This document shows, piece by piece, positions 1 through 64,000 of a stretch of 64,000 nucleotides of DNA. The notes under the pieces are model-generated. The model saw only the letters and a list, made by a program, of their open reading frames with translations, did not search any database and was not told the origin of the DNA. The DNA is from Paludibacteraceae bacterium (GTDB lineage: Bacteria; Bacteroidota; Bacteroidia; Bacteroidales; Paludibacteraceae). Numbering within the stretch: the first letter of the stretch is position 1; the number at the start of each line of letters is the position of its first letter. A program made the position numbers and the translations under genes. The stretch lies in contig JAZOOG010000017.1 in NCBI GenBank assembly GCA_045654945.1, positions 46,066 to 110,065 on the forward strand. The letters run 5' to 3'.

Positions 1-319
1 CCGCGTTAGCCGTAGGGATAACGCGGTAACCTTCTTTTTCTAATTCAACGAGAGTAGGGGTAGCAATAGCTTCTACTTCAGGGATAATCATAGTTGGTTG
101 CTCAGTTTCAATCACTTGGCGGAGCTTAGCACCATCCAACATATTGAATACATGTGAGCGATGTGCCACTTGCATAGCCGGAGCATTGGCGTACTTATCG
201 CACGCAATCACTTCCACGCCATAGCGCTGGAGCTCGAGGGCAACTTCTTTGCCCAATTCGCCACTGCCGAGCAGGAGTGCCTTGGTGGCTACAGAGGTAA
301 GGGGAGTTCCGAAATTCAT
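1..319 (-). CDS. purT: Formate-dependent GAR transformylase (PurT), N-terminal part. The gene runs off the window start.
   Basis: Reverse translation from the ATG at 319 gives [63 protein letters not shown]..., the canonical PurT ATP-grasp N-terminus. It is absent from the ORF track because the window edge truncates it. Confidence 0.9.
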
Positions 320-358
320 GTAAATATAATGTTATATTGTTGTCCTTATTTCGGGTTG

Positions 359-392
359 CAAAGGTACTACTTTTTTTTGAAATATGCAAATC
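359..392 (-). promoter_or_regulatory. Bacteroidota-type promoter for purT
   Basis: The minus strand reads TTTGCATATTTCAAAAAAAAGTAGTACCTTTGCA: a -33 TTTG, about 19 nt of spacer, then a -7 TAccTTTG. It lies about 40 nt upstream of the purT ATG. Confidence 0.6.
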
Positions 393-887
393 GTTTTTTA
401 TAATTTTTCAAACAATTTTTAGATTGCCTTCTGTACTTGTCAGTTCTATGATATGGAGTGTGTGTTTTTTTGAAAAAAGATTGATTGTAGCCGCAAAATC
501 TGTGTATTATTGCTATTTTAAGCCGCATTATGGTGTTTTGAGGTTACTTAGATTGCTTTCAATAGCTGGGCATTGATGCGGGACAAGGCTGGACACCAGC
601 CGGTATGATGACTAATCCATGATATGAGATTGCGCAGATGGCTTGTTTACCAGCAAGATACAAACGAAATGGAGATTCTGAAAAGAGTACAGAGAGATTA
701 TCCTGTGGCCAGCTGTCCAGCAATTTCTCAAAATATATACATGTACCCGCGCGCGGGTGGAGTTATAGAAACAGCTGGGCAGCTGGGCAGCTGTCCACAA
801 AAAGTATTAGCGAATAACTATTAACCGCTATTCTATGAAAACCCAACAATTGACCACTCAGGAAACCCTTTACTCACGTATATATAA

Positions 888-937
888 CACGCGGGAAGTG
901 TAGTGTTTACTATGCTTCCCGCGTGAGGTATTTTTTT
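888..937. terminator. Stem-loop followed by a T-run, terminator-like
   Basis: CACGCGGGAAG ... CTTCCCGCGTG is a perfect 11-bp stem, followed by GGTATTTTTTTG on the plus strand. The transcript it would terminate is unclear. Confidence 0.4.
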
Positions 938-1070
938 GAAAAAAGTTTTCGTGTGCCGAAGATTGTGCCGAAAGGTGAGTGGTTATATCCGTAGTAGGCT
1001 AAATGTGCGATAGAACATCTTTATTGCTATTCTATATCATACCAGCAACAAAAAGGATAACTTTTATTTA

Positions 1071-1163
1071 TTAACCGAATAGAGGGTCCAGCAAGAACCA
1101 CAAGCAAAAGATAGCTATAATAATGTCAATAATCCAGCATAATAATTCGTCCATAGTAATCAT
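1071..1163 (-). CDS. Candidate 30-aa hydrophobic peptide (MITMDELLCWIIDIIIAIFCLWFLLDPLFG)
   Basis: An ATG-to-TAA ORF below the track cutoff. It has one predicted TM helix. A TAccTTTG -7 box (plus-strand caaaggta at 1202-1209) lies about 35 nt upstream on the same strand. Confidence 0.3.
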   Translation of the reverse strand: MITMDELLCWIIDIIIAIFCLWFLLDPLFG

Positions 1164-1275
1164 TTTTGAGGGTTAAACATTCATTTTTTTGAATTACGCT
1201 GCAAAGGTACTGCTTTAAACTGCTAAAACTTGTCAGTATATCAATAAAAATGTAAGAAAGCATCAAAAATTTGAA

Positions 1276-2658
1276 TTATTTTTTGTTAGATTTGCATTTT
1301 TCGTGTAACAAAGCAATATTTGTTCGTAATTCATTTAATGTGCGTGCTGATACATAAGATTCTTGTTCTAAAATGCCAAGGTTTTTATCTAAATGTGACA
1401 TAACATCTCCCTTATTTTTAATTTTTACCATCTTAGGTGACGGTAATTTGCGTTTTGACACAACTTGCTCATTAAGCAACTTGATTATTTTCCGCGTTTC
1501 AGATATTAGTCTATTCAAATAGTTATTTCTATATATTCCCTTAGGGGGTAATGGCAAGTCATTTAAATTATATTTAATAATTTCTGCTATTTGTTTTTCT
1601 ATTCTTTTTTTATTTCGTTTAATTTTCTCTGCTTTTATATCTTCTTTGCTCTTTACCTTGTTCTGAACTATCTCTGGATTGAATGTTTTTACTATAGGGA
1701 TGTTATCTATATCTGTATCTATTTCGCTAACATTATTTTCGTACCCTAAGTAAGTTTTAAGAATTCTACTACGCTGAGACACTTTAAGTCTACGTATCGC
1801 TTTTTCGTAAATACAGCGTACTCGTTCACGGGTAAGAACATATTCTATACCGATTTCTTCATATGTCTTCTCATTTTGACCGATACCGAAACATTTGCGA
1901 ATAAAATCTGCCTCACGCGGTGTTAAAGTTCTCAATGCACAATCAATGTCGCAAGCTAATGACTCATACCATAATCTCACATCTGCATATTCCTCACTTT
2001 CTAAGTGATCAATATCAATGTTAATATCATGAGAATCCGCTGTCGAATAATTCAGTAATTCTCGGCAATACCCAATTCTTTCTATAGATTCTCCCAATTC
2101 TAAAGACAATTCCTCTAATGTTATAGGTATTCCGTGTTGGACGATGTATTTGTATTCAATTCTTATCATTCTCTCCATCGTGGTTGCTACATCGTAAGGT
2201 ATATGTATGAGAAAACGATAAGATAAGATACATTCCTGCATGCGGAATTCAATTCCACGCATTGTATATGTTGCAAAAGGAACATTGAAAGATGGATTAT
2301 AGGTTCTTAGCGCATTACATAAAGCAATAACACCTTCTCCGATTAAATCCTGGATATCAACAGTAGGGTATGAGGCCACATATTTTTCAGCAACGGCGTA
2401 GATAAGGGGTAAATTAGATTCTATAATAGCGTCTTTGGCTTTTTCATCTCCGTTTTGAAATTGTAGAAACAAATTCTTTTCTTCTTGTGAATTTAAGGGT
2501 GATTTAGAAGTAATGAATGATATATATTTATCTCTAAAAGTACCTTCTTTGGGAATAAATGCCTTATCGTTGGAGAATTCTGCATGTATATCCTCCACAA
2601 TTGCCTTATCTTCAGTGGTTTGATATAGGCTTTTCTCTATGGTCTCTTGAGGTATCAA
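1276..2658 (-). CDS. Atypical sigma-70 family factor with a roughly 140-aa Lys-rich C-terminal extension
   Basis: Region 2-like NLPLIYAVAEKYV...DLIGEGVIALCNALRTYNP...FATYTMRGIEFRMQECI, region 3-like IHIPYDVATTMERM, and region 4 HTH LTPREADFIRKCFGI..TYEEIGIEYVLTRERVRCIYEKAIRRLK. The gene is visibly AT-rich compared with its neighbours. The ORF has no ATG before residue ~133 (track start is TTG at 2658), so the start is uncertain. Confidence 0.7.
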   Translation of the reverse strand: MIPQETIEKSLYQTTEDKAIVEDIHAEFSNDKAFIPKEGTFRDKYISFITSKSPLNSQEEKNLFLQFQNGDEKAKDAIIESNLPLIYAVAEKYVASYPTVDIQDLIGEGVIALCNALRTYNPSFNVPFATYTMRGIEFRMQECILSYRFLIHIPYDVATTMERMIRIEYKYIVQHGIPITLEELSLELGESIERIGYCRELLNYSTADSHDINIDIDHLESEEYADVRLWYESLACDIDCALRTLTPREADFIRKCFGIGQNEKTYEEIGIEYVLTRERVRCIYEKAIRRLKVSQRSRILKTYLGYENNVSEIDTDIDNIPIVKTFNPEIVQNKVKSKEDIKAEKIKRNKKRIEKQIAEIIKYNLNDLPLPPKGIYRNNYLNRLISETRKIIKLLNEQVVSKRKLPSPKMVKIKNKGDVMSHLDKNLGILEQESYVSARTLNELRTNIALLHEKCKSNKK

Positions 2659-2711
2659 GATCTTAAAAGTTTATTCGATACTAAAATTAGTTTCTATAGA
2701 AATATTAGCAA

Positions 2712-3008
2712 CAAAAAAGCGGGACTGCACTGTTGCTGTTCCGCTACTTGAGGCTCTGGTATTGCCTATTGTTCCGAACAAGCAACACCGAAGCCCACGC
2801 CGATATGTACGCACACGCACACACCTAATTACAATGTGTGCGGATATGGATATACATACCCCGAGGACATCAAAATGCTGCAATGTGTTGGAACAATGTT
2901 AGAATTTACCAGATTCCAAGTAGCCAACTACAAAGCGCTTATGACGCCTTTATTATGTCTGCAATTACCCCAATCCGAAAGACATAATCCCAAGGCGTGG
3001 GCTAATTA
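2712..3008 (-). ncRNA. Candidate ~290-nt non-coding transcript or long leader upstream of the sigma gene
   Basis: Minus-strand promoter: cTTGctc, about 21 nt, then TTACCTTTG (plus-strand caaaggta at 3015-3022). Minus-strand terminator: GCGGAACAGCAACAGTGCAGTCCCGC followed by TTTTTTG, around 2712-2745. No credible ORF lies between them. GCCCACGCC near the 5' end is exactly complementary to GGCGTGGGC near the 3' end. Confidence 0.3.
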
Positions 3009-3138
3009 CGGGTGCAAAGGTAATCAATTATTTTGGATTGAGCAAGAAAAGAGCAATTTTTTTGCGTTTTTTGACTCGGCGAACCTCCGCCGAGCACTTG
3101 ACAGGTGGCGGGTTGTCTCGCGGGGAAGTGCGCTTTGT

Positions 3139-3202
3139 GTCACGATGATCATACGGTGAGGTCACGATGAGGTCACGATGAAGTCACGATGAGGTCTCGA
3201 TG
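3139..3202. repeat. Tandem ~12-bp repeat (GAGGTCACGATG-like, about 4 units)
   Basis: gaggtcacgatgaggtcacgatgaagtcacgatgaggtctcgatgg is read directly. Three ATAGGGGAA-like units follow at about 3225-3260. Confidence 0.8.
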
Positions 3203-3373
3203 GAAATAGGTGGTAGATAAGGGGCAATAAATAGGGGAATAATAGGGGAACTGATACTATAACTAAAAACAACAAGAGTTATATTTTAATCAACAACACC
3301 AACAACATAATCCAACAACTTGCAGGGCAATCAACTCCCTGCCCTGCTCAAGAAACACATGCATAGTTTAAAA

Positions 3374-3742
3374 TCACGATTGTTTGCGGACAAGAGAGAT
3401 TTCGTGTTTGATGAAATCGTATAATCGGGCAGGTACTGGTGGTTTGCCTTTGGCATCGGGCATACGCTGGTGTTTGCTTGCTTCGCGCAATGCTTGCAAA
3501 TGCTTCTCGTGCCAAAGCGCTTTCTGTTCTGGATCGCGCAAAATAGCACAAGCCTCCTCGTTGATACTGCGGAAGTTCTGTACGACAGGATGAGCTGCCA
3601 TCTCTTTCTTCTTGGCTTTGGAATACTCAGGCTTCTTGCAATACGCTGCCCAGCCCGTTCTGCCAGGAATAGGGCGAAGATAGTGATCCTTGTCAATGGA
3701 GCCACCAAGACTCTCTAAAAATGATGCTACGTGTACAATCAT
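3374..3742 (-). CDS. Hypothetical protein, 122 aa, Lys/Glu-rich
   Basis: It has an ATG start and a protein-like charged composition. I recognised no motif. Several overlapping ORFs in this GC-richer patch make the call tentative. Confidence 0.4.
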   Translation of the reverse strand: MIVHVASFLESLGGSIDKDHYLRPIPGRTGWAAYCKKPEYSKAKKKEMAAHPVVQNFRSINEEACAILRDPEQKALWHEKHLQALREASKHQRMPDAKGKPPVPARLYDFIKHEISLVRKQS

Positions 3743-3756
3743 AGTTGTGGATTTAG

Positions 3757-3957
3757 GTCACTTCTATAAATTCAACATTTTAGAAGAACGACCATTATAA
3801 GTTAAATATTAAAATTTTTATATGCTTTTGGCTTTTTATTGGTATATTGCTTGTTGTTAATCAGTTGCGTAGCTCGCTACGTGCCTTCTTTCCGCCAAGC
3901 AATCTATTCAATAAAAATCTCAAAATCATTATAAATCAATTTATAGAAGTAACCTAT
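3757..3957. repeat. Imperfect palindrome (extended hairpin) of about 200 bp
   Basis: AGGTCACTTCTATAAATT (3757) pairs with AATTTATAGAAGTAACCT (3957). The inner arms TTATTGGTATATTGCTTG and CAAGCAATCTATTCAATAA also pair, and the centre is CGTAGCTCGCTACG. The left arm carries about 40 extra nt. Confidence 0.6.
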
Positions 3958-3978
3958 AAAAGTTAGTATTAGATTATG

Positions 3979-4012
3979 GATAGAGTGTAGAATGGGTATC
4001 CTACACTCTATC
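3979..4012. repeat. Perfect 12-bp-stem hairpin built from the CTACACT repeat family
   Basis: GATAGAGTGTAG aatgggtatc CTACACTCTATC, 30 nt downstream of the folD stop. No T-run follows it on the minus strand. Confidence 0.6.
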
Positions 4013-4044
4013 AAATGATTAAGGGATAGCCCCTTGGGGTGTAA

Positions 4045-4896
4045 TTACTTGTTATTCATGCGATTGAGGAAGCACTCAATGGTGTTGCGCATGAGCATGG
4101 TGATGGTCATAGGGCCTACACCGCCTGGGACAGGGGTGATAGCACCAGCCACTGGCAATACTGCCTCATAATCCACATCGCCCACGAGTTTGCCGTCCTC
4201 GGTGCGGTTGATACCTACATCAATCACAGCTGCACCTGGCTTCACATACTCGGCAGTCACCATCTTCGCACGACCTACGGCTGCTACGAGGATATCCGCT
4301 TCGCGGCACACGGCTGCCAAATCTTTGGTGCGACTATGCGCGATAGTCACAGTAGCATTGCGGTCAAGCAAGAGTTTAGCAACAGGTTTGCCCACGATAT
4401 TGCTGCGGCCAATGACAACGGCTTTCTTGCCTGCCATCTCCACGCCCGCTTGGTCGAGGAGTTCGATGATACCTTTTGGGGTACATGGGAGGATGCAATG
4501 TTGGTTGAGCCAAAGGCGTGCCACGTTCTCAGGATGGAAGCCGTCCACATCTTTCTCAGCAGAGATAGCTGCGATGACTTTGTCCTCAGAGATATGTTTT
4601 GGCAAAGGCAATTGCACGAGGATACCGTCCACGAGTGGGTCGTTGTTGAGTTTGTCGATCTCAGCGAGGAGTGTTGCTTCGCTCACATCCTCAGGGAGTT
4701 CCACGAGGTGGCCGTCGAAACCGCAGTACTCGGTTGCTTTGATCTTGCCGCGCACATAGGAGCGGCTGGCTGGGTTGTCACCTACAATGACGACCATGAG
4801 GCATGGGCGGCGACCATATTGCTCCGCCAATGCATCTACTTCGATTTTCATCGCATCCTTGAGGGATTGCGAGATCACTTTACCGTCGATTATCAT
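4045..4896 (-). CDS. folD: Bifunctional methylenetetrahydrofolate dehydrogenase/cyclohydrolase
   Basis: [14 protein letters not shown]...[17 protein letters not shown]...[22 protein letters not shown] is the FolD signature. The track start at 4920 is a TTG inside the repeat array. ATG at 4896 (MIIDGK) matches the usual FolD N-terminus. Confidence 0.93.
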
Positions 4897-4904
4897 AAGT
4901 TTTA

Positions 4905-5057
4905 GTTCAAAATTGTTCAATATGGTTCAAAATTGTTCAATATGGTTCAAAATTGTTCAATATGGTTCAAAATTGTTCAATGTTGTTCAAAGTGGTTCAA
5001 TGTTGAACGAGGTTGAACGCGAAGCGCTGAACAGCGACTTCAGTCGCGTTGAACAAT
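4905..5057. repeat. GTTCAA/TTGAAC array with 10-bp phasing and a GCGAAGC core, copy A (purD|folD junction)
   Basis: Ten GTTCAA units sit at exactly 10-bp spacing (4905 to 4995). Inverted TTGAAC/CTGAAC units then flank CGCGAAGCGC and a GCGAC-ttca-GTCGC hairpin. Confidence 0.9.
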
Positions 5058-5058
5058 G

Positions 5059-6324
5059 TTATAGTGCCCAGTGGGCAATGTCTTTTCGGTAGAAGAGGTT
5101 ATCGCAGTGGATCTTCTCTATCTCCTTATATACTTTAGCTTGTGCCTCGGCGATGTCCTTGCCCGTAGCAATACACATCATCACGCGACCGCCGTTGGTC
5201 TTCAGTACGCCGTTGTCGTTCTTCGTTCCCATGTGGAAGACAGGGCCGTCAAACTGCTCAACGCCTTCGATGACAGCACCTTTTGCATAATCGCCAGGGT
5301 AGCCCTTAGAGGCGAGTACAACACCGATGGTGGCTTCATTGCGCCATGCCAATTTACTATTTGACAATGTACCATTTACGATTTCGCCCGTCGCAATGCC
5401 GTAAAAGACATCGTATGCGTCTGACTCGAGAAGAGGGAGAACGACTTCGGTCTCTGGGTCACCAAAGCGAGCGTTGAACTCGATGACCTTCACGCCTTGT
5501 GCGGTCTTCATCAGTCCGCCATAGAGTACGCCTGTGAGTGGCAATCCCTCTTGGCACATACCTTTGGCAACGGCTTCGAGGACATATTTGCGGGCAAAAG
5601 CCTCGTCTTCTTCGGTCACGAAGGGTAGGGGAGTGTAGGCACCCATACCGCCTGTGTTAGGACCTTCGTCGTTGTCGTAAGCACGCTTGTGGTCTTGTGA
5701 GAGTGGCATAGGATAGACATTCTCGCCGTTCACAAAACACATAAAGGAGAACTCTGGACCTTCGAGGTAATCTTCGATCACCACTTTGCCTTTGCCGAAG
5801 GCCTCATTGCAGAGCATGTCTTGGAGAGCAGCGTCTGCTTCTTCAAGCGTAGTAGCGATGACTACGCCCTTGCCTGCTGCCAATCCATCGTACTTGAGGA
5901 CGGTAGGCAGAGTGCCTGCTTTGACGTAAGCCAATGCCTCGGCATAGTCGCTAAAGGACTGATAACCAGCAGTAGGCACGTGGTATTTGTCCATGATGAT
6001 CTTGGCAAACTCCTTGCTGGACTCGATCTGTGTAGCAGCTTTGGTGTGACCAAAGATAGGCATACCTTCCGCGCGGAAAGCATCTACTACACCAGCGGCA
6101 AGAGCCGCTTCAGGACCAACTACGGTAAGGTCCACTTCGGTCTCTTTGGCAAAGAGAAGCAAACCCTCAACATCGGTGTCTTTGATAGCAACGCACTCAG
6201 CGAGCTGGGCTATACCTGCATTACCTGGAGCGCAGTAGATCTTCTCTACTTGTGGGCTGCGCGAGAGAGCATACACGATAGCGTGCTCTCGTCCGCCTCC
6301 ACCTATAACTAATACTTTTTTCAT
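5059..6324 (-). CDS. purD: Phosphoribosylamine-glycine ligase
   Basis: MKKVLVIGGGGREHAIVYAL..., an ATP-grasp protein over its whole length. The track start at 6330 is TTG. The ATG at 6324 is preferred. Confidence 0.93.
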   Translation of the reverse strand: MKKVLVIGGGGREHAIVYALSRSPQVEKIYCAPGNAGIAQLAECVAIKDTDVEGLLLFAKETEVDLTVVGPEAALAAGVVDAFRAEGMPIFGHTKAATQIESSKEFAKIIMDKYHVPTAGYQSFSDYAEALAYVKAGTLPTVLKYDGLAAGKGVVIATTLEEADAALQDMLCNEAFGKGKVVIEDYLEGPEFSFMCFVNGENVYPMPLSQDHKRAYDNDEGPNTGGMGAYTPLPFVTEEDEAFARKYVLEAVAKGMCQEGLPLTGVLYGGLMKTAQGVKVIEFNARFGDPETEVVLPLLESDAYDVFYGIATGEIVNGTLSNSKLAWRNEATIGVVLASKGYPGDYAKGAVIEGVEQFDGPVFHMGTKNDNGVLKTNGGRVMMCIATGKDIAEAQAKVYKEIEKIHCDNLFYRKDIAHWAL

Positions 6325-6330
6325 TTGCAA

Positions 6331-7866
6331 TTAATGTTTGAAGTGGCGTGTGCCAGTCATGAGCATGCAGATGCCGAGTTTGTCAGCTTTCACTACGCAG
6401 TCGTTGTCGCGGATACTACCGCCTGGTTGAACGATAGCGGTTACACCATATTGTGCAGCCAAAGCTACTGTATCGTCAAATGGCAAGAAGCCATCAGAAG
6501 CGAGGATGAGACCTTCGGTCACACCAGCAGCGTGCGCTTGCTTCATAGCAATCTCAGCACTACCTACGCGGTTCATTTGACCAGCACCTACGCCTAATGT
6601 TTGGCCGTTCTTCACCACTACGATGGCGTTGGATTTCACGTGCTTAACGATGTTCCAACCGAATTGCATATCTGCGAGAGTTGCAGCATCAGGTTGCACC
6701 TTGGTAGCGCACATGTCGGCTGTGATTGTCTCGATTTGGGTATCGAGGTGTTGAACGAGCAAACCGCCGTTGACGCTCACATATTGGTCAATGGCCTCGG
6801 TGCTTGGAGTCATATCCACTTGAATGACACGGAGGTTCTTCTTGGTTGCGAAGATCTCCATTGCCTCATCTGTGAAGTCAGGAGCGATGACGATCTCGAG
6901 GAAGATTGGTTTCATGCCGAGGGCAATCTCCTTGGTGATGGTGCGGTTGCAGATCACGATACCGCCGTAGATACTTACGGTGTCTGCCTCGTATGCCTTT
7001 TGCCATGCCTCTTCGATGGTAGCTGCCACAGCAGCGCCACATGGGTTCATGTGCTTGAGGGCTACGCAGAATGGCTCTTGGAAGTCGCGAGCGATATTGA
7101 GGGCAGCGTTAGCATCTTGGATATTGTTGTAAGACATCTCCTTGCCTTGGAGTTGTTTGCCTGTGGCAAGTGAGAATGGGATAGCCTTGGTAGAGGCGTA
7201 GAACTTAGCCGATTGGTGAGGGTTCTCGCCATAACGAAGACCTTGCTTGAGGTCAAACTCGAGGAAGAGTTTCTCGTTGAGGCCAGCTTTCTCGCGCATG
7301 TAAGTAGCGATGCATGCGTCGTATTGCGCAGTGTGGGTGTATGCCTTGGCAGAGAGTTGGAGACGAGTCTCGAGAGTGGTGTTGCCCGTAGCATTGATCT
7401 CAGCAAGGATAGTGTCGTAGTCTGCTGGATCGCAAACAACGGTCACATCGTTGTAGTTCTTGGCTGCAGAACGGAGCATAGATGGACCACCTATATCGAT
7501 GTTCTCAATAGCATCTGCCATGCTTACGCCCTCTTTGGCGATGGTCTCGCGGAATGGATAGAGGTTCACGCACACGAGGTCGATGAATGAGATGCCGTTC
7601 TCCTCCAATGCCTGGAGGTGAGATGGTTCGTCACGGCGTGCGAGAAGGCCACCGTGTACCTTAGGGTGAAGGGTCTTAACGCGTCCGTCGCAGATCTCAG
7701 GGAAACCAGTTACATCGCTGATACCGATGGTGTTAACGCCTGAGTTCTCTAATAACTTTTGTGTACCGCCTGTGGCGATGATTTCCCAGCCCGCTGTTTG
7801 CAGACCTTTCACGAAATCTACCAATCCTGATTTGTCGCTTACGCTGACAAGAGCTCTTTTTGCCAT
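6331..7866 (-). CDS. purH: Bifunctional AICAR transformylase / IMP cyclohydrolase
   Basis: MAKRALVSVSDKSGLVDF...GGTQKLL...VKTLHPKVHGG...GGIVICNR...QPGGSIRD are PurH hallmarks. Confidence 0.95.
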   Translation of the reverse strand: MAKRALVSVSDKSGLVDFVKGLQTAGWEIIATGGTQKLLENSGVNTIGISDVTGFPEICDGRVKTLHPKVHGGLLARRDEPSHLQALEENGISFIDLVCVNLYPFRETIAKEGVSMADAIENIDIGGPSMLRSAAKNYNDVTVVCDPADYDTILAEINATGNTTLETRLQLSAKAYTHTAQYDACIATYMREKAGLNEKLFLEFDLKQGLRYGENPHQSAKFYASTKAIPFSLATGKQLQGKEMSYNNIQDANAALNIARDFQEPFCVALKHMNPCGAAVAATIEEAWQKAYEADTVSIYGGIVICNRTITKEIALGMKPIFLEIVIAPDFTDEAMEIFATKKNLRVIQVDMTPSTEAIDQYVSVNGGLLVQHLDTQIETITADMCATKVQPDAATLADMQFGWNIVKHVKSNAIVVVKNGQTLGVGAGQMNRVGSAEIAMKQAHAAGVTEGLILASDGFLPFDDTVALAAQYGVTAIVQPGGSIRDNDCVVKADKLGICMLMTGTRHFKH

Positions 7867-7900
7867 ATCTTTTTTATACCTTAAAAAATTGAATTACTAA

Positions 7901-8926
7901 TTAAATGATCTCGTTTGCGCCTTCGATGACTTTGCCGATGATTTGCGCTTTGTCGCCATGCTTAGCGAGGATAGCGATGGCTTTCTCAGCATCAGTAGCA
8001 GGCATAGCAATCACCATACCAATACCCATATTGAAGATATTGAACATCTCACGGTGAGGGATATTACCCCACTTCTCTAAGCATTGGAACACTGGAAGAA
8101 TCTCCCATGAGCCCTCGGTTACGCTGAAGCCTTGACCCTCTTTCAAGATACGAGGGATATTCTCGTCAAAGCCACCACCAGTGATATGGGCTACGCCGTG
8201 TACATCGCAATTGTGGATCACCTCCAGCACTTGCTTCACATAGATGCGGGTAGGAGTCAAAAGCACTTCGCCGAGTTTCTTGTCTGCGCTAAGCTCTGGA
8301 TAAACGGTGTGGAGGTCAAGACCTGCATCGCTAACTACCTTGCGCACGAGACTGAAACCGTTGCTGTGAACGCCAGAAGAAGAGATACCTACGAGTACAT
8401 CGCCTACAGATACCTTGCTTCCATCAATGAGTTGAGATTTCTCCACTACACCCGTGGTGTAACCTGCGATATCGTATTCGCCATCGCCGTACATACCTGG
8501 CATCTCGGCGGTCTCGCCACCTACGAGTGCGCAACCTGCTTGGCGGCAACCTTCTGCCACACCAGCTACGATAGCCTCTACCTTCTCAGGGATGTTGTGA
8601 CCGATAGCCACATAGTCGAGGAAGATAAGTGGTTCAGCGCCTTGTGCGAGCACATCGTTCACACACATAGCCACAGCGTCAATACCGATGGTATCGTGCT
8701 TGTCCATCGCGAAAGCGAGTTTGAGTTTGGTACCTACACCATCGGTGCCGCTGACGAGGACGGGCTCCTTGATGTTAAGTGCCGAGAGATCGAACATTCC
8801 ACCAAATGAACCGATATTGCCCATAGAGCCAAAGCGGTTGGTGCTTTTTACATGCGATTTAATACGACTTACTACTTCGTATCCGGCTTCGAGGTTTACG
8901 CCGGCTGCCTCATAATGTTGTGCCAT
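7901..8926 (-). CDS. purM: Phosphoribosylformylglycinamidine cyclo-ligase (AIR synthetase)
   Basis: [13 protein letters not shown]...[10 protein letters not shown]...[23 protein letters not shown]...HITGGG. Confidence 0.95.
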
Positions 8927-8949
8927 TATTGTATAGTTTGTTTTAATAT

Positions 8950-10062
8950 TTATCTGTTGATTTCCCAGTATCCATTGCGTTTGCCATTGCGTCGTGATAT
9001 GATACCTTTATTGGTTAGATTCACCGTGAGCGTTTTTACCGTTCGCTCCGATTTGCCAATAGCTGCTGCTATTTGCTTTTGCGTAGCAGACGGGGTTTGC
9101 TGTAAGATCCGCAATACCGCTAATTCTTCTAAAGTGCAATTTTTGCACTTTGAAAGCACTACTTCGTCTTCTTTTGCACTTTGGTTTGCACTTTGAACTT
9201 GCTCATGGTCATTTGTCGCCTGCCAATCGAGATGCAGTTCTCTATTTTGTAGAGGATGATTCTCGTTTAACAACATGTTGCGGAAGAATCGCTCCAAGAA
9301 CAAAGGGTTGTAGCTAATACCTTGTAGTACATTGGTGTAGTTAGCACGCACAAGCGCGTTACGGAAGTACCATGAGTTATTGGCAAATATTTCGTTGTTT
9401 ACCTTAAACCCTAATGTCGTTAGGTATTTGATCATAAACACAGCTGTGGTGCGTGTGTTGCCTTCACCGAATGGATGGATTTGCCATATATTACTACAAA
9501 ATGTTGCGAGGTGAGCAATTGCTTCATCTACAGAAACGGAGGAATAGTTGAATGATTTTTCTTGTTCAAAATCATATTTCAACGTCTCGCTAATCATATC
9601 AGCGCCCGCGTAGTAAACGGTATCGCCGCGTAGCACCCATTCGCGTTTGGTAATGTTGTAATTGCGTATTTTACCAGCAAATTTATAAATGCCAGTAAAC
9701 AGATGTCTGTGAATAGCAATTAATTGCGAAGGGTTAAAGGCGAATGTCTTTTCTGATAGTAATTCCGCAATACGAGCAGATACCTTGTCGGCTTCTTCTG
9801 TTGCTTCGCTCTCGCTATTTTGGCGCACTTGTTGTGATTGATAGTAAGAGTCAATGAGTTCTTTCGCTTTTTGAAGCGTAATATCGCCTTCGATATGCTG
9901 TTTAGCTGTCTGCAATAGGTACGCTGAGGTATTTAAGCCATCTACTTGTTGCAATCCTATAGCAGTCTGCCATATCTGCCCACGCTCTCGTTGCATGGGT
10001 TCGCCTTGGCGGATGTACTCCTCCAGATTTGGCATACTGTGTATAGTAGGATTGTTTATCAT
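8950..10062 (-). CDS. Fic-domain protein with a C-terminal winged-helix DNA-binding domain
   Basis: Fic core motif [15 protein letters not shown]-terminal MarR-like wHTH: [58 protein letters not shown]. Confidence 0.85.
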
Positions 10063-10108
10063 TATAATCTGATTTCAGCAACTTTTTCGCGCAAATTACT
10101 TTCGGGTG

Positions 10109-10143
10109 CAAAGTTAGTTATTTTTTTGCATATATACAAGGAA
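10109..10143 (-). promoter_or_regulatory. Promoter for fic, and probably for purM-purH-purD-folD downstream
   Basis: The minus strand reads ccTTGtatatatgcaaaaaaataacTAACTTTG, about 45 nt upstream of the fic ATG. Confidence 0.55.
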
Positions 10144-10325
10144 AAGGGCAGAAAGTTTTTTGACAATCTACATTTTGTCAAATCGGGTGTGAAATTCTCT
10201 ATAAGTTTCGAGAAGAAGGAGTGCAACGGAACGCATTCCGAGCGTGAAGAAACTAATTGACTATTAGCTTCGAGTTAAGAATTGTACTAGTGTAGATTGC
10301 AAGGTGTAGAGTGTATAGACAAGGA

Positions 10326-10366
10326 TAAAAAATAGAGCATATCGGTGTGATATGCTCTATTTTTTG
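10326..10366. terminator. Bidirectional rho-independent terminator after purL
   Basis: AAAAAATAGAGCATATC ggtgt GATATGCTCTATTTTTT is a stem flanked by an A-run and a T-run, 15 nt downstream of the purL stop. Confidence 0.8.
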
Positions 10367-10380
10367 GTATATAGGTAGGA

Positions 10381-13300
10381 TTACTTTTTTCTAAAGTATG
10401 CCACTGCGTTGTCGAACAGAGGTTGGCACTTGTTGCCAGCGATATTGGTAAATACGCCATCTTCCCAGCGCTCGGTGTGACCCATCTTACCCAGGATCTG
10501 ACCGTTCTTGGAGATGATACCCTCGATGGCATAATACGAACCATTAGGGTTGTAAGGTGCTTCCATAGTCGCTTCGCCCGTCATAGGATCAGCATAGCGG
10601 AATGCCACTTGTCCGTTCTCGAACAGCTCCTTCGCCAGTGCCTCGTTTACCACAAACTTACCTTCGCCGTGACTGACTGCAATGCTATGAGTATCACCTA
10701 CTTGCATACCGCGAAGCCATGGGCTGGCGGTGGTAGCTACAGTAGTTGTTACCATCTGCGAGATGTGGCGATTGATATCGTTGCGGAACAGGGTTGGAGA
10801 GTCTGGAGTAACCATACCGAGTTTGCCGTAAGGCAACAATCCGCTCTTCACCAATGCTTGGAATCCGTTGCAGATACCCAGGATCAGACCACCGCGGTCG
10901 ATGAGGGCTGTGATAGCTGCGCCGACTTTTTGGTTGTTGATCACGCTGGCAATGAACTTGCCACTGCCGTCTGGTTCGTCACCTGCAGAGAAACCACCCG
11001 CAAACATCAAGATATGGCAGCGGTTGATATGCTCTACCATCTCGTCGATACTTGAGAGGACATCCTCGCCCGTGAGGTTGCGGAAGATAGTAGTCTCCAC
11101 CTCTGCACCTGCCTTGCGCCATGCCTTGGCAGAGTCGTAGTCGCAGTTCGTGCCTGGGAATACTGGTATATAAACCAACGGATGCTCAACGGCTTCGCCC
11201 TTGTAGGTTAAAGGCGAAAGGGTAGAGGTTAAAGGCAGGGTATCCGCTGGCATCAATGCTTGATGCTGTGCAGGAACAGCGGATGGATAGATCTTATCGA
11301 ACTGACCACAGCATGCCTTCAGCAATGCCTCGCGCGATACGCGCTCGTTATTTACAATAAGGTGAGTACCCTCAACGACCTCGCCCAAGTATTGTAGGCT
11401 ATTGGCAATTGGCGATGGGCAATTGGCGAGAAGGTCTTCGGTTGCCTCTACGAGGATAGAGCCGTAGTTATAGTCGAAGAGTTCGTTCTCGGCGATTTGG
11501 ACATCGACTGCCAATTCGTTACCGAAACTCATCTTGGCCAATGCTTCTGCTACGCCACCGAAGCCAATAGCGTAAGTAGCACAGATCTTGCCCGATTGGA
11601 TAGCGTTGGTAGTATAAGTCCAGTTTTCTTTCAATTGCTCTACGTTAGGCATATAGTTCGCCAATGCGTTGTGCTTGATGAGATAGAGCTTGTTGCCCGC
11701 TTTCTTGAGGTCGGTAGAAACGACTTTGTCGGCAGGCACGGTGGTGATACCGAAAGCAATCAAAGTTGGAGGTACGCTGATGTGCTCAAAAGTACCCGAC
11801 ATAGAGTCTTTTCCGCCGATACTTGGCAAACCGAACGCCACTTGCATCTTGAGTGCACCGAGGAGTGCAGAGAGTGGTTTGCCATAGGCATGCTCGCTGC
11901 TCATACGCTCGAAGTACTCTTGGTAAGAGAAGCGCATCTTACTATAATCCGCTCCTGCTGCCACTACCTTCGTGCAAGCCTCTACAACTGCATAAGCAGC
12001 GCTGTGGTAAGGGCTCCAGTCGGCAATGAATGGGTTGTAACCAAACGCCATGATGGAGGCGGTATTGGTATAGCCGTCGGTTGGAAGTTTCTGTACACTG
12101 ACTTGTGTCTCAGAGAGTTGTGTTTTACCGCCGAATGGCATAAGTACAGTACTACGACCGATAGTCGCATCGAAATTCTCAATCAAACCCTTTTGTGAAG
12201 TGACATTGGCGTCTGCCATCACCTTCACCATTTTCTCTTCGAGGGTAGCCCCTTCTACGGTTTGCGCAAATGGGTTCTTCTCCTCTACAGGCAGGATAGC
12301 GGCAGAAGCAAAGTGCTTAGCACCTGCGCTATCGATAAACTCGCGGGTGAGGTCGGCGATGAGTTCGCCTTTATAGAACTGACGCATACGACCGCTGTCG
12401 GTGACATCTGCCACATGGGTATATTCGATATTATCGAGGTGGCAATAGTGCTCCATCTCGGCACGATCTTTGGCCTCGATGACTACTGCCATACGCTCTT
12501 GTGACTCGCTGATAGCCAATTCGGTAGGATTCAAACCGCTGTACTTAGTAGGCACACGGTCAAGGTAGATATCCAAGCCATCAGCCAACTCGCCAATAGC
12601 TACGCTGACACCACCTGCACCGAAGTCGTTGGACTTCTTGATGAGGCGAGTCGCTTCTGGGCGACGCATGAGGCGTTGGAGTTTGCGTTCTTCAGGTGCG
12701 TTACCTTTTTGTACCTCGCTACCGCAGGTCTCGAGCGATGCTTCGGTATGCTCTTTGGATGAACCCGTAGCGCCACCTACGCCATCACGACCAGTGCGAC
12801 CGCCAAGGAGGAGGATGATATCGCCTGCTGCAGGGCTCTCACGGCGGATGTTGCTGGCTGGAGATGCACCTACTACGGCGCCTACCTCAAGGCGTTTAGC
12901 CACATACGATGGGTGGAAGATTTCACGCACATGGGTAGTAGCCAGACCGATTTGGTTGCCATAACTGGAGTAACCAGCTGCTGCCTTGCGAGAGATGATC
13001 TGCTGTGGCAGTTTGCCAGGCATGGTCTCTGCTACTGGCTTATAGATATCGCCTGCGCCCGTTACGCGCATGGCTTGATAGACATATGCACGACCAGACA
13101 AAGGGTCGCGGATAGCACCACCAAGACAGGTACTTGCGCCACCGAATGGCTCAATCTCGGTTGGGTGGTTGTGGGTCTCGTTCTTGAATTGGAGCAGCCA
13201 TTTTTCGGTCTTGCCATCGACATTCACATCAATGAAGATAGAGCATGCGTTGTTCTCCTCGCTGACCTCCATATCATCGAGAAGGCCTTTCTTGCGCAGG

Positions 13301-14127
13301 TAACGCGCGCCGATGGTAGCGAGCTCCATGAGGCACAATGGTTTCTCTGTGCGACCGAGTTCAGCGCGGATATCGTGGAACATACCGAGGGTGGACTCAA
13401 TCTCGTCTTTCACGAAGGAATCATCGATCTTGATAGACTCGAGGATGGTGGTGAAAGTGGTGTGACGGCAGTGGTCAGACCAGTAGGTATCGAGGATTCG
13501 GAGTTCGGTCTCGGTAGGATTGCGTTGCTCCTTTTGGAAATAAGTGACTACCTCGTGCAGATCGTCGGTGTTCATTGCCAAGCCCCATTCTTTGCAGAAT
13601 GCCGCATACTCTTCGCGTGGCATGGTGATGAAGCCATCGAGTTGAGCGAGTGGCTTGACATCGGCTGTTTGGTTTTGTGAGAGTTGAGAGAGGTCTTTCT
13701 CGCGTGACTCTACGGCATTGATGTAGTAGTGACGGATCTTATCGAGTTCGTCAGCGGTGAGTTGCTCGTCAAAGACGAGGAGACGGCTGGAACGGATCTC
13801 GACCTCCGCATTAGGGTCGATGAGGTGTACACAGTCCACAGCCGATGATGCGCGTTGGTCGAACTGACCTGGGAGGTACTCTACGGCGAGGTACTTCTTG
13901 CCTGTAAGGTCGCACTCGTTTGATACCGTGTCGGTTACGGTCTCGCCGAAGACGCTATAGCGGCACTGCTCAAGGAGCTCAGGTGTAAAACCAAAGAGGT
14001 CATACACATTGATATAGCGGAGTGATTGCAGGTGGAGTTGTAGGTTCTCGTTGAGCTCGTTCTTGAGACTGCGAGCCTCTACCTGAAATGCTGGACGCTT
14101 TTCTACGAAAATTCTATAGTTTGCCAT
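10381..14127 (-). CDS. purL: Phosphoribosylformylglycinamidine synthase, single-chain large form
   Basis: 1248 aa. It contains the FGAM synthetase domains and a C-terminal glutaminase (GICNGFQAL...HGEG). Confidence 0.95.
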   Translation of the reverse strand: MANYRIFVEKRPAFQVEARSLKNELNENLQLHLQSLRYINVYDLFGFTPELLEQCRYSVFGETVTDTVSNECDLTGKKYLAVEYLPGQFDQRASSAVDCVHLIDPNAEVEIRSSRLLVFDEQLTADELDKIRHYYINAVESREKDLSQLSQNQTADVKPLAQLDGFITMPREEYAAFCKEWGLAMNTDDLHEVVTYFQKEQRNPTETELRILDTYWSDHCRHTTFTTILESIKIDDSFVKDEIESTLGMFHDIRAELGRTEKPLCLMELATIGARYLRKKGLLDDMEVSEENNACSIFIDVNVDGKTEKWLLQFKNETHNHPTEIEPFGGASTCLGGAIRDPLSGRAYVYQAMRVTGAGDIYKPVAETMPGKLPQQIISRKAAAGYSSYGNQIGLATTHVREIFHPSYVAKRLEVGAVVGASPASNIRRESPAAGDIILLLGGRTGRDGVGGATGSSKEHTEASLETCGSEVQKGNAPEERKLQRLMRRPEATRLIKKSNDFGAGGVSVAIGELADGLDIYLDRVPTKYSGLNPTELAISESQERMAVVIEAKDRAEMEHYCHLDNIEYTHVADVTDSGRMRQFYKGELIADLTREFIDSAGAKHFASAAILPVEEKNPFAQTVEGATLEEKMVKVMADANVTSQKGLIENFDATIGRSTVLMPFGGKTQLSETQVSVQKLPTDGYTNTASIMAFGYNPFIADWSPYHSAAYAVVEACTKVVAAGADYSKMRFSYQEYFERMSSEHAYGKPLSALLGALKMQVAFGLPSIGGKDSMSGTFEHISVPPTLIAFGITTVPADKVVSTDLKKAGNKLYLIKHNALANYMPNVEQLKENWTYTTNAIQSGKICATYAIGFGGVAEALAKMSFGNELAVDVQIAENELFDYNYGSILVEATEDLLANCPSPIANSLQYLGEVVEGTHLIVNNERVSREALLKACCGQFDKIYPSAVPAQHQALMPADTLPLTSTLSPLTYKGEAVEHPLVYIPVFPGTNCDYDSAKAWRKAGAEVETTIFRNLTGEDVLSSIDEMVEHINRCHILMFAGGFSAGDEPDGSGKFIASVINNQKVGAAITALIDRGGLILGICNGFQALVKSGLLPYGKLGMVTPDSPTLFRNDINRHISQMVTTTVATTASPWLRGMQVGDTHSIAVSHGEGKFVVNEALAKELFENGQVAFRYADPMTGEATMEAPYNPNGSYYAIEGIISKNGQILGKMGHTERWEDGVFTNIAGNKCQPLFDNAVAYFRKK

Positions 14128-14129
14128 GA

Positions 14130-14597
14130 TTAAATAACGGTATTAACTACTTTCTCGGTTTGTTGTTTGCGGAATTCTTCAAGTTGAGCGAGGAGAGCGC
14201 TGTCTTGCAATGCGAGGATTGCTACTGCGAGAAGGGCAGCGTTCTTCGAACCGTTGATAGCTACGGTAGCCACAGGAATGCCTGCTGGCATTTGAACGAT
14301 GCTGAGGAGTGAATCCAAGCCATCGAGTGTTTTGCTGCGAATAGGTACACCAATCACAGGGAGTGAGGTCAAACCAGCAATCACACCTGCGAGGTGTGCT
14401 GCGCCGCCTGCACCAGCGATGATGATGCTCAGACCACGCTCGCGCGCAGACTCTGCCCACTTCATAAGCTCGTGTGGAGCACGGTGCGCACTGATGACGC
14501 GTTTATCTACTTCAATTCCGAATTGCTCGAGGGTCTCAATAGCGGGAGTCATTACTTCTAAGTCGCTGGTTGAGCCCATTACTACGCCTACTTTCAT
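14130..14597 (-). CDS. purE: N5-carboxyaminoimidazole ribonucleotide mutase
   Basis: [16 protein letters not shown]...ISAHRAPH...[14 protein letters not shown]...PVIGVPI. Confidence 0.93.
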
Positions 14598-14660
14598 ACT
14601 ATTGTATAGTTGTTTTAAAGTTAATTTTTTTCGAAATATTTGTCTCTGACAAAGACGCTA

Positions 14661-14692
14661 CAAAGGTACGAATAATTTTGCACATACACAAG
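14661..14692 (-). promoter_or_regulatory. Promoter for purE-purL
   Basis: The minus strand reads cTTGtgtatgtgcaaaattattcgTACCTTTG, about 60 nt upstream of the purE ATG. Confidence 0.55.
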
Positions 14693-14873
14693 TAAAATAG
14701 AATAAAGTTGGAATTAAAATTGATTTTGCAAAGTTGGTGCAGCATAAATGAATGCATCTTGTCTCTGCCATTTTGGCAGTAGAGTAGTGTGGAAGGCAGT
14801 TTGGCAAGGATTTTGTATAAAGATTAGCAAGAAAGTATAAAACGTGAGAAACGATTAAAATCATTATACATTT

Positions 14874-16958
14874 ATGAGCAAAAAAGGTAATATTGGGGTA
14901 ACATCGGATAATATTTTCCCCGTCATCAAGAAGTTTCTGTACTCAGATCACGAGATTTTTTTGCGTGAGTTGATTTCCAACGCAGTAGATGCTACGCAAA
15001 AGTTGAAAACCCTTGCTGCTGTAGGTGAGGCTAAAGGTGAATTGGGCGACACGCGCGTGCGCGTAATCCTTAATAAGAATAAGAAGACGCTCACTGTACA
15101 AGACCACGGTATCGGTATGACAGCTGATGAGGTGGATAAGTATATCAACCAAATCGCATTCTCGGGTGCAGAGGAGTTTGTTAATAAGTACAAGGATAAT
15201 GCCCAAGCTATTATTGGTCACTTTGGTCTTGGCTTCTATTCTGCTTTCATGGTAGCCGACAAGGTGGAGATCTTCTCGCTGTCGTACCAAGAGGATGCAA
15301 AGGCCGTGCATTGGTCGTGCGATGGCTCGCCAGAATACACCATGGAAGAGACCATCAAGGCTGAGCGTGGTACGGATATCGTGCTGCACATCAACGAGGA
15401 ATACGCTCAGTATCTGGAAGATAGTACTGTAGAAGGTTTGTTGAGTAAGTACTGCAAGTTCCTTCCTGTGGAGATTGCTTTTGGTATGAAGAAAGAGTGG
15501 AAGGACGGCAAGCAAGTGGAGACTGGCGAGGAGAATATCATCAACGATGTGAACCCCGCATGGACACGCAAGCCAGCCGACCTCACCGATGAGGACTATC
15601 AGAAGTTCTACCACCAACTCTATCCTCATCAGATGGACGAACCTCTCTTCCATATCCACCTCAATGTGGACTATCCGTTTAACCTAACGGGTATCCTCTA
15701 CTTCCCTCGTATCAAGAATAATATTGATATTCAGCGCAATAAGATTCAGCTTTATTGCAACCAGGTCTTCGTGACCGACGAGGTGGAGAATATTGTGCCA
15801 CAGTATTTGACTCTCTTGCATGGTGTGATTGACTCGCCAGATATTCCGCTCAATGTGAGCCGTTCGTACTTGCAGAGCGATAATAATGTGAAGAAGATCT
15901 CCAGCCATATCACCAAGAAGGTGGCTGACAAATTGGCAGAGATATTCCGCAATGACCGCGAAGATTTTGAGAAGAAGTGGGACGATATCAAGCTCTTTAT
16001 CCAGTACGGTATGCTCAGCGATGAGAAGTTCTATGACCGTGCCGTGGGCTTTGCGCTCTTGAAGAACTTGGACAGCAAGTACTTCACTTTGGAGGAGTAT
16101 AAGGCTGAGGTCAAGGAGGCACAGACCGACAAGAACGGTGACCTCATCCTGCTCTATGCGCAAGATGCAGACGCAAGTTACGCCTATATCCAACGCGCTA
16201 AGGAGAAGGGATATGATGTGCTACTAATGGACGGCGAGTTGGATGTACACGCTATGTCTCAGTTCGAGCAAAAGAGCTATGGCGATAGTTCAGACGATAA
16301 GAAACAGATGATTCGTTTCGTTCGTGTGGACTCAGATGTGATCGAGAATATCATCCAAAAAGAAGACAAAGCGAAAGTTGAACTCACGGAGAATGAGGAG
16401 AATGCTTTGCGCTTTAGTTTTGAGACTCTGTTGCCAAAAACCGATAAAACCCGCTATGATGTAAGTTTGGAAGCTGTTTCGGCGGATGCACTTCCTGTTT
16501 TCCTCACCCAAAATGAGTTCATGCGCCGTATGAAGGAGATGTCGGCTCACCAACAGGGCATGGCGTTCTATGGCAATATGCCTGACCAATATAATTTGGT
16601 CATCAACACCGCTAACGACAAGGTGAAAGACCTGCTTGCAGAGATCACAACTGCTTGTGCAGAGGGTACTGCGCCTATCGTGGAGCAGATTGCGGCTAAG
16701 CAGGCCGAGGAGAAGACCTTGCAAGAGGCACAGAAGGGCAAGAAAGATGCTGACCTCACCCAAGAGGAGAAGGATGCTGTGACCAATGTGACCAAGGAGT
16801 TGGCAGCTCTCAAACAACAACTCAAGGAGCAATATGCTGCTTATGCAACGGGTAGCGACAAACTGCACCAACTTGTTGATATAGCTATGTTGGCTGCGGG
16901 TCAGTTGAAGGGCGAAGCCTTGGCTAAGTTCGTCAATCGTTCGGTAGAACTTCTCTAA
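14874..16958 (+). CDS. htpG: Molecular chaperone HtpG (Hsp90)
   Basis: FLRELISNAVDA..KL, HFGLGFYSAFMVADKV, and full-length Hsp90 architecture (694 aa). Confidence 0.95.
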   Translation: MSKKGNIGVTSDNIFPVIKKFLYSDHEIFLRELISNAVDATQKLKTLAAVGEAKGELGDTRVRVILNKNKKTLTVQDHGIGMTADEVDKYINQIAFSGAEEFVNKYKDNAQAIIGHFGLGFYSAFMVADKVEIFSLSYQEDAKAVHWSCDGSPEYTMEETIKAERGTDIVLHINEEYAQYLEDSTVEGLLSKYCKFLPVEIAFGMKKEWKDGKQVETGEENIINDVNPAWTRKPADLTDEDYQKFYHQLYPHQMDEPLFHIHLNVDYPFNLTGILYFPRIKNNIDIQRNKIQLYCNQVFVTDEVENIVPQYLTLLHGVIDSPDIPLNVSRSYLQSDNNVKKISSHITKKVADKLAEIFRNDREDFEKKWDDIKLFIQYGMLSDEKFYDRAVGFALLKNLDSKYFTLEEYKAEVKEAQTDKNGDLILLYAQDADASYAYIQRAKEKGYDVLLMDGELDVHAMSQFEQKSYGDSSDDKKQMIRFVRVDSDVIENIIQKEDKAKVELTENEENALRFSFETLLPKTDKTRYDVSLEAVSADALPVFLTQNEFMRRMKEMSAHQQGMAFYGNMPDQYNLVINTANDKVKDLLAEITTACAEGTAPIVEQIAAKQAEEKTLQEAQKGKKDADLTQEEKDAVTNVTKELAALKQQLKEQYAAYATGSDKLHQLVDIAMLAAGQLKGEALAKFVNRSVELL

Positions 16959-16993
16959 ACACTGCAAGTAGCCCGAAGGGCGTTCAATAAACA

Positions 16994-17024
16994 AAATCCT
17001 CACTCAGCAGAGTGGGGATTTTAT
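16994..17024 (+). terminator. Probable htpG terminator
   Basis: AAAATCCTCACTCAGCAGAGTGGGGATTTTATT is an imperfect stem followed by T residues, about 35 nt after the stop. Confidence 0.5.
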
Positions 17025-17166
17025 TGTAACAAATTGTAGAAGCACAACGCCATTTACACCATGAGCAGAATTGAATTGGCGATTTTTTTGTAAATATGTT
17101 GCACGAATGAAAAAAATGTAGTACCTTTGCAGTCGCAAAGCAATTCAAGGCAAGTTAGTTAAAAAA

Positions 17167-17623
17167 ATGACAACTCCTCATTTTATAAAAAGAGAAAATA
17201 TGATAGCCGATACTGAGTATATCCAATGGTTATCGGATGTAAAAAAGCGCTTTCGCCAGAGTCAAGGACGTGCTCTTGTAAAAGTAAATGCAGAAATGCT
17301 TGACTTTTATTGGAGTATCGGTCGTGACCTTGTTTTGCTCAAGGCAGAAGCACGCTGGGGAGATAGTGTTGTTAAACAATTCGCATTTGATATGCGAGAA
17401 GCTTTTCCAGAAGCAACTGGTTTTTCGGATACTAATGTGAAGTATATGAAGCGTTGGTATTCGTTTTATAATGAGAAACTTATAAAAAGTCAACGACCCG
17501 TTGATATTTTTGCGAATGGTGAACAAATTTCAAGACATAAACAAACCTCTTGGCGTGGCTACATATCAATTAGAAGAAGTCGTAGAACGTACTGTGAAAG
17601 AATTAGAATTGAATAAAAAATGA
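17167..17623 (+). pseudogene. DUF1016 (YhcG-like) gene remnant with an internal deletion and a frameshift
   Basis: The N-terminal ~115 aa (YIQWLSDVKKRFRQSQGRALVKVNAEMLDFYWSIGRDLV...TNVKYMKRWYSFY) look like a DUF1016 N-terminus. In another frame the last 90 nt encode DINKPLGVATYQLEEVVERTVKELELNKK*, which looks like a DUF1016 C-terminus. The nuclease core is missing. Its own TAccTTTG box is at 17122-17129. Confidence 0.6.
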
Positions 17624-19213
17624 ATCACCATTTATCACGGACAAGACGGTAAAGATGGTCAAAATGGTCAAAACGGAGCAGATGGTAAAGATGGTCAAGA
17701 CGGACAAAATGGCGCCGATGGCAAAGATGGCTCTACTCCTGTGATTGGTGTGGCACAAGACACCGACGGAGTATATTATTGGACATTGAATGGCGAATGG
17801 CTATTGGATGACAATGGCAACAAACTCCCTGTTTCAGGCAAAGACGGTCAAAACGGTGCCAATGGCTCTAATGGTCAAGACGGTGCAGACGGTAAGGACG
17901 GACAAGACGGCGAAGATGGCAAAGATGGTGCTGATGGCAAAGATGGCGTAACTCCTCAGTTGAAGATTGAGGATGGCTATTGGTACATCTCTTATGACAA
18001 TGGTGCAACTTGGACACAATTAGGCAAAGCTACAGGCGAAGATGGTAAGGATGGTCAAAATGGCTCTAATGGTACAGATGGCAAGGACGGCAAAGACGGT
18101 CAAGACGGCGACTCCATGTTCCAATCTGTAACACAAGATGATGACTATGTTTACTTCACTCTTGCTGACGGTACAGTTATTAAGATTGCAAAGGGTAGCG
18201 GTAGCAATAATCAGCTAAGTAACGAAGATATCATTGTCTTCCGAGATTTGGCAGTCAAATCTGGTTTGCTCAAATTAGGGGTAGATACAACGGGTGATGG
18301 TGAAATTTCTTATGGCGAAGCTACACAATATTCGGGTACACTTTCTTTTGGAAGCAACACAAAAATCCATTCATTTAAGGAATGCCAATATTTTACTAAT
18401 GTAAAATCTTTCGCATTTGGCTACTGTTCAAATCTATTTGAAATAGATCTCCCTGAAAATATAACTAGTATTGATCCTGGCGCATTCAAGGAATGTTCTT
18501 CCTTAATTTCACTTACGATTCCAAATAGCGTAACAAAAATTGGAGATGGTGCATTTATGCGATGCTCAACACTTGTTTCAATGACACTTCCTGAAAGTGT
18601 AATTAGTATTGAATCTAATGCTTTTTATGGTTGTGTTTCTATGAAAAATATCAACATCCCTTGTAATATCACAAGCATTGGGTCTAGTGCATTTATTGGT
18701 TGTTCCAATCTTAATGTATTATACGATGCTAAAAATTGTAGCTATTCTGAGTCTTCTCAGATTTTTCCGCAGGCACTTTCAATTACACTGGGAAATAATG
18801 TAGAATATATTCCTGCATATATGTTTTATAATGATTATAGATTAGAATCTATTGATATTCCTAAAAATGTAAAATCAATCGGAACCAGGGCATTCCAATT
18901 TTCTCAGCTTGCTTCTGTTACTTTTTCAGAAGGATTAGAAACCATAGATACATATGCTTTTTCAGGAACAAACTTGACTTCAGTACAGATTCCAAGAAGT
19001 ATTAAAACTATAGGCTCATATGCATTTACTCGTGACAATTTCACAACAACAGGTCCTAGTCAGATATATTGCGAAGCGATAACTCCGCCTACAATATCTG
19101 GTGCTCCATTCAATGTAAATGCAACTATATATGTCCCACGTGCTTATGTAGAAGATTATAAAGTTGTTTGGAGTGCTTATGCTTCGCGAATTGTTGGATA
19201 TGATTTTGAATAA
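17624..19213 (+). CDS. 5'-truncated surface protein: collagen-like (G-X-Y)n region, Bacteroidales DUF4988-type module and BspA-type leucine-rich repeats
   Basis: The frame is open from the stop at 17621-17623 and begins ITIYHGQDGKDGQNG... It has no ATG and no signal or lipoprotein sequence (the track uses GTG at 17741). Later segments: GKDGQDGEDGKDGADGKDGVTPQLKIEDGYWYISYDNGATWTQLGKATGEDG, then repeated IP.SVT.IG..AF..C..L units (LRR_5/BspA-like). Confidence 0.6.
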   Translation: MTIYHGQDGKDGQNGQNGADGKDGQDGQNGADGKDGSTPVIGVAQDTDGVYYWTLNGEWLLDDNGNKLPVSGKDGQNGANGSNGQDGADGKDGQDGEDGKDGADGKDGVTPQLKIEDGYWYISYDNGATWTQLGKATGEDGKDGQNGSNGTDGKDGKDGQDGDSMFQSVTQDDDYVYFTLADGTVIKIAKGSGSNNQLSNEDIIVFRDLAVKSGLLKLGVDTTGDGEISYGEATQYSGTLSFGSNTKIHSFKECQYFTNVKSFAFGYCSNLFEIDLPENITSIDPGAFKECSSLISLTIPNSVTKIGDGAFMRCSTLVSMTLPESVISIESNAFYGCVSMKNINIPCNITSIGSSAFIGCSNLNVLYDAKNCSYSESSQIFPQALSITLGNNVEYIPAYMFYNDYRLESIDIPKNVKSIGTRAFQFSQLASVTFSEGLETIDTYAFSGTNLTSVQIPRSIKTIGSYAFTRDNFTTTGPSQIYCEAITPPTISGAPFNVNATIYVPRAYVEDYKVVWSAYASRIVGYDFE

Positions 19214-19221
19214 GGAATACT

Positions 19222-19614
19222 ATGTTTAAGAGAGGTTATGTTTATGAAGTTTGCGAAAATGGTCAAAAGATGCATCCTATAGTTATTATGGAAGATGCGC
19301 CGTTAAATAGTACGATAATTAAAGCGGTTGCATTTACACATAATGAACAAGGAACTCATGTCCATCGTAATCAACCATTTCCTAAAGAATATGTCATCAA
19401 GAAGCATGCTAAAGGTATGTACAAATTTCAATGGCAAAAAACAAGAAAAGGTAGTACAAGTATTATAACAGATGGATTCCTAAAATCTGTCACTATAATT
19501 AATCCTCAACACATTGGTCGCATAAAGAAATCTGGGTTAATATGGATTGAGCAAATTGTTGGTGACAACTATGTAGAAATTATTGGACATATTTATAATG
19601 CAAGAGTAAATTAG
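19222..19614 (+). CDS. Hypothetical protein, 130 aa
   Basis: ATG ORF 8 nt after the LRR gene and followed by a terminator. The N-terminus KRGYVYEV..GQKMHPIVIMED faintly recalls the first strands of PemK/MazF-like toxins. That resemblance is not enough for a call. Confidence 0.4.
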   Translation: MFKRGYVYEVCENGQKMHPIVIMEDAPLNSTIIKAVAFTHNEQGTHVHRNQPFPKEYVIKKHAKGMYKFQWQKTRKGSTSIITDGFLKSVTIINPQHIGRIKKSGLIWIEQIVGDNYVEIIGHIYNARVN

Positions 19615-19641
19615 GAAATACATCTTATATTATCATTCTCA

Positions 19642-19683
19642 CTCACCCCGCTACTCATTCTAAGATGGCGGGGTGAGTTTTTA
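19642..19683 (+). terminator. Rho-independent terminator
   Basis: CTCACCCCGC ... GCGGGGTGAG followed by TTTTTA. Confidence 0.75.
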
Positions 19684-20027
19684 TATTCTTCTTGCTCGTA
19701 TCAATGCTCGTATTCAAGTGATCCTTCGGCAAAGGTTTGGTATCCCTTCGGGAAATGGAAGGTTAAACGAGTCTCTATGGACAACTAAAAAAACTACTTT
19801 TTTCTCTACTTTATCCTGCTTTCCAGCAGTCTTACCCGTTACCACTCCGTTATCACTCCGATATTGTCCAATACTTTCCCCGTAGTTTGGCAGGGTGAAT
19901 ACAATGCTGTCACACAAGAAGGTAACAAAATGAACATTGAACGACCTCCATCCACCGCTTATCCACCGCTTATCCACCCGATAAAGACACAACAAATTTC
20001 GCCTAAAAGTAAACTTTTCGCTCATTT

Positions 20028-20060
20028 GCTTGCAAATGTGCATTATTTGTTGTACCTTTG
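20028..20060 (+). promoter_or_regulatory. Promoter for the PBP1A gene
   Basis: cTTGcaaatgtgcattatttgttgTACCTTTGcagg, 20 nt upstream of the ATG at 20080. Confidence 0.6.
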
Positions 20061-20079
20061 CAGGATAATTTGGTGTAAT

Positions 20080-22407
20080 ATGCAATCTAATATAAAAACT
20101 ATGGATAAAAAACAAAAAACGGGTATCGGAAATCGGGTATCGGGAAACGAAAGATTTAAGAAAACATTTGCTGCATGGTTCTGGAGCCTTTTTGCTACGG
20201 GAATGGTGGCTGTCGTACTGCTATTTTGGATGATTACCAAGGGTTGGTTGGGCTATTTGCCTCCGTTGGAAGAGTTGCAGAACCCCAAGAATAAGTATGC
20301 TACTGAGGTTATCTCAAGCGATATGCAGTTGCTCGGACGTTACTATCGCAACGAGAATCGTGTCAGCGTGAACTATACCGAAATCTCGCCCAATATGATT
20401 AATGCGCTGATTGCTACTGAGGATGTACGCTATTATGACCATACGGGTGTGGATATCAAGTCATTGATGCGTGCGGTTATGAAACTGGGTAGGGCAGGTG
20501 GCGGTAGTACACTCACCCAGCAGTTGGCTAAGCAATTGTGGTCGCCTCGTGCGAACAATATATTTGAGCGTGCGCTGCAAAAACCCATAGAGTGGGTGAT
20601 TGCCACCAAACTGGAACGCCTCTATTCCAAAGAGGAGATACTGACAATGTATCTAAACCAGTTTGATTTTCTCTATAATGCGGTGGGTATCAAGTCGGCA
20701 GCACAGGTATATTTCAGCACAACGCCTGCGGAACTCAACTTGGAGCAATCGGCCATGCTCGTTGGAATGTGTAAGAACCCAGCTCTCTACAATCCTCGTC
20801 GTCGCCCTGAGAACGCGCTCAACCGCCGTAATACGGTACTCAATCAGATGTGCAAATATGATTACATCACTGAGCAGGTGTGCGACTCGCTCAAACAACT
20901 ACCTATAGAACTCAAATACCAATCGGTGGACCACAAACAGGGCATGGCACCTTATTTCCGCGAGTATTTGCGCCAAATGCTGACTGCCAAGGAACCCAAA
21001 AAGAGCAACTATTCGGAGTGGAATATGCTGCAATATGAGATTGATAAACGCCAATGGGAGGAGAACCCGCTGTATGGTTTTTGCAACAAGAACCACAAAC
21101 CCGATGGTATGCCTTATGACTTATACCAAGATGGTTTGCGTGTTTATACCACTATTGATTCGCGTATGCAGCAATACGCTGAGGAGGCGGTGAGTGAGCA
21201 TATGCAAGACCTACAAAAGAGTTTCTTCCGCGAGAAACGCAAGAAATCATATGCTCCTTTCTCCAAGGATCTTACACCCGAGGAGATTGATGGTATCATG
21301 AATCGCTCTATGCGTCAAACCGATCGCTATCGTGCATTGAAAAAACAAGGAATGAACGAAACTGCTATCAAGCAGGTGTTCAATACGCCTGTCAATATGC
21401 GTGTGTTCTCGTATAACGGACTGATTGACACCACTATGACGCCTATGGATTCCATCCGCTGGAACAAACATTTCCTGCGTTGTGGTTTCATGTCAATGGA
21501 TGCCCATTCGGGTGCAGTTAAAGCCTATGTGGGCGGTCCTAACTTTGCTCATTTCCAATATGATATGGTCAGTACAGGTCGCCGTCAGGTAGGTTCTACA
21601 ATCAAGCCCTACCTCTTTACATTGGCAATGGATGAGGGTATGTGGCCATGCGATAGTACTGTGAATGACTCTATTACCCTGATTGATGGCAATGGTGTGC
21701 GTTGGACTCCGCGTGATGAACACTTGGCTAACCAAGGCGAGATGGTTACGCTCAACTGGGGATTGGAGAAATCGAGCAACTGGATTACTGCCTATCTGAT
21801 GTCACTCTTTACGCCTGAGCAGTTGGTGCGTATGATGCGTTCGTTTGGTATAGAAGGCCAACTCGACCCTGTGGTCAGTCTCTGTTTGGGACCATGTGAG
21901 GTGAGTGTGAAGGAGATGGTGGATGCTTATACCACTTTCCCTAATAAAGGTATCCGTGTTGAACCGTTGTATGTCACTCGTATTGAGGATAATAACGGCA
22001 ATATATTGGCTACCTTCACGCCTAAGACCTATGAGATTATCAGCGAGACTACCTCCTATAAGATGATCTATATGTTGCGCAATGTGATGGATCATGGTAC
22101 GGGAGTGCGTGCGCGTTTCCGTTATGGACTCAAAGCTCCGATGGGCGGCAAGACGGGTACTTCGCAGAACCACTCTGACGGTTGGTTTGTAGGTTTTACG
22201 CCATCGTTGGTGAGTGGTGTATGGGTTGGTGGCGAAGACCGCAGTATTCACTTTGACAATATGTCCGCGGGTCAAGGCGCTAATATGGCATTGCCTATTT
22301 GGTCTATTTATATGCAGAAGGTATATGCGAATGAGGAGTTGGGCTATAGCGTAGAGGAGCAGTTTGATGTGCCCGAGTGGTTCGATGCCGAGGCAGGATG
22401 TAAGTGA
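20080..22407 (+). CDS. mrcA: Class A penicillin-binding protein (transglycosylase/transpeptidase, PBP1A)
   Basis: GT51 motifs EDVRYYDHTGVD, GGSTLTQQLAK and RKPIEW-like. Transpeptidase motifs STIKP, SSN and KTGTS. The track start (19864) lies upstream of the promoter, so the start is set at ATG 20080 (20101 is also possible). The N-terminal tail carries the heptamer-derived TGIGNRVSGNE. Confidence 0.9.
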   Translation: MQSNIKTMDKKQKTGIGNRVSGNERFKKTFAAWFWSLFATGMVAVVLLFWMITKGWLGYLPPLEELQNPKNKYATEVISSDMQLLGRYYRNENRVSVNYTEISPNMINALIATEDVRYYDHTGVDIKSLMRAVMKLGRAGGGSTLTQQLAKQLWSPRANNIFERALQKPIEWVIATKLERLYSKEEILTMYLNQFDFLYNAVGIKSAAQVYFSTTPAELNLEQSAMLVGMCKNPALYNPRRRPENALNRRNTVLNQMCKYDYITEQVCDSLKQLPIELKYQSVDHKQGMAPYFREYLRQMLTAKEPKKSNYSEWNMLQYEIDKRQWEENPLYGFCNKNHKPDGMPYDLYQDGLRVYTTIDSRMQQYAEEAVSEHMQDLQKSFFREKRKKSYAPFSKDLTPEEIDGIMNRSMRQTDRYRALKKQGMNETAIKQVFNTPVNMRVFSYNGLIDTTMTPMDSIRWNKHFLRCGFMSMDAHSGAVKAYVGGPNFAHFQYDMVSTGRRQVGSTIKPYLFTLAMDEGMWPCDSTVNDSITLIDGNGVRWTPRDEHLANQGEMVTLNWGLEKSSNWITAYLMSLFTPEQLVRMMRSFGIEGQLDPVVSLCLGPCEVSVKEMVDAYTTFPNKGIRVEPLYVTRIEDNNGNILATFTPKTYEIISETTSYKMIYMLRNVMDHGTGVRARFRYGLKAPMGGKTGTSQNHSDGWFVGFTPSLVSGVWVGGEDRSIHFDNMSAGQGANMALPIWSIYMQKVYANEELGYSVEEQFDVPEWFDAEAGCK

Positions 22408-22441
22408 CGGTTATAGGCTAAAGGCGATATGGCGAGAGGTT

Positions 22442-24442
22442 ATGAGAAGGATATTGTACATAGTATTGGGTTGCTGCATGAGCGTGATGAGCGTGGCGCA
22501 GTTGAACACCGATCGCATAACGGCTATCGGACGCAATGCGCTGTACTTTGATGATTATGTGCTGAGTATTCAATATTTCAATCAAGTCATCAAACTCAAG
22601 CCATACCTGAGCGAACCGTATCTGTTGCGTGCGATAGCCAAGATTCAGTTAGGCGATTATACGGGTGCTGAACAGGATTGCCATGCAGCGATCAACCGTA
22701 ATCCCTTTCAACCAGGCGCTTACTACACCCGCGGATTTATCTACCGCCAGACCGACCAACTGGAGAAAGCCGAACGTGACTTTAGCGAAGCACTCATCTT
22801 TGCTCCCGAAAATAGGACGTATATCGCCATGCGTGCCGATGTGTTGGCAGAACTGGAGCAATATGATCTGGCTTTGCAAGATATTAACCATTTGTTACAC
22901 CGCGATCCACATTCGGCAGCTTTGCACTTTGAGAAGGGTAGTATCTGCCTGCGCAGCAATGACACTATTTGCGCGCTCAATGCTTTTGCGCAAGCGACCG
23001 AATATGACTCGCAGAACCCAGCGAACTGGTCGGCATTGGGCTTAGTGCAACTGATGCAAGATAATCAGGATGATGCCCTGATGTCGCTGAGCAAATCCAT
23101 TGAGTTCGGTAGCAAATGGGCTGGCGACTATATCAACCGTGGTATCATCTACTATCGCAAACACAACTATCGTAGTGCCCTTGCAGACTACGATAGGGCT
23201 GTGTCGCTCTCGCCACGCGATGCACAATGCTACTATAATCGTGGTGTGTTGCGACAGGAACTGGGCGACTACAATCGTGCGTTGGAGGACTTTACGCAAG
23301 CCATTCACTTTGCTCCCGAAAGGATAGAACTGTACTATCAACGCGGTATGGTTCAACTGCAATTGCGCCAATGGCAAGAGGCACTCAATGACTTCAATAC
23401 CATCATGGCGCGTTATCCGTATTTCCTGCCCGCGTACTATCTGGCAGCTCAGGCAGAGACATCGCTTGGACATGGCAAAGAAGCTACTCTACTGCGTCAA
23501 CAGGCATACCACCTCGAGCAAAAGAAAGACAGTATCCAGTCACTACAGACCCATATGCAGTTGGCGGATAACCAACCGCAACAACGCGATCGCCGAAAGG
23601 AGTTTTCTACCCTCGCAGCGCAGAACCAAGAGTCGAACGAAGAGGAGAATAAATACGAAAGCGACACTCGTGGTGCCGTACAAAAACGCTTTGCTGATGT
23701 GGTGAACGAGCCTAATATATTCCTCTCGTATTATGCAAGCAACACGAATGCTAATGCGTTGCGTCAGACCAACTATTCGCACGCTACGGTGGATGCCTAC
23801 AACCGAGCGCTACGTCTGCCTGCACCTTTGCGTTTTACTACACAGGAGATCAATTTGACAGCGGATATGGTGAATCAGCACTTTGCTCAAATCAGCGATC
23901 TCTCGCACCAGATTGACCTGCTGGAGCAGATGGCACAGCCAGGTTCCACGAATAACGACTTGCTCTGCGCATCCTATATCGCGCGCGCTTTTGAGTTTGC
24001 GTTGGTGCAAGATTATTCCTCAGCATTGGATGACGTAACTCGTGCCATATTAATGGATAGCAAAATGTATTTTGCCTATTTCTGCCGTGCTAACTGGCGG
24101 TATAAGTGGTTGGAATATAAGCGAGCTATAGGCGAACCTACTGACAAAGCGGACTTCGAGTTGATGATGCGCGACTATGACTATGTCATCAACCATTTAC
24201 CTGACTTCTCGTTTGCCTACTATAATAAGGCGAATATGCTCTGTATCCAACAGGACTTTAAGGCTGCTATCTCCTACTACACCCAAGCTATTGCAGCTGA
24301 TGGTGATTTTGCCGAAGCATACTTCAATCGTGGCTTAACCTATATCTATATAGGTGAGAACGACAAAGGTATTGCAGACCTGAGTAAGGCAGGCGAATTG
24401 GGTGTGTATCAAGCGTATAATTTGATTTCCCGATTCCAGTAA
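22442..24442 (+). CDS. Secreted tetratricopeptide-repeat protein
   Basis: Signal-like MRRILYIVLGCCMSVMSVAQ, then many TPR units (A..YYNRG........A..D...AI). The start is set at ATG 22442, not the track start 22364, which overlaps the PBP1A end. Confidence 0.8.
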   Translation: MRRILYIVLGCCMSVMSVAQLNTDRITAIGRNALYFDDYVLSIQYFNQVIKLKPYLSEPYLLRAIAKIQLGDYTGAEQDCHAAINRNPFQPGAYYTRGFIYRQTDQLEKAERDFSEALIFAPENRTYIAMRADVLAELEQYDLALQDINHLLHRDPHSAALHFEKGSICLRSNDTICALNAFAQATEYDSQNPANWSALGLVQLMQDNQDDALMSLSKSIEFGSKWAGDYINRGIIYYRKHNYRSALADYDRAVSLSPRDAQCYYNRGVLRQELGDYNRALEDFTQAIHFAPERIELYYQRGMVQLQLRQWQEALNDFNTIMARYPYFLPAYYLAAQAETSLGHGKEATLLRQQAYHLEQKKDSIQSLQTHMQLADNQPQQRDRRKEFSTLAAQNQESNEEENKYESDTRGAVQKRFADVVNEPNIFLSYYASNTNANALRQTNYSHATVDAYNRALRLPAPLRFTTQEINLTADMVNQHFAQISDLSHQIDLLEQMAQPGSTNNDLLCASYIARAFEFALVQDYSSALDDVTRAILMDSKMYFAYFCRANWRYKWLEYKRAIGEPTDKADFELMMRDYDYVINHLPDFSFAYYNKANMLCIQQDFKAAISYYTQAIAADGDFAEAYFNRGLTYIYIGENDKGIADLSKAGELGVYQAYNLISRFQ

Positions 24443-24459
24443 GGTAGATATTGGTATAC

Positions 24460-24490
24460 AAAAAAAAGCGCATTGCTGCGCTTTTTTTTG
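24460..24490. terminator. Bidirectional terminator between the convergent TPR and guaA genes
   Basis: AAAAAAAAGCGCATTGCTGCGCTTTTTTTT. Confidence 0.85.
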
Positions 24491-24531
24491 AGGTATCATA
24501 AACACACTACTGTGTGATATATCCGATAGGA

Positions 24532-25800
24532 TTACTCCCACTCGATTGTTGCGGGTGGTTTTGCAGAGATATCATAGCATACGCGGTTGACACCTTGTAC
24601 CTTGTTGATAATCTCGTTAGACACCTTAGCCATGAACTCGTATGGAAGACGAGCCCAGTCAGCCGTCATAGCATCCACAGAGAGGACTGCGCGGAGAGCT
24701 ACTGGATGCTCGTAGGTACGCACATCACCCTTCATACCCGTACTACGAACGGTTGAGAGGAGGATAGCACCAGCTTGCCAAACCTTGTCGTAGAGCGCAA
24801 CGCCGTTCTCATCTTTCCACTCGCGAAGCATGTTCACATAGATAGCGTCAGCCTCTTGGAGGATGCGTACTTTCTCAGGAGTAATATCACCCAAGATACG
24901 AACACCAAGACCTGGACCTGGGAAAGGATGGCGACCGATAAGGTGCTCAGGTACACCCATATAACGACCAATACGGCGAACCTCATCCTTGAAGAGGAGC
25001 TTGAGTGGCTCGCAGAGCTTGAGGTTCATCTCTTTAGGCAGACCACCTACGTTGTGGTGAGACTTGATGACCTTACCAGAGTGGTTGATAGACTCAATGA
25101 TATCTGGGTAGATAGTACCTTGACCGAGCCATTTAGCATCGGTGATCTTCTTAGCTTCCTCATCAAATACTTGGATGAAGTCGCGGCCGATAATCTTACG
25201 TTTTTGCTCAGGGTCAGTTACGCCAGCGAGGTCGCCATAGAAGCGAGCTTTGGCGTCCACACCAATTACATTGAGACCGAGGCACTCGTAGTCGCGGAGT
25301 ACGTTTTCGAACTCGTCCTTGCGGAGCAATCCGTGATCCACGAAGATACAGGTGAGTTGGCTGCCGATAGCACGGTTGAGGAGCACAGCTGTGATAGAGC
25401 TGTCCACACCACCAGAGAGGGCCAGGATTACGCGGTCGGTACCGATTTGCTCCTTGAGCTCTGCTACGGTAGTCTCTACGAAGTTAGCAGGAGTCCAGTC
25501 TTGTGCGCTATGGCATGTGTCAAGCACGAATGGACGAAGCTCCTCTACGGTAGGTTGTTCGCCTTTAGCAATGTTGAGTACTGGGATGCAAGAGCAGAAT
25601 TGGCTGAGGGTGTTTTGGAGTACCTCAGGTTGTTCTACAGCATCCTTATCGCCCGAGAGGATAAGACCAATGATGTCTTTGTCATCCTCTGGGTATTTGT
25701 TGTAAGGAAGGACCTCGCAGAAGGTATCCAGTTCGCGCACACGGCGACCGATGACTTGGGTAGTTTCTGATCCGAGATCGAGAATAATGATTTTTTGCAT
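24532..25800 (-). CDS. guaA: GMP synthase with a truncated, catalytically degenerate glutamine-amidotransferase domain
   Basis: The ATP-PPase and dimerisation parts are intact ([42 protein letters not shown], ...KPPATIEWE). The N-terminal domain is only about 85 aa. [11 protein letters not shown] replaces the GVCYGMQ nucleophile elbow, and the His/Glu region is absent. Confidence 0.85.
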
Positions 25801-25819
25801 ATGTTCTTTGTTTTTAAAA

Positions 25820-25908
25820 GTTCAATATGGTTCAATATTGTTCAATGTGGTTCAAAGTTGTGCAATGCTGAACAATGTTGAACGCGAAGCACTGAACAAT
25901 GTTGAACA
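25820..25908. repeat. GTTCAA/TTGAAC array with 10-bp phasing, copy B (guaB|guaA junction)
   Basis: GTTCAA at 25820, 25830, 25840 and 25850, then CTGAAC/TTGAAC units around CGCGAAGCAC. Confidence 0.9.
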
Positions 25909-25922
25909 AACGGCAATGCCGC

Positions 25923-27386
25923 TTATTGTCCGCGGGTGTAGTTAGGAGTCTCAGAGGTGATGGTGATGTCGTGTGGGTGACTTTCGGTCATACCAGCAGC
26001 AGTAACACGCACAAACTTAGCCGATTTGAGTTCCTCCAAGTTGTGAGCACCTACGTAACCCATACCAGAGCGAAGACCGCCCATGAGTTGGAAAATAGTC
26101 TCAGAGACGTGACCTTTGTAAGGTACACGACCTACGATACCTTCTGGCACGAGTTTGTTGACATTAGTCTCTTTGCCTTGGAAGTAGCGGTCCGCAGAAC
26201 CTGCTTTCATGGCGTCGATGGAACCCATGCCACGGTAGGATTTGAACTTACGACCGTTGTAGATGATTGTGTCGCCAGGAGCTTCTTCTGTACCAGCGAA
26301 CATTGAGCCGCACATCACGCAGTTGCCACCAGCAGCGAGGGCTTTGACCACATCACCCGAGTAGCGAAGACCACCATCTGCAATCATTGGCACACCAGTT
26401 CCTCTGAGGGCATCGGCTACTTCGAAGATAGCTGTCAACTGTGGCACACCTACACCAGCGATGATACGAGTAGTACAGATGCTACCAGGACCGATACCGA
26501 CCTTCACACCGTCAGCACCATTTTCTACGAGGTACTTAGCGGCTTCCGCTGTAGCAATATTACCTACTACTACATCCAAGTCAGGATATGTGGCTTTGAT
26601 AGTACGGAGTGCGTTGACGATATTTTTAGAGTGACCGTGGGCTGAATCGAGCACCACAGCATCCACGCCCTCTTTATAGAGCGCAGCTACGCGATTCATA
26701 AAGTCGGGTGTGATACCTACACCTGCTGCACAACGCAGACGGCCTTTGGCATCTTTGCATGCGTTAGGGAAGTCTTTGAGTTTGGTGATATCCTTATAGG
26801 TAACAAGGCCTACGAGTTTGCCTTGGTTATCCACGACTGGTAGTTTCTCTACTTTGTGTGCTTGGAGAGCACCCATAATCACTTCGTTGTCGGTCGATGA
26901 GATAGTGATGAGGTTCTCGCTGGTCATCACTTCGCCAATTTTGCGTGAATAATCGGTCTCAAAACGCAGGTCACGATTGGTGACGATACCCACGAGGTTA
27001 TTGGCTTCGTCTACCACAGGAATACCACCGATGTGGTTGTCGTGCATGAGTTGCTCTGCATCGCCTACTGTTTGGTCGGCAGTGATGGTGATAGGATCGG
27101 AGATGAGTCCGTTCTCCGCACGCTTCACGCGACGCACTTCGGCTGCTTGTGCAGCGATAGACATGTTCTTGTGAATCACACCAATACCACCCTCACGAGC
27201 AATAGCAATAGCCATCTTAGACTCGGTCACGGTGTCCATAGCAGCCGATACCACTGGGATATTCAGACTGATATTGCGGGTGAATTGGCACTTAAGGTTT
27301 ACTTCACGAGGAAGTACCTCTGAATAGGATGGGACAAGCAATACATCATCGAATGTGAGTCCCTCTTGCAAAATACGAGAATTCAT
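25923..27386 (-). CDS. guaB: IMP dehydrogenase
   Basis: [10 protein letters not shown], a CBS pair, [19 protein letters not shown]. Confidence 0.95.
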
Positions 27387-27433
27387 ATCTTATTTCAGTT
27401 TATAGTTGACAATTGAATGTTTATAAGCGGTAT

Positions 27434-28486
27434 TTACAATGCGTGGTCGCAGTAGTAACAGCGTAGGACACCATCTGCATCTGTATACGCTTTTTTCTCC
27501 ACAGGTTCGGTAGTGACGATACAGCGGTCGTTGCTACATAGTTTATCTGTGAGATGTGTTTCTACTTTGTGTGACTCCTCGGCATCTTTCCATGAGAGCA
27601 GGGTGTAGATGAGTGCCATACGCACATACTTGCCATTCTCCACTTGGCGGAAATACGCAGCGCGTGGGTCTTTGTCCACATCTACGGTGATCTCGTTCAC
27701 GCGAGGTAGTGGGTGCAGCACAATCATATCGGCTTTGCCTAATGCCATCTTTTCGGTATCAAGTATGAAGGCATCCTTTAGGCGTTCATACTCGGCAGGG
27801 TCGTCGAAGCGCTCCTGCTGTACGCGCGTCATATAGAGGACATCCAACAGAGGCATTGCTTCCTCAATGGTGGAGTACTCACTATAGTTGTCACCCAACT
27901 CGTGCTTCATATAATCTGGCAAACGCAGTTCTGTAGGAGAGATTAGCACAAAATGCACACCCTCGTAACGCTTCATAGCCTTGATGAGCGAGTGTACGGT
28001 GCGACCGTACTTCAAGTCGCCACATAGACCTATAGTCAAATGGTCAAAATGTCCTAATTCTCTGCGGATTGTGAGCAAATCGGTCAGTGTTTGAGTAGGG
28101 TGCGAATGACCACCATCGCCTGCATTAATAATAGGGATTCGCGAGTATTCTGATGCCACGCGAGGTGAACCCTCTTTGTAGTGACGCATGGCGATAATGT
28201 CGGCAAAACTGCTGACGACACGCACGGTGTCAGCCACTGTCTCTCCTTTGCTTACGCTACTGCTCTTAGCATCGGAGAAACCCAAGACATTACCTCCAAG
28301 CTCCATCATGGCTGCGGTGAAACTAAGGCGCGTGCGAGTGCTTGGCTCATAAAAGAGTGTTGCGAGTTTCTTGCCGTGGCATGCCTCAGCATACATCTCC
28401 TTGTTGTTGATGATGTCCAATGCGCGGTTGATGATGATATCTACCTCTGCAGTGGTAAAATCGGTTGGGTCAATTAAGTGTCGCAT
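27434..28486 (-). CDS. pyrB: Aspartate carbamoyltransferase catalytic chain fused to a PyrI-type zinc domain
   Basis: [12 protein letters not shown] and HPLPR motifs, followed by a C-terminal ~45 aa: [35 protein letters not shown]. That is a C-x4-C...C-x2-C pattern, as in the PyrI zinc domain. No PyrI allosteric domain is present. Confidence 0.85.
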
Positions 28487-28519
28487 TGATTAATAATTAA
28501 TAATGAAGAGTTAATATTT

Positions 28520-31438
28520 TTATTGCGATATAAGCCAGTTGATGCAGTCGGAGTAGAGGGCTGGGAAGTCCTTTACCGATTCCAACATAAATGGCAATAT
28601 AATCATTCTAGTTTTATCATCTTGGTATGCCACACCTGCATTCACATAGGTGTCGTCATAGCGAGCAATACGTACACCACCTGTCATTGGTTCAATGCCG
28701 TCTGGCCACTCACATTCAATCACTTGTGGATTAGGCTTGGTGTAGTATTCGTATTGCTTGGTCGGCAGGATATTGTATTGGAAGTTGATGCGTCCGCAGG
28801 TCGATGCCTTCTCTGTTTTGTAGCGATAGTGCAGTACGTTGTGTGTAAAGGCAGTGTCGCATGTGTGGCGCATGTCGCTGGCGATATACGAACCAGAGAG
28901 GAGTAACTTACCTCCTTGCTCTGTATATGCCTCGATTGCTTTGCGCAGATGCATAGGTATGCAGCCTATGGTATCAGTCTTCTCGCCTTTCTCCTTACCC
29001 ATAATGATATCCACAAGGGTGTATGGCGCGAGGGATTCGACTGCGTTGATAGATGATGATACATACGATATTCCCATTTGTGCCAGCGCATCGCCGTGCA
29101 TGCTTGGGTAGTCGAATGTGTTACCTATGTTCACCTCTTTCTGTTTGTCAGCATGGCACATGCCAAAACCGCAGTCGTCATCGCTCTCCCACATATTGGT
29201 GCGGTCATAGTCGAACTGCTCGCCCAGGAAACTAATCTCCTTGCCGTAGGATACGGCATACGAGCCAGGTACAACACCACCTGTGATGCTATCAATGCCG
29301 AACATTTCAGGTGCATCCACACGGTGGAAGCCATTGATGATGAGCGCGAGCTTGTTGTTGTATTGAGGGGCGATATAGGCGCTCAGCACTTCGCTGGGCA
29401 GACTGACACCACCGTTATTTCCTGCACGCACCATGAAGTCGTACTTCACGCCACGTTGAATAGGCAGGGTGGCATTAGCATCGCTTACGCGGATACCATT
29501 ATCCCAGTCGGAAGTTTGCCATTGGCCATCTTTGAGTTGGCTCGTGCGCGTGTATACAATATAGTAGGTTGGGGTGGCAGTTGGCTCGAGGCGATCTACG
29601 CGTTCTGCCCAACGGATATGCAAACTATCGTTGTCAGCATAACTGATGTTCATTTGCTGCACAGGCAATGGTTGAACCACGTATGGAGTACCCGTTGTCT
29701 GGTGAATGAAGCGGAGCATACCTTTGTAGATAGCACGGCTGACAATGAACTTGAACTTAGGATCCAATCCGAAGGTCATGTCATAGTAGTTGTGGTGGCT
29801 AAGCAATTCAATGATGGTGGATGGCACTTTCGGATTGCGCGTCTCGGACATTGACTTATGCATGAGGTGGCGTTTTTGCCATGTTGGCATCATGGTTTGA
29901 CGAATGTCCTCTACGATTTGCGTTTGGAGATAGTCCGCAAAGTCGCGATTACAAATGCGGTCACCGCCCGAAGGATAGGTGGTCTCTTGGTCATCGTCTT
30001 TGATGGTGTAAAACATAAATGTACCCACGAGTTTGTCGGTAGGATGGCAACCTGCATCGCTGTGGAAAGCGACACTCATGTTGACAGGTATATTGAGTCC
30101 TGGACCCTCTGGATAGGCAGCACTACCACCTGCAAGGTAGTTCACCCAACGTCCGCGACAGCTGAAGTCGTCGGTGTAGTCATTCTTGCTACCTGTATAG
30201 TTATAGACGCTGTCAGGGATACCCGCATACTGCAACCAATAGCGTGCGCCTTCGATATAACGAGGATAACCACTGGTGGTGGCAAATGCTTGGTTTGCAA
30301 TATGCAATGTGGAATCGGTGACAACTTCTTGTGAGTGGGTATCTTTCTTGGTGTAGAAATCATCGTCGCCAATCTCTGGGTGAGGGTAGCGAGCCACCGA
30401 ACCCCAACCGCCACCAAATTTGATAGCATCGGTCGTGGTTATCTGTTTGCCTTTATGCGTAAGGGTCACATAGTTGCTATTCGCATCGGTGCCAAAGTCA
30501 AAGGTGCCGAGGTATATCCATGTGCCGCCACCCATTTGTTGGTTGACATGATAGGTGGTGCTGATGCCTTTGTGCACCACGGTGTATTCGGCTTGTGGGT
30601 TGCTCTTAGGCAGAGATTTGTAGCTCACATATACGGCATACTCGCCCGCTTCGGGGAGCTTCGGGGTATATTGGGCAGTACTCTTGACTGTGCTATAGCC
30701 ACCCATAGCAAATGGATTGTCGCCTTCGAGCAATGGTTTCAGAGGTCGTCCCCAACCTGTGCCTTCGGCGGGTGTGATACCAGTGGCAAGTTGCGAGTCG
30801 TCCACGATCACCTCGTGCAATTGCGTATCGCGCTCACGCGGCTGAAGTACTACAGCACCTGCGTTCTCAAGCATAGGCACGAGGAAAGGCATGGTGTAAC
30901 TGCTGGTGTAGAGGTCTTCGATGGTCGTCCAAAGGCGTGCGCGTTGCCATTTCCACATGCGATATGCCTGCACGTAGTAGATACCATGGCTACCCCATAA
31001 GGCGATATGCTTGCCGTCTAATCCCTGTTTCGCAGAGTAGGGTTGCGAGGCATTGTGCACCAATGGATACTTGGCACTGGCAGGTTTGTATTGCAATTTC
31101 TTATCGCGTTTGCGGTATAGGGCGGTCACCCATTCGTCCAGTTCTTTGCCGTCCGAGATAATTTGCACCTCGGCTGTAGGCGCACCGCCTACCCATTGAC
31201 GAACCGACTCTTTGAGCCCTGCAATCTCCTCTGGAGTGAGTGAGATACAAGACAATCGGTTGCAGGTGGTGATGGTGATATTCTTCTCATCTATTTGAAT
31301 ATCACTGACTTTAACCTTACCTAAATAAGCGCGTTGGCTGGCGAAGACATTGAGTGAGTCCGCCAATTCTTGGGGGGTGATTGCAAAAGTCATTGTCGCA
31401 CAAAGCGCAGCAATGGCTAAGAAGAATGACTTTTTCAT
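28520..31438 (-). CDS. Secreted 972-aa multidomain protein: amidase_3-like fold interrupted by a golvesin-like beta-sandwich, plus C-terminal domains
   Basis: Signal MKKSFFLAIAALCATMTFA. EYAVYVSYKSLP...YTVVHKGISTTYHVNQQMGGGTWIYLGTFDF resembles the golvesin C-terminal-like domain. AFHSDAG and ELLSHHN resemble MurNAc-LAA-type motifs. Proteins of this kind are often annotated xanthan lyase. This assignment is from memory only. Confidence 0.4.
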   Translation of the reverse strand: MKKSFFLAIAALCATMTFAITPQELADSLNVFASQRAYLGKVKVSDIQIDEKNITITTCNRLSCISLTPEEIAGLKESVRQWVGGAPTAEVQIISDGKELDEWVTALYRKRDKKLQYKPASAKYPLVHNASQPYSAKQGLDGKHIALWGSHGIYYVQAYRMWKWQRARLWTTIEDLYTSSYTMPFLVPMLENAGAVVLQPRERDTQLHEVIVDDSQLATGITPAEGTGWGRPLKPLLEGDNPFAMGGYSTVKSTAQYTPKLPEAGEYAVYVSYKSLPKSNPQAEYTVVHKGISTTYHVNQQMGGGTWIYLGTFDFGTDANSNYVTLTHKGKQITTTDAIKFGGGWGSVARYPHPEIGDDDFYTKKDTHSQEVVTDSTLHIANQAFATTSGYPRYIEGARYWLQYAGIPDSVYNYTGSKNDYTDDFSCRGRWVNYLAGGSAAYPEGPGLNIPVNMSVAFHSDAGCHPTDKLVGTFMFYTIKDDDQETTYPSGGDRICNRDFADYLQTQIVEDIRQTMMPTWQKRHLMHKSMSETRNPKVPSTIIELLSHHNYYDMTFGLDPKFKFIVSRAIYKGMLRFIHQTTGTPYVVQPLPVQQMNISYADNDSLHIRWAERVDRLEPTATPTYYIVYTRTSQLKDGQWQTSDWDNGIRVSDANATLPIQRGVKYDFMVRAGNNGGVSLPSEVLSAYIAPQYNNKLALIINGFHRVDAPEMFGIDSITGGVVPGSYAVSYGKEISFLGEQFDYDRTNMWESDDDCGFGMCHADKQKEVNIGNTFDYPSMHGDALAQMGISYVSSSINAVESLAPYTLVDIIMGKEKGEKTDTIGCIPMHLRKAIEAYTEQGGKLLLSGSYIASDMRHTCDTAFTHNVLHYRYKTEKASTCGRINFQYNILPTKQYEYYTKPNPQVIECEWPDGIEPMTGGVRIARYDDTYVNAGVAYQDDKTRMIILPFMLESVKDFPALYSDCINWLISQ

Positions 31439-31440
31439 AT

Positions 31441-31492
31441 CCTTGCCTTTAAATCCTTACCTTTAACCTATAACCTTTAACCTTTAGCCTAA
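31441..31492. repeat. Heptamer array, CTCGCCT/TTAACCT family (R1)
   Basis: ccttgcctttaaatccttacctttaacctataacctttaacctttagcct fills the whole pyrE-to-972-aa-gene spacer. Confidence 0.85.
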
Positions 31493-31494
31493 CA

Positions 31495-32124
31495 TCACGC
31501 CATCCAACTCTCGTCAGAAGGGTTGTTGCGGAATTTGATCAGACGCTCTTTGTCTTCTGGAGCGATATATGCTTTGTCAGCAGCTACTTCGACGAGGGTG
31601 TCGAGGTCGCAAAGGCTGACGTTCTTTACTTCGGCTGCTGCCAAGCGCTCGAGGCCCTTCTTCATACCATAAGTGAAGATGCTCACGATGCCGAGTACAT
31701 CAGCACCCGCTTCGCGGAGGACATTCACTACCTCGATGCAGCTGCCACCAGTAGAGATAAGGTCCTCTACTACAACCACTTTCTGACCAGGAAGGAGTTT
31801 ACCTTCAATTTGGTTGCCACGGCCGTGATCCTTAGCTCCACTGCGTACATAACCCATAGGCAGGTCGAGGATAGTAGCCGTGATGGCTGCGTGAGCAATA
31901 CCTGCTGTAGAAGTACCCATGAGGACTTCAGCTTGAGGATAATGCTCGCGGATGAGGGCTGCGAGGCCGTTCTCTACGTCGTTGCGCACTTGGGTGTCGC
32001 TCAGGGTGAGACGGTTGTCGCAATAGATAGGACTCTTGATACCACTGGCCCATGTGAATGGCTCGTTTGGACGAAGGAAGACAGCTTTAATCTTCAGCAA
32101 GTCTTCAGCAATAAGTTGTTTCAT
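31495..32124 (-). CDS. pyrE: Orotate phosphoribosyltransferase
   Basis: [17 protein letters not shown] motif, 209 aa. Confidence 0.93.
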
Positions 32125-32139
32125 ATTGTTAGTTTTTTA

Positions 32140-32230
32140 GTTCAAAATTGTTCAACATTGTTCAATGTGGTTCAACATTGTTACAATACTGAACGCGAAG
32201 CGCTGAACAATACTGAACTATGTTGAACTA
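32140..32230. repeat. GTTCAA/TTGAAC array with 10-bp phasing, copy C (pyrF|pyrE junction)
   Basis: GTTCAA at 32140, 32150, 32160 and 32170, then CTGAAC units around CGCGAAGCGC. Confidence 0.9.
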
Positions 32231-32240
32231 TGAATTTTGC

Positions 32241-32939
32241 TTATCCGCAAAATTCTGCTACGCAGCGTTGGTAAGCAGCTACAGGGTCTTCGGCAGCGGT
32301 GATGGGGCGACCTACGACGATGAAGTCAGAGCCAATCTCGCGTGCTTTGGCTGGAGTAGTGATACGCACTTGGTCACCTACTACGCCATCGGCAAAGCGG
32401 ATACCTGGGGTAACGGTATAGAAATCCTTGCCGCATGCCTCTTTCACCATACCTGCCTCCAGTGGCGAGCAAACCACACCATCCAAACCAGCCGCTTGGG
32501 CGTTCTTCGCGTAATGTACTACCACATCACCAATATTGCCTTGGATAAGCAAGTCGTTGTGCATACGCTCCTCGCTGGTAGAGGTGAGTTGGGTAACAGC
32601 CAAAAGCACGGGACGAGTGCCGTCCTCGCGAGTGAGACCCTCAACAGCAGCTTTCATCATTTCGATGGTACCTGCGGCGTGGAGGTTACACATATCTACA
32701 TCCAGGCGACTAAGCACCGACATGGCTTTCTTGACGGTATTAGGTATATCGTGGAGCTTGAGATCGAGGAAGATCTTGTGTCCGCGGCGTTTGAGTTCGT
32801 GCACGATGGCAGGACCTTCTGCGTAGTAGAGTTCCATACCAATCTTTACGTAGGGCTTCACATCGCCCATCTTGTCAAGGAAGCGATAGGTCTCTTCTGC
32901 CGAAGCGAAATCGCATGCAATAATCACATCTTTATTCAT
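32241..32939 (-). CDS. pyrF: Orotidine-5'-phosphate decarboxylase
   Basis: IIACDF...[13 protein letters not shown]...ITPGIR. The start overlaps the pyrD stop (ATGAATAA). Confidence 0.93.
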
Positions 32940-33855
32940 GATTTACTATTCCTATTATATCTGTGAGTTTATCTATTTTCAGTTCATCCATAAGGGCTGG
33001 CAAACGATCTACAATCTCTTTTGCCACCATTGGGTTGGTGAGGTTAGCTGCGCCAATCTCCACGGCTGTCGCGCCTGCCATCATCATCTCTATCACATCT
33101 TCTGCGCTGCTCACGCCACCGCAACCGATGATAGGCAAGTTGATCGCGCGTGCCACTTGGTTCACCATGCGGAGGGCGAGTGGGAAGATGCCCGAACCCG
33201 AATAACCACCATATCGGTTGGCTATCACAGGACGGCGGCGACGAATGTCGATGCGCATACCCAGCACGGTATTGATGAGGCACAATCCATCTGCTCCCGC
33301 AGCTTCGCATGCTTTGGCAATGGCTACGATGTCCGTCACATTAGGCGACAGCTTCATATATACAGGTTTGGTAGTCACCGCCTTAACGGCTGCTGTCACT
33401 TCAGATGCTGCCTCAGGACTGGTACCAAATGCCATACCTCCGTTGTGCACATTAGGGCATGAGATATTCACCTCGAGGATGTCGATAGGTTCTTTGTCTA
33501 GTAAGGCGCAAGTCTCTACATAGTCTTGCACAGAGAAACCGCTGACATTTGCCACAATACAGCCGTTGTAGTGGCTCTTGAGGCGAGGCAACTCGTGGGC
33601 AATGACATGTTCCACACCAGGGTTTTGCAAGCCCACTGCGTTGATCATACCGTAGTTGCCGCACTCAGCAATACGAGGCAATGGGTTGCCGTAGCGTGCC
33701 TCGCGGGTGGTGCCTTTGAAGGATATACCGCCCAGACAGTTGATATCGTATAACTCAGCAAACTCATCGCCAAAACCATAGGTTCCCGATGCTGGGATGA
33801 TCGGATTGGCGAGGGTGATGCCAGAGAGGGATATTTGTAGTTTGTTGTGTAGCAT
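32932..33855 (-). CDS. pyrD: Dihydroorotate dehydrogenase, class 1B catalytic subunit
   Basis: [36 protein letters not shown]. The start is set at ATG 33855 ([10 protein letters not shown]). The track's 70-aa Arg-rich extension overlaps pyrK and looks spurious. Confidence 0.9.
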
Positions 33856-33878
33856 TGTGTAGTGTTGTGTAGAGTTGT

Positions 33879-34652
33879 TTAGAGTTGTAGGATTTCTGCG
33901 GGGAATACGGGGCCTTCTTTGCACACGCGTTTGGGTCCTTTCGTTGTTTGTATCGTGCAGCCCATGCATGCGCCGAAGCCGCATCCCATACGCTCCTCCA
34001 TGCTCACTTCGCCATGGGTACCAACGGCTTGCAGTAGTGCTTTGATCATGGGCAATGGTCCGCAAGTGTAGTAGTAGGATTGTTGTCCGTCCAGAGCGTT
34101 AGTCACAAAGCCCTTCACGCCATGACTGCCGTCCACGGTGGTGACAGTCACATCGCAACCCAAGGCACGAAACTCCTCCTCGTAGAAGACTTCCTCCTTG
34201 GTGTTGAAGCCGAGGATCACGCGCACCTTTTTGCCTGCTTTGCGAAGTTGGCGAGCCAGCATGTACATAGGAGGTACGCCTACGCCACCGCCGACCAGCA
34301 AGGGTGCGTCGCCTGCTTTGCTCAGGTCATAGCCGTTACCGAGAACAGTGAGAACATCCAGTTGGGTGCCGATTGGCAGTTGGCTCATAGCCTCGGTGCC
34401 TACGCCCACTACCTTATATATAATGGTGAGCACACCTCTCGCCTCTCGCCTCTCGCCTCTAACCTCTAACCTCTCGCCTTTCGCCTCACTAATATCGCAT
34501 ACCGAGATGGGGCGGCGGAGGAATTGACCTTGCACGCGGATATTCACGAACTGCCCAGGCAGTATGCCCGCAGTATCGCCTCCAAGCTGCATGCGATAGA
34601 CATTCTTGGCTATCTGTTCGTTGGATTGTATTTCAAATAATCTTTGCTTCAT
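33879..34652 (-). CDS. pyrK: Dihydroorotate dehydrogenase electron-transfer subunit
   Basis: RRPISV, GGGVGVPPM, and the C-terminal 2Fe-2S motif CGFGACMGC. It carries the in-frame repeat insert KGERLEVRGERREARG. Confidence 0.9.
   Translation of the reverse strand: MKQRLFEIQSNEQIAKNVYRMQLGGDTAGILPGQFVNIRVQGQFLRRPISVCDISEAKGERLEVRGERREARGVLTIIYKVVGVGTEAMSQLPIGTQLDVLTVLGNGYDLSKAGDAPLLVGGGVGVPPMYMLARQLRKAGKKVRVILGFNTKEEVFYEEEFRALGCDVTVTTVDGSHGVKGFVTNALDGQQSYYYTCGPLPMIKALLQAVGTHGEVSMEERMGCGFGACMGCTIQTTKGPKRVCKEGPVFPAEILQL
34434..34490. repeat. R1 heptamer array inside the pyrK coding sequence
   Basis: ctctcgcctctcgcctctcgcctctaacctctaacctctcgcctttcgcc. Its reverse complement translates in the pyrK frame to AKGERLEVRGERREARGV. 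Confidence 0.9.
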
Positions 34653-34684
34653 AATTCTTGCCTTTCGCCTTTAACTTTTCGCCT

Positions 34685-35812
34685 TTAACCTTGCACATTA
34701 TATACTGTTATTCCGTTGACGATGGTTTTGACGCACTTGCCATATACTTCCCATCCTTCAAACGGCATCGCTTGTCCCATGGAAAGGAAGTTCGCTGGAT
34801 CAATCTTGTAGCACGCATCTAAATCGAAGTAGGCAAATGAACCCGTATTGTCCAAACCGATAATACGAGCAGGATTGGTGGACATGAGTTCGATAAGACG
34901 CTCAAAAGTGATGATACCCGTCTTCACAAAATGCGTGTACATCAGCGGGAAAGCCGTTTCCAGTCCCACGATACCAAACGCACTTTTCTCCAATCCACGG
35001 CTCTTCTCCTCAGCGCTATGAGGCGCGTGGTCGGTGGCGATACAGTCTATAGTGCCATCTTTGATGCCCTCGATGAGCGCGAGGCGGTCTTCCTCAGCAC
35101 GCAGCGGTGGGTTCATCTTCCACTTGCCATCCTCTTGCAGGTCATTGTCGGTCAGCAGCAAATAGTGAGGTGCAGTCTCGCAAGTCACAGGCAGTCCTTT
35201 GGCTTTGGCCTCACGGATAAGCGCTACACTCTCCTTGGTGGAGATATGGCATATATGAAAACGACACCCTGTCTCTTCTACCAGACGGATGTCGCGTTCT
35301 ATCTCTTGCCACTCGCTCTCAGACACGATGCCACGGTGATTGTGTTTTTTTGCATACTCACCTGCGTGGATATAGCCGCCATTGAGTAGCGCCTCTACTT
35401 CGCAGTGAGCCACCATCACACGATCTACCGCACGAATTTGTTTCATCGCCTCGCGCATCAGTTCTTCGCTTTGCACGCCGCGACCGTCATCAGAGAACCC
35501 TTTGACGTATGGCGCCAATGCCTCAAAATCAACGAGTTCGCCTGCACCTTTCTGCCCCATGGTAATCGATGCAAACGGATAGACGCCTGTGTAGGTGTCG
35601 CGTTTGATAATGTCCAACTGCTCTTGCAGATGCTCTACGGTGTCTGGCACCGGATTGAGGTTAGGCATGGTGAATACTGCGCTGTAGCCAGATGCAGCTG
35701 CTGCCATACTACCCGAAGCAATAGTCTCTTTATACGAAAAACCCGGCTCACGAAAGTGGACATGCAGGTCCACAAGAGCCGGAATCTGTACTATGTTGCG
35801 TGGAATCGCCAT
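34685..35812 (-). CDS. pyrC: Dihydroorotase
   Basis: DLHVHFREPG, amidohydrolase fold. The start is set at ATG 35812 because the track start (TTG at 35842) overlaps the -7 promoter box. The last Gly codon and the stop lie in an R1 repeat unit (TTAACCT). Confidence 0.88.
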   Translation of the reverse strand: MAIPRNIVQIPALVDLHVHFREPGFSYKETIASGSMAAAASGYSAVFTMPNLNPVPDTVEHLQEQLDIIKRDTYTGVYPFASITMGQKGAGELVDFEALAPYVKGFSDDGRGVQSEELMREAMKQIRAVDRVMVAHCEVEALLNGGYIHAGEYAKKHNHRGIVSESEWQEIERDIRLVEETGCRFHICHISTKESVALIREAKAKGLPVTCETAPHYLLLTDNDLQEDGKWKMNPPLRAEEDRLALIEGIKDGTIDCIATDHAPHSAEEKSRGLEKSAFGIVGLETAFPLMYTHFVKTGIITFERLIELMSTNPARIIGLDNTGSFAYFDLDACYKIDPANFLSMGQAMPFEGWEVYGKCVKTIVNGITVYNVQG

Positions 35813-35839
35813 CTTTGGTGCAAATTTTAAATTTGCATG

Positions 35840-35875
35840 CAAAGTTACTGCTTTTTTTTGAAATATGCAAGTGTA
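35840..35875 (-). promoter_or_regulatory. Promoter for pyrC and the downstream pyr genes
   Basis: The minus strand reads cacTTGcatatttcaaaaaaaagcagTAACTTTGca. Confidence 0.6.
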
Positions 35876-35927
35876 GAAGAGATTTTTTTTTGTTCAAGTG
35901 CTTTTTTGCCAATTCTACTTATCAAAT

Positions 35928-35982
35928 CCACCCATCGCCTATAACCAATAGCCCATCGCCCATACCCAATCGCCTATACCAA
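35928..35982. repeat. Heptamer array, GGCTATT/GGCGATG family (R4), reverse orientation
   Basis: cacccatcgcctataaccaatagcccatcgcccatacccaatcgcctatacc, spanning the hemW stop. Confidence 0.8.
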
Positions 35983-37062
35983 CTCCTCGATGATGCGATT
36001 CAGTATATGAAAACCTTTAGTTGTGGCAACTACGCGTGTGCCTACTTCTTTCAGCAATCCCTGTTGGATATACGCTTGTGCTTTGTGGCTGTCAATATCC
36101 TCCATGGCTACACCCCTATTGGTGCGCAGCCCTAACATCACGCGCTCAGTATGTCGCTGTTCATCAGTCAGCCATTCTGTTTCGGGCTGCAACTGATGCC
36201 CCATAGCTTGTGCTATATAGCTATCAAGATCGCTGATATTCCAACTCCTGACCTGTCCATCGTAGCTATGTGCCCCTGCGCCCAAACCGATATAGGGCGT
36301 GTTGTTCCAGTAACTGGAGTTGTGTTGCGATTCGCGATTCGGCAGCGCAAAATTGCTCACCTCATAATGGATATACCCCTGTGCCGTCAGCTCTGCCACG
36401 ATATAGTCATACATCTGCATCTCCGTATCTTCGTCCACTGCTTCTATCACACCGTGGTCGAGCAATGTCGTCAGTGCGGTGCCTTCCTCGTATATCAGTC
36501 CGTAGGTGGATATATGTTGCACGCCCAACTGCAGTGCCTCAGCCACATCCTTCTTCCACATCTCCATCGTCTGCGAGGGCAGGGCATACATCAGGTCAAT
36601 GGATATATTGTCAAATCCCGCTGCTTGTGCTGTCGCCACTGCTCTGCGGGCTTGCTCGGCGTTGTGCCGTCTGCCTATGAGTTGCAGCAGCTCGTCATGA
36701 AAGCTCTGTATGCCTATGCTCAACCGATTGATACCCATCTCTCGCCACGCGCGAACTTTCTCTTCGGTTATATCCCCCGGATTGGCTTCCAATGTAATTT
36801 CTTGCCTCTCGCCTCTCGCCTCTCGCCTAATAGCCTCAACGATAGTTTGCAGGTCTTCCACCTGCAACGTACTGGGCGTACCACCACCTATATATATAGT
36901 GGATATTGGGTATTGGCTATTGGATATGGGTAGTCGGTCCTGCATTTCCATGAGCAGTGCCTGCACGTACTGCGATTGTTTCTCCAAATGTGTAGTGGAA
37001 AAAAAATCGCAGTACTTGCACCGACTCTTGCAAAATGGTATATGTATATATATCCCTGCCAA
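35974..37062 (-). CDS. hemW: Radical SAM HemW/HemN-family protein (heme chaperone / coproporphyrinogen oxidase-like)
   Basis: IYIHIPFCKSRCKYCDF is the CxxxCxxC radical SAM motif, with a HemN_C-like tail. Only a TTG start (37062) is available. The in-frame upstream ATG at 37107 runs into a stop. It contains the repeat-derived inserts LPISNSQYPIST and REARGERQE. Confidence 0.85.
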   Translation of the reverse strand: MAGIYIHIPFCKSRCKYCDFFSTTHLEKQSQYVQALLMEMQDRLPISNSQYPISTIYIGGGTPSTLQVEDLQTIVEAIRREARGERQEITLEANPGDITEEKVRAWREMGINRLSIGIQSFHDELLQLIGRRHNAEQARRAVATAQAAGFDNISIDLMYALPSQTMEMWKKDVAEALQLGVQHISTYGLIYEEGTALTTLLDHGVIEAVDEDTEMQMYDYIVAELTAQGYIHYEVSNFALPNRESQHNSSYWNNTPYIGLGAGAHSYDGQVRSWNISDLDSYIAQAMGHQLQPETEWLTDEQRHTERVMLGLRTNRGVAMEDIDSHKAQAYIQQGLLKEVGTRVVATTKGFHILNRIIEELV

Positions 37063-37065
37063 CTT

Positions 37066-37190
37066 CTTGCCTCTAACCTCTCGCCTTTAACCTCTCGCCT
37101 TTTGCATGCAGCTTTGCCGCTATCCGTGCCTCTACACTCTACACTCTACACCCTACACTCTACACCCTACACCCTACACTCTACACTCTA
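37066..37190. repeat. Composite element: R1 array, conserved core GCAGCTTTGCCGCTATCCGTGCC, then CTACACT (R2) array
   Basis: cctctaacctctcgcctttaacctctcgcc, ttttgcatgcagctttgccgctatccgtgcc, then (ctacact/ctacacc) x ~9. It fills the serine-hydrolase|hemW spacer. Confidence 0.9.
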
Positions 37191-37203
37191 AGCGACAGCG
37201 CCA

Positions 37204-38355
37204 TCACATCGCCTCGTAAATCGCATTCGCCAGCGTTTGGAGGAAGTGTGGGTCGTACTTATAGCCATTGGTCATTGCCACAATGCCCCATTGGTCTGCA
37301 GGACTCCACATCATGATGCTGCGCAGTCCGTACGCATCGCCCGTATGTCCTACTGGGTAATGACCTGGTTTGTTGTATTTCTCGTCGTTCAGAAAATCCA
37401 CGAACTCCTGCAAGCACAGTCCGTATTGGTCTTCCCACTCGTGCATGTTTTGTATGTACCACACAGGTGTCTGCATCGTCTTGGCGCTCTCTTCTGAGAT
37501 GATACGCACGCCATCCAGTTCGCCGTAGTTCATGTGCATCATCATATAGCGTGCCAAGTCGTGTGCCGATATTTTCACACCGCCAGTAGGCGAGAACATT
37601 GGTGCGGAGTAACCCATCACGTATCCGTCCAAACGGTGTGCCACGCTGCCGTAGGCAGCAGACTTCACGTATTGACCGTTGCGGTAGTTATATATGCTGG
37701 CCAGTTTGCTTTGGTCCAACATGTCCACATTGTGTCCACCGCACAATCCCAAACGAGTAATAATACTGTCTTTCACGTATTGGTCAAAGCGTACGCCCGA
37801 TACTTTCTCCAGTATGGTACCTGCCAGGTTCAGACCCAAGTTAGAGTAGTTATATCCTTCGCCTGGCTTGTATTCGTAGTATGTCGCAGCGCAGTCGCCA
37901 TTCACGGCTGGGTTGAGATGGTCGAGGGTGGAGTAGTTCTCTGGATCGCGGAAGCTGGCGGTGTGTGAGAGCACCATGCGCAGCGTGATAGGCACCTCAG
38001 GGTGATGAGGGTTACGGATAGTGAATCCAATGAGATCGCTGATGTCGTCATCCAGCGAAATGATGCCTTTCTCTACGTGTTGCATCAGTCCCGTAGCGGT
38101 AAAGGACTTCGAGATGGATGCAATACGCATCATGTGGTCGTTCTCGAGGGGTGTTTGTGTCTCCAGGTCTTGGTAGCCAAACGATTGGTTATAGACTATC
38201 TTCCCGTTTTGTACTACGGCGGCGGAGATACCGACGCACTCAAACTGTTCCATGACTTGCTCAATGGCATTGTTGATACGCTCTTCTTGTGTTGGCGCGC
38301 AACTGGTCAGCAGCATACTCGCTGCCACAACCCACATTAATTTGTTCCTTTTCAT
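37204..38355 (-). CDS. Serine hydrolase of the class C beta-lactamase / PBP4* family; lipoprotein
   Basis: Lipobox MLLTSCA. S-x-x-K motif SISKSFTA. Typical beta-lactamase-fold length. Confidence 0.8.
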   Translation of the reverse strand: MKRNKLMWVVAASMLLTSCAPTQEERINNAIEQVMEQFECVGISAAVVQNGKIVYNQSFGYQDLETQTPLENDHMMRIASISKSFTATGLMQHVEKGIISLDDDISDLIGFTIRNPHHPEVPITLRMVLSHTASFRDPENYSTLDHLNPAVNGDCAATYYEYKPGEGYNYSNLGLNLAGTILEKVSGVRFDQYVKDSIITRLGLCGGHNVDMLDQSKLASIYNYRNGQYVKSAAYGSVAHRLDGYVMGYSAPMFSPTGGVKISAHDLARYMMMHMNYGELDGVRIISEESAKTMQTPVWYIQNMHEWEDQYGLCLQEFVDFLNDEKYNKPGHYPVGHTGDAYGLRSIMMWSPADQWGIVAMTNGYKYDPHFLQTLANAIYEAM

Positions 38356-38382
38356 ATATATTACTTTTAAAGTTAATTCGTG

Positions 38383-38432
38383 CCTCTCGCCTTTCGCCTT
38401 TAACCTCTCGCCTCTAACCTCTCTCCTCTCCC
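38383..38432. repeat. R1 heptamer array overlapping the rarA 3' end
   Basis: gcctctcgcctttcgcctttaacctctcgcctctaacctctctcctctcccc. The last residues of rarA (..WGEERG*) are encoded in it. Confidence 0.85.
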
Positions 38433-39724
38433 CACAGATACCTCATCCACTCCGCCATTTTCTGTTCTTGCGGGCTGCCTTGCGCCTGCCAGAGTCGTGT
38501 GCCTTGCAGCGCATCGGGCATGAACTGTTGTTTGACAAAGTGGTTCGGATAGTCGTGCGCATACTTATATCCCTCGCCGTATCCCAACTCGTCCATGAGC
38601 TTCGTGGGCGCATTGCGCAGATGCAATGGCACTGGCAGGTTGCCTGTCTTCTCCACCAACTCCAGTGCCTGATTGATTGCTAAATATGCGGAGTTGGATT
38701 TCTGCGAAGTGGCGAGATACACTGTCGCCATCGCCAGCGGTATGCGTCCTTCGGGCCAACCTATTTTCTGCAATGTGTCGAAGCATGCGTTGGCCACCAA
38801 CATCGCATTGGGGTTCGCCAACCCTATATCTTCGCTCGCGGAGATCACCAAACGGCGGGCTATAAATTTCGGGTCTTCGCCTGCGGCTACCATGCGTGCC
38901 AACCAGTACAGTGCTGCATCGGGGTCGCTGCCGCGGATCGACTTGATAAACGCGGAGATGATGTCATAATGCAGTTCACCGTCCTTATCGTATGCCACGG
39001 GGTTCTGCTGCAGCTGCTTGGTGACGGTCTCGTTGTCCAGTATTTTGACCCCTGCATTGGTGACCAATTCCACGATGTTGAGCAGTTTGCGTGCATCGCC
39101 ACCCGAATAGCGTAGTATGCTTTCTGTCTCGCGCAGTTCGATATGCATACTGCGGATATACGCATCTTCGGTCAGTGCGCGTTGCAGCAGTTCCAGCAGG
39201 TCCTCTTTCTCCAATGACTTCAGCACATACACTTGACAGCGACTCAGCAGTGGTGTAATAACCTCAAACGATGGGTTCTCTGTGGTAGCACCTATCAGGG
39301 TGATAGTTCCATCTTCTACTGCGCCTAATAGACTGTCTTGCTGCGACTTAGAGAAACGGTGAATCTCATCGATAAACAATATCGCTCGCCCGACTCCCGA
39401 TTCCCGATTCCCGATACCCGATTCCCGATCTCCAAACAACCCTCTATCCATCGCCGCAAATCGTTTCGCTTTATCGATCACCTCACGCACTTCTTTCACA
39501 CCGCTGGTAACGGCGCTGAGGGTGTAGAACGGACGTTCCAACTGGTGTGCGATGATGCGTGCCAGTGTGGTCTTGCCCACGCCTGGAGGCCCCCAAAGGA
39601 TAAAGGACGACAGACTGCCGTTCTCTATCATCTGTCGTAGGACGGCTCCTTCGCCTACCAGGTGCTTTTGTCCTATGTATTCATTGAGCGTCTTCGGACG
39701 CAATCGCTCTGCTAATGGCAACAT
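38414..39724 (-). CDS. rarA: Replication-associated recombination protein A (MgsA/RarA AAA+ ATPase)
   Basis: LWGPPGVGKTTLA, FIDEIHRFSKSQQD, MgsA C-terminal domain. It contains the in-frame insert GDRESGIGNRESGVGR from a CGGGAAT heptamer array. Confidence 0.92.
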   Translation of the reverse strand: MLPLAERLRPKTLNEYIGQKHLVGEGAVLRQMIENGSLSSFILWGPPGVGKTTLARIIAHQLERPFYTLSAVTSGVKEVREVIDKAKRFAAMDRGLFGDRESGIGNRESGVGRAILFIDEIHRFSKSQQDSLLGAVEDGTITLIGATTENPSFEVITPLLSRCQVYVLKSLEKEDLLELLQRALTEDAYIRSMHIELRETESILRYSGGDARKLLNIVELVTNAGVKILDNETVTKQLQQNPVAYDKDGELHYDIISAFIKSIRGSDPDAALYWLARMVAAGEDPKFIARRLVISASEDIGLANPNAMLVANACFDTLQKIGWPEGRIPLAMATVYLATSQKSNSAYLAINQALELVEKTGNLPVPLHLRNAPTKLMDELGYGEGYKYAHDYPNHFVKQQFMPDALQGTRLWQAQGSPQEQKMAEWMRYLWGEERG

Positions 39725-39725
39725 C

Positions 39726-39880
39726 TGTTTTTAGTTTTTAGTTTTAAGTGTAGAGTGTAGGGTGTAGAGTGTAATGGCTGGTAATATGCGGCTTTGCCGC
39801 TATTCGTGCCTTTAACCTTTCGCCTTTAACCTTTCGCCTTTAACCTCTCGCCTTTAACCTCATCGCCTCCTCGCCTATAT
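39726..39880. repeat. Composite element: TAGTTTT and AGTGTAG (R2, reverse) arrays, core GCGGCTTTGCCGCTATTCGTGCC, then R1 array
   Basis: tgtttttagtttttagttttaagtgtagagtgtagggtgtagagtgta, atggctggtaatatgcggctttgccgctattcgtgcc, then tttaacctttcgcctttaacctttcgcctttaacctctcgcctttaacctcatcgcctcctcgcc. It fills the recN|rarA spacer and reaches the recN stop. Confidence 0.9.
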
Positions 39881-41506
39881 CCTCCTCATTTTCTCTATCT
39901 CCTCCTCATGCTCTTCAGCGCTCAGTTCGCGGATATGTGTTTCGGTGCGGACCTCTGTATCCTCTTTATATACTAAGTAGTGGTGTTCGCCTTTCGTGGC
40001 CACCTGTGGCAGGTGGGTGATGCTTATCACCTGACGCGAGACGGCCATCTGCCGCATGATCTCACCCATCTGACTGGCTATCGCTCCGCTCACACCTGTG
40101 TCTATTTCGTCAAAGATAATCGTCGGTAGTCCGTTATTGCGGGCTATTAACGCTTTGATACACAGCATCAGTCGGCTGATCTCACCGCCCGATGCCACTT
40201 CCGCTACGCGACGTAGCGATTGGTTCAGGTTCGCAGCGAACATAAACTGCACATTGTCTTTTCCCGTCTCTTGGTACTCTTCTGTGGGCTGAATCTCCAC
40301 GGCTACTTTAGCGTGCGCTACACCCAATCCCTGCATATCCTTCACCAACTGCTCTGCTATTGTCTGTGTCACTGCTTGGCGCGACTGCGTCAGCTGGCTC
40401 GCCTCTTCGCTCAGTCTCTCCAGGGCCTGCTCCGCTTGCGCTTGCAGTTTCTCCAGTTCCTCGTCCATATTCTCCAATCGTTGCACCTGTGTCTCTAATT
40501 CGTCGCGCAATGCTATCAGTTCCTCCACAGTCTGCACATGGTGTTTCTTCATCAGCGTCTGCAGCATACTCAGTCGCTCCTGCACCTGCTCCAGGCGCAT
40601 AGGGTCGATCTCTGTGCGATCGTACTGGCGTTGGATATCCGATACTATATCTTTCAACTCAATCTCTACACTGCTGAGACGCTCTTCTATCTCCGATGCC
40701 CGATTTCCTATACCCGACCTACTGGCATGTATGAGCGACAATGCGCCCTGATCGCTATCCAATTGCTGTAGGGCAGTCGCGAGGGCAGACTGTATCTCTT
40801 CGGCATGTGCCAAACGATACTCCTCTTCTTCCAATGCCTCCATCTCGCCTGCCATCAGCTGAGCTTCTGCCAACTGATGGTATTGCCATTGCATATAGTC
40901 CGCATCCGTCTGCGCTTTCTTGGCCATTGCTTGTGCTTCGCGCAGACTGGTCATTGCTGCCTGATAGGAGGTGTACGCTTCGTTATATGCCTCGCGCTCG
41001 GCTCCGTTGCCTGCTATCGCATCCACCACTGCTATCTGAAACAGGTCATCGCCTATCATCAGACTCTCGTGCTGCGAATGGATGTCTATGAGTTGGCGAG
41101 CCAATGCTTTCAGCTCCGTTTGCGTCACCACCTCGTCGTTCACGAACGACCGCGAACGTCCATTCTGATTAAGTTCCCTACGGATAATTACCTCTCGCCT
41201 CTCGCCTCTCGCCTCATCACCTTTAGCCTTTAGCCTCTCGCCTTTCGCCTCCTCGCCTTTAGCCTCTCGCCTCTCGCCTCTCGCCTCATCGCCTTTTGCC
41301 TCAAACGTCGCCTCTATCACGCATCGCTCCTCACCTTCGGTGATGCTCTTGCTGTCGGCGCGAGCGCCCATCACCAAGTTCAGCGCACCCAGTATGATGC
41401 TCTTACCGGCACCCGTCTCACCCGTCATAACGGAGAATCCCTCACGGAAATCAATGTCCAAATGAGAGATAAGTGCGTAGTTGCGTATGTGTAGATGACT
41501 TAGCAT
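39875..41506 (-). CDS. recN: DNA repair protein RecN
   Basis: MLSHLHIRNYALI..., Walker A GETGAGKS, SMC-like coiled coil, C-terminal SGGE signature. The start is set at ATG 41506, downstream of the -7 box. It has a ~37-aa repeat-encoded insert: EAKGDEARGERREAKGEEAKGERLKAKGDEARGERRE. Confidence 0.92.
   Translation of the reverse strand: MLSHLHIRNYALISHLDIDFREGFSVMTGETGAGKSIILGALNLVMGARADSKSITEGEERCVIEATFEAKGDEARGERREAKGEEAKGERLKAKGDEARGERREVIIRRELNQNGRSRSFVNDEVVTQTELKALARQLIDIHSQHESLMIGDDLFQIAVVDAIAGNGAEREAYNEAYTSYQAAMTSLREAQAMAKKAQTDADYMQWQYHQLAEAQLMAGEMEALEEEEYRLAHAEEIQSALATALQQLDSDQGALSLIHASRSGIGNRASEIEERLSSVEIELKDIVSDIQRQYDRTEIDPMRLEQVQERLSMLQTLMKKHHVQTVEELIALRDELETQVQRLENMDEELEKLQAQAEQALERLSEEASQLTQSRQAVTQTIAEQLVKDMQGLGVAHAKVAVEIQPTEEYQETGKDNVQFMFAANLNQSLRRVAEVASGGEISRLMLCIKALIARNNGLPTIIFDEIDTGVSGAIASQMGEIMRQMAVSRQVISITHLPQVATKGEHHYLVYKEDTEVRTETHIRELSAEEHEEEIEKMRRI
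41190..41300. repeat. R1 heptamer array of about 110 bp inside the recN coding sequence
   Basis: cctctcgcctctcgcctctcgcctcatcacctttagcctttagcctctcgcctttcgcctcctcgcctttagcctctcgcctctcgcctctcgcctcatcgcc. Confidence 0.9.
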
Positions 41507-41516
41507 AATTTCGCTG

Positions 41517-41550
41517 CAAAGGTACAAAAAAATATGCATATATGCAAATT
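41517..41550 (-). promoter_or_regulatory. recN promoter
   Basis: The minus strand reads aaTTTGcatatatgcatatttttttgTACCTTTGcagc, 10 nt before the ATG at 41506. Confidence 0.6.
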
Positions 41551-41592
41551 CAATCCCAAAAAATACGAAAAATGTAGCAATAATTACGAAAT

Positions 41593-41625
41593 GTTTGGTT
41601 ATTTCAAAATTTCTTTGTACCTTTG
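41593..41625 (+). promoter_or_regulatory. Promoter for the 5-alpha-reductase-like gene, divergent from recN
   Basis: atgTTTGgttatttcaaaatttctttgTACCTTTG. Confidence 0.6.
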
Positions 41626-41651
41626 TCCGCGAATTTTTAATAATACAGCTT

Positions 41652-42437
41652 ATGGATATTTCTACACTCGAATCGTTTTATAATTTCCTCTTCGTGCTAT
41701 TCCTTGTCGGATTAGTAGTTTTTGTGGCATTGTATTTTGTGGATGCGGGTTATGGCAAGATGCGTTCAGAGAAGTGGGGCCCCGCTATCAATAATAAGGT
41801 GGGTTGGTGCCTCATGGAGATGCCTGTCTTTGTGGTGATGCTCTATCTCTGGGCGTTGTCCGATGTCAAGTTCCAGTTGCCTTATTTGGTCTTCTTCTTG
41901 ATTTTCCAGTTCCACTATTTTCAACGCTCCTTCATCTTTCCTTTCCTGTTGAAGGGCAATAGCAAGATGCCACTGATGATTATGTTCTTCTCTATGGTGT
42001 GGAATTTGGTCAATGGCTATATCCAGGGCTATTGGCTTTTCCATTTGGCACCTGTTTTTGCTTCGCATCTCTACACGCCTGCGTGGTTCTCTGACCCTCG
42101 CTTCATTGTAGGTGCAGTGATTTTTGTGGCTGGTTGGGTCATCAATATGCACTCCGACCATGTCATTCGTCATTTGCGCAAACCGGGTGATACCAATCAC
42201 TATTTGCCTAAGAAGGGTATGTACCGATTTGTCACCAGTGCCAACTACTTGGGTGAAATCACCGAGTGGCTCGGCTTTGCTATTCTGACTTGGTCTTGGG
42301 CAGGACTAACTTTCTTCTGGTTCTCGTGCTGCAATCTGGTTCCTCGTGCCAATTCTATTTACAACAAATATAAACAGGAGTTTGCTTCCGAGTTCGACGA
42401 GAAACGCCTCAAACGCATCATTCCGTTTATCTACTAA
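41652..42437 (+). CDS. 3-oxo-5-alpha-steroid 4-dehydrogenase (steroid 5-alpha-reductase) family membrane protein
   Basis: LRKPGDTNHYLPKKGMYRFVTSANYLGEITEWLGFA and ...RIIPFIY align closely with the SRD5A C-terminal signature (LRKPGDTGYKIPRGGLFEYV..ANYFGEI.EW.G.A ... IIPF). Multi-TM. The start is set at ATG 41652. Confidence 0.85.
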   Translation: MDISTLESFYNFLFVLFLVGLVVFVALYFVDAGYGKMRSEKWGPAINNKVGWCLMEMPVFVVMLYLWALSDVKFQLPYLVFFLIFQFHYFQRSFIFPFLLKGNSKMPLMIMFFSMVWNLVNGYIQGYWLFHLAPVFASHLYTPAWFSDPRFIVGAVIFVAGWVINMHSDHVIRHLRKPGDTNHYLPKKGMYRFVTSANYLGEITEWLGFAILTWSWAGLTFFWFSCCNLVPRANSIYNKYKQEFASEFDEKRLKRIIPFIY

Positions 42438-42470
42438 GTCTCATAATTCAAAATTCATAATTCAAAATTT
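42437..42470. repeat. Heptamer array, TTCATAA/TTCAAAA family (R5)
   Basis: agtctcataattcaaaattcataattcaaaatt fills the spacer up to the next start codon. Confidence 0.8.
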
Positions 42471-42471
42471 G

Positions 42472-43713
42472 ATGAGCAATCTCCTTTTCACCGAGCACCA
42501 GCTCGGACCTATCACCTTGCGCAACCGCGCTATCCGTTCGGCTGCTTTCGAGAATATGGCTTACGGCAACCGTCCCAGCCAGGACCTCTATAACTACCAC
42601 ACCGCTGTGGCGCGTGGTGGTGCAGCTATGACCACTGTGGCATACTGCTCTGTCACCCGTTCGGGCGTCTCTTTCGATGGCCAACTCTATATCCACGACG
42701 AGATCAAGGACGACCTCAAGCGCCTCACCGATGGTATCCACGCCGAGGGCGCCAAGGCCAGTATCCAGCTCGGTCACTGTGGCAATATGACCCACTTCTA
42801 TACCTGCAAGTGCCTACCTGTAGGTGCCAGCACGGGCTTCAACCTCTATTCGCCTACGCTCCACCGCGCGCTGCGCAAAGACGAGATTCAGGACATCGTC
42901 CATGCTTTTGGCCATGCCGTGGATTTCTGCCGCGAGTGTGGTTTTGACTGTGTGGAGATCCATGCAGGCCATGGCTATCTTATTTCGCAATTCCTCTCGC
43001 CTTATACCAATCACCGTCGCGATGAGTACGGTGGCTCGCTCGAGAACCGTATGCGTTTCATGAACGAAGTCATGGCGGAGGTCATGAAGCACGCAGGCAA
43101 CGATATGGCGGTGGTAGTCAAGACCAATATGTACGATGGCTTCAAGTCGGGCTTGAAGGTCGAGGAGTGCATTCGCATCGCACAGGAGATTGAGAAGCAC
43201 GGCGTGCATGCATTGGTGTTGACAGCTGGCTTCGTGAGCAAGGCACCTTTCACCGTGATGGGTGGTGCTATGCCTATCAAGACCTTGGCGCACTATATGA
43301 ATCCTTGGTCTTTCTGGTGGTTGCGTTTGGCGTTGCGTTTCGTGGGTCATCTGATGATTCCTACGGTGCCTTTCAAGGAGCTTTTCTTCCTCGATACGGC
43401 CAAGCAGTTCCGCAAGGCGCTGAAGATGCCGCTTATTTATGTGGGTGGAGTCATGGGTCGTGAGAATGCGGAGACGGCATTGGCGGCGGGCTTTGATTTT
43501 GTACAGATTGGCCATGCTCTGGTGCGTGATACGGATTTTGTGAATAAGATGCGTGAGGAGCAGTATCATTCGGAGTGTAAGCGTAGCAATTATTGTGTGG
43601 CGCGCATGTACACTCTGGACATGAAGTGCCATGAGTGCGATAAGGATATCCCAGCTTACCTCAAGCGCGAAGCGCTCAAGTACGAGCAGATGTGGTATCC
43701 CGAGAAGAAGTAG
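42472..43713 (+). CDS. Old-yellow-enzyme family NADH:flavin oxidoreductase (BaiCD/BaiH / 2,4-dienoyl-CoA-reductase N-terminal type)
   Basis: HAGHGYLISQFLSPYTNHRRDEYGGSLENRMRF is the OYE signature. A C-terminal Cys cluster (CKRSNYCVARMYTLDMKCHEC) is present. There is no C-terminal FAD/NAD(P) domain. The start is set at ATG 42472. Confidence 0.8.
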   Translation: MSNLLFTEHQLGPITLRNRAIRSAAFENMAYGNRPSQDLYNYHTAVARGGAAMTTVAYCSVTRSGVSFDGQLYIHDEIKDDLKRLTDGIHAEGAKASIQLGHCGNMTHFYTCKCLPVGASTGFNLYSPTLHRALRKDEIQDIVHAFGHAVDFCRECGFDCVEIHAGHGYLISQFLSPYTNHRRDEYGGSLENRMRFMNEVMAEVMKHAGNDMAVVVKTNMYDGFKSGLKVEECIRIAQEIEKHGVHALVLTAGFVSKAPFTVMGGAMPIKTLAHYMNPWSFWWLRLALRFVGHLMIPTVPFKELFFLDTAKQFRKALKMPLIYVGGVMGRENAETALAAGFDFVQIGHALVRDTDFVNKMREEQYHSECKRSNYCVARMYTLDMKCHECDKDIPAYLKREALKYEQMWYPEKK

Positions 43714-43715
43714 TT

Positions 43716-43748
43716 TCTCGGCTATTGGCTATTGGCTATCGGCTATAA
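43716..43748. repeat. R4 heptamer array (GGCTATT x ~4)
   Basis: tttctcggctattggctattggctatcggctataag, immediately after the stop codon. Confidence 0.85.
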
Positions 43749-43782
43749 GATTAAGCGGTTGAGCGCAGCGTTATTCGGGGAT

Positions 43783-44040
43783 TTTTTTATATTTTTGTAG
43801 CGAAGCGTATTTTGTATGAAAAGATAATTGATTTTAATTGTCTCTCAAGTTGTCTAAGTTGTCTGATAAATAATCATTTTTGTTTTGGGTTGCCAGCGAC
43901 GTGTCGCTCTTCCAACCCAAACAAAAAATCCCCCTTGAATTGACAATAATTAACACCTTAATTGACGTCTATTGTCTTAAAAACATAACCTGTTATTTAT
44001 ATATATTTTTGTAGCGAAGCGTATTTTTGTATTAAAAAAA
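43783..44040 (+). repeat. Intergenic cassette of about 260 bp, copy A (promoter-like module, hairpin, promoter-like module)
   Basis: Near-identical to 46110-46376. It starts and ends with ATATTTTTGTAG-CGAAGC-GTATTTTTGTAT. It contains AGTTGTCT x3 and the extended hairpin TTTTTGTTTTGGGTTG...CAACCCAAACAAAAAA (43877-43927). Confidence 0.85.
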
Positions 44041-44056
44041 TAAACTAAAAAAGAAC

Positions 44057-44884
44057 ATGCTTTCACTTGTCACAGGCGCCTCATCGGGCATTGGCCTCCA
44101 ATACGCCACCCAGCTTGCGCGCGATTACCATACCGACCTCTTGCTGGTCAGCAACCAGCAGCAGGAGCTTCAGCAGGTAGCCACCGAATTGGCTGCTCAA
44201 TACGGTGTTCGTACGATTCCGCTCTACGCGGACCTCTCCCAGCCAGACGCTGCGGAGCGCTTGCACCAGTATTGTCTGGACAACCACCTCGTGGTGGATA
44301 TCCTCATCAACAATGCGGGTGTCTTTTTCTTCAATCCCTATTGCGAGACCTCGATGAAGCGTATCGAGTTGATTCTCAACCTCCATATGATCACCGTGGC
44401 TAAACTCTGCCGCTTGTTTGGCGAGCAGATGATCCATCGCCAGTTGACTGCCGACGAGCAGTCGCAGACTATCTGTGGCAAGGCGCGCCAGAAGGGTTAT
44501 ATCCTCAATATGTCTTCCATGTCTGCATGGATGGCTATGCCGGGTATCCAGTCTTATAATGCTACCAAGGCTTTCATCTACAATTTCTCCAAGTCCTTGT
44601 GGTACGAACTGCGCCCTAAGGGTGTGTCTATCACTGTCATGACACCGGGTGCGGTAGATACGGCGCTATTTGGTCTCGCGCCTCATCTGCGCCGTCTGGC
44701 GGTAGCCTTGACGGTCTCTATCCCGCCGGAGAAACTGGTCAAGCGTGCATTGCGTAAGATGTTCCGTGGCAAGAAGGCTGATATGCCGGGTGTCATCAAC
44801 TGGCTGGCGACTCCATTGCTCAAGCACACCCCGGACTGGCTGGTGTTCTTGGTGATGAAGTTCATCGGCAAATACCAAAAATAA
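44057..44884 (+). CDS. Short-chain dehydrogenase/reductase (candidate hydroxysteroid dehydrogenase)
   Basis: TGASSGIG, NNAG and S...YNATK are the classical SDR motifs. Confidence 0.85.
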   Translation: MLSLVTGASSGIGLQYATQLARDYHTDLLLVSNQQQELQQVATELAAQYGVRTIPLYADLSQPDAAERLHQYCLDNHLVVDILINNAGVFFFNPYCETSMKRIELILNLHMITVAKLCRLFGEQMIHRQLTADEQSQTICGKARQKGYILNMSSMSAWMAMPGIQSYNATKAFIYNFSKSLWYELRPKGVSITVMTPGAVDTALFGLAPHLRRLAVALTVSIPPEKLVKRALRKMFRGKKADMPGVINWLATPLLKHTPDWLVFLVMKFIGKYQK

Positions 44885-44917
44885 TTCCTAATTCAAAATT
44901 CATAATTCATAATTCAA
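44884..44917. repeat. R5 heptamer array
   Basis: attcctaattcaaaattcataattcataattcaa runs from the stop codon to the gmd ATG. Confidence 0.8.
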
Positions 44918-46021
44918 ATGAAGACCGCTCTTATTACAGGTATAACGGGTCAAGACGGCTCGTATTTGGCAGAATTTCTCTTGGAGAAAGGCTACGATGT
45001 GCATGGCATCATTCGCCGTAGTTCAGTGGACTACCGCGAGCGTATTGCGCATCTCGAAGGTAAAGAACATTTCCACCTCCACTATGGCGATATGTCCGAC
45101 TCCATGGGCCTCATTCAGGTGATTGGTAAGGTGCGTCCAGACGAGATCTACAACTTAGCAGCGCAGAGCCATGTGCAGGTCAGCTTCGACTCGCCTGAGT
45201 TCACCGCCGACATCGATGCTACGGGCGTTCTGCGCGTCTTGGAGGCAGTGCGTGCCTGCGGACTCACCCACACCTGCCGTATCTACCAGGCTTCTACTTC
45301 TGAGCTCTATGGCAAGGTAGAGGAGGTGCCACAAAACGAGAATACGCCTTTCCACCCTTATTCGCCTTATGCTGTAGCCAAGCTCTATGGCTATTGGATT
45401 GTCAAGGAGTACCGCGAGGCATATAATATGTTCTGCTGTTCGGGTATCTTGTTCAACCACGAGTCGGAGCGCCGTGGCGAGACTTTCGTAACGCGTAAGA
45501 TCACCCTCGCGGCAGCGCGCATCGCACAGGGCAAGCAGGAGAAACTCTATTTGGGCAACCTCTCTTCGTTGCGCGATTGGGGCTATGCCAAGGATTATGT
45601 AGAATGTATGTGGCTCATCTTGCAGCACGAGACACCCGAGGATTTTGTTATTGCTACGGGCGAGCAGCACTCGGTGCGTGAGTTCTGCGATTTGGCTTTC
45701 CGCGAGGCGGGTATCACCTTGGAGTTCCGTGGCGAGGGTGCTGAGGAGACGGGTGTTTGCGTAGAGGGTCCTAAGCATTTGTTGGGCAAGACATTGGTAG
45801 AGGTGTCGCCTGATTTCTATCGTCCAACGGATGTGGTGAACTTGTGGGGTGACCCTACCAAGGCCAAGAAGGCGTTGGGTTGGAATCCATCGAAGACTAC
45901 TTTTGAGGAGTTGGTTCGTTTGATGGTGCGCCACGATATGCAGAAGGTGGCTGCGGACCACGCAGCGGAGCAGGCTCGTGTGAATCTTGCCGAATACCTC
46001 GAACGCGGCATTGTTAAGTAG
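44918..46021 (+). CDS. gmd: GDP-mannose 4,6-dehydratase
   Basis: [40 protein letters not shown]. Confidence 0.95.
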
Positions 46022-46029
46022 TATCCTTT

Positions 46030-46111
46030 CCCCTCCCTTCAAGGGAGGTTGGGAGAGAATCCTTGAAATTTCCGAAGGACATTGTACAATAGTGGTAGTG
46101 AGTAGCAGCAT
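46030..46111 (+). repeat. Dispersed repeat CCTCCCTTCAAGGGAGG...CCGAAGGACATTGTA.AATAGTGGTAGT.AGTAGCAGCAT, copy 1 (3'-truncated)
   Basis: The same sequence occurs at 47461-47562 and partly at 60675-60740. It starts with the hairpin CCTCCCTTCAAGGGAGG just after the gmd stop. Confidence 0.8.
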
Positions 46112-46376
46112 TTTTTAATATTTTTGTAGCGAAGCGTATTTTTGTATGAAAGAATAATTGATTTTAATTGTCTCTCAAGTTGTCTAAGTTGTCTGATAAA
46201 GCATCATTTTTGTTTTGGGTTGCTAGCGACGTGTCGCTCTTCCAACCCAAACAAAAAATCCCCCTTGATTGACAATAATTGACACCTAAAATTGACGTCT
46301 ATTGTCTTAAAAAATATAACCTGTTATTTTTAAATATTTTTGTAGGCACAAAGTGCCGTATTTATGTATTAAAAAA
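46110..46376 (+). repeat. Intergenic cassette of about 260 bp, copy B
   Basis: Aligns with 43783-44040. In the distal promoter-like module the CGAAGC spacer is replaced by the hairpin GGCACAAAGTGCC. Confidence 0.85.
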
Positions 46377-47318
46377 ATGGAAAAAAACGCCAAAATCTAC
46401 ATCGCAGGTCACCGTGGTATGGTGGGTTCTGCTATCATGCGCGAGTTGCAGCGTCAGGGATACCATAATATTATCACGCGCACGCACGCGGAACTTGACC
46501 TTTGTCGTCAGTCGGAGGTAGAGTCTTTTTTTGCTACCGAGCAGCCCGAGTATGTGTTCTTGGCGGCGGCTAAGGTGGGTGGTATCATCGCCAATCAGTC
46601 GGCATTGGCGGACTTCATGTACGACAATATGATCATGGAGATGAATGTCATCCATTCGGCTTGGCAGAACGGTTGCAAGAAGTTGCTTTTCTTGGGCTCC
46701 AGTTGCATCTATCCTCGTTTGGCGCCTCAGCCTATGAAGGAGAATTGCCTCTTGACCAGCGAGTTAGAGAAGACCAACGAGGCGTATGCTTTGGCTAAGA
46801 TCTCGGGTCTTAAGTACTGCGAGTATCTCAATCGCCAGTATGGTACGGACTATATATCTGTCATGCCTACCAATCTCTATGGTCCTAACGACAACTACCA
46901 TCCCGAGCACAGCCATGTCTTGCCTGCTCTCATCCGTCGTTTCCACGAGGCTAAGGAGAGTGGGGTAGAGTCTGTCACCTGTTGGGGCGATGGCAGTCCA
47001 TTGCGTGAGTTCTTGTATGTAGACGATTTGGCTAACCTTTGTGTTTTCCTCATGAATCACTATTCGGGCAACGAGACGGTCAATGCGGGTACGGGCAAGG
47101 AACTCAGTATCAAGGCATTGACGGAGCTGGTGGCTAAGGTAGTGGGGTACGAGGGTCGTATTGAGTGGGACACTACTCGTCCCAATGGCACGCCTCGTAA
47201 GCTCTTGGATGTCAGCAAGGCTAAGGCTTTAGGTTGGGAATATCGTACTGAGTTAGAGGATGGTATCCGTCTGGCGTATGATGATTTCCTACACAACCCC
47301 ATGCGTGCCGAACGCTAA
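46377..47318 (+). CDS. fcl: GDP-L-fucose synthase
   Basis: [21 protein letters not shown], extended-SDR epimerase/reductase. The start is set at ATG 46377 ([11 protein letters not shown]). Confidence 0.93.
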
Positions 47319-47460
47319 GTGTAGCTTCTGCTATATATATCTTTGGTTCCGTGTAGTTCAGTGTCGTTCAGTGGTCAACCATAACCGCAGAAAGACGTCC
47401 CTCCGTGTGAGATAATACCTCCCACAGACAAGCACGGACAAGCACGGAAACACAGAACTT

Positions 47461-47562
47461 TCCTCCCTTCAAGGGAGGTTGGGAGAATCCTTGAAATTTC
47501 CGAAGGACATTGTAAAATAGTGGTAGTTAGTAGCAGTATGCTACGTCAATGGATGGTAGCTT
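47461..47562 (+). repeat. Dispersed repeat (CCGAAGGACATTG family), copy 2, longest
   Basis: tcctcccttcaagggaggttgggagaatccttgaaatttccgaaggacattgtaaaatagtggtagttagtagcagtatgctacgtcaatggatggtagct. Confidence 0.8.
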
Positions 47563-47650
47563 GGTCGATGAGGAAGTTTACTTACGCCATCGCCCAAGAT
47601 AGCGTCCATAGGAGATATGAGCATCATATCTCAACTACCACTTACATCCT

Positions 47651-47705
47651 GATATTTTTAAATATTTTTGTAGGCACAAAGTGCCGTATTTTTGTATTAA
47701 AAACC
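47651..47705 (+). repeat. Solo copy of the promoter-like module of the 260-bp cassette
   Basis: gatatttttaaatatttttgtaggcacaaagtgccgtatttttgtattaaaaa is identical in type to 46325-46372. Confidence 0.8.
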
Positions 47706-47754
47706 ATCCCGCTTAGCATTATTTATTGTTTTTTTTCAAAAAAAATGCTCGCTT

Positions 47755-47788
47755 TATTTGCATATTCGCATTATTTGTTGTATCTTTG
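47755..47788 (+). promoter_or_regulatory. Promoter driving the small ORF / leader transcript
   Basis: tttatTTGcatattcgcattatttgttgTATCTTTGcagc. Confidence 0.55.
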
Positions 47789-47802
47789 CAGCGTCAATTC
47801 AA

Positions 47803-47886
47803 ATGAAAACGGTTAAGACACTCCACTTTGATGCGATCAACACTATGTATATGGGCGCCAAACGCATGTTTTTCTACTCTTTCTGA
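47803..47886 (+). CDS. Candidate 27-aa peptide MKTVKTLHFDAINTMYMGAKRMFFYSF (alternatively part of a small RNA)
   Basis: The ATG lies about 10 nt after the predicted TSS and the stop is TGA. AAGACACTCCAC inside the ORF is complementary to GTTGGAGTG...GTGTCTT just after the stop. A strong terminator follows. Confidence 0.3.
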   Translation: MKTVKTLHFDAINTMYMGAKRMFFYSF

Positions 47887-47909
47887 GTTGGAGTGTTTGT
47901 GTGTGTCTT

Positions 47910-47942
47910 AGGACGATAGACGGTGGTCTGTCGTCTTTTTTG
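47910..47942 (+). terminator. Rho-independent terminator
   Basis: AGGACGATAGAC ggtg GTCTGTCGTCTT is a 12-bp stem followed by TTTTTG. Confidence 0.8.
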
Positions 47943-48326
47943 TGTTGACAACCAGACGCTTGATTGTGTTCTTTTGTTGTTTCGGCTACATAGCGTATCT
48001 ATGTTGTCGGGTATGCTGTTTTTTGTTAAGTAGCTATCAATGATCTTGTTTCGACCTTGGGTCATAGAAACGGACATATATTTGCACATAGAAAAACACA
48101 CTTCTTTGAAGTGTTCTAAGATATATTAATATAGGGGAAAAGGGGTTGAAATAGCAGGTTCGTGGTGTTTGTGATGTAACGATACCACATCGTTACCACC
48201 TCGTACGTGCTCGTACATGGAAAACAGATTTTATGGTATCAAACAAACGTCCCTTTGTTTGCTACATGAGATGCACCATTTGTAGCGAAAACTACCTATC
48301 TGTTTCGCGACTGTTAGGCGACCATG

Positions 48327-48358
48327 ATAGGACATCTATAGGACATCTATAGGACTTA
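48327..48358. repeat. Tandem 12-mer ATAGGACATCT(A), about 2.5 units
   Basis: ataggacatctataggacatctataggactta. Confidence 0.8.
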
Positions 48359-48384
48359 TATAAGACAAATAAAATAACAATATA

Positions 48385-48393
48385 CCCCCCCCC
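48385..48393. repeat. Homopolymeric C9 tract
   Basis: tataCCCCCCCCCagaag, about 260 bp upstream of the first surface-protein gene. Confidence 0.9.
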
Positions 48394-48585
48394 AGAAGAA
48401 AGGGGAATTACCAACAACCTAAATCGAACTTTGCGAGTTCGATTTAAGAGGAGGGATGACGGCGAGCCAAACTCGTGTAAATGAGTTTCTTCTCGCAAGT
48501 ACATTCCGACGAAGGCACAGGTCATTGGGTTGACCTCTGCTCACAAAATAATGTTACAGGTTCAGAGCGAAGCGATGAGGTTAGT

Positions 48586-48624
48586 GCCTCTAACCTCTCG
48601 CCTTTAGCCTCTAACCTCTAACCT
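48586..48624. repeat. R1 heptamer array upstream of the surface-protein operon
   Basis: gcctctaacctctcgcctttagcctctaacctctaacct. Confidence 0.85.
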
Positions 48625-48655
48625 AAAAAATAGTAAACAAAGAACATAAGATATT

Positions 48656-50368
48656 ATGAAACAATCTACTACTTTCGCCAGCGTGGCAAATAAATTTTCA
48701 AAGGTATTGCAAGGGTATACTATGGGTATACGATTCACTGCCATTTTAACCATACTCCTCACAATGGGAATTGGACAAGTATGGGGTGCACCTTCCGCCA
48801 GGTATTATCTAATCGGAGATCCCACAGGGAGCTGGAATAAATCAGAAACGTATAAAATCAAAACATGGTACAATAAAGATGGTCAATACATTTTATATGT
48901 TTACGCCAGCAAAGACAGCTTCTTCCGTCTAAAAAAAGATGATGATGCAAACTATGGACCATCATCTGATCAATCCACTTCACAAGGTTATGGTGCTTAC
49001 AACGAGAATGCATGGAAGTATAATGGGAATTCTGGTATAGTTCGTTTTGGTGTAGATGAAACTGCTGGTAATAATGGCGAACATTATCCTTATGTCTTTT
49101 GGGAAAAAGTTGATATTAAAATTAAACACGGTTGGAATGGCGGTGACTGGACGTCTCAACAAATGGAAGCGCAAAGCGATGGAACATATACTTATATTGG
49201 TCAATATAGTGGAACCCAAGGTGCCAACTTTGGTATAGAGGGTAGTCAAGCTACATTCAAATATATTTCTGACACTAAATTAATTGGATCTCCTCAAAAG
49301 GGGCATAGATGTTTGTTTACATACAGTCCTGTAGGATATATTGGTTATGGCTCAGAAACGCAAAATACAGGTTCTGCAACTATCACTCGTCTCTATACGA
49401 TTACATACAACGGAAATGGTCACACTGGCGGTACAGTACCAGAAGCGGTTGATAAAAAGCACGGAACAAACATCACACTATCCAATAGCACTCCAACTCG
49501 TACTGGATATACTTTTACCGGATGGAATACTAAACAAAATGGCACAGGTACTTCTTATGCCAAAGGTGCAACCTATTCAACCGATGCAGATGTAACATTA
49601 TATGCACAATGGAAGGGTAATAATTATACAGTTACTCTTAATGATAATGGTGGTTCGGGTGGTTCAGGAACAGTTTCTGCCACTTATGGTTCCGCAATGC
49701 CTGCTATTAAAATACCAACTCGCAGCGGTTATACTTTTAATGGATATTGGACGGGAACAACAGTTAATAGTACGCAATACTACAAAGCAGATGGTAGCAG
49801 TGCAAAGAACTGGGATAAAGCAGGCAATACTACCACTCTCTATGCACTTTGGATACCAAACACCTTTACCGTACATTTTGACGGCAATGGCAATACAAGT
49901 GGTTCAATGACTGACCAACCATTTACTTATGATGTATCACAAAATTTAAAAACTAATGCATTTGAAAAAACTGGTCATACATTTGCAGGTTGGGCGAAAA
50001 CATTAAATGGTGCTGTTGTATATAGCGATAAACAGAATGTTAAAAATTTAACTACTGATAACAACGCTACTGTTACCCTCTACGCTCAATGGACACTCAA
50101 CACCTATCCTGTCAAATGGTATGTCAATGGTGAAGAATTAACAGGTGCGGCGACAACCGTCGCTCATGGCAGCAAGGTGACTACTGTCCCAGAGGTTGAT
50201 TTGAATACCTATTGCGAAGGTAGTGATGTGCTTGCTGGTTGGACAACAGCTCCGATGGAGAACGCTAGTGTCACGGCTCCCGCTCAACTATATAAGACAA
50301 TAGATGACTTCCCGACAGCGGAAAGACCTCAAACGTTCTACGCCGTCTTTGCGAATTATGTTGAATAA
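48656..50368 (+). CDS. Secreted surface protein 1: N-terminal beta-rich domain plus about 4 Listeria-Bacteroides repeats
   Basis: Long N-region signal (..ANKFSKV..TILLTMGIGQVWGA). Repeats of the type YTITYNGNGHTGG...PTRTGYTFTGWNT...GTSYAKGATY...TLYAQW. It ends FYAVFANYVE with no T9SS tail. Confidence 0.8.
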   Translation: MKQSTTFASVANKFSKVLQGYTMGIRFTAILTILLTMGIGQVWGAPSARYYLIGDPTGSWNKSETYKIKTWYNKDGQYILYVYASKDSFFRLKKDDDANYGPSSDQSTSQGYGAYNENAWKYNGNSGIVRFGVDETAGNNGEHYPYVFWEKVDIKIKHGWNGGDWTSQQMEAQSDGTYTYIGQYSGTQGANFGIEGSQATFKYISDTKLIGSPQKGHRCLFTYSPVGYIGYGSETQNTGSATITRLYTITYNGNGHTGGTVPEAVDKKHGTNITLSNSTPTRTGYTFTGWNTKQNGTGTSYAKGATYSTDADVTLYAQWKGNNYTVTLNDNGGSGGSGTVSATYGSAMPAIKIPTRSGYTFNGYWTGTTVNSTQYYKADGSSAKNWDKAGNTTTLYALWIPNTFTVHFDGNGNTSGSMTDQPFTYDVSQNLKTNAFEKTGHTFAGWAKTLNGAVVYSDKQNVKNLTTDNNATVTLYAQWTLNTYPVKWYVNGEELTGAATTVAHGSKVTTVPEVDLNTYCEGSDVLAGWTTAPMENASVTAPAQLYKTIDDFPTAERPQTFYAVFANYVE

Positions 50369-50416
50369 AAGCGAAAAGAAAATAAATAGTATTAACGATT
50401 AAACAGAGAAATGATT

Positions 50417-53400
50417 ATGAAAACTTTACATACTATATATACGAATTTCGCAAAGCGTAACTTAGCAAGATTCCTAACCGTGTTTACTATCCTCTTCACC
50501 ATCGGAATAGGACAGATATTGGGTGCGACTGCGAGTTATACGTGGGATTTGACTTCCTCTTCGGCAAATTGGACGAGTTCTAATTGTGAAACCTATTTTA
50601 GTCAGCCTTATGGCATGAAGAAAAAAGATGCATATATAATCAATAAAAACATAGATGACTTTAAACAATACGCGGCTACTGCAACATCCATTCAAATAGG
50701 TGTAAAAAGTTTGTGTAATGGTGCTACAACTAGTAAATTAACCATATATCTTGTGGATAAAGATGGGAATATGGTTGGTTCTGGTATGGAAATTACTCCT
50801 GACAATAAGAGTAGCGCTTCTAATACAACATATAAGTATGTTACATTTACATCAAATCTCTCGACTGCGACAGGATATAAAATACAATGTACCACATTTG
50901 GAAAGAATGTCTTAGTTAATGGAAGTAGTTATGAGATAACATATGATGACTCTTCATCAGGTAGCGGTTCTGGCAATATCGGTGGAGGAAATGATTCTGA
51001 TGGTTGCACATGGGAACTTGTAACTGATGCTTCTACTCTTGCAGCAGGTAATCGTATAGTAATTGCTGCTGCTGGATATGATTATGCAATGGGTGATAAT
51101 TCAAGTAACGGGGAATATCGAATACGTACTGCAATTACAAAGAATGAAAATAAGATTGCTATAACCAATGATGTTCAGATTATAATTCTGGAGGAAGGTA
51201 CAAAGACTAATACATTTGCATTCAATGTGGATGATAGTTATCTCTATGCCGCATCATCAAGTAGCAACCACTTAAAGACCAAAACCACACTTGATGACAA
51301 TGGTAGTTGGAGCATAACGATTGCTAATAATAGTGTTGCAACGATTAAAGCACAAGGTACTAATACACGTAACTGGATTAGATATAACGCTAATAGCAGT
51401 CAAGAACGTTTCTCCTGCTATGGTAGCGGTCAAAATGATGTGGTTATATACAAAGAAATCTGTGCTAAAGAAGTAATTGTAACATTGAATCCTGATGGTG
51501 GTACAGGTACATTCACAGATTGGACTACTAGTGGTGACAATTACACAATGACTGTAGATGCTGGTACAGAAATCACATTGCCTACTTTACAGAAAATAGG
51601 TTATAATTTTGCAGGTTGGCATGACGGGACAGCAACGGTTACTTCGCCATATACACCAACTACAGATATTACTCTTACAGCTCAATGGACTGCGATCGAA
51701 TACACTATCACATATAACGATACAAAAGGAGCTACCAACACTAACCCTGCAACTTATACCATTGAGGATGAAATAACCTTCTCAGACCTTACCAATTTAC
51801 CCAAAGGCTACAACTTCACAGGTTGGAATCCTGCCTCTATTGCTAAAGGTACTACAGGTAATCAAACTGTTACTGCCCAATGGACTGAAAAACCCCTCAC
51901 GAGATACCGTACGGATTGTGATGCTTGTATTCCATTAGATGGTTTTGCCTCTATTGATGGTACATACCATTTCTTCCCTGGTGAAACAATTACTATGACT
52001 GTTACACCACCTGCGGACGATGTACCTTACACCTACAAATGGCAGAAATTCGTGGAGGACGAATGGGAAGATATTGACGGAAAAACCACTACTACCTATA
52101 CTAAAGCTGAAGCCACAATAGAAGATGTCGGTCACTATAGATGTGTAGTGTCGGCTGAAGGCTATTGCGATGCAATTGCAGAGTATAACGTTAAATGCCT
52201 ACAATTGAATGTGTACTATAATGACCATTCCTTTGCATTTACTACACCATTAGAGAAAGTTGATGCAACAACCGCTTCTATCAGTGTTGATTTGCAAAAC
52301 GCAAATTACACATACTATTTTGAGATTACAGACGGTTGTGAAAATTTCTATGGCTTCAACGGAGATATACATAGTGATTGGTATGAGAATGTAGAGTTGA
52401 ATGCGATGAATAGTTCTACTCATTGTGGTTTGCAGACTACTAAGTTTGGTACATACATATTCACCGTAGATCATTCATATCTAACAGATAATAGCAAATT
52501 TTATCCTATTGTAACAGTTACGTATCCTGCCTCTTTGCAGGAAGCAAACAAAGTGATTTATTTGGATAATAATGTCCTCAAATGGACCCATTCAAATAAT
52601 GCAGATGGCACAAACAAAATTTACTATCGTATCGGTCGTGGTAATCATAACAATAAAACTGCGATGACATTGGTGCCTGGTACTGCTAATCTCTATAAGG
52701 TGACAACAAGCAAGTATGATAACTTTGACGTATGGCATATCGCGAATAATGGTTGCTGGTCAGAGGATAATTCAATCTTTAAAACAAAGACAGGTGATGA
52801 ATGGGCAGCTACACAAGCTACTGCATTTGAAACGCTTCCTGTCACTTTAGCAGCAGTAACAGTTACCCCTACAGATTTACGCTCCGTGGGTGGTGATAAC
52901 GACAACAATAACTGCGAGTTCTACAACTACAACATCACCGAAGGCATGAAGACTTGGAATGCCAAGATTGTAGAACCTACTAATGGTACAATCACGGTTT
53001 CATACACCCATCACGATGGTACAGCGGTTAATAACTTCACTTCGGGCAACCGTGATTTGGCACATACCTGTCTTTTGACTATCACTGCTACGGCTAATGA
53101 AGGATATTCACTCGCATCACTGACGGTGAATGATGTGCCTTTCACTTCGGGCAATATACATACGCTGACTGGAAATGCTGTTATCAAAGCCACTTTCACC
53201 ATTAACTCTTACACTGTTACATGGAAACTTGACGGAGGTAATTGGGGGGGTGATGCAAGCAATAAAGTGGTAACACATAAGTTTGGCGATGAGATACAAG
53301 CACCCGAAAAACCAACGTACGATTGCCACGAATTTGTAGAGTGGAATCCTACATATACTGCAGGTATGAAGATGCCCGCTAATAATTTGGAGTTCACTGC

Positions 53401-53869
53401 ACAATGGAACAAACTCTCATATACCATCACTTTCAAAGACTATGATGGCACAGTGTTGAAAACCTCTACTGTGGAGTGTGGCGAAACCCCAACCCCTCCT
53501 ACATCTCCAACTCGTGGACAGGATGCAATGTATGAGTATGAATTTGCAGGTTGGAGTCCTGCTATTACGGAAGTTACTGGCAATCAGATTTATACTGCTA
53601 CATACAATCAAACCAAACGCCAATATACAGTCAATTGGTATGTGAATGGAGTGCAACTCCACTCCGAACTAGTCGCTGCGGGAGATGAGGTTACCGCTCC
53701 AGTGGTCAATCCAATTCCTTGTGGTGCTGTATTAGCTGGTTGGACAGATGCGGAAAATGGTGTGTATGAACATGAGGTTTCTGAATTGCATGAGGGTGCG
53801 CAACCATCCATTGTGATATTAGAAAACAAAACCTTCTACGCCGTCTTTGCGGATTACGTGAACGAATAA
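50417..53869 (+). CDS. Secreted surface protein 2 (1150 aa), modular paralog of proteins 1 and 3
   Basis: The start MKTLHTIYTNFAKR is shared with protein 3 at the nucleotide level. It has an N-terminal module, a ~150-aa domain paralogous to protein 3 (..LEEGTKTNTFAFNV...YLYAASSSSNHLKT...NGSWSITI...ATIKAQGTNTRN..), L-B repeats and an Ig-like segment (YKWQKF...DVGHYRCVV). It ends FYAVFADYVNE. Confidence 0.8.
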   Translation: MKTLHTIYTNFAKRNLARFLTVFTILFTIGIGQILGATASYTWDLTSSSANWTSSNCETYFSQPYGMKKKDAYIINKNIDDFKQYAATATSIQIGVKSLCNGATTSKLTIYLVDKDGNMVGSGMEITPDNKSSASNTTYKYVTFTSNLSTATGYKIQCTTFGKNVLVNGSSYEITYDDSSSGSGSGNIGGGNDSDGCTWELVTDASTLAAGNRIVIAAAGYDYAMGDNSSNGEYRIRTAITKNENKIAITNDVQIIILEEGTKTNTFAFNVDDSYLYAASSSSNHLKTKTTLDDNGSWSITIANNSVATIKAQGTNTRNWIRYNANSSQERFSCYGSGQNDVVIYKEICAKEVIVTLNPDGGTGTFTDWTTSGDNYTMTVDAGTEITLPTLQKIGYNFAGWHDGTATVTSPYTPTTDITLTAQWTAIEYTITYNDTKGATNTNPATYTIEDEITFSDLTNLPKGYNFTGWNPASIAKGTTGNQTVTAQWTEKPLTRYRTDCDACIPLDGFASIDGTYHFFPGETITMTVTPPADDVPYTYKWQKFVEDEWEDIDGKTTTTYTKAEATIEDVGHYRCVVSAEGYCDAIAEYNVKCLQLNVYYNDHSFAFTTPLEKVDATTASISVDLQNANYTYYFEITDGCENFYGFNGDIHSDWYENVELNAMNSSTHCGLQTTKFGTYIFTVDHSYLTDNSKFYPIVTVTYPASLQEANKVIYLDNNVLKWTHSNNADGTNKIYYRIGRGNHNNKTAMTLVPGTANLYKVTTSKYDNFDVWHIANNGCWSEDNSIFKTKTGDEWAATQATAFETLPVTLAAVTVTPTDLRSVGGDNDNNNCEFYNYNITEGMKTWNAKIVEPTNGTITVSYTHHDGTAVNNFTSGNRDLAHTCLLTITATANEGYSLASLTVNDVPFTSGNIHTLTGNAVIKATFTINSYTVTWKLDGGNWGGDASNKVVTHKFGDEIQAPEKPTYDCHEFVEWNPTYTAGMKMPANNLEFTAQWNKLSYTITFKDYDGTVLKTSTVECGETPTPPTSPTRGQDAMYEYEFAGWSPAITEVTGNQIYTATYNQTKRQYTVNWYVNGVQLHSELVAAGDEVTAPVVNPIPCGAVLAGWTDAENGVYEHEVSELHEGAQPSIVILENKTFYAVFADYVNE

Positions 53870-53915
53870 TGCGAAATAAATATTAGTATCAACAATCAAA
53901 CAAAACAGAAAGATT

Positions 53916-56900
53916 ATGAAAACTTTACATACTATATATACGAATTTCGCTAAGCGTTTGGCAGTGACAATGATGGTCTTGGTGACTATCGGTGTCGGAA
54001 ATGTATGGGCAGATACATATACATGGACTTTGAATACTGGAGATTTATCCGCAGGTTCTTCATCTGTCACAAAGGGTTTACCACAAACAACATGGCAAAC
54101 TACATATACTTGGACTACTTCTCAAACTTATTTTGGTTTTGATAATCAATTAGGTAGAGGTTTACAAATTGGTTCTGCAGACAAATCTTGCCAAAAAGCA
54201 GTCTTTACAACTAATGGTATTTCTGGTACTATTAATAGCATTAAGATAAATAGTTCTGGTAATGCCAATGCTACGATTAATGTGGCTATCGGCGGAGAAT
54301 CTGTCATATCTAAAAATCTAACTACTTCTGCAACAGATTATACATCAGGTGCAATTAATAAAAGCGGTACAATTGAAATAACGCTTTCCAATAATGGAGA
54401 AACAAAAGCACTTTATATGAAGTCAATTGTTATCGAGTACACACCAGATGGTAGTTCTACTCCTACTCCAGAACCAGACCCAAACTATACATATGTGGCA
54501 ACTTTGGTGACAGATGCTTCTAAATTATCAGTTGATGATCAAATCATCATTGTGGCAAAAAATACTGATGTTGCTCTCAGCACAACGCAAAACAACAACA
54601 ACCGTGGACAAGCAACCGTTAAGAAAGAGAATAGTTTGGTATATTTCAATGATGATGCACAATTGATTACACTTGAGGAGGGTACAAAAGAAAATACTCT
54701 TGCCTTTAATGTAGGCAACGGTTATCTTTATGCGGCATCATCAAATAACAACCACTTAAAAACACAACAAACTAAAAATGACAATGGAAGTTGGAGCATA
54801 TCTATCACTAACGAGGGCGTAGCCACTATTAAAGCGCAGGGAACTAATACTCGCAATTTGGTGCAATATAATTCTAATAATAGTCTCTTCTCATGCTATA
54901 GTAGTAGTCAACAATCTGTTGCTATATATAAACATGAATCTTGCACCAATTCAGTTTCCATCGAACAAGGAACGATGGAAAATGTCAATACTATGACATT
55001 CAGTACAGAAAGTATAAAGACCTGTACCGATGAGGATGAGGATCTACAAGTAACAATAAGCATTACTCCAGAATCATGTTATACTGTTCCAAATGATACT
55101 CGCTTAACTATCAGCGGAACAAATGCTACCTATGTAAACGGACCAATTGACGATGGCAATGGCAACTATACATTTGTATATCAATTTGCTAAAGACGCTA
55201 CAGGTACTTCCTACTTTTCTGCGTCATTAGATACCCCAAAGACATATACAATTAATTACAAAAAAGGAGCAAACGGACAAGGCGAAGATGCTTCTGACAC
55301 CAAAATATGCGATGAAGATTTGACTCTCGAAGGAGTTATATTTACTCGTTGGGGCTATGACCAAGTTGGCTGGTCAACAACTGATGGAGGTGATAAAGAA
55401 TATGAATTGGGTGGTACGTATTCAGCTAATGCCCAGACGACCTTATATCCTGTTTGGGAGAAAAAAGACCTCACTAACTTCCGCACGCTTTGTACTTACG
55501 AAATTATCTTAGATAAGAATGGCGGTACTACCGATGGTTCTGCACTTGTGACTGCTTCCAAAACTGTTTTAACTGCAATCAATCTTCCAGTATATGCAGG
55601 TCATCAAATAGCAGGTTACTACGCGGAACCAGGGTGCACTACCTTGATTGCAGACGTTGCGGGCAATTTGCAACCTAATACTCCATACACCAACGCTAAT
55701 GGAGGATGGACCGCAGGTGAAGTAACCCTTTATCCAAAATGGGAAGCGTTGGAATATACTGTCACATGGAAAGTTGGAGGCGAACCTTTTGCTACATCCA
55801 CGGTAAGTGCAACTCAAGCTCTTGCACTCCCTGTCCCAGCACCTGCTGACGATGCGCTCGGCTGTTGCGCAGAGAAATTTATTGGTTGGAGCACATCTAC
55901 CACTCCTACCAAAGCGCAAGTATTTAGCGACCTTGCCAACGCTCCTGCTATCACAGGTGATCAAACTTTCCACGCTGTCTTTGCGACACCAGTGCCTGGT
56001 GCAGGCAATTCACTCGTTACATTCAACGAAATGGGATATGCTAACGAGGAAGCGGTTGCTTCTGTCACATTAGGCGATGGCATGGGCAATGGCGATGCTA
56101 CTATCACCTTTGCCAAAGGTACCGCAGCTACATACGCTCCTACCTATTATAATATAGGTGAGGCAGTACGCACTTACGCTGGCAACACCATTACCGTGGC
56201 AGCTACATACGCTAACACCGTTCTCACACAAATTGACTTTGCATTTGCTAAGGGCGAGAACGCCAATGCCATTACTGCCTCTACAGGCACTATCACCGAT
56301 GGTGTATGGACGGGCAATGCACAATCTGTCACCTTCACTATAGACGGTGCTACAGGTCATAGAAGAATTGCTTCTGTCGCTATTACAACCGCTGTTACAG
56401 GTGACCAATACACCAATTATGTTACCAAGTGCGATTTGTCTGGCAGTGCTTCTATCGGTGTAGGTACAATTACATATGCTAATAGTGCAACAACTATTGA
56501 TACCAAGTGCGGTCAGCGTTCTCCTGCGAGCAAGGCAGCTACGCTTACCTTCGCTTCTGCACAAGACCTCACATGTCCTTTGACTATCGAAGCAAGTGCT
56601 GGATTCCTTGTTTCTACCAATAAAAACGACAACTCTAAGTATGCGTCCAACATCACCGTTAAACCCGTTAAGACAGGTGCTAACAAGGGCAAACTGCCAA
56701 CTGTATATGTTCGCTATGAAGCCAACAACGGTGCTTCTGGTCAAATAAATGGTACAATTACCGTAACAGGCAGCGAAATTACAGAAACTACCATCAATGT
56801 ACTTGCCAATGTGACATGTACCCAATACTCCCTCACCGTAGTTAATCACTTGGGCGAAACTATTAGCACAGCCGAGTACTACGAAGGCGGTGAGGTGACA

Positions 56901-59900
56901 GAAGTCGCTGCCCCTGCTACTGATGACTGCTCAAAAGATTATACTTTTGATGGTTGGTCAGAGACTTCAGTAGAATACGGCTCCCTTATATATAATAAGG
57001 TGTCCTTCCCATTCACCATGCCTGCAAACGATGTTACTCTTTATCCTGTATATCGTGTAAATGACACTGAGGATTATCACCGCGTAACCTACGACCTTGG
57101 CGCTGATAATTGGGCAGGAGATTATTTGATTGCGTTTAGCAACACTATTTTTGCCGATGGGCGGATAGGTGGAATAGGAGCAAGTGCTATTGGTGCTTCT
57201 GGTAATTTCGTAAATCCTGAAACGGATTTAAAAGGCGATATGGTACAAGGTCATTGGGGGGACACATATAATGTGAAATTAGTTGAAGTGGATGGTGGCT
57301 ATGTAATGCAAACAAAAGATGCTCTATATAATTATGTGACTGATAATCAAAATATACAAAGTACAATAACAACAACTGCAAATATAAGTACTGCAGGCGG
57401 TTATCCTTTGACAGTAACGTTCAAGAGCATATCCGATATAGAAATTAAAAATCCTAACAATGGTGCTGTCTTCCATTGTGGTTCTTTCTTCCGCTTCTAT
57501 TTAGTTACTCAAAATCATCACCCCGTTTACCTCTACAAGAAATCTCCTCTCTACACCACACCGCTGATTTGTGGTTCTATTGAGGCAGAAGATGCAGTAG
57601 TCACCTCTACCGCGGGTCAGACTATCAAGGTAAATGTGCCTATCACAATCACTTCTTTGCTGAGCGGAACAACCAACATTACCGCAGATAGCGACAATGA
57701 CCACTTTACGGTAACGCCTTTGGAGAATGTAAGCGAAGGCGAACACGCTATTGCCGTGCATTACACACCTGATGCTACAACCGACGGCACTGAAACCGCC
57801 AATATTACCCTTACCGCTTCGCACGGCAACCGCGCTACCACCACTTTCCAAGTAACAGGTCGCCACTTGCCAGAGAACTTTGTGATTGCAGCGAAATGGG
57901 GAGAGAATTGGTATGTATTACCTGCTGACATGACCAGCGAAAGCATCACTGAAGGTCTGCTCATCGAGGTGGACGATTCTTCTAACCCAACCAAGGCACT
58001 GGCAGCACCAAATACAACCAAATATGGATTGAAGTCTGTATATACTTCCAATAGTTCTGCCGATAGATTTGCTGCTAACGGCAATCGCCTTGTCTTCGTG
58101 GAGGACGTTATTGAAGCAACTCCAATAACCAACAAAACGCTCTACAACGGTGGCGATGGAAGCAGCAGCAAAACGAACATCCAAGTCTATGCGCAATATA
58201 CTGGTTATTACACTACTAACCCAGATCGCTACGAGTGGATTCCTACCACTACCGACCTCAAGGATTACACACTAACCAGTGCAACTGTTTTGACGGGTGA
58301 TGCCGCTGGACGCACCGTCAGTCTGGACAATCACGGCATCTTCGGCACACTACTGCAAGACAAGTCCTACAACGGTATGGTTCGTCTGCTGCCGGTAGAT
58401 AATTTCTACGAGCCAATCGAATTGCAAGTGGTAGAGTGGAAACAACATAGCGTATCTGTCATGTACACGGGTGCAGGCACCAAATATACTACCAAGGTGG
58501 GCAATAATGCAGAAAGCAGCGTACAAGCACTTCCCGCAATCGACCATGCTGTATATAGTCTTTCTACCAGCGACTTGACCACTGCCACCAACCAACCACT
58601 CATCATCACAATCAAAAATGATGCAGATGCTACCATCGGTACTGTCAAACTCACCATCCCTGCTGTCGTGGCAACCAACGCTACCACGACAAGCCTGGTA
58701 ACCAGCAATGACATTGCTAAAGCAACCAGCATCGTTGTCTTAAACGGTGCTACATTGACTGCTGATGCTACCAAATACACCTACGATGACATCACCGTTT
58801 ATCCTGGTGGTAAGCTGGTCATTGGTCAAAGTGGTCAATTGGGTATGTATACCCTGACCCTCCGCGCTGGCTCTACTTGGGGAGCTGCGGACTACGAACA
58901 CAAGTATCCACAATTCGTGCTCAATAATCAAACAGAAGGCGCTTACAGCAACACCTCTGGACAAATCAACCTTGACTACGTGACAACCAAAGAACAGTAC
59001 TATACCTTCGTGGCTCCATTCGATGTAAATACCAAAGACATCAAATATCCAGTTGATATCTACGGCAGCAATGTGGCCAAAGCCAACTCGGGTAGCTTCG
59101 AGTTCCAATACTACGACGGAGCAGCCCGCGCAGCAGGCTCACCAGGTTGGAAGGTAGTAGAGGAGGGTGCAGAAGGCGCAACGCTCAGAGCAGGTCAAGG
59201 CTACACCTTCCTCGGTATGCCAAAGAAGATCAATGACACCCGTCAGAAATATGGTATCCACCGTATTCCTATGAAGGTTGCTGCTATTACAGCACAATCG
59301 CATGAGACTGCCGACCAAACCGTGCCGCTGAGCGTACACCTTTCCGCTAAGAACAACAACTCAGGTTGGAATCTTGTGGGTAACCCATACATGGCTACTG
59401 TCACAGGCCTCACCAATAGCGATATCCAAGTAGGCAAATTGGTTCACACCAACGATGCTAATGGCAATTGGACAGGTGGCTGGCACTGGGACGATCCTAC
59501 TACTGGTCAACGCTTCCTCGTTATACCGAGCAACGATGGTCACTCCTATTCCGCTGTGCAAGCCAGCCATGCTACACTGCCTGCGTTCAAGAACTTCTTC
59601 GTGCAGATTAGCAACGCCAATGCCGACGCCATGAGTGTTCCTGTGGCAAATCGCGAAGATAAGCACTTGGCACCAGCCCGCCATGCAGATACGCCGCTGG
59701 CGCACGACATCGAGCTGGCTATCGTGCTGGAGCAAGATGACGCGCATGTCGACCAACTCGATTTCTTGCTCAACGACCTATATAGCGCGGCATTTGACTT
59801 CAATGGCGATTTCACCAAGATGATGAATGCTACCCTTCTGAATCTCTATGGCGTGCATACCGACGACAATCTCAGTTTCGTGGCTGTGGATCACCATACG

Positions 59901-60281
59901 GCTCGGCAATCCATTCCTATTGGTTATCAGGTGCCTGCTGCGGGCGAGTATACGCTCCGCATGTCTGACCAACCATATGTGATGTGGGACGAGATAGAGG
60001 CGCTCTATGTCACCGACCATGAAATGTCGCCTGCACTAACAACCGACCTCATGAGTACGCCTTACACCTTCTTTGTCCATCAGGCAGAGACCAATAACGA
60101 GCGTTTCACCCTTTCTGTTCAAACAAAGGCTAAGACCGAGAATGGCGCTACCGATTTGGATAATGTGCTTTCGGAGGGCGAACAAATCCACAAGTTTATC
60201 TACCAAGACAAGATCTTTATCCTGCACCATGGTGTGGTCTATGATGCAACGGGTAAACGAGTCATAACTATCAATAAATGA
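53916..60281 (+). CDS. Giant surface protein 3 (2121 aa) with a probable T9SS C-terminal sorting domain
   Basis: The signal peptide and N-terminal modules are paralogous to protein 2. L-B repeats are present. FHAVFATP near residue 690 is an internal copy of the FYAVFA end motif and is followed by a second N-module-like unit. The C-terminus IHKFIYQDKIFILHHGVVYDATGKRVITINK resembles Prevotella/Bacteroides Por-secretion tails. Confidence 0.75.
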   Translation: MKTLHTIYTNFAKRLAVTMMVLVTIGVGNVWADTYTWTLNTGDLSAGSSSVTKGLPQTTWQTTYTWTTSQTYFGFDNQLGRGLQIGSADKSCQKAVFTTNGISGTINSIKINSSGNANATINVAIGGESVISKNLTTSATDYTSGAINKSGTIEITLSNNGETKALYMKSIVIEYTPDGSSTPTPEPDPNYTYVATLVTDASKLSVDDQIIIVAKNTDVALSTTQNNNNRGQATVKKENSLVYFNDDAQLITLEEGTKENTLAFNVGNGYLYAASSNNNHLKTQQTKNDNGSWSISITNEGVATIKAQGTNTRNLVQYNSNNSLFSCYSSSQQSVAIYKHESCTNSVSIEQGTMENVNTMTFSTESIKTCTDEDEDLQVTISITPESCYTVPNDTRLTISGTNATYVNGPIDDGNGNYTFVYQFAKDATGTSYFSASLDTPKTYTINYKKGANGQGEDASDTKICDEDLTLEGVIFTRWGYDQVGWSTTDGGDKEYELGGTYSANAQTTLYPVWEKKDLTNFRTLCTYEIILDKNGGTTDGSALVTASKTVLTAINLPVYAGHQIAGYYAEPGCTTLIADVAGNLQPNTPYTNANGGWTAGEVTLYPKWEALEYTVTWKVGGEPFATSTVSATQALALPVPAPADDALGCCAEKFIGWSTSTTPTKAQVFSDLANAPAITGDQTFHAVFATPVPGAGNSLVTFNEMGYANEEAVASVTLGDGMGNGDATITFAKGTAATYAPTYYNIGEAVRTYAGNTITVAATYANTVLTQIDFAFAKGENANAITASTGTITDGVWTGNAQSVTFTIDGATGHRRIASVAITTAVTGDQYTNYVTKCDLSGSASIGVGTITYANSATTIDTKCGQRSPASKAATLTFASAQDLTCPLTIEASAGFLVSTNKNDNSKYASNITVKPVKTGANKGKLPTVYVRYEANNGASGQINGTITVTGSEITETTINVLANVTCTQYSLTVVNHLGETISTAEYYEGGEVTEVAAPATDDCSKDYTFDGWSETSVEYGSLIYNKVSFPFTMPANDVTLYPVYRVNDTEDYHRVTYDLGADNWAGDYLIAFSNTIFADGRIGGIGASAIGASGNFVNPETDLKGDMVQGHWGDTYNVKLVEVDGGYVMQTKDALYNYVTDNQNIQSTITTTANISTAGGYPLTVTFKSISDIEIKNPNNGAVFHCGSFFRFYLVTQNHHPVYLYKKSPLYTTPLICGSIEAEDAVVTSTAGQTIKVNVPITITSLLSGTTNITADSDNDHFTVTPLENVSEGEHAIAVHYTPDATTDGTETANITLTASHGNRATTTFQVTGRHLPENFVIAAKWGENWYVLPADMTSESITEGLLIEVDDSSNPTKALAAPNTTKYGLKSVYTSNSSADRFAANGNRLVFVEDVIEATPITNKTLYNGGDGSSSKTNIQVYAQYTGYYTTNPDRYEWIPTTTDLKDYTLTSATVLTGDAAGRTVSLDNHGIFGTLLQDKSYNGMVRLLPVDNFYEPIELQVVEWKQHSVSVMYTGAGTKYTTKVGNNAESSVQALPAIDHAVYSLSTSDLTTATNQPLIITIKNDADATIGTVKLTIPAVVATNATTTSLVTSNDIAKATSIVVLNGATLTADATKYTYDDITVYPGGKLVIGQSGQLGMYTLTLRAGSTWGAADYEHKYPQFVLNNQTEGAYSNTSGQINLDYVTTKEQYYTFVAPFDVNTKDIKYPVDIYGSNVAKANSGSFEFQYYDGAARAAGSPGWKVVEEGAEGATLRAGQGYTFLGMPKKINDTRQKYGIHRIPMKVAAITAQSHETADQTVPLSVHLSAKNNNSGWNLVGNPYMATVTGLTNSDIQVGKLVHTNDANGNWTGGWHWDDPTTGQRFLVIPSNDGHSYSAVQASHATLPAFKNFFVQISNANADAMSVPVANREDKHLAPARHADTPLAHDIELAIVLEQDDAHVDQLDFLLNDLYSAAFDFNGDFTKMMNATLLNLYGVHTDDNLSFVAVDHHTARQSIPIGYQVPAAGEYTLRMSDQPYVMWDEIEALYVTDHEMSPALTTDLMSTPYTFFVHQAETNNERFTLSVQTKAKTENGATDLDNVLSEGEQIHKFIYQDKIFILHHGVVYDATGKRVITINK

Positions 60282-60309
60282 TGATATAAGGTTGAAGGTT
60301 TAATGTTTA

Positions 60310-60711
60310 ATGTTTAAAGACATGGAAACAATGAAAATTATGAAAGCAATGAGATTCTTATTGATAGTTCTTGGATTATCCACCGTATTGACTTTGTCGG
60401 CTCAGTCTTTTGCTGAGCAACCTGTAGTGCAGATGCATTCCACTTCTGCTATGATGGGGTCGGGTAGTGAACTACCTCAGGCTGCTATTACGGGTACGTA
60501 CACTACTTATTCATCGGGTTCTGGTTCATCTTTTTCTCCCCGTGGTCCGCAACGTTCTTTAGAGGACGGCGAGGACAAGCCAGACGGCTGGGACGAGCCT
60601 TTCGACGAGCCAGTGGGCAACGTGCCTTGGTTGTTGATGCTTCTCCTCGCGCTGGGCTACGCCCTGCGCGTAAACCTTCCGAAGGACATTCAAAATAGTG
60701 GTAGTGAGTAG
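60310..60711 (+). CDS. Small secreted Ser/Gly-rich protein with a C-terminal hydrophobic anchor
   Basis: Signal MKAMRFLLIVLGLSTVLTLSAQ. The tail is DEPVGNVPWLLMLLLALGYALRV. Several in-frame ATGs (60310-60349) leave the start uncertain. The last ~12 codons lie inside dispersed repeat copy 3. Confidence 0.55.
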   Translation: MFKDMETMKIMKAMRFLLIVLGLSTVLTLSAQSFAEQPVVQMHSTSAMMGSGSELPQAAITGTYTTYSSGSGSSFSPRGPQRSLEDGEDKPDGWDEPFDEPVGNVPWLLMLLLALGYALRVNLPKDIQNSGSE

Positions 60712-60740
60712 CAGCATGCTACGTCAATGGATGGTAGCTG
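60675..60740 (+). repeat. Dispersed repeat (CCGAAGGACATT family), copy 3 (5'-truncated)
   Basis: ccttccgaaggacattcaaaatagtggtagtgagtagcagcatgctacgtcaatggatggtagct. Confidence 0.8.
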
Positions 60741-60763
60741 TATTACTGCATTTCTAACCCATC

Positions 60764-60808
60764 AAAAAATCGTGCCAACCTTGCGGGAGGCACGATTTGC
60801 TCTTCTTT
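60764..60808. terminator. Bidirectional terminator between the surface-protein operon and the ZIP gene
   Basis: AAAAAATCGTGCC ... GGCACGATTT followed by gctcttcttttt. On the minus strand the same stem is followed by TTTTTTG. Confidence 0.7.
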
Positions 60809-61597
60809 TTACACTGCACAGTCCAATATCATCATCAGCACGAAACCCACCGTGAACCCCAACGTAGGGAGATTGCTGTGCGGCTCAGCCTGCGACTCGG
60901 GAATCAACTCCTCCACCACTACATACATCATCGCACCTGCTGCAAAAGCCAACAAATAAGGTAAGGCGATGAGGCTATTAGGCGATGAGGTGATAAGCCA
61001 TGCCGTCAGCAATGTGGCTATCGGCTCCACAACTCCCGACAACGCACCTATCGCAAAAGCCTTGCTCCGCTTCATACCATCCGCATACAGTGGCAAAGAC
61101 AATATCGCTCCCTCGGGCAGGTTCTGCAACGCTATACCTATCGATAATGCCCATGCCGCAGACATCGATATAGCCGAACCTTCCGCCATCGCAGAACCCA
61201 ACAATACACCCACTGCCATGCCCTCAGGGATATTGTGCAACGTCACCGCCACCGACAACATCGTCGTGCGCTGCCACTGCTTGCGCTGTGGCAAACCCTC
61301 GGGCTTATCTGCCCCCATATGCAAGTGCGGAATCAGCGTGTCCAACAACAATAGAAACAGTATTCCTGCCACAAAACCCACTGCCGCAGGTATCCATTCG
61401 CTACCACCAGACTCCACCGACATCTCCATCGCCGGCAAGATCAATGACCATATACTGGCAGCCACCATCACACCCGAAGCAAAACCCAACAGCGTCTTGT
61501 GGGCAATAGGCGATGACGCAATAAGGCGATGAGGCAGAAACACCATCGCTGCACCCAATACGGTGCCTAATAAGGGGAGTAGTAGAATAGGTGGCAT
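60809..61597 (-). CDS. ZIP-family divalent metal (zinc) transporter
   Basis: Multi-TM. HNIPEGMAVG and LQNLPEGA are ZIP signatures. Two short repeat-derived segments (LIASSPIA, LITSSPNSLIALPY) are encoded by CCTCATCGCCT-type units. Confidence 0.85.
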   Translation of the reverse strand: MPPILLLPLLGTVLGAAMVFLPHRLIASSPIAHKTLLGFASGVMVAASIWSLILPAMEMSVESGGSEWIPAAVGFVAGILFLLLLDTLIPHLHMGADKPEGLPQRKQWQRTTMLSVAVTLHNIPEGMAVGVLLGSAMAEGSAISMSAAWALSIGIALQNLPEGAILSLPLYADGMKRSKAFAIGALSGVVEPIATLLTAWLITSSPNSLIALPYLLAFAAGAMMYVVVEELIPESQAEPHSNLPTLGFTVGFVLMMILDCAV

Positions 61598-61599
61598 AT

Positions 61600-61628
61600 A
61601 GTTTCGTTTAATGTTTAATGTTTAATGT
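61600..61628. repeat. Heptamer array GTTTAAT (R6)
   Basis: tttcgtttaatgtttaatgtttaatgttg. A second copy sits at 60296-60320, between protein 3 and the 133-aa ORF. Confidence 0.85.
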
Positions 61629-61678
61629 TGAAAGGCAAGGATTTTCGGATTCCAACTTCAGATCATCTAACCGAGCAA

Positions 61679-61715
61679 CAAAGGTACTGCATTTTCCTCA
61701 CACGCGCAAGCGCGC
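61679..61715 (-). promoter_or_regulatory. ZIP gene promoter
   Basis: The minus strand carries TACCTTTG (plus-strand caaaggta at 61679-61686). A GC-alternating palindrome CGCGCAAGCGCG lies just upstream on the minus strand (about 61702-61720). Confidence 0.45.
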
Positions 61716-61777
61716 ACGCACGCGTATATATAAAAAAGGAGTGAAATGAATGTTTTTTTGCAAAAAAATGCAAAAAT

Positions 61778-61810
61778 ATTTGGTGGAATGAAAAAAAAGT
61801 TGTAACTTTG
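61778..61810 (+). promoter_or_regulatory. rpmB operon promoter
   Basis: atatTTGgtggaatgaaaaaaaagttgTAACTTTGcac. Confidence 0.55.
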
Positions 61811-61915
61811 CACGATTTTTCGTGTATAGTGTGGAATATACTATGGGTTTGATACAGGAGAATGAGGATGATTTTGGGGCTAACTAATTAGAAATAAACT
61901 AAATATAAAAATACA

Positions 61916-62149
61916 ATGTCAAAGATTTGTCAAATTACAGGCAAGAAAGCCATGGGTGGATGCAATGTGTCTCACTCAAAACGTCACACCAAAAGGACGT
62001 TTGATGTGAACCTCTTCCACAAGAAGTTCTACTGGGTAGAACAAGATACGTGGATCATGCTGAACGTGAGTGCAGCTGGTCTGAGAACTATTAACAAGAT
62101 CGGATTGGATGCAGCGCTTAAGCGTGCTTCCGAGAAGGGTTACATTTAA
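61916..62149 (+). CDS. rpmB: 50S ribosomal protein L28
   Basis: [29 protein letters not shown]. Confidence 0.95.
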
Positions 62150-62165
62150 TTAAGGAGGATTCGTT

Positions 62166-62354
62166 ATGGCAAAGAAAACCAAAGAAGCGCGTGTCCAAGT
62201 AATCTTGGAGTGCACCGAGCACAAGGCAAGCGGTATGCCAGGTACATCACGCTACATTACCACTAAGAACCGTAAGAATACTCCTGAGCGTTTGGAACTC
62301 AAAAAGTACAACCCAATTCTCAAGAAGTACACCATCCACAAAGAAATTAAGTAA
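62166..62354 (+). CDS. rpmG: 50S ribosomal protein L33
   Basis: [20 protein letters not shown]...[21 protein letters not shown]. Confidence 0.95.
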
Positions 62355-62386
62355 TTAACCATTTTAATTAAGAAAGGCTTAGTACT

Positions 62387-62539
62387 ATGGCAAAGAAAGC
62401 GGTCGCAACCCTTCACACTGGTAACGCGGGTCGTAACCATACCAAGTGTATCAAGATGGTTAAGAGCCCTAAAACAGGTGCTTACATCTTCCAAGAAGAA
62501 ATTGTTGAGAACGAAAAAGTTGCTGCTTATTTCAAATAA
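62387..62539 (+). CDS. DUF4295-family small protein (50 aa), conserved after rpmG in Bacteroidota
   Basis: Hand-translated: MAKKAVATLHTGNAGRNHTKCIKMVKSPKTGAYIFQEEIVENEKVAAYFK. It is below the track cutoff. Position and sequence fit the family as I remember it. Confidence 0.75.
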   Translation: MAKKAVATLHTGNAGRNHTKCIKMVKSPKTGAYIFQEEIVENEKVAAYFK

Positions 62540-62565
62540 TCGAAAAAATCAGCATAAAATAATTA

Positions 62566-62603
62566 AAAATGCACACTTTTTTGGTAGTGTGCATTTTTTT
62601 TTG
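62566..62603 (+). terminator. Rho-independent terminator of the rpmB operon
   Basis: AAAATGCACAC ttttttggta GTGTGCATTTTTTTTTG. Confidence 0.8.
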
Positions 62604-62700
62604 TATCTTCGGACTCCGCCTGCGTATGGATATTCACATACGCATTCCCCCGAAGCTACTGCAAAAAAATGTAGCCTATGGCAATAAAAACAAATTTTTC

Positions 62701-62732
62701 TTGCACATATACATTTTTTTTTGTACCTTTGC
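62701..62732 (+). promoter_or_regulatory. Promoter of the lipid kinase gene
   Basis: TTGcacatatacatttttttttgTACCTTTGca. Confidence 0.55.
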
Positions 62733-62798
62733 AAACGATATGGAGGAAATATGGGAGGAAATATGAACTGATTATGGCGTAAGCCACTGTGGAATACT

Positions 62799-63728
62799 AT
62801 GTTAGGAATTATTATTAACCCAAAATCAGGTAAACGCGCATTCCGTATGCAACGACTTTACCTGTGGAGATTGCTCAAAGCACGTCGTCAACCTTTCATA
62901 TATCGCGTGACTAAATATGCTAACCACGCTATAGAACTGGCACGAGAACTCGTAGAGGAGAAAGCTTGTACCCAAATCCTCATATTGGGCGGCGACGGCA
63001 CACTCAGCGAAGTCATCAACGGCATCATGCGCGCCGAACTCACGCCCGAACAACGTGCCAATATCCAGTTTGGACTCATGCCCCGAGGTACTGGCAACGA
63101 CTTCGCAAGACACTGGGGACTCAACAAAGACTTCAAACGCTCGTTGGACATCTTCTTCCAAGGAAAAACCAAACCCATAGACGTGGGTTGCGTCACCTAT
63201 TGGCGAAACAATATACCGCACCATCGCTACTTCATCAACTCCCTGGGCTTTGGTATCGAACCTATGGCCTGCCGATACGCCGAGAGTCTAAAGTACTATA
63301 TCGGTAGCCACCATGTCAACTACCTCTTTGCGCTGGTATGGTCGCTGACCAAGTATAAGAATCCACACTTGCGCTTGGATGTAGATGGCAAGACCATTGT
63401 TGAAAGCAAGATGTTTGTTACCAGCATCGCCAATGGCTCGTTTGTCGGTGGTGGCATGAGGCTCAATCCCGATGCCGACCCTTGCGATGGCGTACTACAT
63501 GCTATGTTTATCACACCGCCCACCTTCAAACAGATCTTGCAAGCCATACCTCGTCTGTTCAATGGTAAGTTGCACGAACTCTCCTTTGTTCATCCTGTCG
63601 TATCAGACAACCTGCTCATGCACACCAAGCAGCACCAGTCCTTTGAGGCGGATGGCATCGTGATGGACGTCACTGGCCCATGCCAAGTAACCTGCATGAA
63701 AGGAGCGTTGCAGATGATAGTCCCATAG
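62799..63728 (+). CDS. Diacylglycerol/lipid kinase family protein (YegS/DagK-like)
   Basis: ILILGGDGTLSEVINGI and PRGTGNDFAR are DAGK catalytic-domain motifs. Confidence 0.85.
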   Translation: MLGIIINPKSGKRAFRMQRLYLWRLLKARRQPFIYRVTKYANHAIELARELVEEKACTQILILGGDGTLSEVINGIMRAELTPEQRANIQFGLMPRGTGNDFARHWGLNKDFKRSLDIFFQGKTKPIDVGCVTYWRNNIPHHRYFINSLGFGIEPMACRYAESLKYYIGSHHVNYLFALVWSLTKYKNPHLRLDVDGKTIVESKMFVTSIANGSFVGGGMRLNPDADPCDGVLHAMFITPPTFKQILQAIPRLFNGKLHELSFVHPVVSDNLLMHTKQHQSFEADGIVMDVTGPCQVTCMKGALQMIVP

Positions 63729-63752
63729 CCTCTCGCCTCTCGCCTTTAGCCT
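63727..63752. repeat. R1 heptamer array between convergent gene ends
   Basis: agcctctcgcctctcgcctttagcct. Confidence 0.85.
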
Positions 63753-63756
63753 ATAG

Positions 63757-64000
63757 TTAAAGGCTGGCAGCAAAGGCTTCGGCATCAGCCAGTTGGTCGA
63801 TCTTACCCACATCCATCATACGATAATTCTCGGGGATAAATGCCCTGAGAATTTCTTTTTCGGCTATACTGAGATAGAGATCTATCAGCGAGAACTTCTC
63901 GCCCTTCTCCTCTACCACCTTATCCATCACTTCAAAGATACGTGGATTCAGCACCTGCATACCCGAGAAGGCTAAGTTTCGGGTTTCGGGTATTGGATAT
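63757..64000 (-). CDS. Sugar-phosphate nucleotidyltransferase family protein (MurU-like), C-terminal part. The gene runs off the window end.
   Basis: The frame stays open to the window edge: ..YPIPETRNLAFSGMQVLNPRIFEVMD...KFSLIDLYLSIAEKE...MDVGKIDQL. PETRN is encoded by CCCGAAA heptamer units. Confidence 0.6.
   Translation of the reverse strand, partial: YPIPETRNLAFSGMQVLNPRIFEVMDKVVEEKGEKFSLIDLYLSIAEKEILRAFIPENYRMMDVGKIDQLADAEAFAASL

Follow-up and report, generated by a model that had tools for sequence, protein, structure and literature searches.

Intercistronic Tandem-Repeat Palindromes in Gut Paludibacteraceae: Candidate Generic Operon Punctuation

Genes and Repeat Elements at the Locus

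The 64,000-nucleotide stretch of Paludibacteraceae DNA analyzed here (the window) is annotated as a nucleotide-biosynthesis supercluster. Its first cluster has the gene order purE-purL-(Fic/HTH gene)-purM-purH-purD-(copy A)-folD, and its second pyrC-pyrK-pyrD-pyrF-(copy C)-pyrE-(gene for a 972-amino-acid Golvesin_C protein)-pyrB-guaB-(copy B)-guaA. GTTCAA/TTGAAC arrays are present in exactly three copies in the window; by NCBIfam assignment of the flanking genes, copies A, B, and C occupy the purD–folD, guaB–guaA, and pyrF–pyrE junctions, respectively, all on the minus strand. The pattern GTTCAAN4GTTCAA occurs 16 times in the window (0.00 expected), and a three-unit pattern with up to three mismatches gives 20 matches (0.06 expected), which fall at these three loci only. 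An earlier note on this DNA had reported three copies of shared architecture, with ten units in copy A and four plus a degenerate one in copies B and C, and the sequence bears that description out, with unit counts far beyond chance. The parts of the elements are as follows.

4897–4904, minus strand: copy A tail, 8 nt, A/U-rich, from the last repeat unit to the folD ATG (4896–4894)
4905–5000, minus strand: copy A direct array, ten 10-nt units, each UUGAAC plus 4 nt on the mRNA strand
5003–5054, minus strand: copy A inverted block, four GUUCAR units with two GC-rich mini-hairpins between them; 5′ arm of the mRNA
5019–5026 and 5033–5048, minus strand: copy A mini-hairpins, GCGAAGCG and AGCGACTTCAGTCGCG, respectively
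25801–25819, minus strand: copy B tail, 19 nt, A-rich, ahead of the guaA ATG (25800–25798)
25820–25865, minus strand: copy B direct array, four exact units and one degenerate unit (GTGCAA)
25868–25907, minus strand: copy B inverted block, CTGAAC-AATG-TTGAAC-GCGAAGCA-CTGAAC-AATG-TTGAAC
25910–25922, minus strand: copy B first mini-hairpin, abutting the guaB stop codon, GCGGC-AUU-GCCGU in the mRNA
32125–32139, minus strand: copy C tail, 15 nt, A-rich, ahead of the pyrE ATG (32124–32122)
32140–32185, minus strand: copy C direct array, four exact units and one degenerate unit (GTTACA)
32189–32228, minus strand: copy C inverted block, CTGAAC-GCGAAGCG-CTGAAC-AATA-CTGAAC-TATG-TTGAAC

Copy A continues after its direct array with TTGAAC, TTGAAC, GCGAAGCG, CTGAAC, the 16-nt palindrome AGCGACTTCAGTCGCG, and TTGAAC, up to position 5054, and its inverted block starts 4 nt past the purD stop codon (5061–5059). 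In copies B (25820–25907) and C (32140–32228), the four exact units and the degenerate one are followed by YTGAAC units around GCGAAGC(A/G). The arrays end 8 nt (A), 19 nt (B), and 15 nt (C) before the downstream ATG, which matches the span of 8–19 nt given earlier. Copy A contains four perfect 20-nt double units, which indicates recent amplification, and its direct array consists of the 3′ arm together with a spare single-stranded leader. The exact 10-bp spacing described in the earlier note holds within the direct array, to which the 10-bp phase is confined, but is lost across the mini-hairpins, where the steps are 14 and 22 bp.

Hairpin Potential of the Elements

On the mRNA strand, copies B and C are each predicted to fold into one long hairpin of −35.2 kcal/mol (z −4.0 and −4.3), whereas copy A (−31.4 kcal/mol, z −2.7) has many alternative registers because its ten 3′ units face four 5′ units. 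Folding supports the long mRNA hairpin that had been suggested, at z-scores of −2.7 to −4.3. The sense strand of the elements is A/C-rich and G-poor. Wobble pairing was used to ask which strand is functional: in 18 of 19 elements the antisense strand gave the more stable fold, so that the overall pairing carries no sense-strand wobble signature and lends no support to a sense RNA; sense-specific G·U pairs are found in the mini-hairpins and GUUCAG units only.

The long spacers between units are enriched in small hairpins. Perfect stems of at least 4 bp are present in 12 of 33 such spacers, against 1.3 expected by shuffling (maximum 5), and another 12 of the 33 carry the GCGAAGCG-type 8-nt core. 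The first hairpin past the guaB stop codon covaries, with GCGGC-AUU-GCCGU in the window, GCAGC-GGA-GCUGU in the related contig L166, and GCGGC-AAA-GCCGC in L171. Covariation, which had been named beforehand as a check on RNA pairing, is thus seen in this hairpin; the repeat unit of L171 is changed on both arms together.

Distribution among Related Genomes

A family scan for three phased units, with one genome per species, detected at least 116 loci, and 20 among the 116 matches listed are from Paludibacteraceae metagenome-assembled genomes (MAGs) of gut or rumen. One Paludibacteraceae MAG, JAZNJI01, is 88–90% identical to the window at the DNA level, and its ortholog of copy A has six units rather than ten. 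Scanned against metagenomes, the core TGAACGCGAAGCRCTGAAC matched 35 times, and about a dozen of these matches have the full architecture. Exact-protein look-ups with FolD, PurD, and PurH of the window gave no match. All three copies in the 64-kb window are extragenic, and several copies are found in contigs of one relative MAG (L027, L045, L090). The sense strand carries YTGAAC at 22 of 24 distinct junctions, by simple ORF calling, and the array ends 1–36 nt before the ATG.

The element lies between genes of many unrelated operons, which indicates a general intercistronic repeat and not a device of nucleotide genes. Besides the nucleotide junctions purA–carA (L027) and pyrE–pyrB (L052), it is found in relatives, by Pfam assignment, between a frdC-like membrane-protein gene and frdA (fumarate-reductase flavoprotein), between two rnf (Rnf) subunit genes, at two junctions of the oxaloacetate-decarboxylase (OAD) series gamma–biotin carrier–OAD beta, at obg–ClC, between a POT transporter gene and its neighbor, and at glgB-like–nagB, DUF4494–YggS-like, and GT2–DUF4922. 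When junctions from pattern scans alone are counted, nucleotide genes account for about 3 of 13. The core TGAACGCGAAGCRCTGAAC, 19–20 nt long, is identical at 10 or more unrelated junctions, and the frd and obg copies share identical stretches of 28 nt. GTTCAA-N4 arrays are also present in unrelated phyla, and in other lineages the repeat period ranges from 8 to 11 bp. Viral contigs contain GTTCAA-N4 arrays at least 3–4 times more commonly than three composition-matched hexamers, a weak comparison in which the count is inflated by redundant contigs.

Alternative Spacers at the Same Junctions

Among contigs encoding a PyrE protein identical to that of the window (coding sequences 91–92% identical), the element is present at pyrF–pyrE in the window and L154. 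The other alleles at this junction consist of AATTCAW heptamers, TAAACTSA octamers (L155, L158, L160), or ACAAC-type repeats, and L152 retains a single degenerate unit at an otherwise “empty” site. In L052, heptamers occupy pyrF–pyrE, and a close homolog of copy C lies across pyrE, at pyrE–pyrB. Among contigs with identical GuaA, guaB–guaA contains one GTTCAA unit and six or four TTGAAC units in L166 and L170, and alternative alleles are built of ACTAGnnnA nonamers or of inverted GCCAAGA/TCTTTGC arrays (L163, L156). In L171, the same architecture is made from GTTCTAA/TTAGAAC, with both arms changed and with three different GC mini-hairpins. At these identical-PyrE or identical-GuaA junctions, sister lineages otherwise carry unrelated tandem repeats of 5 to 9 nt.

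Across lineages, the spacing of purD and folD varies between a 4-nt overlap and 165 nt. One lineage, whose FolD is 98% identical, carries an AT-rich 142-nt spacer of unrelated sequence, a pig-gut species has a stable, non-repetitive spacer of 49 nt, and two other relatives have an ATGA overlap or a 2-nt gap. Because relatives have tight, overlapping, or unrelated spacers at the same junctions, the element, as judged by sequence comparison, arose by insertion or expansion at a junction that was once tight, where it is dispensable. The short alleles at these junctions (32–63 nt) have folding energies close to 0 kcal/mol, and the 142-nt spacer of L172 is unstructured; the long alleles are mostly of hairpin types (fold z-scores against mononucleotide shuffles). 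On the sense strand, every spacer allele is poor in G and rich in A.

These comparisons bear on the earlier proposal that purine, pyrimidine, and folate genes share the element as a control device, which would uncouple the distal gene according to purine or pyrimidine supply. The three window copies and those at purA–carA and pyrE–pyrB do lie in a nucleotide-biosynthesis supercluster, and about 3 of the 13 pattern-scan junctions concern nucleotide genes. The window, however, is itself a nucleotide gene cluster, so that any intercistronic repeat in it falls between nucleotide genes, and co-location is expected. A dedicated nucleotide or folate regulator is contradicted by the frd, rnf, OAD, obg–ClC, POT, and glgB-like–nagB copies (most element-bearing junctions being unrelated to nucleotides), by the replaced spacers, which leave the same junctions free of the element despite identical PyrE or GuaA or 98% identical FolD, by the overlap of purD and folD in relatives, and by the lack of a riboswitch or other Rfam match. 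This explanation is hardly credible. A PurR/PurBox-like operator, whose resemblance to the element presumably rests on CGAAC, was likewise dropped as a candidate, since the element is present at non-nucleotide junctions.

It had also been suggested that the phased hexamers lie on one helical face and bind protein cooperatively. The exact 10-bp period of the direct array, conservation that reaches into the spacers, and the occurrence of GTTCAA-N4 arrays in unrelated phyla and in viral contigs would suit an array bound by a nucleoid protein or transcription factor, which might act as an internal operator or promoter of the distal gene. This suggestion is weakened by the 14- and 22-bp steps, which break the phase at the mini-hairpins, by the strand orientation of the units relative to the downstream gene, and by sister lineages in which the motif is missing at the same junction; periods of 8 to 11 bp in other lineages also speak against it, and binding at the DNA level is accordingly judged highly unlikely. 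On inspection by eye, no match to TAnnTTTG, the −7 box of Bacteroidota, is conserved in copies A–C; near-matches (cAatTTTG) in A and C are absent from B, and a promoter was rejected. Phased operators of the OmpR/PhoB direct-repeat type were set aside because of the phase breaks, the motif-free sister junctions, and the intercistronic site.

Conservation and Unit Turnover

Where the element is retained, it is far better conserved than the flanking genes. The aligned positions of orthologous pairs compare as follows.

Copy A, window versus L117: 115 of 117 element positions identical; flanking third-codon identity 0.77
Copy A, window versus L045: 113 of 121 element positions identical; flanking third-codon identity 0.67
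Copy C, window versus L154: 107 of 113 element positions identical; flanking third-codon identity 0.71–0.83
frd element, L119 versus L125: 123 of 124 positions identical; flanking third-codon identity 0.51–0.90
POT element, L133 versus L135: 106 of 108 positions identical; flanking third-codon identity 0.64

Retained elements are thus 93–99% identical, against 51–90% at flanking third-codon positions, and on these alignments the element is under purifying constraint where present and is not neutral. Orthologous copies differ mostly by the gain or loss of entire units, in steps of 10 or 20 nt. L166 and L170, with identical flanks (300 nt per side compared), differ by one 20-nt indel, which indicates ongoing slippage. 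The near-total conservation, which includes the 4-nt spacers, exceeds what a generic spacer role would need; copying from locus to locus, or a partner that recognizes the sequence, could instead lie behind it.

The elements are set in a repeat-rich background. In the window, 26 of 44 tandem-repeat arrays lie within the 12.8% that is non-coding, and nearly every junction holds short tandem repeats of 7 to 11 nt, including heptamers such as GCCTTTA, CCTCTCG, and CTCTACA and some 10- to 11-mers. Together with the wholesale replacement of spacers between sister lineages and the unit-number polymorphism between contigs with identical flanks, this abundance would fit a neutral by-product, in which the lineage as a whole tends to generate short tandem repeats in non-coding DNA and only sequences that interfere with translation are selected against. 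Such neutrality is difficult to reconcile with the 93–99% identity of retained elements, with an architecture that recurs from different units, both arms being changed in L171, and with mini-hairpins far above chance frequency, which make the explanation improbable.

Somewhat better placed, though still unlikely, is a selfish dispersed element, a module that would be copied between junctions in trans, by a RAYT/Y1-transposase-like or other activity, or by ectopic gene conversion, and that folds back and does little harm without any host function. Dispersal of this kind would explain the identical 19–20-nt core at 10 or more unrelated junctions, the 28-nt identity between frd and obg copies, the homolog of copy C on the other side of pyrE in L052, which has heptamers at its own pyrF–pyrE, and the variable presence of the element between sister lineages; moreover, REPIN–RAYT systems are known to persist vertically over long periods (PMC3116915, PMC8049555). 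However, no transposase or RAYT gene was found among the genes of the 64-kb window, and the element has neither a conserved terminal motif nor a target-site duplication. Unit number, order, and spacers vary among copies, as local slippage predicts, the lone degenerate unit of L152 suits local growth or decay better than insertion, and the strong orientation bias relative to transcription is left unexplained.

Proposed Role as Operon Punctuation

Copies A, B, and C belong to a dispersed family whose members are intercistronic, oriented relative to transcription, able to form hairpins, constrained where present, subject to unit slippage, and replaceable. The preferred reading, in which our confidence is evenly balanced, is that they are copies of lineage-specific intercistronic tandem-repeat palindromes of gut Paludibacteraceae that may serve as generic operon punctuation. 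By comparison with relatives, which have tight or overlapping junctions, a 10-nt unit (hexamer plus 4 nt) would have been amplified by a slippage-type process, often as a 20-nt double unit, and an inverted block of the same unit, with GC-rich mini-hairpins as some of its spacers, would have been added. The element would be transcribed within the operon mRNA, in which the inverted block, 4–15 nt past the upstream stop codon, is predicted to pair with the first units of the array, closing a stem-loop domain that has further hairpins at its sides. What is left over, the spare units together with the A-rich tail, would then make up a G-poor, weakly structured leader that ends 8–19 nt before the next AUG.

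The stem-loop may mark the upstream cistron's 3′ end or shield it, and would keep a long insertion compact; the repeat leader may allow the downstream cistron to be initiated afresh, independently of Shine–Dalgarno pairing. Changes in unit number could shift the expression ratio of the two cistrons, and the element itself would sense neither purines, pyrimidines, nor folate. Bacteroidia ribosomes ignore Shine–Dalgarno sequences, and mRNA structure and upstream adenines tune initiation (PMC6847099, PMC7797042). The A-rich, G-poor composition upstream of window genes fits initiation of this type: the 30 nt upstream of 30 genes contain 46% A and 14% G, and a Shine–Dalgarno-like motif precedes 4 of the 30.

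Several observations count against the punctuation reading. The hairpin is dispensable, as short or unstructured alleles are found at the same junctions; the antisense strand gives the better fold in 18 of 19 elements; nearly every position is conserved, beyond the needs of a generic spacer; and the identity of the TGAACGCGAAGCRCTGAAC core at many unrelated junctions implies a dispersal that the reading leaves unexplained.

At a single junction, the element architecture is found built from three or more different units. A bolder version of the punctuation reading is accordingly offered only tentatively, as possible rather than probable: the order of stop codon, units with GC mini-hairpins, longer complementary array, A-rich tail, and AUG would be maintained in place of any particular sequence. 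The elements would then represent an undescribed class of operon punctuation in Shine–Dalgarno-independent Bacteroidota, which would replace coupling by stop/start overlap and in which unit number would act as a heritable knob for the cistron ratio. In a variant of this version, the modules would be written by a so far unknown copying or hairpin-inserting activity.

If the preferred reading is true, a gut Bacteroidales lineage remodels the spacers of essential biosynthetic operons much faster than their genes, yet a repeat hairpin, once in place, scarcely changes. The junctions would then form a natural allelic series relating intercistronic structure and leader composition to relative cistron output without Shine–Dalgarno pairing, a series that would also bear on whether the host makes use of small repeat palindromes in its operons or only tolerates them. 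As a caution, repeats in a functionally coherent gene cluster are by themselves no ground for regulatory meaning.

Relation to Known Elements

Intercistronic stem-loops that set segmental mRNA stability (malEFG REP, puf, and pap) are single-locus, non-repetitive, and experimentally supported, and REP elements have an mRNA-stabilizing role. A stable hairpin just 3′ of a cistron, followed by A/U-rich single-stranded RNA, is common to these stem-loops and to the action proposed here; the present element differs in being multi-locus and built of repeats, and its action is putative. An intrinsic terminator was rejected as a candidate: there is no U tract. In the mRNA, what comes after the main hairpin is more repeat units and the A-rich tail, and after the first mini-hairpin of copy B just UUUGUU.

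The REP/BIME/REPIN sequences of Enterobacteria and Pseudomonads (PMC3116915, PMC3337134) number tens to hundreds of copies per genome, against three found here in 64 kb. Like the present element, they are extragenic, are found after stop codons between co-directional genes, have inverted modules that form a long hairpin with smaller ones, share a core among dispersed copies, and persist vertically. The present element, in contrast, is made of 6 + 4-nt tandem units whose number changes by slippage. Its arms are asymmetric (4 units versus 4–10), with mini-hairpins on one arm only, whereas a REPIN consists of two near-symmetric modules. The GTAG-type 5′ head of the RAYT-recognized palindrome (about 20–40 nt) is absent from the element ends, the units being GTTCAR/YTGAAC; a cognate single-copy RAYT accompanies REP sequences, and none is seen among the window genes. 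Moreover, the element is strictly oriented, with its array abutting the downstream start codon. The fallback offered in the earlier note, a REP/BIME-like element with a preference for operon junctions, thus comes close to the evidence, except that the REP head motif and module symmetry are missing.

Intergenic TAACTGA heptamers occur in Beggiatoaceae, Cyanobacteria, and some Bacteroidetes, with Paludibacter among the hosts (PMC4679880). Like these and the cyanobacterial STRR heptamers, the present arrays are short intergenic tandem direct repeats in one orientation near start codons, with no functional bias downstream, whole-unit indels between strains, and several repeat types per genome (PMC4679880). 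In both, tandem repetition places stop codons in all three frames, here through the UGA of UUGAAC at a 10-nt period. However, the unit of the element is UUGAAC plus 4 nt (10 nt) instead of 7 nt, and an inverted block, which gives a stable hairpin, and GC-rich mini-hairpins are added.

Other comparisons were negative. No Rfam 15 family matched at gathering score in the whole window, and none matched at E ≤ 1 over the three elements; literature searches found no published description of the motif or element. The RbpB motif of B. thetaiotaomicron (GUAGGAUA; bioRxiv 10.1101/2021.04.27.441718) is unrelated to UUGAAC, and a CRISPR array, which has repeats of 23–50 nt and unique spacers of similar length, does not correspond to 6-nt repeats with 4-nt spacers.

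The heptamer d(GCGAAGC) forms an extraordinarily stable DNA mini-hairpin (PMC13037366), and exactly these seven letters form the core of all three copies, as they do in many relatives. In the window copies they are on the plus strand, the template strand, so that the mRNA carries GCUUCGC, and they have no link to replication origins. The heptamer can give way to GCAAAGC variants or to unrelated GC stems with different loops; the general feature is therefore a small GC hairpin and not the heptamer as such. GCGAAGC is generally enriched in the window (26 occurrences, 7.6 expected). The GCGAAGCG mini-hairpin is also found between two copies of TATTTTTGTA at three window sites, and two more copies of the TATTTTTGTA module bear GGCACAAAGTGCCG in place of GCGAAGCG.

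A Variant at guaB|guaA and Mini-Hairpins Between Other Repeats

At guaB|guaA (L171, positions 2354–2500), one lineage whose GuaA is identical has the architecture of the window elements, but its unit is the 7-nt GTTCTAA/TTAGAAC, with both arms changed, and its three GC mini-hairpins are different ones. Within the window, a module in which GCGAAGCG or GGCACAAAGTGCCG lies between two copies of TATTTTTGTA occurs five times; here the GC mini-hairpin of the window elements is therefore flanked by direct repeats of another unit. Each half of this module fits the Bacteroidota −7 promoter box TAnnTTTG. Two of the five copies bound a 129-nt repeat (43810–43938 and 46140–46268; 96% identity between the two occurrences), which is located upstream of sugar-nucleotide genes.

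Copies of the TATTTTTGTA module in the window
43781–43825
43995–44039
46110–46154
46332–46376
47660–47704

Just past the htpG stop codon, a lone GC mini-hairpin is followed by one unit (AGCCCGAAGGGCGTTCAA, 16970–16987) and then by a terminator-like hairpin; this site could be either a seed from which the element grows or what is left of one. A 1.3-kb non-coding stretch (47319–48655) contains several 10–11-nt tandem arrays, with GTTCAG units directly after the upstream stop codon (47346–47373) and a GTTCAGAGCGAAGCG remnant at 48560–48574.

GTTCAA Arrays in Other Phyla and Viral Contigs

Beyond Paludibacteraceae, intergenic direct arrays of GTTCAA paired with TTGAAC arrays, with a period of 8–10 nt, are present in Nitrospirota, Binatia, Deltaproteobacteria, Acidobacteriota and an unclassified groundwater bacterium. 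Three phased GTTCAA units occur in at least 120 stretches of the viral contigs, compared with 31–45 for composition-matched hexamers, the GTTCAA count being inflated by redundant contigs.

Matched loci with such arrays
Genome contigs: L016, L034, L047, L050, L051, L101, L113
Viral contigs: L184–L303

Other Short Tandem Repeats in the Window

Nearly every other intercistronic junction of the window has a short tandem repeat of its own, with the sense-strand units TAAAGGY, GAGAGGY, TGTAGAG, ATAATTC and TAAGGTT and one 10-mer, and the density of repeats in non-coding DNA is about 10 times that in coding DNA.

Tandem repeats at junctions
31439–31490
33844–33888
34663–34689
35931–35974
37061–37190
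38382–38430
39727–39868
44881–44916
60287–60317

Intergenic-type heptamer arrays, such as CCTCTCG ×15.6, also fall within long called ORFs, including those of recN and pyrK; these repeats are translated unless the start codons have been placed wrongly.

Heptamer arrays inside called ORFs
41190–41302
34434–34487
36800–36828
39389–39429

A 9/36-nt repeat with collagen-like coding periodicity (GKDGQNG) at 17637–17730 lies either immediately before a gene for a BspA-type leucine-rich-repeat protein or at its beginning.

Genes of the Biosynthetic Operons

The guaA product (24532–25800) is only 422 amino acids long and matches the GMP synthase model at positions 180–512; it seems to lack the usual N-terminal glutamine amidotransferase domain. 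Two genes within the biosynthetic operons are apparently foreign. The first is preceded on the transcript, on the purL side, by a 318-nt spacer (10063–10380), and the second is absent from the matched loci L052, L156 and L159.

Apparently foreign genes
8950–10062, Fic/winged-helix protein, inside the pur operon
28520–31438, 972-aa Golvesin_C-domain protein, between pyrE and pyrB

Follow-up and report, generated by a model that had tools for sequence, protein, structure and literature searches.

Heptanucleotide tandem arrays between and within genes of a Paludibacteraceae genome segment

An excess of heptamer repeats in bacteria was described by Mrázek (2007, as cited in PMC4692102 and PMC4679880), in whose survey, as summarized there, heptanucleotides were the most abundant class of long-unit simple sequence repeats (SSRs) and were phylogenetically scattered; according to the PMC4692102 summary, long-unit SSRs were found mainly in large, high-GC genomes of free-living organisms. 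As these two papers present it, that study also holds the only published proposal on why the unit should measure 7 nt, namely, slippage linked to a polymerase footprint of ~7 nt. The STRR heptamers of heterocystous cyanobacteria are polymorphic and serve for strain fingerprinting (Mazel 1990, as cited in PMC4692102), while the GGGNATC arrays of Xanthomonas and Nostoc have the same gene-boundary anatomy as that reported here (Rehm 2015, PMC4692102). TAACTGA heptamers, in turn, occur in Beggiatoaceae, cyanobacteria, and five Bacteroidetes, including Paludibacter (MacGregor 2015, PMC4679880), such that the original prediction for this DNA overstated its novelty in naming no equivalent description among Bacteroidota. 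The lineage studied here is thus a dense new example of heptameric repeats, a kind of system that was already known.

We analyzed a 64-kb stretch of DNA (the window; ~46% GC) from a gut or rumen anaerobe labelled Paludibacteraceae, rather than Prevotellaceae as had been supposed, and located arrays using Tandem Repeats Finder and our own lag-autocorrelation scan. Period 7 topped the tandem repeats of the window: a strict scan of periods 2-24 returned 11 arrays (373 bp) at period 7, three each at periods 14, 10, and 11, one each at 8, 18, and 24, and none at the others, whereas dinucleotide shuffles (n = 20) gave no period-7 array. A looser scan found 22 arrays with period 7, 14, or 21. Across 208 kb of the lineage, period 7 again led (36 arrays), followed by periods 11 (10), 9 (6), 8 (5), and 10 (4). 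The claimed over-representation of period 7 was therefore borne out at both scales, and the sharing of one period by unrelated unit sequences extends to other phyla; the period is dominant rather than strict, however, as periods 10/20 and 11 are also present. Exact, isolated two-copy duplications of period 7 did not clearly exceed chance (12 versus ~8 expected), which places the period-7 bias at expansion or persistence. Arrays made up 5.7% of the non-coding and 0.57% of the coding DNA in the window, a 10-fold enrichment, often abutted start or stop codons, and reached a density of ~1 per 3 kb with all families counted. The R1 family was found at no fewer than 10 sites per 64 kb, with 38 of 39 doublets on the same strand, and in both orientations relative to transcription: the array at 48587-48624 lies upstream of a plus-strand gene and is thus antisense relative to the R1 arrays of 31-41 kb.

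Table 1. Arrays and an associated hairpin in the window (identifiers beginning with L or P are sequences used for comparison)
Position	Strand	Array	Location and product	Comparison
11397..11429	-	R4-like	in purL (FGAR-AT) ORF; encodes ANCPSPIANS	
20120..20144	+	short R3, CGGGTAT, 3.6 units		
31439..31490	-	R1, AGGTTAA/AGGCTAA on - strand	pyrE to Golvesin_C-gene spacer, 93% filled	orthologue in L127, L133; shorter or decayed in L128, L129, L131, L132; absent in L134
34435..34486	-	R1	inside pyrK, in frame; encodes EAKGERLEVRGERREARG	gap relative to PyrK structure 1ep3_B; loop empty in L128, L129, L132; different period-21 array in L127, L130
34663..34689	-	R1	pyrC to pyrK spacer; supplies pyrC stop	period-11 array (L127, L129, L131, L132) or inserted PDDEXK_3 gene (L128, L130)
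35931..35974	-	R4, GGCGATG/GGGTATG/GGCTATT on - strand	directly 3' of hemW-like gene stop	none in orthologous spacer of L005
36800..36828	-	R1	inside hemW-like radical-SAM gene, in frame; encodes REARGERQ	equal length and position in L005
36896..36927	-	R4, CCAATAN sense	inside hemW-like gene, in frame, directly before GGGTPS motif; encodes ISNSQYPIS	same place in L005, longer by 42 nt (6 units, 14 aa)
37061..37102	-	R1, period 14, AGGCGAG/AGGTTAA alternating	upstream of hemW-like start codon	only ~2 units in L005
37105..37130	-	small hairpin module GGCACGGATAGCGGCAAAGCTGC	between two arrays	second copy at 39788-39810; another in L006
37130..37190	-	R2, GTGTAGA/GTGTAGG on - strand, 8.7 units	after beta-lactamase-family gene stop; stops in 3/3 sense frames	missing from L005
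38382..38430	-	R1	over rarA C-terminus, stop codon, and rarA to bla spacer	spacer 98 nt longer in L006; CCAATAG array added in L005
39389..39429	-	R3, GGGAATC/GGGTATC sense	in rarA, in frame, ahead of Walker B; encodes loop GDRESGIGNRESGVG	insert versus E. coli RarA 3pvs; +21 nt (7 aa) in P0019, P0100, L005
39727..39773	-	TAGTTTT array plus R2 inverted versus 37130-37190	immediately upstream of rarA start	+21 nt in L006
39808..39868	-	R1, period 14, 4.3 double units	after recN stop codon	-14 nt in L006; total spacer 150 nt in window, 24 nt in L001, 12 nt in L005
40700..40720	-	degenerate R3 remnant, weak	inside recN; SRSGIGNRASE	
41191..41302	-	longest R1, ~16 units; higher-order period 36 nt (12 codons)	inside recN, in frame; encodes EAKGDEARGERREAKGEEAKGERLKAKGDEARGERRE	flanked by aligned blocks of RecN 4ad8; next to nothing at this site in L001, ~42 nt in L005, ~30 nt in L006
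42441..42469	+	R5, TCATAAT/TCAAAAT	34-nt spacer, + strand genes on both sides	
43720..43746	+	R4, GGCTATT	after Oxidored_FMN gene stop	
44881..44918	+	R5	100% of 33-nt spacer, adh_short gene to next gene	
48587..48624	+	R1, CCTCTAA on + strand	30 nt upstream of + strand gene	
60288..60317	+	AAGGTTG/GTTTAAT	28-nt spacer	
61606..61629	.	R6, GTTTAAT, 3.4 units		
63728..63756	+	R1	begins at stop codon of + strand gene	

The two scans recovered arrays at the positions given in the original prediction, including all ten R1 sites, the three R4, two R5, and two R6 sites, and the TAGTTTT array (Table 1). The smaller R3 and R2 families held up in part. For R3, the site at 39388 is solid, short but genuine arrays lie at 20120 and 63975, and 40700 is a degenerate remnant; for R2, 37130 and 39747 are solid and 10286 is a two-unit remnant, but neither 33848, a period-10 array, nor 3979, a hairpin with R2-like arms, is a period-7 tandem array. 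The two gene ends said to lie within arrays do so: the pyrC stop is the TAA at 34685-34687 in a CCTTTAACC unit, and the array at 38382-38430 contains the rarA C-terminus (WGEERG plus stop). Placement at almost every gene boundary is an accurate description of ~31-45 kb, which holds 17 of the 22 arrays, but not of the window as a whole, where an array is present in 12 of 40 spacers. Likewise, eight of ten measured spacers are largely array-made (55-100% filled), while the other two are filled to 8% and 27%.

That earlier account overlooked that about six arrays lie inside genes, in frame (pyrK, the hemW-like gene, rarA, recN, and purL, the last at a site missing from its list). Those in rarA, pyrK, and recN encode loop insertions that fall in gaps relative to solved structures, and the rarA insert is a low-pLDDT coil in a structure model. 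Because 7 and 3 are coprime, a heptamer array encodes an identical 7-residue peptide repeat in each of its frames, and thus insertion in any frame yields the same, mostly hydrophilic, peptide. Sense-frame stops are present in 14 of 15 intergenic arrays and are avoided by the intragenic ones.

Array turnover is rapid. Same-species alleles (97.4% identity over 3.1 kb) differ by indels exclusively within arrays, with net length differences of 14, 21, 98, and 14 nt; alleles of one period-11 array differ by 33 nt, and intragenic arrays differ by 21 nt (rarA) or 42 nt (hemW-like gene). Length comparison between strains, proposed at the outset as a check for hypervariability, thus revealed variable arrays whose lengths differ by integral numbers of units. 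Where strains have identical PyrE, their orthologous spacers contain arrays unrelated to one another or lack an array, and those of relatives contain unrelated units, periods 7-11, or no array at a length of 12-24 nt. This turnover, in the spacers and in the pyrK loop, argues against a conserved function.

Heptamer arrays are not confined to this lineage. The same unit family was found at no fewer than 119 loci in many phyla, complete genomes among them, where ~0.07 would be expected by chance, and in 58 viral contigs; within these loci, other period-7 arrays numbered 116, versus at most 23 for any other period. The identical units GGGAATC and AGGYKAR recur in unrelated phyla.

The closest anatomical match is to the GGGNATC/GGGGAYT repeats of Xanthomonas and Nostoc (PMC4692102), which are likewise 7-nt tandem units: R3 (GGGAATC/GGGTATC) is literally that repeat, and both systems favour spacers of co-directional ORFs, no more than ~50 bp from a start or stop codon, are depleted from coding DNA, where a minority of the arrays lies, and vary extensively in length between close relatives. 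In contrast to those repeats, GGGAATC is minor in the window, its main array being intragenic and on the coding strand; most arrays (R1, R2, and R4-R6) have G-runs of two at most, which makes a canonical three-tetrad quadruplex impossible; four units are not preferred; and the density is higher. The window is heptanucleotide-rich, as are the long-unit SSRs (5-11 nt; PMC4679880, PMC4692102), although, by the PMC4692102 summary, such SSRs go mainly with large, high-GC, free-living genomes, whereas this one is a ~46% GC gut or rumen anaerobe. The STRR comparison made originally was apt, in that several distinct heptamer families are, as STRRs are summarized, dispersed in each genome and mostly intergenic, with different units and in another phylum. 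No tandem copies of the STRR units, reportedly CCCCAGT, TTGGTCA, and CAACAGT, were found in the window. Like the window arrays, TAACTGA repeats are direct heptamers just upstream of starts or over stops, limited in orientation by their stop-codon content and with occasional in-frame ORF copies, but they represent one dominant unit with a proposed translational-regulator role (PMC4679880), whereas the window has many units and no positional conservation. Tandem TAACTGA was not found in the window. Contingency-locus SSRs, which drive phase variation in host-adapted pathogens, are also hypermutable tandem repeats in or beside genes; in the window, by contrast, arrays lie in housekeeping genes, only frame-preserving changes were seen, and there is neither an on/off frameshift pattern nor a bias toward surface or virulence genes.

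Whole-unit polymorphism, rapid turnover, location in loops, and occurrence across phyla are observed properties of these arrays, which we interpret, with a probability of roughly 0.7, as slippage-driven heptanucleotide SSRs of the STRR-like class, filtered by selection. We infer that slippage is the molecular event and that the arrays are mutational by-products without a dedicated function. Once two to three copies of a 7-nt unit are present, the array would gain or lose whole units, either when strands slip in the course of replication or repair or by unequal exchange, and selection would set where it persists. Intergenic arrays could expand up to the neighbouring stop and start codons, some taking over a gene's stop codon or last residues, while intragenic arrays would survive only in permissive surface loops, with units lacking sense-frame stops and with only frame-preserving length changes tolerated (21 nt, 42 nt, or the 36-nt higher-order block). 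Random slippage alone does not account for the recurrence of a few unit families at many sites, and it does not explain the identical units in unrelated phyla or the preference for 7 over 6 or 8.

Slippage in unit register was one of three mechanisms put forward originally, and whole-unit allele differences support it; the other two, a heptad-periodic reader and RNA-processing punctuation, found no support. In their general form, in which the arrays are functional cis-elements, either heptad-periodic protein or RNA sites (for Csp- or S1-like single-strand binders) or RNA-processing or translation punctuation between operon genes, we consider them very improbable. The non-coding enrichment and frequent contact with start and stop codons would fit such a role, as would array RNA upstream of start codons, which is unstructured and purine- or A-rich, a type of leader that in Bacteroidota could favour initiation independent of a Shine-Dalgarno sequence; a regulatory role of this kind has been proposed for TAACTGA (MacGregor 2015, PMC4679880). 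However, in close relatives the orthologous spacers have unrelated units, periods of 8-11, or no array at all; most spacers in the window lack one; arrays also lie within coding sequence; R1 occurs in both orientations; the RNA structure of array spacers showed no excess over shuffles (z +0.7 to -0.5); and the arrays matched no Rfam family. An artefact of short-read metagenome assembly, which the original prediction had itself raised, has a negligible probability and is effectively refuted: short-read assemblers are known to handle tandem repeats poorly, and most of the loci compared are metagenomic, but reading frames remain open across arrays in conserved genes, arrays recur at the same positions in assemblies made independently from different samples and sources (L127 equals L133 over 8.4 kb, and arrays are shared by the window and L006), and arrays are present in complete chromosomes of isolates.

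It is also conceivable, although in our view unlikely, that a dedicated or semi-dedicated process (mobile-element-like, nuclease-associated, or template-switching), perhaps shared between phyla by horizontal transfer, copies arrays or array-hairpin modules from one locus to another, with slippage only modulating length afterwards. Composite modules, in which a GGCACGRAT hairpin lies between two arrays, are found at two spacers and also in L005 and L006 and hint at copying between loci, with a GCACGRAT duplication flanking their extra segment. Few unit families at many loci per genome, strong strand bias, and identical units in distant phyla and viruses point the same way, and horizontal spread has been argued for TAACTGA repeats (MacGregor 2015, PMC4679880). 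In L128 and L130, a PDDEXK_3 gene lies within a spacer prone to arrays, but its homologues are present in just 4 of ~190 loci, and arrays lack a consistent neighbour of the transposase, reverse transcriptase, or nuclease type. Further, neither terminal inverted repeats nor clear target-site duplications accompany the arrays, periods 8-11 are found in the same spacers, and unit diversity is high (46 distinct canonical units among 97 Bacteroidota arrays). Finally, a unit-like GAGGCGA is already present in the flank of the recN site in the window, and GGCGAAGA in the empty L001 allele, a pattern compatible with a local origin of the array.

Beyond bearing out the original prediction, our results revealed a heptanucleotide repeat pattern that is richer than it had stated, and the window represents an unusually dense case of the already known heptameric repeats, a class that a specialist would recognise. 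Tandem Repeats Finder recovered period-7 arrays in the window at essentially all of the predicted coordinates, and the expected dominance of a 7-bp period was upheld by a strict lag-autocorrelation scan, which found 11 period-7 arrays (373 bp) versus none in 20 dinucleotide-preserving shuffles. Across periods 2 to 24, the same scan gave nonzero counts elsewhere only for periods 10, 11, and 14 (three arrays each) and 8, 18, and 24 (one each), and a looser scan of the 64 kb gave 22 arrays with a period of 7, 14, or 21. Tandem 7-nt units in at least three copies at many dispersed loci place the arrays in the heptanucleotide LSSR, or heptameric SSR, class, as does the excess of period 7 over both chance and other periods, observed in the window and over the 208 kb of lineage sequence scanned (36 arrays of period 7, 10 of period 11, 6 of period 9, 5 of period 8, and 4 of period 10).

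All ten predicted sites of the R1 family (CTCGCCT/TTAACCT-type units), all those of R4 (GGCTATT/GGGTATT/GGCGATG), R5 (TTCATAA/TTCAAAA), and R6 (GTTTAAT), and the TAGTTTT array were present. The R2 (CTACACT/CTACACC) and R3 (CGGGAAT/CGGGTAT) families held in part. Specifically, two R3 sites are tandem GGGNATC arrays (see table), but the R3 site at 40700 and the R2 site at 10286 are remnants of two to three units, the R2 site at 33848 has a true period of 10, and that at 3979 is a hairpin, a perfect 12-bp inverted repeat with the R2 heptamer within its arms. Arrays cover 5.7% of non-coding but 0.57% of coding DNA in the window, in keeping with the predicted enrichment at gene boundaries, and, like heptameric SSRs, they are mostly intergenic and near start or stop codons. 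That they occupy almost every boundary is true of the ~31-45 kb region (17 of the 22 arrays) but not window-wide, where 12 of 40 spacers carry one. The array fills 55-100% of the spacer in eight of the ten spacers measured, and arrays occurred in 10/30 co-directional versus 2/10 convergent or divergent spacers, a difference that is not significant. As anticipated, a TTAACC unit holds the pyrC stop codon, and an array holds the C-terminus of rarA.

A point overlooked in the original prediction is that approximately six arrays lie in frame within conserved housekeeping genes. Because 7 and 3 share no common factor, any heptamer array encodes one 7-residue repeat in all three frames; sense-frame stops are present in 14 of 15 intergenic arrays and are avoided by the intragenic ones. 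The recN array has a higher-order period of 36 nt, or 12 codons. In alignments to solved structures, the array peptides of RarA, PyrK, and RecN lie in gaps, which correspond to the loop preceding Walker B (RarA versus 3pvs), a turn of the FAD-binding barrel (PyrK versus 1ep3_B), and a segment between two aligned blocks (RecN versus 4ad8), while no PDB match covered the PurL array segment. In an AlphaFold model of RarA, residues 95-113 are coil with the lowest pLDDT within the AAA+ core; the mean pLDDT of the model is a low 57.5, and we therefore take it as weak support for the loop location. Within genes, the rarA and hemW-like arrays change length by multiples of 21 nt. Hence, unlike phase-variation contingency loci, the window arrays showed no frame or promoter-spacing shifts in variable surface genes; their intragenic changes keep the frame and affect housekeeping genes. 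In several essential enzymes (RarA, RecN, PyrK, and HemW-like), heptamers prone to slippage have repeatedly written 7-residue repeats into loops, a low-cost way of varying protein length.

Table. Repeat arrays and associated features, in window coordinates unless a related locus (L-number) is named.
Feature	Coordinates	Encoded peptide, sequence, or size
Array in pyrK	34435-34486	EAKGERLEVRGERREARG
Array in hemW-like radical-SAM gene	36800-36828	REARGERQ
Array in hemW-like radical-SAM gene	36896-36927	ISNSQYPIS
Array in rarA	39389-39429	GDRESGIGNRESGVG
Array in recN	41191-41302	EAKGDEARGERREAKGEEAKGERLKAKGDEARGERRE
Array in purL	11397-11429	ANCPSPIANS
GGGNATC tandem arrays (R3)	39389-39429; 20120-20144	GGGNATC
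Inverted R2 arrays (+ strand unit)	37130-37190; 39747-39773	CTCTACA; AGTGTAG
Inverted repeat with R2-like arms	3979-4015	GATAGAGTGTAG…CTACACTCTATC
Hairpin module	37105-37130; 39788-39810; L006 1421-1443; variant, L005 ~11385	GGCACGRAT-AGCGGCAAAGCYGC
Period-10/20 elements	4905-5001; 25801-25922; 32125-32240; 47346-47373	GTTCAAAATT/GTTCAACATT, then inverse TTGAAC units
Period-11 arrays	3139-3202; 19836-19860; 19950-19978; 48327-48367	ACGATGAGGTC; CCGTTACCACT; ATCCACCGCTT; ATAGGACATCT
Period-9/18/27/36 repeats	17637-17948; 18076-18109	AAGATGGCA, CAAGATGGT
Repeat-bearing ORF	17741-19213 (+)	…DGKDGQNG… (predicted)
PDDEXK_3 gene	L128 6798-7178; L130 3991-4338	~120 aa
Steroid_dh, Oxidored_FMN, adh_short block	41595-44884	
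Low-GC segments	1-4000; 16001-20000; 48001-56000	
Very large ORFs in low-GC DNA	50411-53869; 53916-60281	1152 aa; 2121 aa

Relatives of RarA number in the thousands, and the best 120 of them are 91-99% identical; the taxonomy rests on one at 93% (P0046), labelled at NCBI as a Paludibacteraceae MAG. The names of samples and MAGs point to ruminants and faeces as sources, and an exact search for the window's PyrK found no recorded copy. We compared 15 related loci. Against the same-species locus L006 (97.4% identity over 3.1 kb), all indels fell within arrays and none outside, with net differences of 14, 21, 98, and 14 nt, each a multiple of 7. Such whole-unit copy-number polymorphism between close relatives, a hallmark of heptameric SSRs, was seen in spacers and genes alike, and the strain comparison proposed in the original prediction accordingly returned hypervariable lengths; L129 and L132 likewise differed in a period-11 array, by 33 nt. 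The rarA and hemW-like arrays occupy identical codon positions in species only ~80% identical in DNA, with between-species differences of 21 and 42 nt, and the recN array spans ~114 nt in the window, ~30 nt in L006, and ~42 nt in L005 and is essentially absent from L001. Elsewhere, arrays turn over with neither position nor sequence conserved. Strains with identical PyrE (91-92% nucleotide identity) carry a different array, or none, in each orthologous spacer, with unrelated units and periods of 7, 8, 9, 10, or 11, some as inverted pairs flanking small GC hairpins, and the recN-rarA spacer, 150 nt long in the window, is only 24 nt long in L001 and 12 nt long in L005. The pyrK loop occurs in three states, namely empty (L128, L129, and L132), with the R1 heptamer array (window), or with a period-21 array of QPLNNAT repeats unrelated to R1 (L127 and L130). 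Taken together, the allele, spacer, and loop comparisons therefore indicate that arrays are often born, change length by whole units, are quickly replaced, and survive only where tolerated.

The explanation we favor, at a probability of roughly 70%, is slippage or unequal exchange on heptanucleotide SSRs, with selection as a filter and no dedicated function. Arrays of 7-nt SSRs would lengthen and shorten by one of these two routes, and selection would determine which persist. The whole-unit changes between alleles favor the slippage candidate put forward originally; we infer the molecular event itself, as well as the neutrality of the arrays. Isolated two-copy period-7 duplications numbered 12 against ~8 expected in a low-powered test and, because they are not clearly above chance, weakly suggest that the period-7 bias acts at expansion or persistence and not at birth. 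Among the window's R1 arrays (31439-63756), 38 of 39 unit doublets lie on the + strand as CCT-type units. Given that this applies even to the arrays adjoining + strand genes (48587 and 63728), R1 orientation tracks the chromosome and not transcription, and the skew may reflect a replication-strand bias; paired R1 arrays in other genomes show both orientations.

A few unit families recur at many sites of one genome, and identical units recur across phyla, which a dedicated copying or mobile mechanism for making arrays would account for; we nevertheless consider one unlikely, as no associated gene was found. The sole gene lead, a PDDEXK_3 (PF13366) nuclease, was rejected as the array generator: jackhmmer found only four homologues in the ORFs of ~190 loci, the L128/L130 gene having counterparts only in L077 and L105, and there is therefore no general association with arrays. 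In L128 and L130 this gene, with short direct and inverted repeats on its flanks, is inserted between pyrC and pyrK, in a spacer that carries arrays in other strains. A bolder proposal, which we rate as quite unlikely, is that the heptad register stems, rather than from passive slippage, from a particular trait, possibly transferable, of the replication/repair machinery or of an unrecognised array-copying activity; this trait would be common to cyanobacteria, Xanthomonas, Beggiatoaceae, many Bacteroidales, and some viruses, and would favor the expansion and spread of particular unit families (AGGYKAR and GGGNATC) with strand bias. Decidedly improbable is the suggestion, made in the original prediction, of a heptad reader or RNA punctuation, since arrays are not conserved between relatives and copies lie within genes. 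Structured RNA was likewise rejected: an Rfam search, which had been called for, returned no matches in the whole window at gathering thresholds, and heptamer-array spacers fold no better than shuffles (z +0.7 to -0.5), without REP/BIME/MITE-type hairpins. An assembly artefact has a vanishingly small probability and is ruled out by identical arrays in independent assemblies and by matches in many phyla, several of them in complete chromosomes, and in 58 viral contigs.

Those matches further demonstrate that heptamer arrays are not peculiar to this lineage. The four-unit R1 pattern AGGYKAR×4 occurred at no fewer than 119 loci in 596 Gb, against our chance expectation of ~0.07. Among the matches listed, several of which are complete chromosomes, were Cyanobacteria (Rivularia, Richelia, Calothrix, and Plectonema), Gammaproteobacteria (Methylotuvimicrobium, Wenzhouxiangella, and Vibrio), and many Bacteroidota (~9 Paludibacteraceae loci, rumen Bacteroidales and Prevotella MAGs, Alistipes, and Chitinophagaceae), as well as Acidobacteriota, Verrucomicrobiota, Planctomycetota, Chloroflexota, and others. 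After removal of the selecting arrays, the listed loci still held 116 other period-7 arrays versus at most 23 for any other period. R1's own apparent ubiquity is biased, because the loci were selected by R1, and a closed "universal heptamer vocabulary" was rejected, each group having 32-46 distinct canonical units.

Cyanobacterial STRR repeats have the units CCCCAGT, TTGGTCA, and CAACAGT. No tandem doublets of these were found in the window or the 15 related loci; hence, the arrays differ from STRR sensu stricto, and the likeness originally drawn holds as an analogy. According to Mrázek (2007), as cited in PMC4679880 and PMC4692102, no class of long-unit SSR is more abundant in bacteria than heptamers, which may arise by polymerase-footprint slippage. 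The GGGNATC arrays of Xanthomonas and Nostoc lie between co-directional ORFs, at most 50 bp from start or stop codons; they are under-represented in coding DNA, where 7-11% of them fall in Xanthomonas and ~32% in Nostoc, and their lengths differ among close relatives (Rehm 2015, PMC4692102). The window's R3 family has the identical unit, also found in L001, L005, and L006, although GGGNATC makes up only a minority of the arrays overall; unlike these quadruplex-forming repeats, most array families here lack G3 tracts. TAACTGA heptamers have been reported from Beggiatoaceae, cyanobacteria, and five Bacteroidetes, including Paludibacter propionicigenes, with stop codons limiting their orientation and occasional copies within ORFs, along with other heptamers in Gramella and Aequorivita (MacGregor 2015, PMC4679880). 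The claim that Bacteroidota have no described counterpart thus falls, although the window arrays differ in their unit, with no tandem TAACTGA in the window. None of the papers searched connects heptamer repeats with Bacteroidales of the gut or rumen.

Our results extend the heptamer phenomenon, at high density, to host-associated Bacteroidales. As hypervariable markers, the arrays could tell apart strains of Bacteroidales that are abundant but uncultured in rumen and gut. By altering starts, stops, and C-termini, they will also mislead gene callers, and they will upset short-read assembly as well as the clustering of proteins at 90% identity. With hundreds of closely related metagenomic strains carrying arrays in shared protein loops, dense strain series exist, making the lineage a natural system for array birth, spread, and loss and, were the heptad-machinery proposal true, for finding the responsible factor. 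The window itself leaves unanswered the 7-nt preference and the recurrence of units across phyla, questions dating to the 1990s and 2007, for which the in-frame loop inserts, three pyrK loop states, and strain dynamics offer useful material on why 7 bp is favored.

Other repeat types accompany the heptamers. A hairpin module with a 5-bp stem and AAA loop lies between two different heptamer arrays, and such array, hairpin, array modules recur in the window and in L005/L006, which carry an extra hairpin-plus-array segment flanked by duplicated GCACGRAT. Its conserved core, GCTTTGCCGCTATNCGTGCC, was rejected as a dispersed mobile element, with two window copies and one in L006, in this species only. 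Comparable GC hairpins are present just after guaB in the window as well as in L128 and L134. Period-10/20 elements, a separate family, fill co-directional spacers and form long hairpins (z -4.9 and -4.0), those with GTTCAACATT being of the REP/BIME/MITE kind; the pyrF-pyrE copy, present in the window and L128 and absent from L127 and L129 (spacers of 37 and 32 nt), looks like REP/MITE-type presence/absence. Period 11 is the second commonest array period in the lineage. The period-9 family falls at an ORF whose predicted Gly-X-Y triplets suggest, from sequence, a collagen-like repeat protein. The low-GC segments (GC 0.38-0.40 versus ~0.49 elsewhere) are almost without heptamer arrays and may be recently acquired DNA in which arrays have yet to accumulate. 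Gene-order breakpoints around recN/rarA coincide with array-bearing spacers: in the window and L005, the Steroid_dh, Oxidored_FMN, adh_short block lies upstream of recN; L001 and L002 have it downstream of rarA and convergent with it, and the gene before rarA is a different one, tRNA-synt_1b, in L002 and L003. Finally, the inverted R2 arrays, ~2.5 kb apart, bracket rarA and the adjacent beta-lactamase-family gene and constitute a potential inversion substrate.

Follow-up and report, generated by a model that had tools for sequence, protein, structure and literature searches.

Arrays of 7-bp tandem repeats were found translated in frame within conserved housekeeping genes of an uncultured gut Paludibacteraceae bacterium. 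We consider it very probable that these arrays belong to a genome-wide population of heptanucleotide SSRs and that the in-ORF inserts are tolerated passengers, not switches. Heptamer repeats are already known as a class, and the present arrays are a new, well-documented instance of it. The window, meaning the whole stretch of DNA analysed, spans 64,000 nucleotides (GenBank assembly GCA_045654945.1, contig JAZOOG010000017.1, positions 46,066 to 110,065).

The 64-kb window contained 16 period-7 arrays, against none in shuffled sequence, and no other period from 4 to 12 gave more than 6. The 7-bp units stand head to tail more often than chance allows (tandem repeats by TRF, compared with shuffles), as in STRR-like long SSRs. 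Dominant unit families were RCCTYTN (the GAGAGGC family read on the opposite strand), GGGAATC, CTCTACA and GGCTATT, joined by several AT-rich units. The longest perfect period-7 stretch in any array was 26 bp, or 3.7 units. Coding DNA makes up 88% of the window yet holds only 7 of 23 arrays; the other 16, about two thirds, are in the non-coding 12%, so that the per-kb density is ∼17-fold lower in coding than in non-coding DNA (binomial P = 2e-10). For most intergenic arrays, a start or stop codon lies 0–10 bp away, and this predominantly non-coding, gene-end placement is again that of STRR-like repeats. Stop-free frames averaged 4.4 of 6 for in-ORF arrays versus 1.4 of 6 for intergenic ones (Mann-Whitney P = 0.001). 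In other Bacteroidales loci, 1.29 Mb in all, period 7 again outnumbered every other tandem-repeat period (52 arrays versus at most 14), with units that were lineage-specific.

The recN gene (39875..41539, minus strand; identified by Pfam SMC_N/AAA_23, homologues and PDB 4AD8) likely has its true start at the Met at 41506, giving a protein of 543 aa. A degenerate in-frame array occupies 41190..41302 on the minus strand, with plus-strand units CCTCTCG, GCCTTTA, GCCTCAT and similar, and coding-strand units GAGAGGC, TAAAGGC and GATGAGGC. It encodes a 37-aa loop, EAKGDEARGERREAKGEEAKGERLKAKGDEARGERRE, exactly the peptide that an earlier note on this DNA had given for 41190-41300. That note also expected a 7-aa period in such peptides, which is what we see in PyrK and RarA. 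The RecN peptide departs from it, matching itself at 17 of 25 positions at an offset of 12 residues versus 8 of 30 at an offset of 7. The DNA of the recN array is a 36-bp higher-order repeat (identity 0.86) made of four 7-mers and one 8-mer, and the peptide is therefore 12-aa periodic. A second, decayed GGGAATC-type array in recN (40686..40719, minus strand) encodes SGIGNRASE. Most relatives read TRLSDADSALA here, and the replacement is longer by 2 aa.

Similar arrays occur in other core genes. In pyrK (33879..34652, minus strand; dihydroorotate dehydrogenase B electron-transfer subunit by Pfam and PDB 1EP3_B), ∼8 heptamers at 34434..34487 (minus strand) encode the 7-aa periodic EAKGERLEVRGERREARG. 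On the minus strand in hemW, (GAGAGGC)x4 at 36800..36828 encodes RREARGERQE, adding 3–5 aa relative to orthologues in four other loci (L005, L007-L009), and an array at 36896..36927 with coding-strand unit CCAATAT encodes LPISNSQYPIST. The rarA array, (GGGAATC)x∼6 at 39389..39429 (minus strand), encodes DRESGIGNRESGVG, also 7-aa periodic, directly before the Walker B strand. In PBP1A, a GGGTATC/GGGAATC-type array (20116..20149, plus strand) encodes KTGIGNRVSGNE within the N-terminal cytoplasmic tail. All the peptides listed in the earlier note for these proteins were present in the translations (AKGERLEVRGERREARGV in PyrK, REARGERQE and LPISNSQYPIST in HemW, GDRESGIGNRESGVGR in RarA, TGIGNRVSGNE in PBP1A and SGIGNRASE in RecN), and the ORFs were all open, which bears out its claim of heptamer arrays in frame within housekeeping ORFs. 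A short degenerate heptamer array in purL (FGAM synthase; 11397..11427, minus strand), encoding ANCPSPIANSL and a putative insertion, was absent from its list. Two sites that it placed in a ZIP transporter gene proved not to be heptamer arrays: the repeat at 60962..60998 (minus strand) is degenerate with period 8, and that at 61503-61536 is degenerate with period 16. A site in a partial nucleotidyltransferase gene (63976-63991) is a run of just 2.3 copies.

Outside coding regions, arrays crowd the ends of these same genes. One overlaps the rarA stop codon (38382..38430), supplying the C-terminal GEERG and the TAG stop, and arrays make up 116 of the 150 bp of the rarA-recN spacer (39727..39876), whose homologue in another lineage (L090) is 5 bp. 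The start of hemW is adjoined by arrays at 37061..37190, of the RCCTYTN family and then (CTCTACA)n, and its stop by an array at 35931..35974 whose orientation is opposite to that of the in-ORF array at 36896. Upstream of pyrK, an array (34660..34689) of the same unit family as the one within the gene takes up the spacer from the pyrK start to a dihydroorotase-like gene, and another array fills the whole spacer between two co-oriented genes (31439..31490). Further RCCTYTN-family arrays are found at 63726..63756, beginning at the stop codon of a DAGK-like gene (62799..63728), and at 48587..48624, 32 bp upstream of a plus-strand gene; the latter has the same plus orientation as the arrays near minus-strand genes.

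Apart from that of PurL, the in-ORF segments are lineage-specific insertions in loops, as the earlier note had proposed: they fall in gaps of the 4AD8, 3PVS and 1EP3_B sequences and are absent from orthologues. The insert of RecN, between two head-domain strands, amounts to ∼29 residues beyond 4AD8 of D. radiodurans; that of RarA amounts to 17 beyond E. coli MgsA (3PVS); that of PyrK, which follows the RRPIS strand, amounts to 12 beyond L. lactis 1EP3_B. In the alignments to PDB homologues all three inserts lie between conserved strands or motifs, outside secondary-structure and catalytic elements, as coding VNTRs do. An AF2 model of RecN gave the insert as coil with pLDDT 25–34, the whole model being weak (mean pLDDT 57).

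Relatives differ widely in these loops. The RecN loop is simply GED, without insert, in 51 protein clusters, and its alleles range from 3 to 37 aa. Inside a single cluster whose members share 90% identity or more it measures 11, 16, 21 or 26 aa, in steps of AKGEE, each a 15-bp (7+8) unit in the DNA. The PyrK loop is IADGI, without repeat, in three loci (L084, L087, L088), and has alleles of 5, 10, 14, 17, 21 and 28 aa, the change from 14 to 21 being one heptapeptide. The loop-length polymorphism predicted by the earlier note is thus real, with alleles stepping by 5 or 7 aa. The RarA insert has constant length in six lineages, although its sequence has diverged in two (L089 and L090). Other lineages carry different repeats at the same places. 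At the same RecN junction, a locus with 44% RecN identity (L025) has an unrelated (CAATGCA)n array with peptide HNAQCTI, and non-heptamer inserts also occur in the RecN loop; the PyrK loop is occupied elsewhere by a 10/11-bp repeat, and reads QPLNNAT in L085/L086. These comparisons support a model, read from sequence, in which the RecN junction and the PyrK loop would be permissive sites, open to unrelated repeats in different lineages. We also considered a 24-aa RecN allele, RPSSTVRSQIASLLDRSQSELLDT, as an opposite-strand heptamer array, but rejected this because its DNA proved unrelated and has a small palindrome of its own.

Comparison with a 96%-identical strain (L081) showed 26 indels relative to the window. 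Nine of these fell in arrays, which account for 4.7% of the aligned DNA (excess of indels, P = 2e-6), and such copy-number polymorphism between close strains is likewise typical of STRR-like repeats. The intergenic array differences were 8, 8, 9, 14, 20, 28 and 58 bp, among them a 58-bp insertion in L081 at the rarA-stop array (38382..38430) and indels of 28 and 9 bp at the hemW-start arrays (37061..37190). At recN, the array of L081 was 78 bp shorter, a multiple of 3, in agreement with the rule stated in the earlier note that alleles should differ by such multiples; this was the sole in-ORF difference measured at the DNA level in a near-identical strain, so that the DNA-level frame rule describes one in-ORF strain-level indel. 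With the 15- and 21-bp steps and open ORFs, it conforms to the behavior of coding VNTRs. No out-of-frame copies of recN, pyrK or rarA were seen at the DNA level in the window, in L081-L091 or in the species representatives L001-L010. Allele sets drawn from protein databases favor intact ORFs, and a metagenome scan with a DNA pattern for the left flank of the pyrK array returned only 2 contigs, both without the array. The data support a DNA-level repeat process as the maker of the in-ORF segments.

We propose the following explanation. Heptanucleotide SSRs would be spread genome-wide in this organism and its relatives, growing and shrinking through slipped-strand mispairing or unequal recombination; we infer slippage as the mechanism, as we do the way in which arrays are seeded and the neutrality of the inserts. 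Arrays would build up where they are least harmful, mainly in spacers adjoining start and stop codons. Now and then one may arise in a coding region or be copied there, and its survival would require a permissive loop or tail, a net length that is a multiple of 3, and a used frame free of stops. Selection would let through frame-preserving length changes only, and this selection for frame would organise in-ORF arrays as super-units of 15 bp (7+8), 21 bp (3x7) and 36 bp (4x7+8), giving 5-, 7- and 12-aa periodic loops that are mostly charged and strain-variable in length. Point mutation would gradually turn the arrays into ordinary loop sequence. The inserts would be passengers, assumed to be neutral or at most slightly deleterious.

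Several known systems share parts of this picture. Heptanucleotides are described as the most abundant long-SSR class in most prokaryotic genomes, with slippage proposed (Mrazek 2007, as relayed in PMC4679880), and units that are not a multiple of 3 as avoiding coding regions (Mrazek, Guo & Shah 2007, as relayed in PMC4679880 and PMC4692102). Going by these secondary accounts, our arrays resemble that class in their tandem 7-bp units, mostly intergenic position, variable copy number and proposed slippage, and differ from it in that several are translated in conserved enzymes, with allelic series and 15/21/36-bp frame-keeping units. The heptamer GGGAATC of the coding strand in rarA, the second recN site and PBP1A is identical to one of the Xanthomonas/Nostoc repeats GGGAATC/GGGGAYT (Rehm et al. 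2015, PMC4692102). Those repeats lie between co-oriented ORFs, near gene ends; the arrays here likewise have co-oriented ORFs, distances of tens of bp from start or stop codons and inverted pairs (PMC4692102). The two cases differ in phylum, here Bacteroidota, and in the dominant family, here RCCTYTN, which is not prone to G-quadruplexes. Copies in coding regions were left out of the analysis of Rehm et al. 2015 (PMC4692102). The TAACTGA heptamers of Beggiatoaceae, Cyanobacteria and some Bacteroidetes (PMC4679880), like cyanobacterial STRR, also form intergenic arrays adjoining start codons. Stop codons in one TAACTGA orientation limit entry into ORFs, and the other would encode LSVISYQ (MacGregor 2015, PMC4679880). 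The units there are different, and translated arrays were theoretical, with rare cases at gene ends (PMC4679880), whereas arrays here lie mid-enzyme in core proteins and have documented alleles. In-frame coding VNTRs and low-complexity insertions share the strain-variable loop length, the 3-bp multiples and the disordered surface segments; the primary unit here, by contrast, is 7 bp, and a peptide period results only via three units or 7+8-bp super-units. In the literature we looked for heptanucleotide arrays that are translated within conserved genes of bacteria, and the searches gave nothing specific.

Three features go beyond what local slippage can explain by itself: the recurrence of one unit at many sites, the shared orientation, and the hugging of gene boundaries. 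The RCCTYTN family recurs at no fewer than 10 separate sites inside 33 kb, with 39 dimers on the plus strand and 1 on the minus strand, and 10 of 10 arrays share one orientation (P = 0.002). GC skew along the window was non-monotonic, and the leading or lagging strand of the arrays could not be assigned from it. These features hint at either a dispersal mechanism or a DNA/RNA-level function. One alternative gives the arrays a role as nucleic acid, whether in binding proteins or RNA, in forming G-quadruplexes, or in spacing or termination at gene boundaries; they would spread in a unit- and strand-specific way, and the in-ORF copies would be spill-over. Besides the recurrence and orientation, this would account for arrays that adjoin start and stop codons and occupy whole spacers, for the inverted array pairs directly 3' of recN in other Bacteroidales (L014, L017, L035), and for the lineages that keep the unit family of 34660..34689 directly upstream of pyrK while their PyrK loop is empty. 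The rarA unit, GGGAATC, forms G-quadruplexes in Xanthomonas (PMC4692102); the rarA coding strand (...ATCGGGAATCGGGTATCGGGAATCGGGAATCGGGAGTCGGG...) has 6 G3 tracts, above the threshold of at least 4 consecutive tracts, and G-quadruplex formation by this array is putative. Yet we identified no enzyme or binding factor as a candidate, the unit families vary among lineages, which is easier to understand as drift than as a conserved recognition system, and the orientation bias may reflect local copying within the 33-kb neighborhood or replication-strand asymmetry. We regard such a role as rather unlikely, and give a similarly guarded reception to the idea of active unit- and strand-specific spread, through templated copying or gene conversion from neighboring arrays or through a dedicated enzyme; much of the spacer DNA between genes in these Bacteroidales would then be its product, and it would time and again start new peptide loops in core enzymes. 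A side observation on this subject is that the same RecN junction was struck independently in lineages of only 44% identity.

It is less likely still that the inserts are an adaptive protein feature, flexible charged E/R/K/G loops selected for solubility, as an interaction surface or for regulation. They are indeed hydrophilic and charged, that of RarA has kept its length while the lineages diverged considerably, and the same RecN loop received inserts in several independent lineages. However, the DNA unit dictates the peptide, other units giving such different products as the HNAQCTI and QPLNNAT above; close relatives do without an insert (the GED and IADGI loops); and the same units turn up much more often outside coding DNA.

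The earlier note had suggested contingency variation, with genes toggled on and off by changes in array length. As a full contingency model this would mean that gain or loss of 7 bp toggles recN, pyrK, rarA and hemW at a high rate as bet-hedging. As in the phase-variable contingency genes of Haemophilus, Neisseria and Campylobacter, non-triplet repeats lie in ORFs, a one-unit slip shifts the frame, and the arrays are indel hotspots between strains. Of the two other coding-strand frames of the recN array, one has 1 stop and the other 5, and a shift would therefore cut RecN short at once. Classical contingency tracts, however, are long and perfect, and those here are short and impure, none exceeding 3.7 perfect units. 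Their hosts (RecN, PyrK, HemW, RarA, PurL and PBP1A) are housekeeping genes and not surface, host-interaction or restriction-modification genes; one insert, that of RarA, is stable in length across its six lineages. Only in-frame alleles were encountered, including all DNA-level copies of recN, pyrK and rarA, and steps of 7 bp were absent, those observed within ORFs being of 15, 21, 36 and 78 bp. We therefore consider switching very unlikely. The other alternative offered by that note, a mutational burden of tolerated insertions, fits the data.

Finally, most Bacteroidales do have ∼20 residues at the RecN site, and the earlier note had named homologous residues in distant orthologues as the finding that would speak against insertion. 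The residues exist, but the distant segment (DISxYxLxxFFxxNDLDYD..C) is unrelated in sequence to the array peptide. Seven species representatives (L001 and L004-L009) have 2–3 residues remaining at this site, and the clade of the window had lost the ancestral segment before the array appeared. That the inserts are ancestral protein sequence merely looking repetitive, or an assembly artefact, is hardly credible, since the ancestral segment is unrelated and lost, the segment in the window is built as a heptamer array in its DNA, and arrays recur in independent ENA, JGI and NCBI assemblies.

On the reading that we prefer, of tolerated passengers drawn from a genome-wide SSR population, these genes offer a clean natural example of a non-triplet microsatellite process meeting the reading frame. 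The repeats are not barred from essential genes; selection restricts them to permissive loops and remodels them as frame-keeping super-units. For work on gut Bacteroidales, the arrays are likely break points of short-read assemblies, the loops bring length heterogeneity into marker genes such as recN, and they could serve as fine-scale strain markers. Loops that vary among strains and later decay to ordinary sequence are a visible route to new protein segments, and if active spread were true, microsatellite invasion would regularly supply this clade with new protein sequence.

The recN array is real: at 41190-41302, a degenerate 7-bp tandem array (plus-strand units CCTCTCG, GCCTTTA, GCCTCAT and similar) lies in the open RecN ORF (39875..41539, minus strand; Pfam SMC_N and AAA_23), whose translation includes EAKGDEARGERREAKGEEAKGERLKAKGDEARGERRE exactly as the earlier note had claimed. 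Its hand translations were also correct for PyrK (33879-34652), HemW (35974-37062), RarA/MgsA (38414-39724), the second RecN site and the N-terminal tail of PBP1A. The 7-aa peptide period proposed with them holds for PyrK and RarA but not for RecN, whose array peptide has a 12-aa period (17/25 identities at offset 12 vs. 8/30 at offset 7); the DNA there is a 36-bp higher-order repeat of identity 0.86, composed of four 7-mers and one 8-mer. Two ZIP-transporter sites taken for heptamer arrays are actually degenerate repeats of period 8 and period 16; at the window end the repeat is present but has just 2.3 copies. A short, degenerate array of GGCAATT/GGCTATT type in PurL (11397-11427, encoding ANCPSPIANSL) was absent from the earlier list. 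The coding-strand unit in rarA, the second recN site and PBP1A is GGGAATC, the same heptamer as a Xanthomonas repeat.

These arrays are probably the product of a heptanucleotide SSR process acting throughout the genome; in coding DNA, reading frame, stop codons and structural tolerance would filter it, leaving tolerated, strain-variable loops. A mechanical scan of the window found 16 period-7 arrays, none in shuffled sequence, and at most six arrays for any other period from 4 to 12. When an inventory of 24 arrays was placed against the curated gene map of the window, about two-thirds were intergenic, though the window is 88% coding; array density per kb was ∼17-fold lower in coding DNA (binomial P = 2e-10). 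Stop-free units are enriched in ORFs, with a mean of 4.4 of six frames open per in-ORF array vs. 1.4 of six per intergenic array (P = 0.001).

The majority of intergenic arrays begin or finish 0–10 bp from a start or stop codon. At 28489, 31439, 34660, 42441 and 44881 the array is the whole spacer between co-oriented genes, and some boundary arrays extend into an ORF end; the final five residues and TAG stop of RarA (GEERG-stop) are array-derived. Array accounts for 116 of the 150 bp between rarA and recN, a spacer of 5 bp in the homologous locus L090. Dimers of the dominant unit family, RCCTYTN, number 39 on the plus strand vs. 1 on the minus strand, and all 10 RCCTYTN arrays share one orientation, despite neighboring genes on both strands. 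Simple slippage does not account for the scattering of a single family over many sites, for its uniform orientation or for the tight placement of the arrays against gene boundaries. This leaves room for a mechanism that actively disperses arrays, or for a function at the level of the nucleic acid, the in-ORF arrays then being spill-over; we rate this as improbable. An inverted pair, (CTCTACA)n at 37130-37190 and (TGTAGAG)n at 39747-39773, flanks a block of a beta-lactamase-like gene and rarA; L090 has no beta-lactamase-like gene between rarA and hemW.

Other repeats were noted in the window. A MITE-like element of about 90–100 bp, which includes a long hairpin (GTTTTGGGTTGC..GCGACGTGTCGC..CAACCCAAAC), occurs twice (43866-43969 and 46067-46324, shared core 46203-46287); neither copy is in the 96%-identical strain L081, so these are recent insertions. 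Period-10 arrays numbered six in the window and zero in shuffles. Repeats of 10/20-bp period (GTTCAAAATT / GTTCAATATG), about one helical turn, lie in 5′ intergenic regions (4905-5001, 25820-25883, 32140-32182 and 47346-47373), one in the divergent promoter region 32124/32220. Tandem repeats of 11-bp period (ACGATGAGGTC; ATAGGACATCT) are at 3139-3202 and 48327-48367, the latter differing from L081 by exactly one unit (48345-48355). Collagen-like G-X-Y repeats (GKDGQNGADGKDG...; 17600-18110, ORFs 17167..17616 and 17741..19213) come from tandem repeats of 9, 18 and 36 bp; unlike the heptamers, these are ordinary coding repeats, compatible with triplets.

The nearest genomes are uncultured Paludibacteraceae/Bacteroidales MAGs from animal guts, with RecN 72–74% identical. 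In 1.29 Mb from 80 further Bacteroidales loci, tandem repeats of period 7 were again the commonest by a wide margin, with 52 arrays vs. at most 14 for any other period; the heptamer units were lineage-specific, and ∼13 of the 52 arrays lay within open frames of at least 200 codons. This agrees with the literature: as summarized in PMC4679880, Mrazek (2007) found that in most prokaryotic genomes no class of long SSR is more abundant than heptanucleotide SSRs, for which polymerase slippage was the suggested cause. Closely spaced inverted array pairs, e.g. (CGGAAAA)n ... (GTTTTCC)n directly 3′ of recN, were seen in other Bacteroidales (loci L014, 11658-11796; L017, 11658-11782; L035, 11657-11826; L016, 4869-5016), and could form long hairpins.

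Comparison with solved homologs and orthologs confirmed that the RecN, RarA and PyrK arrays are insertions in loops, with extra residues that orthologs lack. RecN has ∼29 extra residues relative to D. radiodurans RecN (4AD8), between two head-domain strands; an AF2 model, itself weak (mean pLDDT 57), makes residues 82–115 coil (pLDDT 25–34) between strands 72–81 and 116–124. Most Bacteroidales carry at this site a conserved segment of ∼20 aa, DISxYxLxxFFxxNDLDYD..C (loci L001-L043), which the window's clade deleted, leaving 2–3 residues (L001, L004-L009); the array is located at the stripped junction. PyrK has 12 extra residues relative to the L. lactis homolog 1EP3_B, following the RRPIS strand, and its loop in loci L084, L087 and L088 is 5 aa (IADGI or IANGI), encoded by DNA without a repeat. 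RarA has 17 extra residues directly before the Walker B strand relative to E. coli MgsA (3PVS); a distant ortholog has none, intermediate relatives 7–9 and the window's clade 14–17.

Length polymorphism that keeps frame is evident. RecN is 507–583 aa among relatives at about 75% identity, and the loop alleles are GED in 51 clusters, SSPQE in 25 and, in many variants, arrays of 8–37 aa rich in E, A, K, G and R. Among members of a single cluster (at least 90% identical), loop lengths of 11, 16, 21 and 26 aa occur, the step being AKGEE, in the DNA a 15-bp super-unit (AAAGGCG + AAGAGGCG). PyrK loops are 5, 10, 14 (commonest), 17, 21 or 28 aa; the 14- and 21-aa forms differ by exactly one heptapeptide, the product of three heptamers. 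Between the window and L081 (96.0% identical over 11.2 kb aligned) there are 26 indels, nine of them inside arrays, which account for 4.7% of the DNA (P = 2e-6). The two recN arrays differ in length by 78 bp (26 codons), a number not divisible by 7; for intergenic arrays the differences are 8, 8, 9, 14, 20, 28 and 58 bp. The repeat process is therefore not frame-aware; inside ORFs probably only frame-preserving changes persist, and arrays are organized into 15-, 21- or 36-bp super-units. Contingency switching, in which arrays would toggle their host genes, is not supported, because the longest tract is only 3.7 perfect units, it is housekeeping genes that carry the arrays, the length of the RarA insert is constant and the DNA-level alleles seen are all in frame. 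A metagenome scan for population alleles yielded two contigs in all, both without the array.

Permissive loops are colonized repeatedly. At the window's RecN junction, directly after VEATF, L025 (a Candidatus Aphodosoma locus, 44% RecN identity) has an unrelated and independent (CAATGCA/CAATTCA)n array of ∼68 bp (10209-10276), in frame in an open ORF and encoding HNAQCTIHNAQFTIHNSQF; a second short array lies further along the gene (11119-11140). The RecN loop elsewhere holds a 24-aa non-repeat insert, and in another homologous locus, L091, the recN heptamer array is split midway (about 10339-10380) by 42 bp of inserted, hairpin-like sequence that keeps the frame, contains an inverted repeat of 11 bp (CCCCAAAAATC gaca GATTTTTCGGGG) and encodes SAPQKSTDFSGAPL. 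In the PyrK loop, other lineages have a 10/11-bp repeat, which encodes VEQPLNNATQL as well as a form extended by 7 aa. Selection of the inserts as protein features is unlikely, since the peptide is set by whichever DNA unit is present and close relatives have no insert at all.

The RarA insert is of equal length in the window, L081, L091, L089, L090 and L001; a clean (GGGAATC)n array persists in some of these six lineages, decayed to SSESGVGIQSLGIG in L089 and IPETGSWTPSSGDR in L090. It is an old insertion becoming ordinary loop sequence; the arrays in RecN and PyrK, still polymorphic, are younger.

Heptamer SSRs, their intergenic bias and the stop-codon logic have already been described (PMC4679880, PMC4692102). 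What appears new to the searchable literature is the combination of translated heptamer arrays mid core enzymes of gut Bacteroidales, allelic series, frame-keeping super-units and recurrent colonization of the same loops.

Follow-up and report, generated by a model that had tools for sequence, protein, structure and literature searches.

The three genes at positions 41,652 to 44,884, encoding an SRD5A-type 5-alpha-reductase (5AR), a single-domain ene-reductase (OYE) and a classical SDR, probably constitute the Paludibacteraceae version of a Bacteroidales module that remodels steroid ring A/B. As judged by sequence comparison, the cluster is a known steroid-ring 5AR/OYE pair joined to a third gene that differs from that of the human gut Bacteroides cluster. 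The module reading is based on 5AR and OYE being orthologous to, and syntenic with, the published pair, on the conservation of catalytic residues, and on the tight linkage of SDR to the two genes.

The window (the whole stretch of 64,000 nucleotides analyzed) contains all three ORFs, intact and on the + strand, where the initial annotation had placed them:

41618-41625, + strand: TAccTTTG motif of the Bacteroidetes -7 promoter type, read from the sequence
41652-42437, + strand: 5AR, SRD5A-type 5-alpha-reductase (261 aa; PF02544)
42472-43713, + strand: OYE, single-domain ene-reductase, ortholog of the Bacteroidales '5BR' (413 aa; PF00724)
43780-44045, + strand: cassette of ~266 bp, an insertion into the operon between OYE and SDR
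43781-43813 and 43995-44027: two promoter-like modules in the cassette, duplicated, of the Bacteroidetes promoter type
43882-43922: hairpin between the two promoter-like modules of the cassette
44057-44884, + strand: SDR, classical, of the 'SDR-A' subfamily (275 aa; PF00106)

The TAccTTTG motif lies 27 bp upstream of the 5AR start, inside a 112-bp divergent spacer common to 5AR and recN; from established knowledge of Bacteroides promoters, we take it to be a candidate promoter. 5AR and OYE are separated by 34 bp, and gmd begins only 33 bp downstream of SDR. About 70 of 80 related loci keep 5AR, OYE and SDR together while the flanking genes recN, gmd and fcl vary, which argues that the linkage is not due to chance. 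SDR follows OYE in at least 68 loci, with or without gmd and fcl, and the gap is often 10–30 bp, compared with a 343-bp spacer in the window. Across Bacteroidales, OYE adjoins every 5AR of the 48–77% identity tier that has enough flanking DNA.

The cassette lies in this spacer, and the earlier description of a repeat with its own promoter-like modules separating SDR from 5AR and OYE was accurate. A second copy, 92% identical, precedes fcl (46100-46385), and the core of the hairpin recurs exactly at 46212. Only these 2 full copies and about 28 partial matches were found in the genome, and an Rfam search of 39500-48700 returned nothing. The cassette probably provides SDR and the downstream gmd with a promoter of their own.

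The known Bacteroidetes cluster for isoalloLCA has the order 5AR-5BR-3betaHSDH and is represented by Bacdor_03091/03090/03089, Parmer_04016-18 and BVU_1964-66 (10.1101/2021.01.08.425963; Sato et al. 2021 as summarised in PMC10382948). Bacdor_03090 converts 3-oxoLCA to 3-oxo-delta4-LCA, Bacdor_03091 converts 3-oxo-delta4-LCA to 3-oxoalloLCA, and deletion of the P. merdae cluster abolished production (Li et al., 10.1101/2021.01.08.425963). For comparison with this cluster, P. vulgatus ATCC 8482 served as a stand-in for P. merdae ATCC 43184 and P. dorei DSM 17855, its locus being equated with BVU_1964-66 from the strain name; two scans of genomes, seeded with the 5AR of Parabacteroides and of Bacteroides, returned no Phocaeicola or P. 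merdae, and the Phocaeicola sequences came from a search by family, a look-up of clusters and a further scan. Against P. vulgatus ATCC 8482, 5AR shows 57% identity and OYE 58% (over 409 aa); against O. laneus YIT 12061, Parabacteroides and Bacteroides, the two genes reach 55–57% (55% for OYE against O. laneus). In the 5AR tree, for which ~40% paralogs served as the outgroup, the window falls in a Paludibacteraceae clade (SH-aLRT 100) nested in a 48-row clade (96) with Bacteroides, Parabacteroides, O. laneus and Butyricimonas. Gene order, nested tree position and similarity to P. vulgatus ATCC 8482 all support the assignment of 5AR and OYE as orthologs of the published 5AR/5BR pair. The initial annotation had matched the whole trio to the 5AR/5BR/3-beta-HSDH logic; this holds for the first two genes, whereas SDR is not of the 3-beta-HSDH type (see below).

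OYE is the sole PF00724 gene of the genome, and PF00724 (E 5.6e-55) is the only Pfam domain in its 413 aa, in agreement with the predicted lack of a C-terminal FAD/NAD domain. The AF2 model of OYE (pLDDT 89.7) most resembles the stand-alone OYEs YqjM and TsER, with TM scores of 0.72–0.78. The label 'BaiCD-BaiH-like', if meant as family membership, had to be dropped: OYE scores 196 bits against BaiCD (NF041087), far below the equivalog cut-off of 825, and only its N-terminal half aligns, to model positions 4–256 of 642. His164, His167 and Tyr169, the catalytic residues, are invariant (168 and 41 sequences), as are Cys103, Cys369, Cys375 and Cys386.

The host is an uncultured cattle-gut member of the Paludibacteraceae (Bacteroidales). 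All near relatives of the window are Paludibacteraceae MAGs, which rules out the Prevotella-like origin suggested earlier. The nearest record, at 97% identity, is a MAG from dairy-cattle caecum, and all relatives more than 83% identical to the window come from caecum, colon, rectum or faeces. The proposed extension of taxonomic range is a modest one, as the cluster has already been reported to be widespread in Bacteroidales (10.1101/2021.01.08.425963; 10.1101/2024.03.08.584156; PMC10382948).

We infer the substrate, the direction in which each reaction runs, and the position and stereochemistry of SDR action as follows. OYE ('5BR'), a soluble FMN enzyme, would interconvert 5-beta-3-oxo steroids and 3-oxo-delta4 enones, with His164 and His167 holding the C3 carbonyl and Tyr169 donating or accepting a proton. 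The membrane-bound 5AR would then reduce the enone with NADPH to a flat 5-alpha (allo) 3-oxo steroid. SDR would target a keto or hydroxyl group on the rings, most likely the 3-oxo group; it may complete the 3-hydroxy allo-steroid product or else turn a 3-hydroxy steroid into the 3-oxo substrate. Secondary bile acids, as derivatives of LCA or DCA, would be the likeliest substrates in the cattle hindgut, and they would yield allo or isoallo bile acids. The genome encodes a protein of the CBAH (bile-salt-hydrolase) family (210 bits), which, together with the hindgut and faecal origin of the nearest relatives, was counted in favor of bile acids.

The trio is intact in loci from foregut samples as well. 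Of the 80 closest loci, 13 derive from rumen, reticulum or omasum MAGs (9 RUG and 4 RGIG), sites that are upstream of where bile enters and where it would not be expected, and bile acids are therefore perhaps not the sole substrate; the earlier caveat that another steroid may be used thus gains weight. The native substrates might instead be dietary plant steroids, namely phytosterol-derived 4-en-3-ones and steroidal sapogenin ketones, reduced to 5-alpha or 5-beta stanols or sapogenins. SRD5A and OYE-type enzymes broadly accept 3-oxo-delta4 steroids, and such promiscuity has been shown for other gut 5-beta-reductases (PMC12238238, PMC13692258). We nonetheless consider plant steroids an unlikely native substrate: foregut and hindgut were assigned from MAG sample labels, which do not prove habitat, close relatives of the window itself all stem from hindgut or faeces, the genome encodes the BSH-family protein, and those homologs that have been assayed use bile-acid intermediates (10.1101/2021.01.08.425963). 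It is likewise doubtful, if conceivable, that the 5AR-OYE-SDR-A clusters of herbivore fore- and hindgut Paludibacteraceae, which do without the known 3-beta-HSDH, serve mainly plant steroids (phytosterol 4-en-3-ones and sapogenin ketones), with SDR-A setting the stereochemistry of the 3-hydroxyl; a related idea is that SDR-A is a 3-alpha-HSDH.

Within the preferred steroid-ring module, SDR is the part that departs from the published cluster. As annotated, it is a classical SDR (PF00106, E 2.3e-34), and at least 95% of 97 homologs keep its motifs: TGxxxGxG (T6-G7...G11-x-G13), NNAG (N85-N86-A87-G88) and the catalytic set of S153 with Y167-x3-K171. It is 41–47% identical to the in-cluster SDRs of O. 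laneus, Butyricimonas, Gabonibacter and Rikenellaceae, but only 22–24% identical to the cluster SDR ('SDR-B') of Bacteroides, Parabacteroides and P. vulgatus, with 22% (E 2.7e-6) to the P. vulgatus protein and 24% to that of P. acidifaciens. The best NCBIfam subgroup also differs, being PRK07454/PRK09072-like for the window SDR and PRK06197/PRK05854-like for SDR-B. Orthology to the cluster 3-beta-HSDH (SDR-B, of the Bacdor_03089/BVU_1966 type) is thus refuted, and a search for SDR-B across this genome found none. Searches of PDB, NCBIfam and the Atlas for the specificity of SDR-A returned generic SDR matches only. SDR is predicted to be a steroid keto-reductase or hydroxysteroid dehydrogenase, and the step from 3-oxoalloLCA to isoalloLCA could be carried out by such a non-orthologous SDR. 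Some published clusters have a 'putative 17beta-HSDH' inserted ahead of the 3beta-HSDH homolog (Li et al., 10.1101/2021.01.08.425963).

Several observations were counted against the main reading. SDR lacks orthology to the one 3-beta-HSDH that has been purified from these clusters, and its nearest matches are generic; the tree does not separate the in-cluster SDR-A genes, as a single clade, from paralogs outside the cluster; the foregut loci retain an intact trio; and the cassette splits SDR from the pair. SDR might stand outside the pathway, as an unrelated housekeeping reductase that shares the cassette promoter with gmd. The 343-bp spacer with its promoter-like modules and the proximity of gmd fit such a role, as does an SDR-A paralog elsewhere in the genome, 43% identical, which has no steroid context and uninformative neighbors. 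Strains without the cluster SDR also still make isoalloLCA (Li et al., 10.1101/2021.01.08.425963). Such a role is nevertheless improbable, given that SDR follows OYE regardless of gmd and fcl and often at short distance, that in-cluster SDR-A occurs in 17 of 28 cluster-bearing genomes, spread over 10 families, and that the out-of-cluster paralog forms a clade of its own (SH-aLRT 100). The in-cluster SDR-A genes are plausibly orthologous.

In 5AR, the C-terminal signature string quoted in the initial annotation is present, and the protein matches Pfam PF02544 (Steroid_dh) with 138.2 bits (cut-off 22.6; E 2.8e-40), residues 105–261 aligning to model positions 2–150 of 150. 5AR has at least five hydrophobic segments. 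In a structure comparison that left out SRD5A3, it matched solved SRD5A structures over its full length (7C83, E 8.7e-58; 7BW1, E 1.5e-41), and the match to a TECR-type enzyme was far weaker (E 5.5e-9). Glu56, Tyr89 and Arg92 are invariant in 268 homologs, and Glu56 and Tyr89 align with Glu57 and Tyr91 of SRD5A2, the catalytic Glu/Tyr pair that binds the 3-oxo group according to published studies of SRD5A2. By sequence, the case for an SRD5A1/2-type enzyme is thus far stronger than that for a TECR-like or polyprenol type. 5AR also gives weak DUF1295 and PEMT matches, and many of its homologs are named 'DUF1295 domain-containing protein' at NCBI. A module without steroids, in which the SRD5A-like protein reduces a polyprenol or fatty enoyl lipid and OYE detoxifies generic enones, would fit these weak matches and names and the span of PF02544, which includes polyprenol reductases and TECR, but is very hard to reconcile with the strength of the SRD5A2/PbSRD5A matches (E 1e-41 to 1e-57, against 5.5e-9), the invariant Glu/Tyr pair, and the demonstrated bile-acid activity of the Phocaeicola and Parabacteroides orthologs (10.1101/2021.01.08.425963).

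The arrangement found in the window is not peculiar to it. A family-balanced sample of 301 Bacteroidales genomes shows three layouts: 5AR-OYE-SDR-B, the one studied so far (4–5 genomes with SDR-B only); 5AR-OYE-SDR-A-SDR-B (8 genomes, 5 families); and 5AR-OYE-SDR-A, as in the window (9 genomes, 5 families). SDR-A is the commoner third gene across Bacteroidales families, and several lineages, abundant ruminant Paludibacteraceae among them, carry it alone in that position.

In human gut Bacteroidales this cluster yields allo and isoallo bile acids, which have effects on Treg cells and are inhibitory to Gram-positive pathogens (10.1101/2021.01.08.425963; PMC10382948). The role of SDR-A would tell whether the products of these bacteria are 3-alpha or 3-beta, and bile acid or plant steroid, and whether marker-gene surveys that use the Bacteroides 3-beta-HSDH miss most producers. 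Were SDR-A a 3-alpha-HSDH, the trio could make allo bile acids from LCA or DCA and need no partner organism; were plant steroids the substrates, the module would be a genetic basis for the 5-alpha/5-beta stanols and the reduced sapogenins that characterize ruminant digesta.

Among individual enzymes, human SRD5A2 (7BW1) and bacterial PbSRD5A (7C83) resemble the window 5AR over its full length, with the catalytic Glu/Tyr and NADPH-binding C-terminal motifs kept; the window 5AR differs in having an ene-reductase and an SDR as operon partners. The Firmicutes Fe-S flavoenzymes BaiCD/BaiH, Ci2350, OsrB and IsmB, as well as BaiP and BaiJ, share the chemistry proposed for the window, in that they reduce or oxidize 3-oxo steroids at the delta4 bond. 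BaiCD has the OYE TIM-barrel in common with the window OYE, but BaiCD/BaiH, Ci2350, OsrB and IsmB are multi-domain proteins of ~640 aa with an FAD/NAD domain, whereas the window OYE is single-domain with a stand-alone OYE fold. BaiP and BaiJ belong to a family other than SRD5A (10.1101/2022.08.09.503364).

At the level of the cluster, the published isoalloLCA locus shares with the window a 5AR followed by an OYE of ~410 aa, in the same order and on the same strand, with an SDR next. The window differs in that its third gene comes from another SDR subfamily (22%), its genome is without SDR-B, its host is an uncultured ruminant Paludibacteraceae, and a repeat cassette is inserted before SDR. The four-gene 5AR-OYE-SDR-A-SDR-B clusters of the Odoribacter/Butyricimonas/Rikenellaceae type have SDR-A directly after OYE, as in the window (41–47%), but retain SDR-B, placed after SDR-A.

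The initial annotation placed three co-directional genes in this region, and the ORF coordinates agree with it exactly:

41652-42437, + strand: 5AR, an SRD5A-type 5-alpha-reductase of 261 aa (PF02544, 138 bits against a cut-off of 22.6)
42472-43713, + strand: OYE, a short old-yellow-enzyme of 413 aa (PF00724, E 5.6e-55)
44057-44884, + strand: SDR, a short-chain dehydrogenase/reductase of 275 aa (PF00106, E 2.3e-34)

Neighbours of the trio are recN, encoded on the other strand, gmd and fcl; recN and gmd score above the cut-offs of TIGR00634 and TIGR01472, respectively. The 5AR start is preceded, at a distance of 27 bp, by a TAccTTTG motif. An upstream GTG at 42346 could lengthen the OYE ORF, giving an overlap with 5AR; the homolog alignments of OYE begin at the ATG at 42472. 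The short spacers between 5AR and OYE (42441-42469), OYE and the cassette described below (43720-43746), and SDR and gmd (44881-44916) are heptamer or 14-mer tandem repeats, and recN contains an in-frame array of such repeats at 41191-41302.

SDR is set apart from OYE by a repeat cassette with promoter-like modules, previously estimated at ~260 bp and recovered here as ~266 bp within a 343-bp spacer. The genome contains only two full copies, both inside the window, and ~28 partial module matches elsewhere:

43780-44045: cassette preceding SDR, ~266 bp, two promoter-like 33-nt modules with a hairpin between them
46110-46376: second copy, before fcl, 92% identical to the copy preceding SDR

An Rfam search of 39500-48700, which includes the cassette, returned no match. 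The OYE-SDR gap in relatives is as short as 10-30 bp, indicating that the cassette was inserted into an older operon.

The assignment of 5AR as an SRD5A-type reductase is borne out by its PF02544 score and by full-length matches to PbSRD5A (7C83, E 8.7e-58) and human SRD5A2 (7BW1, E 1.5e-41), compared with only 5.5e-9 for a TECR-type enzyme. Its E56 and Y89, invariant among 268 homologs, align with the catalytic residues E57 and Y91 in SRD5A2. The protein also contains several hydrophobic segments.

The window genome has no PF00724 gene other than OYE. The AF2 model of OYE (pLDDT 89.7) superposes best, at TM 0.72-0.78, on stand-alone OYEs (TsER, YqjM and XenA) and the barrel of 2-naphthoyl-CoA reductase. 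H164, H167 and Y169, invariant in the homolog alignments, correspond to the His/His/Tyr set of YqjM-type OYEs. The hydride is presumably supplied by NAD(P)H and taken at FMN. The earlier description of a BaiCD-BaiH-like enzyme lacking the FAD/NAD domain holds for the family and the missing domain, but not for membership of the BaiCD type: the BaiCD equivalog model, whose cut-off is 825 bits, scored the protein at 196 and matched with its N-terminal half only, and a BaiCD-type Fe-S flavoenzyme is therefore ruled out. C103, C369, C375 and C386, one of them within a GHCGN motif, are 99-100% conserved among 168 orthologs, and H387 is kept in at least 90% of the rows of an alignment of 41 sequences; the cysteines may form a metal or Fe-S site.

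The 80 closest loci come nearly all from Paludibacteraceae or unclassified Bacteroidales MAGs of ruminant and horse guts, the top match (97% identity) being a dairy-cattle caecum MAG. The window genome (96.9% complete, 2.2 Mb) is thus not the Prevotella-like genome initially proposed. The 5AR-OYE-SDR adjacency is kept in ~70 of these 80 loci; recN, gmd and fcl are found in only a minority. In a Bacteroidales culture collection, 5AR and 5BR lie side by side in most species, Prevotellaceae excepted, and the cluster was reported absent from cultured Prevotellaceae (10.1101/2024.03.08.584156). Three Prevotellaceae/Prevotella-labelled MAG loci (L301, L304 and L327) carry a 5AR homolog with 63-79% identity to P. 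massiliensis 5AR, followed in L301 and L304 by OYE and then by SDR-B, the 3-beta-HSDH type of the Bacteroides, Parabacteroides and P. vulgatus clusters. These could be wrongly labelled bins or a true exception.

Among 301 Bacteroidales genomes sampled with balance by family, 60 contain a 5AR homolog, and the homologs split into two identity tiers. In the 48-77% tier, OYE adjoins 5AR in every locus with enough flank fetched. In the 35-43% tier, none of the five loci for which wide flanks were retrieved has an OYE neighbour; three of these have, as neighbour, an extended SDR of the 3Beta_HSD/Epimerase (NAD-epimerase) family. This tier is a group of distant SRD5A-like paralogs (L111:7811-8569, L113:7649-8413 and L114:7180-7974 in genomes G296, G242 and G018; also G276 and G295), and the pairing with an extended 3Beta_HSD/NAD-epimerase SDR appears to be undescribed.

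Several observations favor bile acids as substrates. Assayed homologs of the cluster enzymes use bile-acid intermediates, the nearest relatives (>83% identity) are hindgut or faecal, and the window genome has a single gene of the choloylglycine hydrolase/bile-salt-hydrolase family (210 bits):

G000:C35:7365-8303 (L340; contig 35 of the window genome): CBAH-family gene

The trio is also full-length in the 13 of the 80 closest loci whose MAGs were recovered from the foregut (rumen, reticulum or omasum; 9 RUG, 4 RGIG). Since digesta meets bile only after leaving these compartments, plant or other steroids, instead of bile acids alone, are a live alternative.

The published three-gene cluster of P. 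dorei, P. merdae and P. vulgatus consists of 5AR, 5BR (originally found as a BaiCD homolog) and 3-beta-HSDH: Bacdor_03090 converts 3-oxoLCA to 3-oxo-delta4-LCA, Bacdor_03091 converts the latter to 3-oxoalloLCA, purified Bacdor_03089 makes isoalloLCA, and deletion of the P. merdae cluster abolishes production (10.1101/2021.01.08.425963). The Ridlon review gives the same summary of Sato et al. 2021 and terms 5AR widespread in Bacteroidota (PMC10382948). Comparison was made with Parabacteroides acidifaciens, O. laneus YIT 12061, several Bacteroides, Phocaeicola massiliensis and P. vulgatus ATCC 8482. Identity to P. vulgatus is 57% for 5AR and 58% for OYE (55-57% and 55-59% for the other named species). 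In a maximum likelihood tree of 71 5AR sequences with the ~40% paralogs as outgroup, the window falls inside a Paludibacteraceae clade (SH-aLRT 100) whose sister comprises Aphodosoma and other Paludibacteraceae (98); both are nested in a 48-row clade (96) with Bacteroides, Parabacteroides, O. laneus and Butyricimonas. These results make 5AR and OYE orthologs of the published 5AR and 5BR, and the module clearly belongs to the Bacteroidales cluster already known.

The third gene is a classical SDR, as had been recognized, and carries all motifs of that class, but it is not of the cluster's characterised 3-beta-HSDH type. Two SDR subfamilies occur among these clusters. SDR-B (top NCBIfam subgroups PRK06197 and PRK05854) is the only SDR of the Bacteroides, Parabacteroides and Phocaeicola clusters, and is hence the kind that Li et al. 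purified. The window SDR belongs to a different subfamily, SDR-A, with 22-24% identity to SDR-B (22% to the P. vulgatus ATCC 8482 protein), which rules it out as an ortholog of the cluster 3-beta-HSDH; its NCBIfam likeness is to PRK07454/PRK09072, and searches of PDB, NCBIfam and Atlas gave it only generic nearest matches. SDR-B was not found in the window genome (best match 25% identity, E 3e-9), nor SDR-A in B. xylanisolvens. In O. laneus, Butyricimonas, Gabonibacter and Rikenellaceae, SDR-A is encoded after OYE and before SDR-B, with 41-47% identity to the window SDR. The 301-genome sample contains three arrangements:

5AR-OYE-SDR-A: 9 genomes, 5 families
5AR-OYE-SDR-A-SDR-B: 8 genomes, 5 families
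5AR-OYE-SDR-B: 4-5 genomes, 3 families

SDR-B is found nowhere in the nine SDR-A-only genomes at E 1e-35 or better. In the SDR-A tree, the window gene groups with in-cluster Paludibacteraceae and Aphodosoma genes (99); support is weak for the backbone that joins in-cluster groups across families. The second copy in the window genome falls in a separate out-of-cluster clade (100) spanning several families:

G000:C8:49826-50578 (L342:2527-3294; contig 8): out-of-cluster SDR paralog, 43% identity to the window SDR

Its neighbors (PP-loop ATPase, shikimate-dehydrogenase-like and HAD genes) are uninformative on its role.

The main value of the analysis is in showing SDR-A, a predicted keto-reductase or dehydrogenase, to be the commoner cluster partner across Bacteroidales; in ruminant Paludibacteraceae it is the only SDR partner of 5AR-OYE. 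The proposed match of the trio to the 5AR/5BR/3-beta-HSDH cluster thus stands for the first two genes and fails for the third: the window cluster is the known Bacteroidales 5AR-5BR module with a non-orthologous third gene, SDR-A.
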